From the IMG/VR virus record IMGVR_UViG_2695420649_000003: a stretch of 24,214 bases of DNA; one strand, 5' to 3'. Positions within the stretch are counted from its first letter, which is position 1. Every line of letters starts with the position of its first letter. Positions 1 through 24,214 of this stretch are shown here, piece by piece. The translations under genes were made by a program, and so were the position numbers. The notes below the pieces were generated by a model, which saw nothing but the letters and a program-made list of their open reading frames with translations, was not told the origin of the DNA and did not search any database. The DNA is from a virus. Taxonomy: Duplodnaviria; Heunggongvirae; Uroviricota; Caudoviricetes.

Positions 1-38
1 TGGAGCGGACAATCCAAATGGCGAATTACCGTCTTATA

Positions 39-365
39 TCACTGGCGCTGACACTTCATCACCTCCGGACGTAAATCACCATCCTTTGGTGCATTCAGAA
101 ACGCGTTCAGTGTCCCCGGTGCATCAGTCGGTGCCACATCAATATCCCCGACACGGGTTGGCTGCCAGCCGTTACAGTGAAGCGCAACCTCGTAATACCC
201 CGGCTCAGCCTCAATCACATAAGCACCGTTATTGTCCGTCACGCAAGTGGCAACAACGTGTGCCACAACGGTCGGACTGGTTCTTCTGGCCCGCAGTTCA
301 ATCGCACAATTTACGACAGGTTTACCCGCCCCATCTTTCAGTACACCTGAAATCTTTACTGCCAT
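39..365 (-). CDS. stf: Side tail fibre protein (Stf) N-terminal domain; ORF stops after ~108 aa, so truncated or disrupted
   Basis: Translation from the internal Met (MAVKISGVLKDGAGKPV...) matches the conserved N-terminus of lambda-type Stf as I recall it. It lies immediately downstream of lom, as in lambda. TGA stop at 39..41; no Stf-like continuation in the other two frames of the remaining 38 nt. Confidence 0.6.
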   Translation of the reverse strand: MAVKISGVLKDGAGKPVVNCAIELRARRTSPTVVAHVVATCVTDNNGAYVIEAEPGYYEVALHCNGWQPTRVGDIDVAPTDAPGTLNAFLNAPKDGDLRPEVMKCQRQ

Positions 366-428
366 ATTCACCCCACAAAAAGCCCGCCTGAACCAGCGGG
401 CAGTCATAACACTGTGTTACCTGGCTAA

Positions 429-1028
429 TCAGAACTTATAACCGACACCCACGATGAAACCGTCAGTGCGCCAGTCACCACTGCCGGAACCTTCATAAGC
501 AAGGTCAATGGCCACGGATTCGGTCGGGTTAAACTGCACGCCAGCCCCCCACGCCAGAGACGTGTTGCTGTGGCGACCGCCATCACTTCCGGTCAGCACA
601 TCGTGCGTTTTCCCCTTGTTGTCAGTTACGCGGAGATAATCCCCGGAGAAGGTCGACACACGGCTGTAAGCCACGCCCGCCATCGCATACGCGCTGAACC
701 ATTCATTCACGCGCACAGACGGCCCCGCCATCACGCTGAACCAGCGGTTACGCACGGAATCCTCATGCCAGCGGGTATCGCTGTAATGCGTTTTTTGCTC
801 ATCTTCAGCGTTGGCATAACTGAATGACGTAATCAGCCCCAGCGTGTCCGTAAACTCATAACGGTATTTCACGTTAATGCCCTTCAGGTCATCGCTGCCT
901 GGCATATCAGTATGGGTCTGAAGATACCCGGCGCTCAGCGTGGACTGATGTTCAGACGCCCATGCAGGCGCACCGGATACGGCCAGGCAAATGGCTGCGG
1001 ACAAAATGGCTGCACAAACTTTACGCAT
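429..1028 (-). CDS. lom: Lom outer-membrane beta-barrel protein (Ail/Lom family), 199 aa, full length
   Basis: ORF-track protein begins with the signal peptide MRKVCAAILSAAICLAVSGAPAWA and ends in ...GFIVGVGYKF, a typical beta-barrel terminus. Recognisable lambda Lom homologue in the expected position after J. Confidence 0.9.
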   Translation of the reverse strand: MRKVCAAILSAAICLAVSGAPAWASEHQSTLSAGYLQTHTDMPGSDDLKGINVKYRYEFTDTLGLITSFSYANAEDEQKTHYSDTRWHEDSVRNRWFSVMAGPSVRVNEWFSAYAMAGVAYSRVSTFSGDYLRVTDNKGKTHDVLTGSDGGRHSNTSLAWGAGVQFNPTESVAIDLAYEGSGSGDWRTDGFIVGVGYKF

Positions 1029-1052
1029 AATTACCTCTCGCTTTTCTGCAAT

Positions 1053-1076
1053 AAAAAAGGCACCATTTCTGGTGCC
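1053..1076 (-). terminator. Rho-independent terminator between J-like copy and lom (hairpin GGCACC/GGTGCC then T-run on the minus strand)
   Basis: Plus strand reads aaaaaa-GGCACC-atttct-GGTGCC; on the minus-strand transcript this is a 6-bp stem hairpin followed by UUUUUU. Sits 20 nt downstream of the J-like stop and upstream of the lom start. Confidence 0.55.
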
Positions 1077-1095
1077 CGTATCTGGGTTATAAAAT

Positions 1096-2202
1096 TCAGC
1101 TAATCGTGATGCCTGCAGTGGCTTTCTTCATCACCACAACCAGCAAATCGCTGATACTTGCTGTGGGATACCAGCCATTTACCAGCCATGCCGATACAGA
1201 AAACTCCAGCGTCATGTGACCGTGACCGGCAGGCATATCAATAACACCCGTATATATCAGCGTATTATCCAGGGTCGTTCGGTTATAAATTTCAGCACCG
1301 TTTTTCTTCACTATCAGGCGGCATGACGAATAAATATTGTTATTCTTCCGCTCATGTTTAGCACCGCGAAACGCCACCGCGGGAATAACAATTTGCCGAT
1401 CAAACGGCTGATCGTCATAAACCCTGACGGTAATGGTCCCTGATGGCCACCTCTCCGGTGCCCGGGAGTCCCGTGGGAAAGGTTTGCCCACTGTTTTAAC
1501 GAGATCGCCTTCAATCTGGTTCGCGGACAATTTTCCCAGAACCCGACAGTTCTTATTAATCGTGACGTTGTTGAGCGTCCCGGAGTTCGCGTTCACGTTA
1601 CCGCTGATATCGGCATTTTTCGCCGTCAGCCGTCCGCCAGGTGTCAGGGAAAATGCCGGAGGATTACCGCCGCTGGTAATGGTCGGAGCCGTCAGGCATT
1701 TCAGGAACACGTCGTTCATGAATATCTGATCGCCCTGACCAACAAACATCGGCTTTGTGTTGCCATTCGCAGGATTAATCATCGCAATCCTGTCTGCCGC
1801 CAGCAGCACCTGACTCTGCATTCCTGCTGGCGTATTCTCAATACCGGCACCGATACCCGCAATATAAAGGCGTCCGTCCTTCATCTGTTGCAGCTTCACA
1901 GCCCACATGCTGTTCAGGTTATTATTTGTATCAACCTGAACTTTCTGTATCTGCTGGATTGCAGCACTCTGATTTTCCAGTTTTTTATTGACGGTTTGCG
2001 TGATTTCATTGCTGACATTCGTAATGGACGTCCTGATTTCAGTCAGGTCCGGCGCAAGCTGACCGTTATCAATCTGCGTCCACAACTCCTTGCCGAGATG
2101 CGTTTTATTGATCAACCCTTTATAAAAATTCAGATAACCTTCTGCATCATCGCTCGCCCGACCGATGGCCTCCACAAATGCCGATTTGCCAACGGTGTTC
2201 AC
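1096..2202 (-). CDS. J: C-terminal portion (368 aa) of a second J-type tail-tip host-specificity protein with a distinct C-terminal domain; partial copy
   Basis: Protein aligns with the last ~370 aa of the full J at 4110..7607 (shared [37 protein letters not shown]..) but diverges over the last ~150 aa. Upstream continuity is broken by the N-run at 2357..2407. Confidence 0.75.
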
Positions 2203-2252
2203 ACTGCGAACGTAAAAATAATAATCATGGCCCGGCCTGATATTGATACTGG

Positions 2253-2511
2253 CGGCTATCCAGTACAGCGCCGTGCCAAGATAGCGTGCTGTGGTTTCAA
2301 CCTGCCTGATATCCGCAATCCGCTTTTCCGAGAACCAGAACTCAAACTGTACCGTCNNNNNNNNNNNNNNNNNNNNNNNNNNNNNNNNNNNNNNNNNNNN
2401 NNNNNNNCGGCTATCCAGTACAGCGCCGTGCCAAGATAGCGGGCGCTGGTTTCAACCTGCCTGATATCCGCAATCCGCTTTTCCGAAAACCAGAACTCAA
2501 ACTGCACCGTC
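2253..2511. repeat. 51-N gap (2357..2407) flanked by two near-identical 104-bp direct copies (2253..2356 and 2408..2511)
   Basis: Both flanks read cggctatccagtacagcgccgtgccaagatagcg...aactcaaactg(t/c)accgtc and differ at only a few positions. The left copy is identical to 5283..5386 in the full J gene. Pattern is typical of two overlapping contig ends joined with Ns. Confidence 0.85.
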
Positions 2512-3590
2512 GGGTCATATACAGCCAGTTTCGGGACCGCCGTTATCTGAAAATACCCCGGTATCAGTTCAATAGTGACAGGCGCTGCCGGTGCCGCAAT
2601 CCGGAACGATACCGACGCCGGATCGCCCTGCTGCCCCCGGGCATTTACCGCCCGGACTGTCAGACTGTAATTCCCCAGCGCCAGCTGCCTGAAGCGGTAT
2701 GTGGTTTCCGTCGTCCTGGCTGTGCTGACCAGCCGCTCACTGCCGTCGTCCGCTGCCACGGTCAGGCGAAGCAGGAAGCTCACACCCTTCACCACCTTCG
2801 GCGTGTCCCATCGCGCCAGCACCTGATATTCCCCGCTGTCTGCGGTGACTTCGGCAGTCAGGTGCTGCACCGCTGGCGGCGTGACACCATTCACCGTGCC
2901 GCGCCGGTCACCGTCAAAGTGTGCCCCGTTATCCACGATGGCCTCTTTTTCCGGCACATGCTGCACGGCGGTGATGGCATACGTGCCGTCGTCGTTCTCA
3001 CGGATACTCACGCAGCGGAACAGACGCTGGCGCAGCGTCGGCAGCTTCAGCCCCCACACGCTGTATTCTGCAACGCCGTCAGGAACCCGGCTCACTTTCA
3101 CCTTCACGCCGTCGGTGACGGACTGGACCTCCACGCTGACCGGATTGCCACTTCCGTCAACCAGGCTTATCAGCGTGGTACCGGAGGACGGCAGCGTGAT
3201 TTCACGGTCGAGCGTCAGCGTCCGGGTCTGGCTGTTCACCGCCAGTACGCGACCACCGGTGCTGATACCGGCATAATCATCATCGCAGATTTCAATGACA
3301 TCACCCGGTACATGGCGAAGCCCTTCTGCGCCCACGCTGAAGTCCACGGTCTGCGTTTCCAGCAGTTCCGTTTTAATCAGCCACAGCCCGGCTCGGTGTG
3401 CCTGCCCCCGGCTGGTACAGCCAAAGGCATCCATCTTCGTGACATTACGACCGTAACGGGCAATGGCCTGCGTATCCTCCACAAGCTCTGTCGCCGTCTC
3501 CCAGCCGTTATCTGGGTCAATCCAGTTCACCTCAACGGCATTATGGCGGTCCTTCAGGGCGCTGAAGCTGTAGCGGAACGGCGCGCCATC
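2256..3590 (-). pseudogene. J: Central portion of a J-like tail-tip gene (equivalent to J residues ~378-800), lacking its 5' end and interrupted by the N gap
   Basis: ORF 2256..3530 ([23 protein letters not shown]...) parallels the full J protein ([32 protein letters not shown]...). DNA homology to 6420..6471 continues to 3590, then stops abruptly at the 'n' at 3591. Frame is lost at the N-run. Confidence 0.7.
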
Positions 3591-3591
3591 N

Positions 3592-4039
3592 CATCACTTC
3601 CGGTCAGCACATCGTGCGTTTTCCCCTTATTGTCAGTTACGCGGATATAATCCCCGGAAAAAGTCGACACACGGCTGTAAGCCACACCCGCCATCGCATA
3701 CGCGCTGAACCATTCATTCACGCGCACAGACGGCCCCGCCATCACGCTGAACCAGCGGTTACGCACGGAATCTTCATGCCAGCGGGTATCGCTGTAACGG
3801 GTCAGCTGGCGATTCTTGTCTCCTGCATAGCTGAATGACGTCACCAGCCCCAGCGTATCCGTAAACTCATAACGGTATTTCACGTTAATCCCGTTCAGAT
3901 CATCACTGCCGGGAACGTTGGTCCGGGCATGAAGATACCCCGCGCTCAGCGTGGACTGATGTTCAGACGCCCATGCAGGCGCACCGGATACGGCCAGGCA
4001 AATGGCTGCGGACAAAATGGCTGCACAAACTTTACGCAT
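3592..4039 (-). pseudogene. lom: lom second allele, N-terminal ~149 codons only; 3' end replaced by J-like sequence at an 'n' junction
   Basis: Protein MRKVCAAILSAAICLAVSGAPAWASEHQSTLSAGYLHARTNVPGSDDLNGINVKYRYEF... is Lom-like up to ...THDVLTGSD, then the sequence switches to J-like DNA at position 3591. Differs from the lom at 429..1028 in a patch at residues ~36-80. Confidence 0.7.
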
Positions 4040-4063
4040 AATTACCTCTCGCTTTTCTGCAAT

Positions 4064-4087
4064 AAAAAAGGCGTCATTCCTGACGCC
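4064..4087 (-). terminator. Rho-independent terminator downstream of J (hairpin GGCGTCA/TGACGCC then T-run on the minus strand)
   Basis: Plus strand reads aaaaaa-GGCGTCA-ttcc-TGACGCC. Same architecture and position as the hairpin at 1053..1076 but with a different stem sequence. Confidence 0.55.
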
Positions 4088-4109
4088 ATTTATTGGGGTT
4101 ATAAATATT

Positions 4110-7100
4110 TCAACGAATACTGATGCCGGAAGCCGCTTTTTTGGTCACAATCACCGTACAGTCGGTGATATTGCCTGCCCCCTGATTGCCTTTCTGGAAA
4201 ATCTTAAACTCCAGAGTGACGCTACCACCACCACTAGGCATATCAATAACTGCACTGTAACTACCGGGAATGGCACCTTTAGTTTCTCTGGATGCGATTA
4301 ATACGCCGTTTTTGCGAACTTCAAAACCATAACCCGTGTATCGCGTGCCTCCTGGGTTATTTCCGCTCCCCGGATCGTCATACGCTATACCGTTAAAAAT
4401 AATGGGCGGAATAATAATCTGGCGGTCAAAGTTATGATCATCGCTTATGGTGACTGTAACCGTCCCGTTTGGTGTTTCCGTGTTACCCCACGTACCAGCC
4501 TGTTTCGGAAATGATTTGGATACAGCTTTAACGAAGTCACCTCTGACCTGAGTCGCCTCCAGCATGCCCTTAATCGTACAGTTTTCATTTACCGTGACAT
4601 TGTTGAGCGTCCCGGCGTTCGCATTCACACTGCCACTGATATCCGCATTTTTAGCGGTCAGCTTTCCGTCCGGAGTCAGGGAAAATGCCGATGGATTTCC
4701 ACCGCTGGTAATGGTGGGGGCCGTCAGGCGTTTCAGGAACACGTCGTTCATGAATATCTGATCGCCCTGACCAACAAACATCGGTTTTGTGTTGCCATTC
4801 GCAGGATTAACCATCGCAATCCTGTCCGCCGCCAGCAGCACCTGACTCTGCATGCCGTCAGGGGTGTTCTCAATACCGGCACCAATACCCGCGATATAAA
4901 GGCGTCCGTCCTGCATCTGCTGCAGCTTCACAGCCCACATGCTGTTCAGGTTATTATTTGTATCAACCTGAACCTTCTGTATCTGCTGAATTGCCGCACT
5001 CTGGTCTTCCAGTTTCTTATTGACGGTCTGCGTGATTTCATTGCTGACATCCGTAATGGACGTCCTGATTTCAGCCAGGTCAGGCGCAAGCTGACCGTTA
5101 TCAATCTGCGTCCACAGCTCCTGAGCCAGATGGGTTTTCCCTATCTCGCCTTTGAAAAAATCCAGATAACCGGATGCATCATCACTCGGCTGACCAACAG
5201 CCTCCACGAATGCCGATTTGCCAACGGTGTTCACACTGCGGATATAAAAGTAATAATCATGGCCCGGTTTGATATTGATACTGGCGGCTATCCAGTACAG
5301 CGCCGTGCCAAGATAGCGTGCTGTGGTTTCAACCTGCCTGATATCCGCAATCCGCTTTTCCGAGAACCAGAACTCAAACTGTACCGTCGGATCATAAACC
5401 GCAAGATGCGGCGTGGCGGTTATCTGAAAATAGCCCGGCGTCAGCTCAATCCGCGACAGCGCTGCCGGTGCGGCAATCCGGAACGATACCGACGCCGGAT
5501 CGCCCTGCTGCCCCCACGCATTTACTGCCCGGACTGTCAGCCTGTAGTTCCCCAGCGCCAGTTGTGTGAAGCGGTAAGTGGTTTCCGTCGTCCGGGCCGT
5601 GCTGACCAGCCGCTCACTGCCGTCATCCGCTGTTACGGTCAGACGGAGCAGGAAGCTCACGCCCTTCACCACCTTCGGCGTGTCCCAGCGCGCCAGCACC
5701 TGATATTCCCCGCTGTCTGCGGTGACTTCGGCAGTCAGGTGCTGCACCGCTGGCGGCGTGACACCATTCACCGTGCCGCTCTGGTCGCCGTCAAAGTGCG
5801 CCCCGTTATCCACGATGGCTTCTTTTTCCGGCACATGCTGCACGGCGGTGATGGCATACGTGCCGTCGTCGTTCTCACGGATACTCACGCAGCGGAACAA
5901 TCGCTGGTGCAGCGTCGGCAGCTTCAGCCCCCACACGCTGTATTCAGCAACACCGTCAGGAACACGGCTCACTTTTACCTTCACGCCGTCGGTGACGGAC
6001 TGGACCTCCACGCTGACCGGATTCCCCTGCCCGTCAACCAGGCTTATCAGCGTGGTGCCGGAGGATGGCAGCGTGATTTCACGGTCGAGCGTCAGCGTCC
6101 GGGTCTGGCTGTTCACCGCCAGCACGCGCCCGCCGGTGCGGATACCGGCATAGTCATCATCGCAGATTTCAATGACATCGCCCGGTACATGACGAAGCCC
6201 TTCAGCACCCACGCTGAAATCCACGGTCTGCGTCTCCAGCAGTTCCGTTTTAATCAGCCACAGCCCGGCGCGGTGTGCCTGCCCCCGGCTGGTACAGCCA
6301 AAGGCATCCATCTTCGTGACGTTACGACCGTAACGGACAATGGCCTGCGTATCCTCCACAAGCTCTGTCGCCGTCTCCCAGCCGTTATCCGGGTCAATCC
6401 AGTTCACCTCAACGGCATTATGGCGGTCTTTCAGGGCGCTGAAACTGTAGCGGAACGGCGCGCCATCATCCGGCATCACCACATTACTGCGGTTATAGGC
6501 CCACACCTTATCCGACTGTCGGTCCTGCACGAACGTCAGCGTCTGCCCGTTCCATACCGGCATACAGCGCATCGCCGAGCAGAAATCACTGAGCACATCC
6601 CACGCCTTGCGCTGTGTGGTCAGCCAGGCATTACAGGTGATGCGCGGCTCCGTGCTGCCAAAGCCGTCCGGCACCGACTGGTCACAGTACTGGCCGATGA
6701 CATACAGCGCCCATTTATCCACATCTGCCGCACCAAGACGTTTCCCCATGCCATAGCGCGGATGGGTCAGCATATCCCACAGACACCAGGCCATGTTGTT
6801 GCTGTATGCCGGTTTTAACGTTCCGTCCCAGATACCGCTGTATTGCCGCGTCTGCGGGTTATAGTTCGACGGCACCTGCAGAATGCGCCCGCGAAGATGA
6901 TAATTACGGCTCACCTGCTGGCTGCCGAACTGCTCCGAATCCACCTGTACGCCGACCAGTGCCGTGTTCGGGTAGCACTGTTTCACATCGATGATTTCGG
7001 TGTACGACGACCAGAGCGTTTTGTTCTGCAGCTGGTCTGTGGTGCTGTCCGGCGTCATTCTGCGCATCCGGATATTAAACGGGCGCGGCGGCAGGTTATC

Positions 7101-7607
7101 CACCACCACCGAGGCCAGATACTGCGAGGTGGTTTTGCCCTTAATGGTGATGTCTTTTTCCGTCACCCAGCCACCGTTACGCTGTATCTGAACCAGCAGG
7201 CGAACTTCAGACGGATTCCTGTCTCCCTTTGAGGTGGTTTCCACCAGTGCCTGTACACCGAAGGTAAAACGCAGTCGGTCAATGTTTGCCGACGTGATGG
7301 TCCGGGTGATCGGCGTGTCATATTTCACTTCCGTACCCAGCACCGTCTCGGAGCCGGAGGATTCAAATCCCTCCGGCGGTGACTGCTCCTGCTCACCTGC
7401 CCGGAACACCACCGTGACGCCGGAGATGTTGGTATTCCCCTCACTGTCCAGCACCGGCGTACTGTTCAGCAGCACGCTTTTTAATCCATCCACCGGACCT
7501 TCAACCGGCCCTTCGCTGATGGCATCGATCACACTCAGCAGCTGCGTGGACTTCAGGTTGTCCTTCGCTTCGCGCGGGGTATGCCCCTTACTGCTGCCTT
7601 TACCCAT
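4110..7607 (-). CDS. J: Tail tip / host-specificity protein J (central tail fibre), 1165 aa
   Basis: N-terminus [34 protein letters not shown]... matches lambda gpJ as I recall it. Lies after I in lambda order and contains fibronectin-type-III-like repeats. The last ~155 aa differ from the partial copy at 1096..2202. Confidence 0.95.
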
Positions 7608-7667
7608 TCGTCATGCTCCATAAACGATAAAACCGCCCGGAGGCGATTTCACATAAAACATTTTGCA

Positions 7668-8339
7668 TCAGCGACCAATCACCACAACCTGACCACCGTC
7701 CCCTTCGTCTGCCGTGCTGATCTCCTGAGATACCACACGTGACCCCACGCGCATTTCACCATACAGAACAGGCATAACATTGCCCTGGGCAACCATGTTA
7801 TCCAGTGAGGAGAAATAGGTGTTCTGCTTACCGTTATCCGTTGTCTGTGTGCGGGGAGTTCTGGCTTTCGGTGCCAGCATCTGAGCCACACCGCCGAGCA
7901 CCATACTGGCACCGAGAGAAAACAGAATGCCGGTCATACCACCGGCACCAATGGCAGCCCCCCATGCTGCAAGGGTGGCTCCGGCGGTAAAGAATGATCC
8001 GGCAATGGCGGCTGCTCCCAGGACAATCTGGAATACACCACCTGACTTGGCCCCGGCGACTCTGGGAACAATATGAATCACAGCGCCGTCAGGCAGAGCC
8101 TCATGTAACTGTGCCGTTAATCCGGACGTGCTAACATCCTGCCCGGCAATACGCACCTGATACCAGCCGTCGCTCAGCTTCTGACGAAACGCAGGGAGCT
8201 GTGTGGCCATCGCCCGGATGGCTTCGGCACCCGTTTTCACACGAAGGTCGATGCGGCGGCCAAATCGTTGCAAATCCCCGTAAAGGCAGATGCGTGCCAT
8301 GCCCGGTGACGCCAGAGGGAGTGTGTGCGTCGCTGCCAT
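7668..8339 (-). CDS. I: Tail assembly protein I, 223 aa
   Basis: Length and position match lambda gpI. Overlaps the 3' end of K by ~103 nt in another frame, as in lambda. Hydrophobic Gly/Ala-rich C-terminal half. Confidence 0.9.
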   Translation of the reverse strand: MAATHTLPLASPGMARICLYGDLQRFGRRIDLRVKTGAEAIRAMATQLPAFRQKLSDGWYQVRIAGQDVSTSGLTAQLHEALPDGAVIHIVPRVAGAKSGGVFQIVLGAAAIAGSFFTAGATLAAWGAAIGAGGMTGILFSLGASMVLGGVAQMLAPKARTPRTQTTDNGKQNTYFSSLDNMVAQGNVMPVLYGEMRVGSRVVSQEISTADEGDGGQVVVIGR

Positions 8340-8980
8340 TTGTCGGTATACCTCTCTCGTTTGCTCAGTTGTTCAGGAATATGGTGCAGCAGCTCGCCGT
8401 CACCACAGTAAATGGCGGCATGATTCGGCACCGATGAACCAAAACAGCACAGCAGCACATCGCCCGGCTGCGCCGCTGACAACGGCACCTGATACAGCCC
8501 TGTGGCCTCCAGATTATCCAGATAGAGATTCTGACCGTGACGCCACCAGTCATCCTCACGATGAAAATCCGGCATCTCAATCCCCGCCAGATGGTAAGCA
8601 TCCCGGAACAGCGTGTAACAGTCCGTCACCCCGTGCTCAAAGCGCCGCCCGGTAAGATGTGGCACACAGCGGAACTTGTGAATCGCCCCCCGGCAGACCA
8701 GCCACCACGGCAAATCACTCTGCACCTGCAGCCGCCGGTCGGCCTCACTCAGCCAGGGCAGACCACCGGGGTGGCTGTGGACCAGTGCCACAATCTCACC
8801 CTGCATCTCTGCCTGCAGCCAGTCTTCCGGCGACATACGGAAATACGCCTCCGGCTCACCGGAGATATTCACGCAGGGGAAATATCTTTCCCCCTCCGGC
8901 GTTCTTACCACGAAGCCGCACGACTCCGCTGGAGCACATCGCCGGGCGTGCGCCAGAATCGCTGATTCTGTCTCTGTCAT
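8237..8980 (-). CDS. K: Tail tip assembly protein K, MPN/JAMM plus NlpC/P60 two-domain protein (247-aa long form)
   Basis: ORF starts 6 nt after the L stop with MTETESAILAHARRC.... Contains a JAMM motif (HSHPGGLPWLSEAD) and Cys/His NlpC/P60-like motifs (DCYTLF, NHAAIY). An alternative internal start at Met49 (8836) would give the 199-aa product. Confidence 0.85.
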   Translation of the reverse strand: MTETESAILAHARRCAPAESCGFVVRTPEGERYFPCVNISGEPEAYFRMSPEDWLQAEMQGEIVALVHSHPGGLPWLSEADRRLQVQSDLPWWLVCRGAIHKFRCVPHLTGRRFEHGVTDCYTLFRDAYHLAGIEMPDFHREDDWWRHGQNLYLDNLEATGLYQVPLSAAQPGDVLLCCFGSSVPNHAAIYCGDGELLHHIPEQLSKRERYTDKWQRRTHSLWRHRAWHASAFTGICNDLAAASTFV

Positions 8981-8985
8981 GGGAT

Positions 8986-9684
8986 TTACTGCGAAAGTTT
9001 GTTAATGGAAAGGAAGCCGCCAAAGTTGCCGACGTTATTGCGAAACTTACAGCCACTCAGGCATTTGCTGCATTTATCCTTCGTGATGTCGGACGTTGGC
9101 TGGTCATATTCATCCGCGACCGCCGGACCGTGATAACCGCACTCATCGCCGCGATAGGTCCAGGTGCAGGTGTTGGCCAGCATGATACGTCCCGGAAAAA
9201 CAGCGCCATCTGTTTCCGTCGGCGTGGACAGTACAAAAGAGGCACTCACCGCGCTCAGTTCGCTGCACTGCTCAATGCGCCAGCGGCTGATCACCTCCTG
9301 CTCCGGATCGGCGTCACTGTTTCCGTTGACGAAGTTCACCGCATCCAGAAAACGGGCGTAAACCTTACGCCGGACCACCGTTCCGCCGACCAGACTCTGT
9401 AGATCTTCCGCCATCCCGGTGACCATACCGTACAGGTTAGAAACCATCAGCGTGGGGCGCGTACTGGTGCCTTTGCCATTCAGTTCAAAACCACTCCCCT
9501 GAATGGGATACGGCTGATACTGTCGCCCCTGCCAGGTGACCGGCTCACCTTTTTCGTTCTGCTCATTACAGAAAAAATAACGTTCTCCACCGACCTCTGT
9601 CAGATCGATTTCCCAGAGCACCACGCTGGCCGACTGCTCCGCACGGGTGCATTCATTCAGTGTTTCCTGCCGGATATCCTGCAT
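8986..9684 (-). CDS. L: Minor tail protein L, 232 aa
   Basis: MQDIRQETLNECTRAEQSASVVLWEIDLTEVGGERYFFCNEQNEKGEPVTWQGRQYQPYPIQGSGF... matches lambda gpL as I recall it, between M and K in lambda order. Confidence 0.93.
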   Translation of the reverse strand: MQDIRQETLNECTRAEQSASVVLWEIDLTEVGGERYFFCNEQNEKGEPVTWQGRQYQPYPIQGSGFELNGKGTSTRPTLMVSNLYGMVTGMAEDLQSLVGGTVVRRKVYARFLDAVNFVNGNSDADPEQEVISRWRIEQCSELSAVSASFVLSTPTETDGAVFPGRIMLANTCTWTYRGDECGYHGPAVADEYDQPTSDITKDKCSKCLSGCKFRNNVGNFGGFLSINKLSQ

Positions 9685-10013
9685 CAGTTCACCACCTGTT
9701 CAAACTCTGCGCTGAACTCAACACGCAGCATACTGACCCGCGACGACCATTTTGCGCAGGTCACCTTTATCTGCCGCCACTCATAAGGCGGCGTCCACAG
9801 AAAGGCTTTCCAGCCCCCGTGCTCTTCCAGAAACGACTCCAGTACCATGGCCTCCTCACGGGGGACAGAAAGCGTCACGCTGTACGTTTTCAGGTTGGCA
9901 TTCAGCCCGGCAGGCGCTCGCTGGGAATAGCCATCACCAAAGCGCACCTTTCTTACAGAAGGGGCCGAAGCCACATCCATACCGGGTTTCACTTTCCAGC
10001 GGAAGGTTTTCAT
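9684..10013 (-). CDS. M: Minor tail protein M, 109 aa
   Basis: MKTFRWKVKPGMDVAS...SAEFEQVVN matches lambda gpM as I recall it. Start overlaps the H stop (ATGA), end overlaps the L start by 1 nt, as in lambda. Confidence 0.93.
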   Translation of the reverse strand: MKTFRWKVKPGMDVASAPSVRKVRFGDGYSQRAPAGLNANLKTYSVTLSVPREEAMVLESFLEEHGGWKAFLWTPPYEWRQIKVTCAKWSSRVSMLRVEFSAEFEQVVN

Positions 10014-12571
10014 CGTCCACCTCCGGAGAACAGGCCACCATCACGCATCTGTGTCTGAATTTCATCACGGGCACCCTTGCGGGCCATGTCATACACGGCC
10101 TTCATCATCTGTGGACCTGGCAGACCATTCGTACCGTCGTTCTGAATCACCACGTGATTGTTCTGATTAAAATTAATGCCTTCAGCCCGCCGCATCTGCG
10201 CCGGACTTCCGGCACCGCCCACATAACCACCTTCCGCATAGCCGCGCATCAGCCGGTAGAGATTCCCCACGCCAATCCGGCTGGTTGCCTCCTTCGTGAA
10301 GACAAATTCACCACGGTGAACAATCCCCGCTGGCTCATATTTGCCGCCGGTTCCCGTAAATCCCCCGGTTGCAAAATGGAATTTCACCGCAGCGGCCTGA
10401 ATGGCTGTACCACCTGACGCGGATGCGCCGCCACCAACAGCCCCGCCAATGGCGCTGCCGATACTCCCGACAATCCCCACCATTGCCTGCTTAAGCAGAA
10501 TTTCTGTCATCATGGACAGCACGGAGCGGGTGAAGCTGCGCCAGTTCTGTTCACTGCCGGTCAGCATCGCCGCCATATTCTGTGCAATACCATCAAAGGT
10601 CTGCGTGGCTGCACTTTTAACCTGTGACATACTGTCCGTGGCGCTCTCTTCCCACTCACTCCAGCCGGACTTCAGGCCTGCCATCCAGCTCCCGCGAAGC
10701 TGGTCTTCAGCCGCCCAGGTCTTTTTCTGCTCTGACATGACGTTATTCAGCGCCAGAGGATTATCGCCATACTGTTCCTTCAGGCGCTGTTCCGTGGCTT
10801 CCCGCGCTGCCTGCCGGTCAGTCAGCCCCCGGTTTTTCGCATCAATGGCTGCCCGTTTTGCCCGTTGCTGCTGTGCGAATTTATCCGCCTGCTGCGCCAG
10901 CGCATTCAGGTGCTCCTGATACGTAACCTTGTCACCAAGTGCAGCCAGCTGGCGTTTGTACTCCAGCGTCTCGTCTTTATGCGCCAGCAGGGATTTCTCC
11001 TGTGCGGACAGCTGGCGACGTTGTGCCGCCTCCTCCAGTACCGCGAACTGACTTTCTGCCTTCCACAAATCCCGGCGCTGCTGGCTGATTTTCTCATTCG
11101 CTCCGGCATGCTTCTCCAGCGTCCGGAGTTCTGCCTGAAGCGTCAGCAGGGCCGCATGAGCACTGTCTTCCTGACGATCGCCCGCATACACCTTCACGCC
11201 GGACTGTTTCGGCTTTTTCAGCGTCGCTTCATAATCCTTTTTCGCCGCCGCCATCAGCGTGTTGTAATCTGCCTGCAGGATTTTTCCGTCTTTCAGTGCC
11301 TTGTTCAGTTCTTCCTGACGGGCGGTATATTTCTCCAGCGGCGTCTGCAGCCGTTCGTAAGCCTTCTGCGCCTCTTCGGTATATTTCAGCCGTGACGCTT
11401 CGGTATCGCTCTGCTGCTGCGCATTTTTGTCCTGTTGACGCTGTTGATCTACCCTCTTTTGGGCTGCATCCCGCTCCAGGCGTTTTTTTTCACGATCATC
11501 CCAGTAACGCGCCCGTGCTTCATCGTTAACGAAATAATCATCCTTGCGCAGATTCCAGATGTCGTCTGCTTTCTTAAACGCAGCCTCTGCCTTAATCAGC
11601 ATCTCCTGCGCGGTATCAGGACGACCAATATCCAGCACCGCATCCCACATGGATTTGAATGCACGTGCAGTCCTGTCTGCCCAGGTCTCCAGCGTGCCCA
11701 TGTTCTCTTTCAGGCGGCGGGTCTGGTCATCAAACCCTTTCGTTGCGGCCTCGTTCGCCGCCTGCAATGCCCCGGCTTCATCGCCGGAACGCTGCAACTG
11801 AGCAACATACGCAATCTGCTCCGCCGTCACGTTATGGAACTGGCGTGCCATCGCCGTCAGCCCCGACGTCGGGTCTGTGGTCAGCTTCCCGAAGGCTTCA
11901 GCGACCTTGTCCACCTCCACGCCGGATGCATAGGAGAAACGCGCCACACTCTGGCTGATGGACGCAATCTGAGCCTCACCGCTTACCCCCGCCTTAACCA
12001 GTGCGCTGAGTGACTCGCTGGTCTGGTTAAACGTCAGCCCTGCCGCCTGCCCGGCTCTGGACAGGACCAGCATACGATCTGCCGTCAGTCCCGCCTGATT
12101 ACCGGAAAGGACCAGCGTTTTGTTGAAATCGGACAGGGTTGAGTTGCCCTGATACCAGGCATACGCCAGCGCACCGGTCGCCACCGCCAGCGAGGTGGCC
12201 CCCACCATCGGCAGGGTGATCGCGCCGGCAAGCCCCCTGAACATGGGGATCATCCCGCCGAAGGAGTCCTTAACCTGACCACCCTGTTGCAGCAGGATCA
12301 GCCAGGGATTCTGCCCCCCTGCAAGCTGCGTGGCCACGTCGGTGAACTGTGCAGGCAGCATACGCATGGCGGCTTTATACTGCCCGACGGAAATCCCCGC
12401 TTTCTGTGCAGCCAGCGCCTGTCGGCTCAGCGACTGTTCAACGACTGCCGCTGTTTTTTTCGCATCACTTTCCGTACCGGAAAAATGACGCCTGACTCTG
12501 GCCATCTGCTCGTCAAATCTGGCCGCATCCAGACTCAAATCAACGACCAGATCGCCTACCGGTTCAGCCAT
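10010..12571 (-). CDS. H: Tail tape measure protein H, 853 aa
   Basis: Same length as lambda gpH. Long coiled-coil-rich central region (Q/R/E/A/K-rich), Gly-rich hydrophobic segment near the C-terminus. Position between T and M. Confidence 0.95.
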   Translation of the reverse strand: MAEPVGDLVVDLSLDAARFDEQMARVRRHFSGTESDAKKTAAVVEQSLSRQALAAQKAGISVGQYKAAMRMLPAQFTDVATQLAGGQNPWLILLQQGGQVKDSFGGMIPMFRGLAGAITLPMVGATSLAVATGALAYAWYQGNSTLSDFNKTLVLSGNQAGLTADRMLVLSRAGQAAGLTFNQTSESLSALVKAGVSGEAQIASISQSVARFSYASGVEVDKVAEAFGKLTTDPTSGLTAMARQFHNVTAEQIAYVAQLQRSGDEAGALQAANEAATKGFDDQTRRLKENMGTLETWADRTARAFKSMWDAVLDIGRPDTAQEMLIKAEAAFKKADDIWNLRKDDYFVNDEARARYWDDREKKRLERDAAQKRVDQQRQQDKNAQQQSDTEASRLKYTEEAQKAYERLQTPLEKYTARQEELNKALKDGKILQADYNTLMAAAKKDYEATLKKPKQSGVKVYAGDRQEDSAHAALLTLQAELRTLEKHAGANEKISQQRRDLWKAESQFAVLEEAAQRRQLSAQEKSLLAHKDETLEYKRQLAALGDKVTYQEHLNALAQQADKFAQQQRAKRAAIDAKNRGLTDRQAAREATEQRLKEQYGDNPLALNNVMSEQKKTWAAEDQLRGSWMAGLKSGWSEWEESATDSMSQVKSAATQTFDGIAQNMAAMLTGSEQNWRSFTRSVLSMMTEILLKQAMVGIVGSIGSAIGGAVGGGASASGGTAIQAAAVKFHFATGGFTGTGGKYEPAGIVHRGEFVFTKEATSRIGVGNLYRLMRGYAEGGYVGGAGSPAQMRRAEGINFNQNNHVVIQNDGTNGLPGPQMMKAVYDMARKGARDEIQTQMRDGGLFSGGGR

Positions 12572-12998
12572 ACCGGACTCCTCCTGCGATCCCTTCTGAT
12601 ACTGTCATCAGCATTACGTCATCCTCCGTCATGTCCGCCACATCCGGGGAAGCGGGGATAACTTCATTCCCGTCCGGGCCAAAGCGGACACCTCCGGCAA
12701 GCCCTGCCGCTTTCTGCATCAGCACATCATCTTCAGGCTCTTCGTCAGCCTCGCGCCGGTTCAGCAGACTGAAATCCAGCGGATGCATCTCCGGATCGCT
12801 GAAAAACAGGCTGAGCACGGTGTACGTCAGCCCGGAAAAGTGCATATCCAGCAGAACATCATGAAAATAATGGGTACTGTAAAAGCGGTGCCAGTCGGCA
12901 TACTCCGTGGATGACATCCCGGCAAGCATGGCGCGCCAGTCGGGTCGCCCCATCTCACGCGCCAGTTTCAGGGCAAAACTCAGCTCACCGTCGAACAC
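12564..12998 (-). CDS. T: T reading frame, expressed as the G-T fusion tail assembly chaperone by -1 programmed frameshift
   Basis: Frame -1 relative to G, beginning at the slippery site. Encodes VFDGELSFALKLAREMGRPDWRAMLAGMSSTEYADWHRFY..., matching the lambda gpGT C-terminal part as I recall it. No independent start or RBS expected. Confidence 0.85.
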   Translation of the reverse strand: MFDGELSFALKLAREMGRPDWRAMLAGMSSTEYADWHRFYSTHYFHDVLLDMHFSGLTYTVLSLFFSDPEMHPLDFSLLNRREADEEPEDDVLMQKAAGLAGGVRFGPDGNEVIPASPDVADMTEDDVMLMTVSEGIAGGVRYG

Positions 12999-13402
12999 TT
13001 TCCCGCAGAAACAGGCTCTGCAGGCCCGGCGTCCTCTGCCTGTTCAGGAGCATCATTCACCACAAACTCATACATACCGGACAGCCGGTACACCACGTTT
13101 TCAGCATGAGAAATTGCCTCTGTGGGCCAGGTGGTAAGCACTTCCTGCTCAATCTGTTTAACGGCTTCATTCATGGACGGCATCTGCGTCTTCTTCGGAT
13201 GGTTATGCCACAGGGACATCGCAACCACAAAAGCGCCGGTTCTGATGGCGTCTTCCACAGTAAACTTCCGGTTGCTGTCTGACTCCGCCTGTTCTGCCTG
13301 CCGTTTCATCAGGTCGAGATGCTCAATACGCTGCAGGGCTGACAGTTCAGAAAGCGTGACGGTCACACCGTTATGTTCAAATGATTCGGTTTTCAGGAAC
13401 AT
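12980..13402 (-). CDS. G: Tail assembly chaperone G, 140 aa
   Basis: MFLKTESFEHNGVTVTLSELSALQRIEHL...SAGKCSTVS matches lambda gpG as I recall it. Confidence 0.93.
   Translation of the reverse strand: MFLKTESFEHNGVTVTLSELSALQRIEHLDLMKRQAEQAESDSNRKFTVEDAIRTGAFVVAMSLWHNHPKKTQMPSMNEAVKQIEQEVLTTWPTEAISHAENVVYRLSGMYEFVVNDAPEQAEDAGPAEPVSAGKCSTVS
12998..13004 (-). other. Programmed -1 ribosomal frameshift slippery heptamer G GGA AAG (G to G-T)
   Basis: Plus strand CTTTCCC at 12998..13004 is the reverse complement of GGGAAAG. It sits at codons Gly-Lys six codons before the G stop, exactly as in lambda G/GT. Confidence 0.85.
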
Positions 13403-13417
13403 CGCTGACTCTCCGGA

Positions 13418-14158
13418 TTAACTGGCGGTGACGTTGATTTCTGCAACCGCAGCAAACTCACCATTACCAGATACGACCGGAATGTTGACCTTGCCTGCAG
13501 CAACACCTTTCACGGTGATGGTCATACCACTGACCGACACGGTGGCTTTTGTTTTATCCGCAGACACCGCACGGAAGCTCTTGTCGGTTGCGCCATCCGG
13601 CTGGAATGCCACGGTCAGCGTGGTGCTCTGCCCTTTCACTACGGAAGCACTGGCGGGTGTCACCGTCATGCCGGTCGTCGCCGTCACCGTGCTGCGATCT
13701 TCTGCCATCGACGGACGTCCCACATTGGTGACCTTCACCGTGCGGGTAATCACCTCCTTCGCCGTCACCGCCTTACCGATACTGCTGACCCAGCCACGGA
13801 ACACATCGACCGTGCCGTTCGGGAAGCGGATTTTATAGGCACGGGTATCACCTTCATTAAACCACGCCAGCAGCGCCTGCTGCCCCTGCTCTCCGGGCAT
13901 CCACGCCAGCGTGAAGCTGGTATCTCCGGCAGATTTCTGCCCCTGCCCGGTCGCAGTCCAGTCTGCATCTTCATCATCGAGATAGCTGTCGTCATAGGAC
14001 TCAGCGGTCAGTTCGCCGGGCGTCAGGTCTTTAACTTTTGCCAGACGCGACCAGTCAACGTCTGAAAGCGGGTTCGCATAAGGGTCACCGCTCCCCTTAT
14101 AAACCCACAGGGTGGTCCCGGCACCTTTCACCGGCATTGTAGGATTTGGTACAGGCAT
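13418..14158 (-). CDS. V: Major tail protein V, 246 aa, with C-terminal Ig-like domain
   Basis: Chosen start [24 protein letters not shown]... matches lambda gpV; the ORF-track ORF extends 10 codons upstream into U. C-terminal ~80 aa is Thr/Val/Ser-rich, consistent with a Big_2-type Ig-like domain. Confidence 0.93.
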
Positions 14159-14165
14159 AGCGTCC

Positions 14166-14561
14166 TCACATTTCATAGATAATGACATAAGTCAGATCGG
14201 CTGAACTCCACAGGCCCGCATCATCGTCGCGCCGGTAGTCATAGCCGCTGGCCACCATACTGGTGATCAAATCTGACAGTGCCGGGATATCGCTCATCAC
14301 AGGATAAATCCGGGACTCCATCCACGAATCCAGCTCTGAATCCGGCACCTGAGCAGGCAGGAAAACTTCAATATGCAGCTCCGCCTGCCAGGTATCGCTG
14401 TCCAGCTCTTCGCCCGTGTATTCAGCGCCGGTGAGATAAACGGCAATTGCCGGAAAATCTTCCTCATCAAAAACAGCGGGGCGACCATCAAAAAGCGTCG
14501 CCCCGGTGTCATGCTTCTCCAGTGCATCCAGTACGGCTGCACGGAGTTCAGTATGTTTCAT
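14166..14561 (-). CDS. U: Tail terminator protein U, 131 aa
   Basis: [78 protein letters not shown]... matches lambda gpU as I recall it. Confidence 0.93.
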
Positions 14562-15136
14562 CGCTTTATTACCATTCTCAGTTGATGCTGCAGCGCATAG
14601 CCCAGCTCTTTCGGAAGACGTTCACGCCGTATCCGTTCAATATTCTGTTTAAACGCCGTGGTCAGCGGCACCGCCATCGGGATTTTCACCACATCAATGG
14701 GGTAACGGTTTTTCCCGGCCACACGCTGCATAACATGCCACCGGCCGTTTTTCAGTTGCTGAATAAACGCGCCGGGAATACGACGGTTACCCACCACAAG
14801 CACGCTGCCGCCACCTTTCAGGGATGAACGCTGCCCCTTTTTATGACGCCTGCGGCGGGACAGGACAACCCGCGCATTACCCAGCTTGATTACGGGCAAA
14901 TCCCCCCGGTTAACTTTGATTCTGGCCTGCGGATTTTTGACCGTGGCCCTTTTCAGCCTGGCCCTTTCCTTTACCAGTTTCCGGCGTACCTTTGTCTCAC
15001 GGGCAACCTGTGACGCAGACTGCGATATCGCGGATGAAGCAACGCGGTTAATGGCCATTGCGGCGGCACCGGGCACCGCCGTTTTGCTGATACGGCTGAG
15101 GTTTTCAACGGCCTGCTCAAGACCTTTTATGGCCAT
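14558..15136 (-). CDS. Z: Tail completion protein Z, 192 aa
   Basis: MAIKGLEQAVENLSRISKTAVPGAAAMAINRVASSAISQSASQVARETKVRRK... matches lambda gpZ as I recall it. Overlaps the U start by 4 nt. Confidence 0.93.
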   Translation of the reverse strand: MAIKGLEQAVENLSRISKTAVPGAAAMAINRVASSAISQSASQVARETKVRRKLVKERARLKRATVKNPQARIKVNRGDLPVIKLGNARVVLSRRRRHKKGQRSSLKGGGSVLVVGNRRIPGAFIQQLKNGRWHVMQRVAGKNRYPIDVVKIPMAVPLTTAFKQNIERIRRERLPKELGYALQHQLRMVIKR

Positions 15137-15147
15137 ACATCCCCCTT

Positions 15148-15501
15148 TCAGCGGCGACGGTTAACGGCAGGCGGTACGCCCCGTCCAAGCCAGAGATGAC
15201 AACTTCCGCCATCATCCGGCGAAACCCGATCTACCCAGAAATTTTCCTCACCGATGGTCAGCGTGTCTCCACGCCGCAGCTGCCGCACCTCATCAGTCCG
15301 GACAAACAGGGACGGGCTGGAGCCTTCAACGCGCACGCCCTGTCCGGCATAGCTGATATTTTCAGGGTCATCAAAAACACCACGTATCACCGCACCTGAC
15401 TGCTCACCGGATGTCATGGTGGCTGACGTTCCCATGTACCCGCGTATCGTTTCATCGGCGCGGGCAATGGCAGCATCGAACAGGTTATCGAAATCAGCCA
15501 C
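15148..15501 (-). CDS. FII: Head-tail joining / head completion protein FII, 117 aa
   Basis: MADFDNLFDAAIARADETIRGYMGTSATMTSGEQSGAVIRGVFDDPENISYAGQGVRVEGSSPSLFVRTDEVRQLRRGDTL... matches lambda gpFII as I recall it. Confidence 0.93.
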   Translation of the reverse strand: MADFDNLFDAAIARADETIRGYMGTSATMTSGEQSGAVIRGVFDDPENISYAGQGVRVEGSSPSLFVRTDEVRQLRRGDTLTIGEENFWVDRVSPDDGGSCHLWLGRGVPPAVNRRR

Positions 15502-15512
15502 AGCGCCTCCCG

Positions 15513-15911
15513 TTATTGCATTCTGGCCAGGCCGCGCTCTGTCATTTCGGCTGCCACACCGGCAGAGACACGAAACGCCGTTCCCGGCAGCACAAATGCC
15601 ACAGGTTTATCCCGCGTGGCGTGAAGTGCATCAGTATGCAGCGTCACCAGTGCCACGACCGTGACCAGTTCAGCCGTATCCTGAATCACGGTATCCGGCT
15701 GCGCTGATACCACCTCATTTTCATGCCCGGTCAGCACATTTTCCCGGCTGAGAGGGGTGTCCTGACCGGCAGTTTCATCCGTGTCATCAAGCTCTTCTTC
15801 CAGCTCTGCCACACGAAGCGCCAGTTCTTCTTTCGTTCCCGTCAAACTGACATCGCGGTTCAATTGCTCACCCAGCTCCTGAAGACGGGCAATCAGTTCA
15901 TCTTTCGTCAT
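15513..15911 (-). CDS. FI: DNA packaging protein FI, 132 aa
   Basis: Chosen start MTKDELIARLQELGEQLNRDVSLTGTKEELALRVAELEEELDDTDETAGQ... matches lambda gpFI; the ORF-track ORF has 13 extra upstream codons. Confidence 0.9.
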   Translation of the reverse strand: MTKDELIARLQELGEQLNRDVSLTGTKEELALRVAELEEELDDTDETAGQDTPLSRENVLTGHENEVVSAQPDTVIQDTAELVTVVALVTLHTDALHATRDKPVAFVLPGTAFRVSAGVAAEMTERGLARMQ

Positions 15912-15952
15912 GAACTCCTCCACAGAGAGAAAATGGCCCCGAAGGGCCATGA

Positions 15953-16978
15953 TTACGCCAGTTGAACGGACACGAACTCATCAGGATCAGCCAGCAGCAT
16001 CAGCGGTGCTGACTGAATCATGGTGAACTCACGCGCCGGATCGCCGGTGGTCACCCAGTTTTTCGGGTAACGGGCAGAAGCGTTAATGCCTTCGCGCTGT
16101 GCGTCCGCATCCTGAATGCAGCCATAGGTGCGCAGACCGCGAGCCTGAGTGTTCCCCAGCACCATCGTGTTGTCCGGCAGGAAGTTCTTTTTGACGCCGT
16201 TTTCCACGTACTGTCCGGAATACACGACGATGGCCACATCGCCATACATTCCCTTATAGGACACCGCTTTGCCCAGGTCTTTTACCGCTGTCTCCAGCTC
16301 GGAATGAGAGCCGCGACGGGTATCCAGCTTCTCCTTGACGGCTTTGAAGGAACGGAACAGCGCCCAGCCTTTCGGGTCAAACACGATGATATTCACCACA
16401 CCGCTGGCGTTCAGCGCGTAGGCTTCGATATCGTCGGTCGGGTCATACGTGGACTTGTCACGCTTGCTCCACTCCGTGACGCCGGACTGTGTGATGTTGT
16501 TCGCCGCACTGCGGCCCATATCCACCTCAACCGGATCGAAGGCTTCACCGGTCATGGTGTATTTGCCCTTGAGCACGGCAGAAACTGCCTGCATCTCTTC
16601 GACCTGAGCAATGGCCAGCTCTTCGTCACGCATGTTCTGCATGATGATGCGACGGCGGCGGTAAGCCGGGTCCGCCAGATTCTGCGGATCTTCATCCGGC
16701 AGGCGACGCAGGGTCATCTGCGGATTCACCTCATGCTTGGGTTTGACATATCCCGGCGTAAATTCAGAGGTGGAGCCGCCACGGGAACGGATAACCTCAC
16801 CGGAAACAATCGGCGAAACGTACAGCGCCATGTTTACCAGTCCCGGAATTTGTGAGAGATAGACTTTCTCCGTAGTGAAGGGATAGCTCTCACGGAAAAA
16901 GAGACGCAGAAACAGCGGATCAAACTTAAATTTCTGCTCATTTGCCGCCAGCAGCTGGGCGGTTGTGTACATCGACAT
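15953..16978 (-). CDS. E: Major capsid protein E, 341 aa
   Basis: Chosen start MSMYTTAQLLAANEQKFKFDPLFLRLFFRESYPFTTEKVYLSQIPGLVNMALYVSPIVSGEVIRSRGG... matches lambda gpE; the ORF-track ORF has 9 extra upstream codons. Confidence 0.95.
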   Translation of the reverse strand: MSMYTTAQLLAANEQKFKFDPLFLRLFFRESYPFTTEKVYLSQIPGLVNMALYVSPIVSGEVIRSRGGSTSEFTPGYVKPKHEVNPQMTLRRLPDEDPQNLADPAYRRRRIIMQNMRDEELAIAQVEEMQAVSAVLKGKYTMTGEAFDPVEVDMGRSAANNITQSGVTEWSKRDKSTYDPTDDIEAYALNASGVVNIIVFDPKGWALFRSFKAVKEKLDTRRGSHSELETAVKDLGKAVSYKGMYGDVAIVVYSGQYVENGVKKNFLPDNTMVLGNTQARGLRTYGCIQDADAQREGINASARYPKNWVTTGDPAREFTMIQSAPLMLLADPDEFVSVQLA

Positions 16979-17033
16979 AAAAAAATCCCGTAAAAAAAGC
17001 CACACAGGCGGCCTTTAGTGATGAAGGGTAAAG

Positions 17034-17366
17034 TTAAACGATGCTGATTGCCGTTCCGGCAAACACGGTCCGTTTTTTCGTCTCGTCGCTGGCAGCCTCC
17101 GGCCAGAGCACATCCTCATAACGGAACGTGCCGGACTTGTAGAACGTCAGTGTGGTGCTGGTCTGGTCAGCAGCAACCGCAAGAATGCCAACGGCAGCAC
17201 CGTCGGTGGTGCCATCCCACGCAACCAGCTTACGGGTGGAGGTGTCCAGCATCAGCGGGGTCATTGCAGGCGCTTTCGCACTCAATCCGCCGGGCGCGGT
17301 TGCGGTATGAGCCGGGTCACTATTGCCCAGCGGCTGGTAATGGGTAAAGGTTTCTTTGCTCGTCAT
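17034..17366 (-). CDS. D: Head decoration protein D, 110 aa
   Basis: Chosen start [43 protein letters not shown]...FAGTAISIV matches lambda gpD as I recall it. Confidence 0.95.
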
Positions 17367-17375
17367 AAACATCCC

Positions 17376-17981
17376 TTACACTGGTGTGTTCAGCAAATCG
17401 TTAACGGCATCAGATGCCGGGTTACCTGCAGCCAGCGGTGCCGGTGCCCCCTGCATCAGACGATCCAGCGCAGTGTCACTGCGCGTCTGTGCACTCTGTG
17501 GTGCTGCGGCCAGAATACGGCGGGCCGTTTCCACGGTCATACCGGGGGTTTCGGCCAGCACGCGTGCCTGTTCTTCGCGTCCGTGAGCCTCCTCACAGTT
17601 GAGGATCCCCATAATGCGACTGTTTTCTGCCGCAACCGCTGCGGTGATCTGCGCGTTCACGTCCGGCTGCGCCGCGCTGGCGTTCTCGCCCTCCGTCGCT
17701 TGCACCACGCCAGTAACGTCAGCCTGCGAAGCAGTGGCTGAAACAGTTGTTGATTGAGTCTCTTTGGTCATTCGCCCTCCTGAGAGACGGGATTTACGTG
17801 CATCCAGTGCATCACGCATGACGGTGATCGCATCGGTACTGTTAACAAGTTCATCAGCCAGTCCGGCATCAATGGCCTCCTGACCGCTGTACACTGCAGC
17901 CTCGGTATCCAGCACAGCCTGCACGGACAGGCCGGTATATGCCGACACCTTCTGTGCAAACATCCGGCGGGTTGCATCCAT
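17376..17981 (-). CDS. nu3: Scaffolding protein Nu3, in-frame internal start within C, 201 aa
   Basis: Internal Met (MDATRRMFAQKVSAYTGLSVQ...) at the codon equivalent to C residue 239, sharing the C stop. Corresponds to the nested C/nu3 arrangement known in lambda. Confidence 0.75.
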   Translation of the reverse strand: MDATRRMFAQKVSAYTGLSVQAVLDTEAAVYSGQEAIDAGLADELVNSTDAITVMRDALDARKSRLSGGRMTKETQSTTVSATASQADVTGVVQATEGENASAAQPDVNAQITAAVAAENSRIMGILNCEEAHGREEQARVLAETPGMTVETARRILAAAPQSAQTRSDTALDRLMQGAPAPLAAGNPASDAVNDLLNTPV

Positions 17982-18675
17982 CCGGGACTGCAATGTTTCC
18001 CGGACATCATCCGGTAGATGGCTGTAGGGGTTGCCATCCACCTTATGGCTGCCGCTGTAAATCAGCGTGATTTCCACGCCCTGTTTCTCCAGTGCAGCGC
18101 CGTAATTACTGTGAGCCATCATGACGCCGATGGAGCCTGTCCGGGCGGTCTGCGTGACCAGACGCCGGGAGGCGGCACTGGCAAGCAGCTGACCTGCGCT
18201 GCAGTTCATGTCATTGGCCAGCGCCCATACCGGCTTTATGTCACGCACACGGGCGATGATGTCAGCGCAGTCAAATGCTCCCGCCACCATTCCGCCCGGT
18301 GTGTCCATATCGAGCAGAATGCCGTCCACCATCGGGTCGCTGGCAGCCTGTTGCAGACGGGCGATAATGCCGTTGTAACCGGTCATCCCCGAGTACGGCT
18401 GCAGCGCCCGCGTCCGGCTGACCAGCGTGCCGGACACCGGCAGCACGGCGATGCCGTTCATTACCTGATAACTGCGGGCCTGTCGTGGTCCGTCATCATC
18501 ACCGGATAACGCCAGCGCCGCGGGTGCCTCTCCGGCAGTCAGGCTGTCGCCGGATACTGCATCCGTCAGGCAGCTGATCCCAAGCTGGCCTGCAAGCGCA
18601 CAAAAGAAAACCCGCGCATAGGCGGGTTCAAGCATCAGCGGCTCATTAAAAGCCATGCTGGCAATATGCGGGAGA

Positions 18676-18695
<20 letters not shown>
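17376..18695 (-). CDS. C: Capsid assembly / head maturation protease C (ClpP/SppA-like fold), 439 aa, GTG start
   Basis: Protein from the GTG codon at 18695 reads (M)TAELRNLPHIASMAFNEPLMLEPAYARVFF..., matching lambda gpC. Start overlaps the B 3' end by 20 nt, as in lambda. The ORF-track ORF extends 45 codons further upstream into B. Confidence 0.9.
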
Positions 18696-22376
<3,681 letters not shown>

Positions 22377-22402
<26 letters not shown>

Positions 22403-22922
22403 TCAGCAACCCCGGTATCAGTTCATCCAGCGCGGCTGCTTTGTTCATGGCTTTGATGATATCCCGTTTCAGGAAATCAACATGTCGGTTTTCCAGTTCC
22501 GGAAAACGCCGCTGCACCGACAGGGGGATCCCGTCGAGAATACTGGCAATTTCACCTGCGATCCGCGACAGCACGAAAGTACAGAATGCGGTTTCCACCA
22601 CTTCAGCGGAGTCTCTGGCATTTTTCAGCTCCTGTGCGTCGGCCTGCGCACGCGTAAGTCGATGGCGTTCGTACTCAATAGTCCCTGGCTGGAGATCTGT
22701 CTCGCTGGCCTGCCGCAGTTCTTCAACTTCCCGGCGCAGCTTTTCGTTCTCAATTTCAGCATCCCTTTCGGCATACCATCTTATAACGGCGGCAGAGTCA
22801 TAAAGCACCTCATTACCCTTGCCACCGCCTCGCAGAACGGGCATTCCCTGTTCCTGCCAGTTCTGAATGGTACGGATACTCGCACCGAAAATGTCAGCCA
22901 GCTGCTTTTTGTTGACTTCCAT
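22377..22922 (-). CDS. nu1: Terminase small subunit Nu1, 181 aa
   Basis: MEVNKKQLADIFGASIRTIQNWQEQGMPVLRGGGKGNEVLYDSAAVIRWYAERDAEIENEKLRREVEELRQ... matches lambda Nu1 as I recall it. Winged-HTH N-terminus; sits immediately downstream of cosB. Confidence 0.95.
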
Positions 22923-22939
22923 TGTTCATTCCACGGACA

Positions 22940-23075
22940 AAAACAGAGAAAGGAAACGACAGAGGCCAAAAAGCCCGTTTTCAGCACCTGTCGTTTCCTT
23001 TCTTTTCAGGGGGTGTTTTAAATAAAAACATTAGGTTACGGCGAAGAAGAACGGAAACGCCTTAAACCGGAAAAT
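22940..23075 (-). promoter_or_regulatory. cosB: Nu1-binding R-elements (R1 ~22944..22964, R2 ~22985..23002, R3 ~23044..23062) and AT-rich IHF site I1 (~23013..23038)
   Basis: Three copies of the GGAAACG(A/C)C / GTCGTTTCC core in the lambda arrangement (two in one orientation, one inverted), with an AT-rich block ttttaaataaaaacattaggtta between R3 and R2. Lies between cosN and the nu1 start. Confidence 0.7.
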
Positions 23076-23099
23076 TGTCATAAATAGCGAAAACCCGCG

Positions 23100-23111
23100 C
23101 GCCTTCCGCCC
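23100..23111 (-). promoter_or_regulatory. cosN-equivalent 12-mer (terminase nicking site); minus-strand sequence GGGCGGAAGGCG
   Basis: Flanks match my recollection of the lambda left end (…CGCGGGTTTTCGCTATTTATG…) and right end (…GGTTACG). In the lambda register the 12-mer reads GGGCGG-AAGGCG against lambda GGGCGG-CGACCT. Confidence 0.6.
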
Positions 23112-23150
23112 CGTAACCTGTCGGATCGCCGGAAAGGACCCGCAAAATGA
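23112..23150 (-). promoter_or_regulatory. cosQ-side region (right-end sequence adjacent to cosN)
   Basis: Sequence cgtaacctgtcggatcgccggaaaggacc is adjacent to cosN on the side opposite cosB, corresponding to the lambda right-end terminus (...GGTCCTTTCCGGTGATCCGACAGGTTACG). Exact cosQ limits not determined. Confidence 0.45.
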
Positions 23151-23310
23151 TAATAATTATCATCTACATGTCACAACGTGCATCTACGCCATCAAACCAC
23201 GTCAAATAATCAATTATGACGCAGGTATCGTATTAATTGATCTGCATCAACTTAACGTAAAAACAACTTCAGACAATACAAATCAGCGACACTGAATACA
23301 GGGCAACCTC

Positions 23311-23544
23311 ATGTCAACGAAGAACAGAACCCGCAGAACAACAACCCGCAACATCCGCTTTCCTAACCAAATGATTGAACAAATTAACATCGCTCTTGTT
23401 CAAAAAGGGTCCGGGAATTTCTCAGCCTGGGTCATTGAAGCCTGCCGCCGGAGACTGTGCTCAGAAAAAAGAGTTTCGCCTGAAGCAAACAAAGAAAAGA
23501 GTGACATTACTGAATTGCTCAGAAAACAGGTTAGACCAGATTGA
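23311..23544 (+). CDS. Small basic protein of unknown function (DUF3950 / YnfO-YlcI-like)
   Basis: 77-aa ORF MSTKNRTRRTTTRNIRFPNQMIEQINIALVQKGSGNFSAWVIEACRRRL.... Opposite strand to the late operon, in the AT-rich segment beyond cos. Family assignment is from memory of E. coli prophage small ORFs and not verified. Confidence 0.55.
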   Translation: MSTKNRTRRTTTRNIRFPNQMIEQINIALVQKGSGNFSAWVIEACRRRLCSEKRVSPEANKEKSDITELLRKQVRPD

Positions 23545-23601
23545 AGCAATTTAGATAATCGTGCAGACTACGCCCCCTCATATCACATGGAAGGTACTAC
23601 A

Positions 23602-24012
23602 ATGGCTCAGGTTGCCATTTTTAAACAAATATTCGATAAAGTGCGAAATAATTTAAACTATCACTGGTTTTATTCTGAACTAAAACGTCACAATGTCTCA
23701 CATTACATTTACTATTTAGCCACAGAGAATATTCATCTTGTTCTTGAAAACGATAATACGGTTTTAATAAAAGGACAGGGTAAGGTTGTAAATGTAAGAT
23801 TTTCAAAAAATAAATGCCTTATAGAAGCCACCTTAAAAGGATTCAAATCAGGAGAGTTATCATTTTACGAATACAGGAAAAATCTTGCTACAGCAGGGGT
23901 TTTCAGATGGATTACAAATATCCACGAAAACAAAAGGTATTACTATACCTTTGATAATTCATTACTCTTTACTGAGAACATACAGAACACTACACAAATA
24001 TTTCCGCACTAA
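23602..24012 (+). CDS. DUF1398-family protein (YbcV/YdfO-like), unknown function, ~136 aa
   Basis: ORF 23587..24012; preferred start is the ATG at 23602 with GGAAGG 9 nt upstream. Protein [45 protein letters not shown]... is Asn/Lys/Tyr-rich, and the DNA is much more AT-rich than the structural genes. Family call is from recall. Confidence 0.6.
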
Positions 24013-24214
24013 ATCATAACGTCCGGTTTCTTCCGTGCCAGAACCGGACTCGCTGGCATGATGAAATATGTGTACCCGGTAACCCCGGTGTGCATCGTTT
24101 TTGATTATTCCCGCACACTCGCGCAGAAGGAGTTCCCCGTCGGGCTACGGTCTCTGTTAATACGGGAATACGGCGACGATTGGATTTGCCCCTATATTTC
24201 CAGACATCTGTTAT

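Follow-up and report, generated by a model that had tools for sequence, protein, structure and literature searches.

The window analysed here, 24,214 nt long, is the entire whole-genome shotgun scaffold CXCA01000059.1 (GCA_001255655.1), which consists of three contigs (Table 1). Its apparent tail-gene duplication most probably (we would put the probability at roughly 93% from the sequence comparisons below) represents a scaffolding misjoin of two Shigella sonnei prophages, which we will call X and Y, and not a duplication. The gene order described in the original prediction (J, the 5' part of lom, the 3' two-thirds of J, lom and stf on the minus strand) is indeed present in the record. Of the J-lom/J'-lom' duplication read from it, the order and the genes therefore stand, but the contiguity does not, with Ns at 3591 and 2357-2407.

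Table 1. Contigs, gaps and genes of the scaffold.
Feature	Position	Strand	Remarks
Contig 1	1-2356	-	prophage Y: stf fragment, lom A, C-terminal part of J_Y (1096-2356)
stf, N-terminal fragment	39-407	-	phage_tail_N Pfam
lom A	429-1028	-	complete, 199 aa; Ail_Lom Pfam
J' (J 3' two-thirds)	1096-3590	-	interrupted by 51 N
Scaffold gap, 51 N	2357-2407		artefactual; flanking contig ends overlap by 104 nt
Contig 2	2408-3590	-	mid-J_Y (1159-aa J), codons 381 to ~775
Single N	3591		sole link between J' and lom'; probable scaffolder join, not sequenced DNA
Contig 3	3592-24214	-	prophage X: lom B 5' part, J_X, lambda-type late operon
lom B 5' part (lom')	3592-4039	-	codons 1-149; left end of contig 3
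J_X	4110-7607	-	complete tip attachment protein J, 1165 aa; prophage X
Late operon upstream of J_X	7668-24214	-	rest of contig 3; by ORF position and length
I, K, L, M, H (853 aa), T, G, V, U, Z, then head genes, portal, terminase A, Nu1	7668-24214		
DUF1398 ORF	23587-24012	+	within contig 3

All six GpJ domains (FNIII-A_GpJ, Phage-tail_3, Ig_J, Ig_J_second, Phage_Tail_Tip and Ig_GpJ_C) were found by Pfam in J_X, while the J' pieces have just the C-terminal subset, with Phage-tail_3 (partial), Ig_J and Ig_J_second in contig 2 and Phage_Tail_Tip and Ig_GpJ_C in the J_Y part of contig 1. Lom A matches PF06316 along profile positions 1-199 of 199 (E = 4e-129), that is, as a full-length Ail/Lom beta-barrel, and lom' along positions 1-148 only. 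Head gene names in contig 3 were assigned by position only; the gene and Pfam tables for this contig are direct through the tail tube gene, and portal, terminase, Nu1 and DUF1398 were named via related prophages. The final 34 nt of the window resemble the end of an IS element.

Contig 3 is part of a known S. sonnei prophage. From 3592 to 15607 it is 99.94-99.98% identical to the lambda-like prophage carried by finished genomes of S. sonnei (99.98% for L009, L006 and L005), with 2 mismatches in 12,016 nt to strain Ss046, and the match ends precisely at 3592. An identical J_X protein was found in 4293 collection blocks, those of S. sonnei Ss046 and 53G among them. In finished S. sonnei the X locus runs from J through a lom with a natural truncation to a tail fibre gene of 1027 aa and tfa; this lom B has a 77-nt internal deletion, encodes a 160-aa product and is followed by stf. 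None of the 8 arrangements shown for the locus (summarising 39 contigs read) has a second J, and an independent draft contig (L012) follows the reference lom B for another 22 nt.

Contigs 1 and 2 match another locus. Contig 1 aligns to positions 11028-8673 of L013 (S. sonnei CP104423.1, ~1.99 Mb) with 99.70% identity and 7 mismatches, and contig 2 to positions 8776-7594 with 99.83% identity and 2 mismatches, both of which are J_X bases. In fact all nine mismatches to the Y locus (at 987, 990, 2287, 2290, 2291, 2332, 2350, 2856 and 2862) carry the base of the contig 3 paralog. The Y locus, a degraded prophage, has a complete J of 1159 aa and the exact 199-aa Lom, and exact Lom A adjoins a complete 1159-aa J in 10 of the 10 places shown. 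In strain 75/02 the Y module is present with an 8183-nt perfect tandem copy. Contig 3 is found in CP104423.1 at ~1.30-1.31 Mb (J_X at 1,306,450-1,309,947) and contigs 1 and 2 at ~1.99-2.00 Mb (J_Y at 1,993,569-1,997,048, on the same strand as J_X), and X and Y are ~684 kb apart in the same orientation in finished S. sonnei chromosomes. The fallback offered in the original prediction, of an assembly chimera from a genome with at least two lambdoid prophages, is thus borne out by the parental loci being found separately in the same finished chromosomes. The occurrence of two diverged J and lom alleles within one scaffold might also suggest a mixed or contaminated culture, with one assembly made from two strains that differ in their lambdoid prophages. 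However, such an explanation is unnecessary, as every finished S. sonnei chromosome examined has both alleles, at separate loci of a single replicon, and CP104423.1 alone carries both exact proteins, so that we consider it extremely improbable.

The copies were correctly described as non-identical. Pairwise identities between window segments are 89.2-93.4% (93.4% for 2408-3590 vs 5285-6467, 90.1% for 1546-2356 vs 4578-5388 and 89.2% for 581-1113 vs 3592-4127), far above chance, and the J/lom regions of X and Y share 88-93% identity with exact runs of 60-92 nt. In a genuine tandem duplication within one prophage, a ~3-kb J(3')-lom unit would have been copied by unequal or illegitimate recombination via an 8-bp microhomology and then diverged, resulting in a phage with a pair of receptor-binding J C-termini and a pair of Lom alleles. 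The gene order of the record fits such an event, and E. coli S42 has an apparent structure of the same kind, free of Ns, in which copies with 98% identity repeat at a period of 3007 nt. However, the distal copy shares 90-93% identity with its neighbour vs 99.7-99.8% with a separate S. sonnei locus, and so was not derived from the proximal one. Moreover, the junction is an N without continuous sequence across it, the 8-mer is missing from the true parental sequences, J' is in a different reading frame from lom' and has a 155-nt artefact splitting it, and the arrangement is found in no finished S. sonnei chromosome inspected. Tandem duplication within one prophage is hence extremely improbable, and the second tail-tip/Lom set, proposed to provide this prophage with alternative alleles, belongs to the separate locus Y.

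The single N at position 3591 sits exactly at the lom'/J' junction, where the record reads CGCCATC-N-CATCA. The 8-bp microhomology CGCCATCA claimed for the breakpoint is absent from the abutted sequences; it lies instead in their paralogs, at 574-581 in lom A and at 6461-6468 in J_X, the copies nearby, and reference J_Y (CGCCATCG) and reference lom B (CCGTCATCA) have CATC alone in common. For unrelated ends an 8-bp match would be a coincidence of ~1e-4, but this apparent significance dissolved on reading the true parental sequences. Past the end of contig 2 the reference J_Y runs G TCCGGCATCACC..., that is, as a normal J. Each of the two contigs that meet at the N ends against a paralog SNP (G in J_Y vs A in J_X; T in lom B vs C in lom A), with contig 2 stopping one base short of the SNP that discriminates J_Y from J_X. 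Extension stopping at paralog SNPs fits these two ends better than a single de Bruijn k; the exact matches at contig ends (23, 34, 37 and 119 nt) agree with no single value of k.

The 51-N gap inside J' is demonstrably artefactual, since the contig ends flanking it overlap instead of being separated. Segments 2253-2356 and 2408-2511 are one 104-nt stretch of J present twice with 5 mismatches, and L013 8673-8776 is covered by both contig 1 and contig 2. The 1051-nt query across the gap corresponds to 896 nt in finished genomes, because 51 Ns and the 104-nt overlap have to be subtracted. The last 119 nt of contig 1 (2238-2356) match the paralog J_X exactly.

Searches for the junction elsewhere also set this scaffold apart. 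A one-piece match spanning the lom'/J' junction was found in 0 of 5426 finished E. coli genomes, and in thousands of S. sonnei assemblies the junction read-through ORF turned up on no contig but this one. S. sonnei falls within the E. coli species cluster in GTDB, and therefore the 0 hits to the junction pattern (joined directly or with at most 5 nt of filler) in GTDB genomes are uninformative about its source. The sister draft CXDH01000136.1 contains J_Y, lom A, stf' and the start of an IS, then one N, then mid-J_X, lom B and stf. This single-N join of Y to X differs from, and is incompatible with, that of the window, and the draft has a run of 68 Ns at the same J_Y site as our 51-N gap. The E. 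coli S42 record (CP010236.1) has the same order of J, partial lom, partial J, lom and stf without any N, which counts against a misjoin to the extent that such a structure is not impossible. However, its breakpoints differ (in lom at the equivalent of window position 3681 and in J at that of 6680), its apparent copies are 98% identical in contrast to 90-93% here, and its junction is found in 1 of the 5426 finished E. coli genomes. The apparent S42 structure is unrelated to the junction of the window. Two further candidates for a J-lom'-'J-lom arrangement, H1 and H3, turned out to have the ordinary lom-J order with an internal deletion in J.

Could the two loci have been joined in this isolate itself? 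Such a rearrangement would link lom B of X to mid-J of Y, either by deletion or by insertion of a copied fragment, through illegitimate or short-homology recombination, with the assembler missing one base call. A direct join is geometrically possible with X and Y on the same strand, S. sonnei genomes rearrange often (the tandem copy in 75/02 is one example), and the contig ends overlap by the 4-nt CATC, a match with a chance of ~0.4% that could hint at a real junction. However, CATC is present on either side of the N, at the end of contig 2 and at the start of contig 3, while at a real microhomology junction the two would have merged into one. Joining the loci directly (1,310,465 to 1,994,709 in CP104423.1) would delete ~684 kb, which is very unlikely to be viable. 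The artefactual nature of the other gap in the same scaffold, the confinement of the junction ORF to one contig and the different chimera of the same loci in the sister draft also argue against this scenario, which we regard as very unlikely. On the sequences compared, a join that is real in this isolate, with illegitimate recombination fusing X lom to Y mid-J or inserting a copy, appears very improbable indeed. Reads across it would be expected as CGCCATCACTT or similar, and the prophage would then be followed by a promoterless second receptor-binding J C-terminus along with a second Lom allele, on which recombination might draw to switch host range.

A scaffolding misjoin, on the other hand, would account for the entire arrangement. 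The Ns at 3591 and 2357-2407 are placeholders at the joins, the pieces are at different loci in a closed genome of the same clone (CP104423.1), the signs of repeat-induced error include redundant flanks (the 104-nt overlap), the wrong-paralog 119 nt, bleed of paralog bases (9/9) and SNP-abutting ends, and the join is both unique and inconsistent with that in the sister assembly. As for the particular software steps, we infer the following sequence. Three short-read contigs of an S. sonnei isolate would have been strung together by a paired-end scaffolder, with contig 3 representing the late operon of X, broken off within lom, and contigs 1 and 2 representing the 3' two-thirds of J, lom and the stf fragment of Y. 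Since the J/lom regions of X and Y are this similar (88-93%, with identical stretches of 60-92 nt), short reads and read pairs would cross-map between them. Mates of contig 2 from the 5' third of J_Y may have been placed on the near-identical 5' third of J_X in contig 3, thereby linking contig 2 upstream of contig 3, ordered and oriented as in the record, and the non-positive gap between them would have been written as one N. Gap filling probably then lengthened the contig ends until it was halted by conflicting paralog reads, at the SNPs flanking the N. At the 51-N gap the end of contig 1 would have been extended along the wrong paralog, so that the 104-nt overlap could not be merged.

The accession series suggests that Velvet, SSPACE and GapFiller were used for this assembly. 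Searching the literature for both WGS accessions brought up no relevant paper, and the neighbouring CX-prefix sets CXBN, CXBR and CXBV are tabulated as S. sonnei isolates of Holt et al. 2012 (PMC5447701).

What remains is two ordinary, previously sequenced S. sonnei prophage regions and not a real feature. The duplication and the microhomology breakpoint are both unsupported and carry no biological weight. Draft Shigella and E. coli scaffolds are liable to false joins at paralogous lambdoid tail genes, and a 'duplication' with an N at its junction should be compared with closed genomes before it is read as host-range or Lom allele diversity.

The two regions have clear counterparts among known prophages. 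The Ss046/53G prophage (CP000038.1, HE616528.1) has the order ...H-M-L-K-I-J-lom(truncated)-stf-tfa-IS1 and shares with contig 3 its gene order and the identical 1165-aa J, but it proceeds from lom to the tail fibre gene, whereas the scaffold switches at the N to the J of the other prophage. The Y remnant (CP104423.1, 1.987-2.008 Mb) reads M-L-K-I-J(1159 aa)-lom(199 aa)-stf fragment-IS and in S. sonnei chromosomes has a transporter cluster of ABC-3/ZnuA type downstream of it. Its J is whole, in contrast to the scaffold copy, which is devoid of the first 380 codons and has the remainder split by the false gap. The same module is present with 95-99% identity in E. coli FDAARGOS_943 and O121 201805972, and related EIEC prophages have ipaH downstream. 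The joins themselves resemble the false joins described for greedy paired-end scaffolding and gap filling with SSPACE/GapFiller in repeat-rich drafts (PMC5320598, PMC3446322), with which they share the Ns, the unmerged redundant ends, the SNP-halted extension and a differing chimera in a sister assembly.

The genes follow one another on the minus strand as the original prediction described, ORF listing and self-comparison agreeing (see table), and the two J/lom copies are indeed homologous yet diverged, with identities in the window self-comparison of 93.4% (2408-3590 vs 5285-6467), 90.1% (1546-2356 vs 4578-5388) and 89.2% (581-1113 vs 3592-4127). The headline reading of this order as a tandem duplication in situ is not right. 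The record is a chimera that scaffolding has made from two known S. sonnei prophage regions, paralogs of each other: the lambda-like prophage X (J_X, lom B) and a second, degraded prophage Y (J_Y, lom A), and the J-lom/J'-lom' arrangement is a property of the database record, not of a genome. What held was the fallback of two lambdoid prophages or an assembly chimera. X and Y lie separately in CP104423.1 (J_X at 1,306,450-1,309,947 and J_Y at 1,993,569-1,997,048, same strand).

The window contains 52 N, a single one at 3591, which is the exact lom'/J' junction, and a run of 51 at 2357-2407 inside J'; it therefore consists of three contigs, c1 (1-2356), c2 (2408-3590) and c3 (3592-24214). The flanks of the run (2253-2356 and 2408-2511) are one and the same 104-nt part of J, with 5 mismatches, and c1 and c2 overlap on locus Y by the same 104 nt. 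Finished E. coli genomes matching both flanks at 97-98.7% need only 896 nt for the 1051-nt gap query, a length that equals 1051 minus the 51 Ns and minus the 104-nt overlap. Judged from these alignments, the 51-N gap is demonstrably false, and the 155-nt artefact is why J' is seen as two ORFs in different frames. Over its terminal 119 nt, c1 matches the other J copy (5270-5388) at 100% identity.

Features of the window, with the positions at which c1 and c2 differ from locus Y
Feature	Position	Strand	Remarks
J, complete	4110-7607	-	1165 aa, all six GpJ Pfam domains
lom 5' part, first 149 codons	3592-4039	-	ORF listing, self-comparison, Pfam
J fragment without first third	1096-3590	-	ORF listing, self-comparison, Pfam
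lom, complete (lom A)	429-1028	-	199 aa, full-length Ail_Lom
stf N-terminal fragment	39-407	-	ORF listing, Pfam
DUF1398 ORF, 141 aa	23587-24012	+	inside low-GC stretch (33-44%), region 23000-24214
c1/c2 differences from locus Y	987, 990, 2287, 2290, 2291, 2332, 2350, 2856, 2862		paralog base in all

The exact J_X protein is found in 4293 blocks of the collection, CP000038.1 and HE616528.1 among them, which are S. sonnei Ss046 and 53G (PMC5447701). Segment 3592-15607 matches these S. sonnei chromosomes at 99.94-99.98% identity and the match ends exactly at 3592, past which the reference chromosomes run on through the rest of lom and then have a gene for a 1027-aa tail fibre, followed by tfa and IS1; an independent draft contig extends 22 nt past the end of c3 along this reference lom path. 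In finished S. sonnei, lom B (window 3592-4039; 11569-12051 in L009, the S. sonnei X locus) encodes a natural, pseudogene-like truncated product of 160 aa, because an internal deletion of 77 nt (lom nt 478-554) puts the gene out of frame; the lom 5' part would thus be a truncated gene with or without the misjoin. A second J at locus X is absent from all 8 arrangements shown, which summarise 39 contigs, and a duplication in situ within one prophage, as originally proposed from the gene order, has next to no chance of being correct.

The collection has the exact Lom A protein in 1874 blocks, and in 10/10 places shown it is preceded by a complete 1159-aa J within a degraded prophage. Locus Y, to which c1 is 99.70% and c2 99.83% identical, has the layout M-L-K-I-J-lom-stf fragment-IS elements, and an ABC-3/ZnuA-type transporter cluster lies downstream of it. 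In E. coli, the J_Y-lomA-stf module has its closest relatives in FDAARGOS_943 (L003, 5501-7146) and O121 201805972 (L004, 5395-7146); in both loci the tail fibre genes are closely followed by the T3SS effector genes ipaHe or ipaHd, and the module thus belongs to ipaH-carrying EIEC/Shigella prophages. S. sonnei 75/02 (CP019689.1; L017/L018) carries two prophage-Y tail modules (M-L-K-I-J-lom + IS) at a distance of 9417 nt; they share an 8183-nt stretch at 100% identity, a pattern that looks like a recent IS-associated duplication.

The two loci have perfectly matching runs of 60-92 nt in common all through J, lom and the tail genes upstream, and all nine differences of c1/c2 from locus Y have the base of the homologous c3 paralog position. 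N 3591 falls on a SNP that tells the paralogs apart, for J as for lom (reference J_Y G vs J_X A; reference lom B T vs lom A C), so both contigs end exactly where reads of the two paralogs would conflict. An 8-bp microhomology had been proposed at the breakpoint; the 8-mer CGCCATCA is found in lom A and J_X, but the sequences actually abutted, J_Y (CGCCATC/G, broken at the slash) and lom B (CCGT/CATCA), have only CATC in common. This CATC sits unmerged on both sides of the N, a 4-nt coincidence with a chance of ~0.4%, and is the only observation leaning towards a real, isolate-specific join. Such a join, which taken literally would delete ~684 kb (CP104423.1 coordinates), is nonetheless very unlikely. 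The junction is found in one piece in none of the 5426 finished E. coli genomes compared, and scanning GTDB genomes for its pattern gave no match. The read-through ORF across N 3591 (161 aa, with X) is on record in one contig only, CXCA01000059.1 (GCA_001255655.1; 24,214 nt), whose sequence, once reverse-complemented, is exactly that of the window; since the two match end to end, the window is a whole draft scaffold.

How could the chimera have arisen? SSPACE writes a non-positive gap without detectable overlap as a single n. A table in PMC5447701 lists CX-prefixed S. sonnei WGS records of the neighbouring sets CXBN, CXBR and CXBV as isolates of Holt et al. 2012. The Sanger assembly pipeline runs Velvet, then SSPACE and GapFiller, which extends both gap edges and closes a gap only where these overlap by at least 10 nt and the gap size agrees (PMC5320598; PMC3446322). 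CXCA01000059.1 was probably assembled in this way (a literature search for the accessions gave no paper). GapFiller's behaviour would then account for edge extension halting at the paralog SNPs beside N 3591, for the 4-nt and 104-nt overlaps left unmerged under the closure rule, and for the c1 end having been extended along J_X during gap filling. One other contig on record, CXDH01000136.1 (GCA_001259155.1; L023), has the truncated 368-aa J' ORF. It carries a 68-N run (1329-1396) at the same J_Y position as the gap in the window, suggesting that the error is systematic in this draft set, and a different single-N join (N at 3908), J_Y-lomA-stf'-IS start, N, mid-J_X-lomB-stf. The two drafts thus fuse the same pair of loci in ways that contradict each other, which is the picture that repeat-induced scaffolding errors give.

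In finished genomes, position 1 is ~50 nt short of an IS transposase gene (11077 in L013, the CP104423.1 Y locus). At the right-hand end, likeness to other lambdoid prophages ends at 24180, and the terminal 34 nt (24181-24214, TGGATTTGCCCCTATATTTCCAGACATCTGTTAT) look like the terminal inverted repeat of an IS element, presumably IS2-like, so that here the scaffold appears to stop at an IS boundary. The DUF1398 ORF lies between Nu1 and the lysis genes in related prophages. Its protein, found unchanged in 7942 blocks, is very widespread, and the gene has the look of an ordinary accessory gene of lambdoid prophages.

E. coli FORC 064 (CP022664.1; L001, 6519-8048) was rejected as a junction match, the order there being ordinary lom-J; this locus is what remains of a prophage, with a J that has lost a large internal or N-terminal part, and it gave a misleading '100% coverage' match to the junction query in two pieces. 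A J-lom'-'J-lom arrangement is itself conceivable in view of E. coli S42 (CP010236.1; L002, locus 3714-9723), where a finished, N-free tandem J-lom(partial)-J(partial)-lom has copies 97.97% identical (61 mismatches, no gaps) with a period of 3007 nt. Its junction, near locus 6712-6721 and present in 1/5426 genomes, represents either a rare real duplication/recombination or a long-read misassembly; its breakpoints differ from those of the window, to whose junction it is unrelated.

Follow-up and report, generated by a model that had tools for sequence, protein, structure and literature searches.

Two Shigella sonnei prophages very likely joined in one chimeric scaffold: the stf-lom-J'-lom'-J order of record CXCA01000059.1

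Introduction

The sequence analysed here carries two tail-tip gene sets that can be compared with the J-lom-stf module of lambda. As in the lambda module, each J gene is followed by an Ail/Lom gene and then by a side-tail-fibre gene, and the Pfam domains of lambda gpJ recur as a set in both J genes. Compared with the lambda module nothing here is unusual, and the only oddities of the sequence appear to come from its assembly.

The second point of reference is the way in which short-read drafts are assembled. The Sanger pipeline consists of Velvet, followed by SSPACE down to five linking read pairs, and then GapFiller with 120 iterations (Page et al. 2016, PMC5320598). SSPACE and GapFiller are greedy and "can lead to false joins" (PMC5320598). 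The 299 S. sonnei assemblies of that study have a mean of 405 contigs; the portion of its accession list at hand includes S. sonnei prefixes beginning with CWW, CWZ and CXA, and CXCA is not among the prefixes listed in that portion (PMC5320598). GapFiller extends the gap edges base by base, using k-mers with a 29-nt overlap and a majority vote for ambiguous bases (PMC3446322). Closure of a gap needs overlapping extensions and an inserted length within 50 nt of the estimate; the gaps left open are repeats with alternatives in equal ratio (Boetzer & Pirovano 2012, PMC3446322).

Against this background, the stf-lom-J'-lom'-J arrangement of the record was analysed. It is very likely an assembly artefact and not a biological feature.

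Organisation of the record

The window, which means the whole stretch of DNA that was analysed (24,214 nt), is the entire WGS record CXCA01000059.1 (GCA_001255655.1). The source of this record is a short-read draft of Shigella sonnei. The non-ACGT characters of the window are solely the 51-N run and the single N listed in Table 1. All of the tail-region genes (J, lom', J', lom, and stf'; 7607..39) are on the minus strand. A sequence-only reading of the window had given the order stf-lom-J'-lom'-J. The open reading frames and Pfam domains bear it out, with stf truncated, J' amounting to the 3' two-thirds of its gene and lom' to the 5' 448 nt.

Above the gathering threshold, the Pfam domains of J are PF24801, PF13550, PF24421, PF24489, PF09327, and PF12421, and that of Lom is PF06316. 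J1, the J protein of prophage Y, has a sub-threshold fn3 match besides its six J-specific domains. Contig piece 1 encodes the tail-tip fibre and the C-terminal receptor-binding domain of J_X, the J protein of prophage remnant X; contig piece 2 also contains PF24421 and PF24489, and ends within the Phage-tail_3 domain. In a direct-repeat scan, the two lom-J units were only 81-96% identical, with no relation between their receptor-binding ends. A DUF1398 protein of 141 aa is encoded on the opposite strand (23587-24012, +), past the small terminase gene and close to the right end.

Table 1. Features of the tail region of record CXCA01000059.1 and positions with paralogue alleles.
Feature	Position	Strand	Remarks
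IS21-family element, outer end	1..53	.	Truncates stf_X; record begins inside repeat
stf_X' (side tail fibre, N-terminal 122 aa, remnant X)	39..407	-	PF08400 phage_tail_N, 1.5e-36
lom_X (full-length Ail/Lom, 199 aa, remnant X)	429..1028	-	PF06316, 4e-129
Contig piece 1, 3' third of J_X	1096..2356	-	PF09327 and PF12421
51-N scaffold gap	2357..2407	.	True distance -104 nt (ends overlap)
Contig piece 2, middle of J_X (codons about 381-774)	2408..3590	-	PF13550 from profile position 51
Single-N scaffold join, prophage-X versus prophage-Y sequence	3591	.	Apparent false adjacency
lom_Y, 5' 448 nt (intact prophage Y)	3592..4039	-	Apparently cut at contig end
J1 (full-length tail-tip protein J, 1165 aa, prophage Y)	4110..7607	-	Six J-specific Pfam domains
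Swapped positions in lom_X	987, 990		Carry lom_Y alleles
Swapped positions, end of contig piece 1	2287, 2290, 2291, 2332, 2350		Carry J1 alleles
Swapped positions, contig piece 2	2856, 2862		Carry J1 alleles
Swapped positions in J1	6858, 7005		Carry J_X alleles

Source loci in S. sonnei

The larger part of the window belongs to prophage Y. Positions 3592..17607 are 99.98% identical at the DNA level to an intact lambdoid prophage of S. sonnei Ss046 (CP000038.1), and to other S. sonnei genomes. Ss046 encodes exactly the J1 protein, for which the assembly collection lists 4,293 blocks; the genuine 160-aa product of lom_Y was found on 861 contigs in the protein collection. The lom_Y of S. sonnei encodes 160 aa versus 199 aa, with 117 nt absent between two CGCCAG direct repeats. 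This deletion site (about 14040-14060 in locus L010 of Ss046) is just outside contig 3 of the window. The C-terminus of the lom_Y product is altered, and its predicted beta-barrel is probably non-functional.

Prophage remnant X is an IS-flanked M-L-K-I-J-lom-stf' block, which adjoins znuABC. The exact lom_X protein occurs in complete S. sonnei genomes beside a full-length J of 1159 aa, and stf_X' is 99.7% identical to the S. sonnei locus L014. Homologues of the stf/lom/J block in E. coli align only from window position 54; the S. sonnei loci run from the sequence of 1..53 into an istA-type transposase (rve/Mu-transpos_C_2). In the finished S. sonnei genome CP019689.1 (loci L018 and L019), the X module M-L-K-I-J-lom is present twice, 9.4 kb apart, with IS copies between. 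Within E. coli, the X block is most closely related (99%) to prophages in CFSAN029787 and O121 201805972 (L003 and L004). In these prophages the tail-fibre genes have ipaH effector genes immediately downstream, and the strains look enteroinvasive.

The 51-N run and its flanks

According to the sequence-only reading, the 51-N run is flanked by two 104-nt copies of one J segment that differ at a few bases, as overlapping contig ends of different alleles would. Both parts of this description are correct. Positions 2253-2356 and 2408-2511 are identical at 99 of 104 nt, which is far beyond chance, and they differ at the five positions given for the end of contig piece 1 in Table 1. The left copy has the J1 allele and the right copy has the J_X allele. 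In the left copy, all five mismatches are alleles of the paralogue J1, and the 119 nt of 2238-2356 are 100% identical to J1 5270-5388 in the same record; the right copy shows no difference from native J_X. Therefore, reads from the wrong J gene went into the end of contig 1.

Comparison with finished genomes gives the true distance between the two flanks. An 801-nt query across the N-run spans 646 nt of contiguous J gene in finished E. coli genomes, and in every finished genome examined (E. coli and S. sonnei) the J gene is contiguous and 155 bp shorter across this site. Since the excess of 155 nt equals the 51 N plus one 104-nt copy, the N-run is an unmerged 104-nt overlap, with a true length of -104. 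Window 1-2356 matches L014 11028-8673 (99.7%), and 2408-3590 matches L014 8776-7594 (99.83%); contig pieces 1 and 2 overlap by 104 nt on this locus, inside one full-length J. By these alignments, 1..2356 and 2408..3590 are true neighbours in the same J_X gene, with their ends left unmerged.

Paralogue alleles

Compared with the S. sonnei references, the record has 11 differences, and all 11 are alleles of the paralogue in the other prophage (Table 1). Alignment of the true loci showed that the interior swaps are complete difference blocks, each with 29 or more identical nt to its left and to its right. The six interior swaps (987, 990, 2856, 2862, 6858, and 7005) are probably consensus errors from k-mer gap filling. 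Both the bounds of at least 29 identical nt and the allele switches fit this origin, because GapFiller extends by a 29-nt overlap and by majority vote.

The same alleles might also have been produced by real short-patch gene conversion between X and Y, and in that case the joins would still be artefacts. The identical stretch of at least 29 nt on either side of every swapped block also matches the minimal homology for RecA-dependent exchange. However, five of the 11 positions belong to the contig end that is present twice, and there the native allele stands in the other copy. Single-SNP tracts of less than 86 nt, at four to five places and in both directions within one isolate, would also be unusual. 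Moreover, the four Y-locus references compared at 6858 and 7005 are all without the alleles of the window, and the window differs from six X-locus references at the same two positions, 2856 and 2862. Gene conversion is therefore considered an unlikely source of these alleles, and consensus errors are preferred.

The single N at 3591

A lone 'n' between J-like and mid-lom sequence had also been reported from the sequence alone, and it is confirmed at 3591. To its left, the sequence ends ...GGCGCGCCATC inside J, where the Pfam Phage-tail_3 domain is cut at profile position 51; to its right, the sequence begins CATCACTTCCGG inside lom. The bases catc are present on both sides, as had been stated, and the shared stretch is 4 bases long and not 5. 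A terminal overlap of at least 4 bases between unrelated ends has a chance of about 0.005 (1 in 200). In the S. sonnei references, the native contexts are ...GCCATC followed by G after the break in J_X, and ...CCGT followed by CATCAC after the break in lom_Y. Each CATC is thus native to its own gene, and nothing is duplicated at the join. Target-site duplication by an IS element was rejected as the source of CATC...CATC, since the two sides are different genes, each with a native CATC.

The positions of the two contig ends are informative. The match to Ss046 ends exactly at 3592, and the match to locus X ends exactly at 3590. The base after 3590 is G in J_X and A in J1; the base before CATCACTT is T in lom_Y and C in lom_X. 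Because these neighbouring bases differ between the paralogues, both contig ends at 3591 halt at a paralogue SNP. A stop at a paralogue difference is the behaviour of greedy extension that meets competing alternatives. For a biological break to fall at both paralogue SNPs, the chance would be roughly 0.07 x 0.04, as calculated from the observed mismatch densities.

The source loci are also distant from each other. In CP104423.1, which is complete and has both loci, the homologue of 3592 is at 1,310,465 and that of 3590 is at 1,994,709, on the same strand. These loci are 684 kb apart in direct orientation, so a genuine junction would equal a 684-kb deletion. In 12 Y loci, lom_Y runs on for 300 nt beyond the break, where its native 3' end and after it stf_Y follow; the thirteenth (L013, a short short-read contig) ends 22 nt beyond the same lom position. 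In all 10 X loci (11 copies), J_X runs on for 300 nt beyond the break, into its own 5' third. The earlier suggestion that 1..~3590 was stitched from separate contigs is thus supported. Its further statement, that this part need not be contiguous with the main prophage, also holds, and very probably the two are not contiguous at all; as a refinement, 1..2356 and 2408..3590 are true neighbours. From the sequence comparisons, the false join would be the one at 3591, and the truncation of lom_Y at 3592 would be a contig end, with no biological breakpoint.

There is no continuous called sequence across 3591, where the N is present and both CATC copies are kept. With the N left in, the gene caller made a unique 161-aa protein containing X. 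Deletion of the N and of one CATC puts lom' in frame with J' and gives a fusion ORF of more than 590 aa (window 3554-4039). Where SSPACE estimates an overlap that cannot be detected in the sequences themselves, it inserts a single n. A literature search for this single-n convention found no statement of it.

The junction was also searched for elsewhere. The junction pattern GGCGCGCCATC-N{0,8}-ACTTCCGGTCAGC, which retrieves the window as a positive control, had no match in the GTDB representative genomes, IMG/VR, or the JGI metagenomes; since S. sonnei genomes are rare in these collections or missing from them, this negative finding by itself carries little weight. With a query of 601 nt across 3591, the junction of the window was found in none of 5,426 complete E. 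coli genomes, among which only E. coli S42 covers both halves in one place, with other break points. At the protein level, an exact look-up of the 161-aa ORF across the N gave a single record, CXCA01000059.1, and the junction ORF (with the N as A, C, G, or T, or deleted) was absent from 15 billion proteins. For a 91-aa peptide of the merged junction, no protein was found to span both halves (coverage at most 70%), and none of its matches had both PF06316 and PF13550.

These results bear on the possibility that the junction is real in the isolate, with illegitimate recombination at CATC having joined lom_Y to the middle of J_X. The N would then be merely an uncalled base or an unmerged 4-nt overlap, and the junction would read GGCGCGCCATC(N)CATCACTT or GGCGCGCCATCACTT. 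Behind the intact J-lom' of prophage Y there would be a second, promoterless J 3' cassette, together with lom_X and stf_X'. Such a silent second receptor-binding cassette would be like the finished arrangement of E. coli S42, and its recombination with the expressed J could swap the cassette in, thereby changing the phage host range. The scaffolder must have had read-pair links for the join, and the improbable sharing of CATC by the two ends, the in-frame Lom'-J' fusion obtained when the CATC copies are merged, and the analogous stf-lom-J'-lom'-J of the complete E. coli S42, which has other break points, would agree with a real junction. However, a deletion of 684 kb would be needed, both break points are at paralogue SNPs, the junction is absent from every collection searched and from the 15 billion proteins, and the same record mixes reads of both prophages at 11 positions. 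A real junction is therefore regarded as very unlikely.

A related proposal is that a third S. sonnei locus has a genuine lom'::J' (junction sequence GGCGCGCCATCACTTCCGGTCAGC). Its flanks, identical to X and Y, would have collapsed into the contigs, and its read pairs would have made the join. Such a locus would explain together why the contigs end where they do, why they overlap by 4 nt, and why read pairs supported the join. In S. sonnei at least a third lom allele exists (P0003, found on 55 contigs). However, this allele departs from lom_Y within 25-50 nt of the break point, and the lack of a protein matching both halves of the 91-aa peptide counts against such a locus. A third locus is likewise regarded as very unlikely. 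E. coli S42 and C3 had suggested a genuine tandem duplication, which was rejected for the window, as its 'copies' are two distant S. sonnei loci.

Proposed origin of the scaffold

It is highly probable that the window is a chimeric scaffold of two similar S. sonnei prophages, composed of three contigs with an unmerged overlap. The comparisons show the source of each piece, the 104-nt overlap, the alleles that come from paralogues, and that the junction does not recur in the collections searched. Which pipeline was used, how the gap stayed open, and how the false link came about, we infer. Judging from its CXCA accession series, which neighbours the prefixes in the available portion of the published list, the record was very probably made by the Sanger Velvet, SSPACE, and GapFiller pipeline.

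Contigs 1 (1-2356) and 2 (2408-3590) are adjacent parts of J_X, whose 104-nt overlap was never merged. The end of contig 1 would have been lengthened by reads from the J paralogue in prophage Y, and the result would be a 51-N 'gap' with duplicated, slightly different flanks. The closure rule of GapFiller, which accepts only lengths within 50 nt of the estimate, would explain why the 104-nt overlap stayed open. Contig 3 (3592-24214), the late region of the intact lambdoid prophage Y, would then have been tied to contig 2 via one N, despite the hundreds of kilobases between them in finished genomes.

Some observations fit this scaffold account less well. The join needs several read pairs, and the true neighbours of the contig ends have no homology to the partner contig; the CATC shared by the ends, with its chance of about 0.005, also speaks against it. 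The stop at 3590 needs a further assumption. At this position, J_X and J1 share only 23 identical nt, which is below the default 29-nt overlap of GapFiller; J1 alone thus leaves the stop unexplained, and a third J copy is assumed. Another J copy in the genome is probably responsible for it. When a third J or lom copy was sought through a gpL protein look-up, the matches were solely prophage Y and relatives from E. coli. Branching of the de Bruijn graph where J_X and J1 diverge was also considered as the cause of the contig end at 3590 and is a misfit, as the identical stretch before the break measures only 23 nt and longer ones within contig 2 caused no break. Collapse of the J 5' thirds, with contig 2 hanging off contig 3, was rejected because J_X and J1 differ at 69 of 1,293 positions (5%) to the right of the break.

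Consequences for use of the record

The importance of these findings is one of data hygiene only. Taken at face value, the record implies a duplicated tail-tip/lom module and a truncated lom. Three spurious gene calls have already been produced, namely the 161-aa Lom with X, a 230-aa ORF, and a 419-aa J fragment, and the record holds 11 base errors derived from paralogues. For prophage typing, surveys of J or of receptor-binding domains, and SNP calling, the record should be split at 3591, 2253-2407 should be collapsed, and the swapped positions should be distrusted. No conclusion on the biology of tail-fibre cassettes should be drawn from record CXCA01000059.1.

Comparison with known systems

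The joins of the window resemble those made by SSPACE and GapFiller in the Sanger pipeline, with N at read-pair joins and open gaps in repeats that have alternatives. The same pipeline was applied to the 299 S. sonnei assemblies mentioned above, which have neighbouring accession prefixes in the portion of the list at hand.

A similar gene order is found in E. coli S42 (NZ_CP010236.1, region 380,244-382,823), where stf and lom are followed by a J' without its 5' end, a lom' without its 3' end, and a full J, with a period of about 3 kb. In S42 (L001 3506-9517), the tandem lom-J'-lom'-J is free of N, and its period is 3,007 nt at 97.97% identity (61 mismatches, no gaps). This duplication could be a genuine additional J/receptor-binding cassette, or else an artefact of early PacBio assembly. 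The tail region of E. coli C3 (NZ_CP010119.1, L005 3548-12064), whose accession is in the same series as that of S42, is messy; besides a 'tail tip domain' ORF of 3,741 nt and part of a tape-measure gene, it contains two lom fragments and a J without its 5' end.

The S42 arrangement differs from that of the window in several respects. It is continuous without N, and its copies are 98% identical over 3,005 nt, in contrast to 81-96% in the window. The break points are 213 nt (J) and 89 nt (lom) from those of the window, and the S42 junction is TCGCA-AT-GCTAC, with a 2-nt filler. The 'copies' of the window, unlike the tandem units of S42, are two loci that lie far apart in finished genomes.

Follow-up and report, generated by a model that had tools for sequence, protein, structure and literature searches.

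The 24,214-nt stretch of viral DNA that we analysed (IMGVR_UViG_2695420649_000003, hereafter the window) contains two J-type tail-tip sequences with different C-terminal receptor-binding domains, and very probably it is a scaffold that joins pieces of two prophages, whose tips both belong to known classes and both probably use OmpC. An earlier note on this DNA had placed the two tips together in one window and taken them for two host-range specificities; their adjacency turns out to depend on two joins marked by Ns rather than on unbroken sequence. The source would be an E. coli-like strain, perhaps enteroinvasive E. coli or Shigella, that has several lambda-like prophages and whose genome was assembled as a draft. 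One prophage (3592-24214) would supply an entire late operon, with J1 and lom1 at its end, and two short contigs (2408-3590 and 1-2356) from the J2-lom2-stf2 region of a second prophage, presumably located at a separate chromosomal site, would have been appended behind it at N-marked joins, where assembly could not proceed across the repeated J, lom and stf sequences.

In the ORF map of the window, every relevant gene is on the minus strand. From 3592 to 24180 the window aligns in one piece, at 97.3% identity, with the ET82 prophage, and its ORF order is collinear with the annotation of that prophage, which lists small and large terminase, portal, S49 protease, decoration and major capsid proteins, tail genes, tape measure, M, L, K, I, J, Ail/Lom, side tail fibre and tail fibre assembly. 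In the window's lambda-like prophage, the tip attachment or central tail fibre gene is J1 (4110..7607), an intact ORF of 1165 aa in which all six domains (FNIII-A_GpJ, Phage-tail_3, Ig_J, Ig_J_second, Phage_Tail_Tip and Ig_GpJ_C) score above the Pfam cut-offs; this set is the complete Pfam architecture of lambda gpJ. Its position is also that of a lambda-type J, as the last gene of the tail operon (H, M, L, K, I, J), with lom and stf behind it. The lom gene behind it, lom1 (3592..4039), consists of the 5' 448 nt of an Ail/Lom gene cut at the scaffold join, where the frame is lost at the N and the flank corresponds to lom nt 448 of 599. Beyond J1 in the 3' direction the order is thus truncated lom1, J-like DNA (3590-2408), 51 Ns, J-like DNA (2356-1096), lom2, truncated stf2 and the end of an IS21-family element. 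Of the genes of the second prophage, lom2 (429..1028) is an intact Ail/Lom outer-membrane protein gene, matching Pfam Ail_Lom over 1-199 of 199 (E = 4e-129) and sharing about 90% DNA identity with lom1. The truncated stf2 (39..407) retains the N-terminal domain of a side tail fibre gene interrupted by the insertion sequence; Pfam phage_tail_N is matched only over 1-104 of 134, and similarity to the stf of E. coli O121 201805972, which is intact, ends at window position 54. Positions 1..53 are the end of the insertion sequence itself, which is of the IS21 family: the interval 7275-7520 of the related L014, which spans window 1-55, is a 100% match to IS21-family elements annotated istA. Two further related contigs, L015 and L023, begin at this position too.

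The second J copy had been described as a partial gene at 1096..2202, a description that does not hold, since J-homologous DNA spans 1096 to 3590 and comprises two contig pieces rather than one gene fragment. The 368-aa ORF at 1096..2202 contains Phage_Tail_Tip and Ig_GpJ_C, the last two of the six domains of J1. The J2 middle fragment (2408..3590; fragment A, about aa 381-774), a separate contig, has a 394-aa open frame from DGAPFRYSF and is about 94% identical to J1 and 99.83% identical to L015 and L023, both free of Ns, in which it forms part of an intact 1159-aa J. The J2 3' fragment (1096..2356; fragment B, aa 741-1159) is 99.7% identical to L014, L015 and L023 and 99.0% identical to E. 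coli O121 201805972 at the only J-lom-stf locus of that genome. The upstream part of J2 is absent from the window, and its position in an operon is seen in relatives only.

That the two copies are near-identical and then part company at their C-termini, as the earlier note reported, is readily confirmed, and both of the C-terminal sequences it quoted are present. J1 and J2 are roughly 90-98% identical up to ...GTLNNVT and 38-40% identical over the last 155-160 aa or so; the distal domains, RBD1 (4110..4592, aa 1006-1165 of J1) and RBD2 (1096..1560, 154 aa of J2), are identical at 62/163 positions (38%). Intact J2 relatives, of 1159 aa, are about 95% identical to J1 across the first 1000 aa, and in 50-aa protein windows an intact J2 relative shows 88-100% identity to J1 up to aa ~1000, except for aa 801-850 at 78%, and 36-50% beyond. 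At the DNA level, identity between J1 and the second copy is mostly 25-30 of 30 nt, is 20-24 of 30 around J1 aa 804-833, and drops to about 10-21 of 30 from J1 nt ~3011-3040 (window ~4597-4570 and ~1565-1535), so that the boundaries claimed earlier, 4580 and ~1546, were right to within about 15 nt.

The divergent segment is, as had been proposed, the receptor-binding module of J. Over its full length, the Pfam model PF12421 (Ig_GpJ_C) fits both tips, with 89.2 bits at model positions 1-134 of 135 for RBD1 and 127.1 bits at 2-135 for RBD2. Their alignments with the solved domains of lambda J (8XCJ, 8IYK) and A8 gpJ (9WCA) also run from end to end, with E = 1e-44 to 1e-80. In lambda J, the Ig-like domain that follows a beta-prism stem puts four bottom loops into the LamB trimer (PMC11101478). 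Each J of the window would similarly be an ordinary lambda-type central tail fibre, in which a conserved body and a beta-prism stem lead to an exchangeable Ig-like domain of about 155-160 aa at the C-terminus; the bottom loops of this domain would bind an outer-membrane porin. RBD1 and RBD2 differ by indels at lambda residues ~1009-1014, 1051/52, 1078/79 and 1106-1111; these four sites are the four indel hot spots of PMC6646904, and three of them coincide with loops of phi330 J predicted to contact OmpC (TSTY, ENFNSNNQQS and ANNWTP; PMC12502783). Just before the domain lies a 22-residue stem motif that has only three variable positions and is almost unchanged in all the proteins compared. The motif sits near lambda residue 964, the graft point for functional J chimeras (PMC11338833), and inside the specificity region, lambda residues 960-1132, which recombines independently of the J body (PMC6646904; Maddamsetti et al. 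2018).

RBD1 belongs to the phage-434 class, being 95% identical to the J of phage 434 over 158 aa. Its identity to other characterised tips is far lower: 43% to phi330 J, 42% to A8 gpJ, 41% to phage 21 J, 37% to the LamB-binding J of lambda, and, approximately, given the OCR-damaged 1A2 sequence, 94/188 scorable positions with gpJ 1A2 (distal-domain identities here and below come from pairwise local alignments, and the A8 values from a four-way alignment). Close relatives abound: RBD1 is 99.4% identical to the tips of phages Evi, 2B8, PhiR26_1 and PhiR29_1 and 97-98% identical to those of cdtI, ev207, mEp460_ev081, Ayreon, phi458, 2851 and many long-tailed Stx phages. Literature searches by phage names and general terms returned no stated receptor for the RBD1-bearing phages, and the link between RBD1 and OmpC was obtained by comparison with the phage 434 genome sequence. 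The receptor of phage 434 is OmpC, formerly protein Ib, according to a passage of PMC7414163 that cites Hantke 1978, and its use of OmpC is also stated in PMC12502783. On this basis RBD1 probably binds OmpC.

RBD2 falls into the class of gpJ 1A2, a natural prophage tip which, when grafted onto lambda J at residue 964, brings DNA into a lamB-deleted host via EDL933-type OmpC (PMC11338833); the 1A2 chimera works poorly on the OmpC of MG1655 (Brödel et al. 2024, Nature; PMC11338833). The published 1A2 sequence is recoded DNA in an OCR-damaged supplementary PDF, which we compared by frameshift-tolerant protein-to-DNA alignment, and identity to RBD2 is at least 91% (169/186 scorable positions), a value that is approximate for that reason; the corresponding DNA identity of 70% is uninformative. 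RBD2 is 64% identical to phage 21 J, 61% to phi330 J, 60% to A8 gpJ, and 40% to both lambda J and phage 434 J, and among phages it is 92-94% identical to vB_EcoS-640R1, 2G7b, VT1-Sakai and PPompW. It, too, probably binds OmpC.

We assign OmpC to both tips because their closest characterised relatives, 434 J at 95% and 1A2 at no less than 91%, both use it; the assignments go by homology, and a sequence difference of 5-9% can change J specificity. The tips are thus probably two known binding-domain classes, from two prophages, that both target OmpC, and what distinguishes them is more likely the range of OmpC alleles or strains than the receptor protein. Aligning both with characterised J proteins, as the earlier note had suggested, matched them to different domains, 434 in one case and 1A2 in the other; the outcome that would have spoken against a difference in specificity, a close match of both tips to one characterised domain, did not occur. 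Of its claim of two host-range specificities, the existence of two different sequence classes stands, whereas two receptor proteins find no support in nearest relatives that both use OmpC. We nevertheless weighed the reading in which the tips recognise two different receptor proteins, for example OmpC and another porin, and think it unlikely. The distal domains, at 38-40% identity, are as far apart as lambda, a LamB user, is from either of them, the indels sit in receptor-contact loops, and small changes in J can add a receptor, a few substitutions being enough to let lambda J use OmpF (PMC6646904). But the nearest characterised relatives of both tips are OmpC users (PMC11338833), and so is the A8/phi330 class (PMC12502783, PMC11338833), which is only about 40-60% identical to the tips; divergent classes therefore commonly share OmpC.

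Nor is the co-occurrence of the two classes unusual. DNA matching RBD1 is found in 2113 of 5426 complete E. coli genomes (39%) and DNA matching RBD2 in 3378 of them (62%), and a complete E. coli genome has a median of three to four J-bearing places, so both classes in one strain are unremarkable. Modular exchange of the distal domain of J is already on record, as are both tip classes, and all of this occurs very commonly in E. coli prophages. What the analysis yields as a by-product is that sequence alone puts the active J1 in the phage-434 (OmpC) class and J2 in the 1A2 (OmpC) class.

We turn now to the arrangement. The only non-ACGT tracts in the window are the N at 3591 and the 51 Ns at 2357-2407, and both fall exactly at discontinuities. 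The single N at 3591 is almost certainly the scaffold join of the main contig, which ends in lom1, to a contig internal to J: by the mapping of its flanks, lom1 is cut mid-gene at nt 448 and abuts J nt 1141, at about J codon 381. Of 5426 complete E. coli genomes, 4895 match a 321-nt query across this position, and every match ends at the N; no genome covers 80% of the query, and the junction of truncated lom to truncated J is spanned in 0/5426. An exact search for the junction, N included, in genome_contigs and viral_contigs likewise gave no match. The 89-nt end of lom1 has no exact match in genome_contigs and occurs identically in 15 IMG/VR contigs, in 15/15 of which it goes on as lom and in none as J. 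What complete genomes show for either half of the block is an ordinary J-lom-stf module, present singly.

The 51-N run (2357..2407) is a false gap. The contig ends that flank it, at J nt 2220 and nt 2323, overlap by 104 nt, so that the same 104 nt of J are repeated on its two sides with 5 mismatches. We observe directly in L015 and L023 that both window J2 pieces map to one unbroken 1159-aa J with a 104-nt overlap, and both relevant pieces of L014 are also continuous across the site of the run. The first ~119 nt of fragment B are identical to J1, unlike the J2 relatives, and this points to a putative mis-extension of the contig end into the wrong repeat copy. We considered whether fragment B might instead be a third J with a J1-like body, and rejected this, as L015, L023 and both L014 pieces carry the fragment-A version there, continuous with RBD2; over the 104-nt overlap all four are identical to the fragment-A version. 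Related drafts behave in the same way. In 5 related draft-derived viral contigs there are 11 single-N sites, all internal to J, lom or stf and each at a different place; at 8/8 sites with both flanks mapped the flanks are non-adjacent, and at the other 3 one flank was mapped. Single-N joins thus recur in the J-lom-stf repeat module of such drafts. Taken together, the coincidence of the N joins with discontinuities, the 104-nt overlap of flanks, the continuity of J2 in relatives and the absence of the junction from the genomes make it almost certain that the adjacency of the two tips is an artefact.

Could the block of J1, truncated lom1, truncated J2, lom2 and stf2 be real all the same, with prophage recombination or unequal exchange having left the promoterless 3' two-thirds of a second J downstream of the active one? 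In such an arrangement the second J could be a silent cassette, swapped in by homologous recombination in the conserved J body. All the pieces of the window do share one orientation and follow gene order, and E. coli S42 truly carries a comparable structure in continuous sequence: a full J, a lom cut at nt 372, a J starting from about nt 916, a full lom and stf, the copies being 97.97% identical. S42 shows that rearrangements of this kind can arise. We searched for its junction as a sign of a widespread tandem structure and set that idea aside, since the junction was found in S42 alone. Moreover, the S42 junction lies elsewhere and its two copies have the same tip type, whereas in the window the decisive junction is an N rather than sequence, the second join of the same block is demonstrably false, the junction is absent from the complete genomes and the collection contigs, and in related drafts single-N joins occur at many further places within J, lom and stf. 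Neither an unbroken junction nor recurrence in independent assemblies, the marks of a real tandem J-lom duplication, was found for the window, and we regard a real tandem as highly unlikely. One form of it, in which the join at 3591 is real and the promoterless 3' two-thirds of a 1A2-type J behind an active 434-type J serve as a prophage-borne spare-tip cassette, strikes us as very improbable indeed; were it true, the tips could be exchanged by recombination in the J body, which is ~94% identical, and the range of OmpC alleles switched. It is barely credible that masking or ambiguous base calls account for the N tracts and that the sequence is truly contiguous: one collection does have a few stretches masked as N runs, and a single N can be an ambiguity code, but masking offers no explanation for the 104-nt J repeat on both sides of the 51-N run or for the lone N standing just where lom nt 448 gives way to J nt 1141, and relatives run through the corresponding J2 region without duplication. 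Programmed tail-fibre switching, whether by invertible segments such as those of Mu Gin and P1 Cin or by diversity-generating retroelements, was rejected as the copies are same-strand direct repeats with nothing but lom between them; among ORFs of at least 40 aa in 1-4200 there was no invertase or reverse transcriptase gene, the identifiable ones being the truncated stf, lom2, the J2 pieces and the truncated lom1.

A scaffold of two prophages, the reading we prefer, carries a caution: N-marked joins in the J-lom-stf region of drafts with several prophages can fake tandem or partial tail-fibre genes, and apparent dual-specificity loci need to be checked against gap positions before they are interpreted.

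Among known systems, E. coli S42 shares with the window the succession of a full J, a truncated lom, a 5'-truncated J, a full lom and stf, and differs from it in a continuous junction, other break points and a 434-type tip in both copies, where the window has Ns and two tips. The modular specificity region of J (PMC6646904) accounts for the tips themselves: similarity breaks off at about lambda residue 977 and indels occur at four positions, both in keeping with that module, of which the window presents two alleles, with nothing new added. With the lambda gpJ domain on LamB (PDB 8XCJ, 8XCK, 8IYK; PMC11101478) both tips share membership of the PF12421 family, end-to-end alignment and the stem motif, but distal identity to lambda is 37-40%, four indel sites separate them, and lambda binds LamB rather than OmpC. 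A8 gpJ (PDB 9WCA, 9WCB) and phi330 J (PV189401) are OmpC users of the same family, closer to RBD2 (60-61%) than to RBD1 (42-43%), and form a sequence class distinct from both window tips. RBD2 matches gpJ 1A2 (PMC11338833) through the whole 20-residue C-terminal end, and it differs from that tip, as read from OCR-damaged recoded DNA, in one loop (HERKNNNIY in RBD2, HEKEHTDIY in 1A2) and a few other positions. Phage 434 (GenBank OL657226, J being CPT_434_21) is the counterpart of RBD1, with 95% identity and, behind its J, likewise an Ail/Lom gene and then a gene for a side tail fibre; about 8 substitutions separate the distal domains, and the J body and the rest of the window's prophage belong to a different lambda-like lineage.

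Only two tracts of the window contain anything other than A, C, G and T: a run of 51 Ns at 2357-2407 and a single N at 3591. Gene continuity in the J-lom region breaks at both, and the sequences on either side of the longer run share a 104-nt overlap. The contig bearing RBD2, the tip domain of the second J, begins with 119 nt (2238-2356) that are identical to J1, the intact tail-tip gene, whereas four related contigs carry a version of this stretch with 5 differences. It looks like a contig end that ran on into the wrong copy of a repeat. We found 11 further single-N sites across five related IMG/VR contigs from isolate drafts (L014, L017, L032, L035 and L036), all internal to J, lom or stf and no two at the same place, and at 8 of these both flanks could be mapped, to non-adjacent positions. 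This pattern suggests that a scaffolding problem recurs in the J-lom-stf module within one family of draft assemblies.

A tandem J-lom'-'J-lom-stf structure is apparently real in E. coli S42, a complete genome (NZ_CP010236.1), where positions 3125-10298 of locus L040 hold, in order, a full J, a lom cut at nt 372, a J from nt ~916, a full lom and stf. The S42 copies share 97.97% identity across 3005 nt and both J copies carry a 434-type tip; the junction was found in S42 alone among 5426 genomes.

Base composition in the window is uneven. In each J copy, the 3' part together with the adjoining lom has a G+C of ~0.49 (~1000-2000 and ~4000-5000), as against ~0.62 in the J body (~2500-3500 and ~5500-6500), and this difference is consistent with the J 3' part and lom being a module that is exchanged separately. 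Upstream of the terminase genes, at 23000-24214, G+C falls to ~0.38; two plus-strand ORFs, at 23311-23544 and 23587-24012, have YlcI/YnfO-family and DUF1398 genes as their ET82 counterparts.

Position 1 of the window already falls within the terminal part of an IS21-family element (istA side, 1-53; also at 7275-7520 of L014), and two related contigs, L015 and L023, begin at the same base. The element cuts the side tail fibre gene stf2 after the N-terminal domain of that gene. Beyond the point where the truncated lom1 of the window ends, the 15 lom1-bearing contigs (L014 and L026-L039) show two forms: full-length lom in 5, and in the other 10 a shorter form with an internal deletion followed by the lom 3' end. 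Among complete genomes, those most closely related in the J2-lom2-stf2 segment have an ipaH effector gene just past the tail fibre genes (2395-4146 of L002, E. coli O121 201805972) and large plasmids of ~270-297 kb, which hints that the source lineage is enteroinvasive E. coli or Shigella-like. J1 is intact in the window; the matching J genes of the closest complete genomes, ET82 (L001, 6519-10014) and O121 201805972 (L002, 7043-10522), are annotated as pseudogenes, one frameshifted and the other with an internal stop.

What the first reader, a model, noticed from the sequence alone, without database searches (positions are those of the whole stretch)
23087..23118. cosN cohesive-end 12-mer differs from lambda at 5 bases while flanks are conserved
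The flanks match my recollection of lambda cos, but the 12-mer reads GGGCGGAAGGCG rather than lambda's GGGCGGCGACCT. The five differences are consecutive within the second half (positions 7-10 and 12). A changed cohesive end would affect terminase nicking or cos compatibility, or it could indicate a packaging-defective prophage.
Basis: partly seen in the sequence, partly recalled or inferred. Interest (0 to 1): 0.45.

Follow-up and report, generated by a model that had tools for sequence, protein, structure and literature searches.

The report
Common alternative lambda cohesive-end sequence
The prophage's DNA-cutting site (cos) does carry a sticky-end sequence that differs from phage lambda's at five bases, but this is a recurring natural version found in about 2% of lambda-like cos sites in E. 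coli, and it fits the known rule that this half of the site is free to vary.

Summary
On the minus strand at 23100..23111 the cosN 12-mer reads GGGCGGAAGGCG, against GGGCGGCGACCT in sequenced lambda. It differs at positions 7, 8, 9, 10 and 12. cosQ, the CG dinucleotides beside both nick sites, I2, R3, R2, R1 and Nu1/A are conserved.

It is not unique and there is no sign of decay.
- The same 12-mer occurs in 78 IMG/VR contigs.
- It occurs at about 170 of about 7056 lambda-like cos places in complete E. coli genomes (2.4%).
- It occurs in 23 plasmids of about 46 kb from E. coli, Shigella, E. albertii and E. fergusonii.
- It occurs in the deposited phage PhiR46_1, an N15-like linear phage-plasmid with lambda-type virion genes.
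- It accompanies lambda-type and 21-like TerS/cosB, and a satellite-like element's Nu1-family protein.

No terminase large-subunit (TerL) residue separates the two alleles, and one identical TerL sequence is found next to both.

Published work from the Feiss laboratory shows that bp 7-12 tolerate change and vary naturally, in N15, phiD326, Gifsy-1 and mEp213.

The allele is most likely functional and neutral for cutting. Its ends should not anneal with lambda-type ends. I found no paper containing this exact 12-mer. Interest is low.

The parts
23135..23141 (-). cosQ core GGGTCCT, inside the conserved block GGGTCCTTTCCGGCGATCCGACAGGTTACG (23112..23141). cosQ is the packaging-termination signal.
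   Evidence: Identical to lambda apart from one base at bp -17. The 7-bp core definition is my recollection of Wieczorek and Feiss 2001.
23098..23113 (-). cosN as 16 bp: CG | GGGCGGAAGGCG | CG. The predicted nicks fall before bp 1 on the top strand and after bp 12 on the bottom strand.
   Evidence: The 16-bp definition and the conserved flanking CG pairs are described.
23100..23111 (-). Predicted 12-nt 5' cohesive end GGGCGGAAGGCG. The left half (bp 1-6) is identical to lambda. The right half reads AAGGCG instead of CGACCT.
   Evidence: It has 10 G+C of 12, like lambda, and a nearest-neighbour dG37 of -17.8 against -18.2 kcal/mol.
23062..23094 (-). I2 spacer and static-bend segment (lambda bp 18-50). 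It is conserved except for bp 35, A to C, at window 23077.
23047..23062 (-). cosB R3 (lambda bp 50-65), a TerS binding site. It is identical to lambda.
23004..23046 (-). Interval between R3 and R2, which in lambda holds the IHF site I1.
   Evidence: Its position follows from the R3 and R2 coordinates and the R3-I1-R2-R1 order. The IHF site itself was not tested.
22988..23003 (-). cosB R2 (AGAAAGGAAACGACAG on the minus strand).
   Evidence: Exact 16-mer found. It is the inverted copy of R1, as described for lambda.
22947..22962 (-). cosB R1 (CTGTCGTTTCCTTTCT on the minus strand).
   Evidence: Exact 16-mer found.
22377..22922 (-). Nu1, the terminase small subunit (TerS), 181 aa. It has 3 substitutions relative to lambda (K48R, A75T, L132I).
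20477..22402 (-). A, the terminase large subunit (TerL), 641 aa. It has 4 substitutions relative to lambda (T151S, D185E, L404R, T466I).
   Evidence: No residue separates the cosN allele groups.

Best explanation
This is a working lambda-type cos site that carries a natural alternative allele of cosN.

Mechanism (inferred from lambda; not measured for this allele):
- Nu1 (TerS) dimers, with IHF, bind R3, R2 and R1 of cosB. These sites are unchanged here.
- That anchors gpA (TerL) on cosN.
- TerL nicks the top strand between ...TTACG and GGGCGG, and the bottom strand 12 bp to the right.
- The result is 5' overhangs GGGCGGAAGGCG (left end) and CGCCTTCCGCCC (right end).
- The bottom-strand nick is positioned by the cosB-anchored terminase, not by the local sequence. 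So bp 7-12 can change without harming cutting, while the left half and the CG pairs beside the nicks stay fixed.
- Both ends of one chromosome come from the same allele, so they still pair perfectly. Their predicted stability is about the same as lambda's, so cyclisation is unaffected.

The allele most likely arose in one lineage and spread into other lambdoid backgrounds by recombination through the highly conserved cosQ, left-half cosN and I2 flanks. Its one predicted consequence is that these ends cannot anneal with lambda-type ends. Hybrid chromosomes cut at one cos of each type would therefore cyclise poorly.
For: Shown here:
- All other cos subsites and the terminase genes are intact and nearly identical to lambda.
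- The whole Nu1-to-J module has full-length ORFs and is about 96% identical to deposited phage genomes such as Kati and Chlobot.
- The identical 12-mer is in 78 IMG/VR contigs. The 50 with a TACG left flank fall into 34 distinct flank haplotypes.
- It is at 170 places in 159 of 5426 complete E. coli genomes, against 7056 lambda-like cos places in total.
- It is in 23 PLSDB plasmids, in phage PhiR46_1, whose record lists E. coli ECOR13 as host, and in the Ravinvirus YDC107_1.
- It occurs with lambda-type cosB and Nu1, with a 21-like TerS and cosB in ETEC H10407, and with a satellite-like element's Nu1-family protein that is 35% identical.
- Across 18 variant and 39 lambda-type loci, no TerL residue is fixed between the groups. 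One TerL sequence is identical in both, and five TerS sequences are shared.
- Among all flank-conserved sites captured by the IMG/VR scans, which fixed bp 1-6, variation was seen only at bp 7-12 and, in a few sites, at bp 13-14.
- G+C content and predicted duplex stability match lambda.

From the literature (PMC4669245):
- Mutations in bp 7-12 have minimal effect. C11G has none, while the symmetric G2C cuts yield tenfold.
- Natural variants in N15 and phiD326 (positions 9, 12) and Gifsy-1 (positions 8, 9, 11) lie in the same half.
- Lambda TerL uses N15 cosN as well as its own.
- mEp213 and LLS carry GGGCGGCGCGCT.
Against: - Nobody has measured cutting at this exact allele. The tested natural variant (N15) differs at only two positions, not five.
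- C10, which is symmetric to G3, is changed here. I found no data on that position.
- The window also carries A35C in the I2 segment whose block replacement (bp 30-35) impairs packaging.
- The evidence that PhiR46_1 is a plaque-forming phage is only its GenBank record, which lists host ECOR13. I found no paper describing it.
- The allele spectrum is two common alleles plus rare ones, not a broad scatter. So free drift alone is not a full account.
Confidence: 0.8

Rival explanations
1. The changed right half weakens or misplaces bottom-strand nicking. This cos would then be crippled and the prophage could not produce infectious particles.
For: Five of six right-half bases differ, more than in any variant tested experimentally. 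Twofold-symmetric matches fall from 5 to 4 per half-site. The window has an extra I2 change at bp 35 and a J-lom rearrangement scar at its left end.
Against: - The allele is conserved base for base in at least 34 flank haplotypes and with three kinds of TerS-family gene. A dead site would not show that pattern.
- It is in a deposited phage and in 23 plasmids, most of phage-genome size.
- The terminase and head genes next to it are full length.
- The literature shows the right half is insensitive to changes.
Confidence: 0.05
2. The allele is kept by selection as a separate cohesive-end compatibility class. It would stop chromosomes of these elements from joining or cyclising with ends made at lambda-type cos sites of co-resident prophages or satellites. 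It is tied to the N15-like phage-plasmid lifestyle.
For: - There are two common alleles five steps apart, with only rare intermediates: CAGGCG, AAGGCT and AAGCGT, one contig each.
- The allele is strongly enriched on plasmids: 16 of 32 plasmid cos places against 154 of 7024 chromosomal ones, Fisher p = 3e-18.
- Even a two-base end mismatch lowers yield fourfold.
- E. coli genomes hold up to 7 lambda-like cos places.
Against: - The plasmid enrichment is equally explained by descent from one phage-plasmid lineage.
- Both ends of a normally packaged chromosome come from the same allele, so selection on compatibility would be weak.
- The allele also sits in ordinary integrated prophages, including this window.
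- I ran no test of selection.
Confidence: 0.1
3. The 12-mer is a sequencing or assembly error in this one record.
For: None found.
Against: The same sequence is present in independent assemblies: 78 IMG/VR contigs, 159 complete E. coli genomes and 23 plasmids. Four IMG/VR contigs are 100% identical to the window over 1.4 to 13.8 kb.
Confidence: 0.01

Closest known systems
Phage lambda cos (cosQ-cosN-I2-cosB; 12-nt 5' cohesive end GGGCGGCGACCT)
   Same: The layout is the same, upstream of Nu1/A. The cosQ block, the left half of cosN, the CG pairs at both nick sites, I2, R3, R2 and R1 all match. TerL is 637/641 identical and TerS 178/181 identical.
   Different: bp 7-10 and 12 of the cohesive end read AAGG.G instead of CGAC.T. 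One base differs in I2 (bp 35) and one near cosQ (bp -17).
cosN of N15 and phiD326 (GGGCGGCGTCCG), a natural right-half variant studied experimentally
   Same: Variation is confined to bp 7-12, and both share the T12G change. N15 cosN is cut as well as lambda cosN by lambda TerL. This window's allele is also common on N15-like linear phage-plasmids.
   Different: N15 differs from lambda at 2 positions and this allele at 5. N15 has its own TerS, a single-R cosB, and a TerL only about 65% identical to lambda's. Here the terminase and cosB are lambda's own type.
Other reported natural cosN variants: mEp213 and LLS (GGGCGGCGCGCT), Gifsy-1 (differs at bp 8, 9, 11)
   Same: The left half is conserved and the right half varies.
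   Different: The right-half sequences are different, and those phages have more diverged head and terminase genes. This exact 12-mer does not appear in the text of any paper in the library searched. The survey by Vahanian et al. 2017 (Virology 509:140) could not be read.

Membership tests
Lambda-type cos site (12-nt 5' cohesive ends, Nu1/gpA-type terminase) | It lies immediately upstream of the terminase small- and large-subunit genes, on the same strand. | tested here: met
   cosN bp 1 is at 23111. The Nu1 ATG is at 22922 and A spans 20477..22402, all on the minus strand.
Lambda-type cos site (12-nt 5' cohesive ends, Nu1/gpA-type terminase) | A conserved cosN left half (GGGCGG) and 5'-CG dinucleotides flanking both nick positions. 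| tested here: met
   The site reads ACG|GGGCGG......|CGCGGG, identical to lambda at these positions. Their conservation is stated.
Lambda-type cos site (12-nt 5' cohesive ends, Nu1/gpA-type terminase) | cosQ upstream of cosN at lambda spacing. | tested here: met
   GGGTCCTTTCCGGCGATCCGACAGGTTACG aligns to lambda without gaps, with one substitution.
Lambda-type cos site (12-nt 5' cohesive ends, Nu1/gpA-type terminase) | cosB with R3, I1, R2 (inverted) and R1 at lambda spacing from cosN. | tested here: met
   R3 is identical at bp 50-65. The R2 and R1 16-mers are exact, and there are no indels relative to lambda. IHF binding at I1 was not tested.
Lambda-type cos site (12-nt 5' cohesive ends, Nu1/gpA-type terminase) | Terminase actually makes nicks staggered by 12 nt at this site. 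| not testable with these tools
   This needs sequencing of virion DNA ends or an in vitro cos-cleavage assay. No IMG/VR contig began or ended at the predicted nick.
Natural right-half cosN variants of lambda-like phages (N15, phiD326, Gifsy-1, mEp213) | Differences from lambda are restricted to bp 7-12, with bp 1-6 and the flanking CG pairs unchanged. | tested here: met
   The differences are at bp 7, 8, 9, 10 and 12 only. The same restriction holds for every other allele seen in IMG/VR.
Natural right-half cosN variants of lambda-like phages (N15, phiD326, Gifsy-1, mEp213) | The variant is used by a viable phage. | tested here: inconclusive
   The PhiR46_1 record (PV340565, listed host ECOR13, complete genome) carries the allele. 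I could find no paper or end-sequence data for it.
Terminase co-adapted to a new cut site (as in lambda gpA suppressors of cosN mutations) | TerL residues that co-vary with the cosN allele. | tested here: not met
   No residue is fixed between 18 variant and 39 lambda-type loci. The strongest association, T466I, is 72% against 18%. An identical TerL occurs with both alleles.

The most novel reading that the evidence does not exclude
GGGCGGAAGGCG may be more than a neutral variant. It could be a second, selectively maintained cohesive-end compatibility class among Escherichia lambda-like elements, centred on N15-like phage-plasmids with lambda-type virions. In hosts that carry several cos-bearing prophages and satellites, it would limit the formation or survival of hybrid chromosomes made with lambda-type cos sites.
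Probability: 0.1. Interest if true: 0.35.

Novelty: new member of a known kind. Interest (0 to 1): 0.13.

Why it matters
It matters little for biology in general. It is one more, fairly common, natural allele of a very well studied site, and it behaves as the published 'functionally asymmetric cosN' model predicts.

Its practical uses are modest:
- Tools that predict phage termini, and cos annotations, should accept GGGCGGAAGGCG as a lambda-type end.
- It is a natural five-base test case for the claim that bp 7-12 are unconstrained.
- Ends of this type should not join to lambda-type ends. That is relevant to cosmid and in vitro packaging work, and to thinking about mixed packaging among co-resident prophages, phage-plasmids and satellites.

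Tried and rejected
- **Small inversion.** I asked whether the right half is a small inversion of lambda's. The reverse complement of CGACCT or GCGACCTC does not give the observed sequence (by reading), so I rejected this.
- **TerL and TerS co-variation with the allele.** None is fixed.
- **Scan of 185,579 species-representative genomes for alleles with bp 7 not C.** It gave 12 hits. Only Escherichia sp. E1V33 is a real cos. The other 11 are chance matches in GC-rich genomes with no cosQ or CG flanks.
- **Contigs ending exactly at the predicted nick, as physical-end evidence.** There were none among 78 IMG/VR hits.
- **Literature.** Vahanian et al. 2017, the survey of natural cosN variation, is not held. 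No paper was found for the PhiR phage series. No paper text contains the 12-mer in a phage context.
- **Satellite-like cos elements.** I first took the cos class with the right flank CCGGGGAAAATCATG for a PICI. The annotation shows an ordinary prophage with a 21-like TerS. The class exemplified by L088 is satellite-like.
- **Stf comparison with PhiR46_1.** It was uninformative, matching only the N-terminus.

Full report
**What is in the window.** The window holds the late region of a lambda-like prophage in reverse orientation. All of the following genes are on the minus strand:
- Nu1 at 22377..22922
- A at 20477..22402
- W at 20274..20480
- B at 18676..20277

The rest of the head and tail genes, down to J (4110..7607), have lambda-like lengths. 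The region is about 96% identical over 92-96% of its length to deposited phage genomes such as Kati, Chlobot and PhiR42_1. The cos site lies upstream of Nu1 on the minus strand.

**Checking the observation.** GGGCGGAAGGCG occurs once, at 23100..23111 on the minus strand. I aligned the reverse complement of 22900..23320 with deposited lambda, 2H10, PhiR63_1 and an Stx1a phage. All four read GGGCGGCGACCT where the window reads GGGCGGAAGGCG. The differences are at positions 7, 8, 9, 10 and 12. The register is right for two reasons. Lambda's end is quoted as 5'-GGGCGGCGACCT. The N15 record annotates its first 12 bases, GGGCGGCGTCCG, as the sticky end. Apart from the 12-mer, only bp -17 and bp 35 differ from lambda between bp -32 and +70. 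Five changes inside 6 bp in an otherwise 94-97% identical 421-bp stretch is not chance (permutation P = 3.5e-5 to 5e-4).

**Anatomy.** All the other cos elements are present at lambda spacing:

| Element | Window coordinates |
|---|---|
| cosQ core GGGTCCT | 23135..23141 |
| CG pairs beside both nick positions | 23112..23113 and 23098..23099 |
| I2 | 23062..23094 |
| R3 | 23047..23062 |
| R2 | 22988..23003 |
| R1 | 22947..22962 |

TerL differs from lambda gpA at 4 of 641 residues, and TerS at 3 of 181. The variant end has the same G+C count as lambda's (10 of 12). Its predicted duplex stability is nearly the same, at -17.8 against -18.2 kcal/mol.

**How common the allele is.** It is not a one-off.
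- An exact 25-mer spanning the variant is in 78 IMG/VR contigs. The 50 with a TACG left flank fall into 34 flank haplotypes.
- I searched complete E. coli genomes with a 47-nt query that can only seed on the variant. It found 170 places in 159 of 5426 genomes. A 131-nt query that seeds on the conserved flanks found 7056 lambda-like cos places. The variant share is therefore about 2.4%.
- A capped IMG/VR sample gave 3 variant sites in 120.
- The allele is enriched on plasmids: 16 of 32 plasmid cos places against 154 of 7024 chromosomal ones (Fisher p = 3e-18).
- PLSDB holds 23 such plasmids, mostly about 46 kb, from E. coli, Shigella sonnei, E. albertii and E. fergusonii.
- Two phage records carry it. 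One is YDC107_1, classed in Ravinvirus. The other is PhiR46_1 (listed host ECOR13), which has telL and telR, ParA/ParB and a large primase like N15, but lambda-type Nu1 through J.
- Among species-representative genomes, only an Escherichia genome has it. The other 11 hits of that scan are chance matches.
- The window itself is 100% identical to four IMG/VR contigs from isolate genomes.
- One of these contigs (L006), which matches the last 1.4 kb of the window exactly, continues into a normal lambdoid lysis and Q region.

**Independence from the terminase.** The allele occurs in three settings:
- lambda-type cosB with Nu1, as in this window
- a 21-like TerS N-terminus with its own cosB, in prophages such as the one in ETEC H10407, whose TerL is 639/641 identical to the window's
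- a satellite-like element with a D5-type primase, E-like and D-like capsid proteins, AlpA and a Nu1-family protein only 35% identical to Nu1

Across 18 variant and 39 lambda-type loci with a complete A gene, no TerL residue is fixed between the groups. One TerL sequence is identical in a variant locus (L023) and two lambda-type loci (L030, L124). Five TerS sequences are shared. The same enzyme therefore lives with either allele.

**Other alleles.** Complete IMG/VR scans for sites with conserved flanks found only right-half variants:
- Two contigs: TGACCT.
- One contig each: AGACCT, CAACCT, CGACCG, CAGGCG, AAGGCT, AAGCGT, CAGACG, CTGACG.
- With CG at bp 7-8, none differed at bp 9.

Some of these are intermediate between the two common alleles.

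**What is known.** The Feiss laboratory showed that cosN is functionally asymmetric.
- Mutations in bp 7-12 have minimal effects. C11G has none, while the symmetric G2C costs tenfold. The reason is that the bottom-strand nick is positioned by terminase anchored at cosB.
- Natural variation follows the same rule. N15 and phiD326 differ at positions 9 and 12, and Gifsy-1 at 8, 9 and 11. The CG pairs at the nicks and cosQ stay fixed.
- Lambda TerL uses N15 cosN as efficiently as its own.
- A two-base mismatch between the two ends lowers yield about fourfold (PMC4669245).
- mEp213 and LLS have GGGCGGCGCGCT.

A dedicated survey exists (Vahanian et al. 2017, Virology 509:140), but I could not read it. 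No paper in the searchable library contains this 12-mer in a phage context.

**Conclusion.** The best explanation, at about 0.8 confidence, is a functional natural cosN allele that is neutral for cutting and has been spread by recombination through the conserved flanks. Its only predicted effect is that its ends cannot pair with lambda-type ends. The nicking positions and packaging competence are inferred, not shown.

The rivals are:
- a crippled cos (about 0.05), contradicted by the allele's conservation, its spread and the intact neighbouring genes
- a selectively maintained compatibility class linked to phage-plasmids (about 0.1), which is not excluded
- a sequencing or assembly artefact (about 0.01), excluded by independent recurrence

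This is one more member of a known kind of variation, and interest is low.

Noticed in passing
window 23077 (lambda bp 35, minus strand): A-to-C change inside the poly-dA tract of I2. It lies within the bp 30-35 segment whose block replacement impairs lambda packaging. In the IMG/VR loci it accompanies 7 variant-cosN sites and 1 lambda-type site.
   Followed up: partly
window 39..4039 (minus strand): Downstream of the complete J gene (4110..7607) lies what looks like a J-lom duplication or recombination scar:
- a truncated lom (3554..4039, Ail_Lom positions 1-157 of 199)
- a second, partial J split over two reading frames (2256..3530 and 1096..2202)
- a complete lom (429..1028)
- a tail-fibre N-terminal ORF that stops after 122 aa (39..407)
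   Followed up: partly
L147 (PhiR46_1, PV340565), L145 (pAH01-1), L148 (YDC107_1); PLSDB hits H163-H185: A group of linear phage-plasmids of about 46 kb combines an N15-type maintenance module (telL/telR, ParA/ParB, large primase) with lambda-type virion genes from Nu1 to J. Half of all plasmid-borne lambda-like cos places in complete E. coli genomes carry the variant cosN.
   Followed up: partly
L088 1..7204 (also L151, L173, L179, L080, L188, L191): A satellite-like element encodes a D5-type primase, an E-like capsid protein, a D-like decoration protein, AlpA, a lambda-like cosQ and cosN, a Nu1-family protein (35% identical to Nu1, at best 47% to N15 gp1) and an Abi protein. It sits next to a truncated lambda E gene and tail genes. 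Among these elements the cosN right half has four alleles: CGACCT, AAGGCG, CAGACG and CTGACG.
   Followed up: partly
L232 (ETEC H10407, NC_017633, 1307900..1310615): A prophage carries the variant cosN, a more diverged cosQ region, a 21-like TerS N-terminus with its own R-type repeats (ATGTCGG), and a TerL 639/641 identical to the window's. An IS66 element lies between the decoration-protein and capsid genes.
   Followed up: partly
window 23311..23544 and 23587..24012 (plus strand): To the right of cos, transcribed away from it, are a 77-aa DUF3950 protein (YlcI/YnfO family in RefSeq relatives) and a 141-aa DUF1398 protein. The same pair flanks cos in E. coli strains 582 and NCCP 15734.
   Followed up: no
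L192-L203 except L194: The pattern ACGGGGCGG-N9-GGGTTTTCGC also matches 11 GC-rich genomes, including Streptomyces, Leifsonia, Dietzia and Verrucomicrobiota MAGs. None has a cosQ or a CG flank at the second nick position, so I judged them chance matches.
   Followed up: yes
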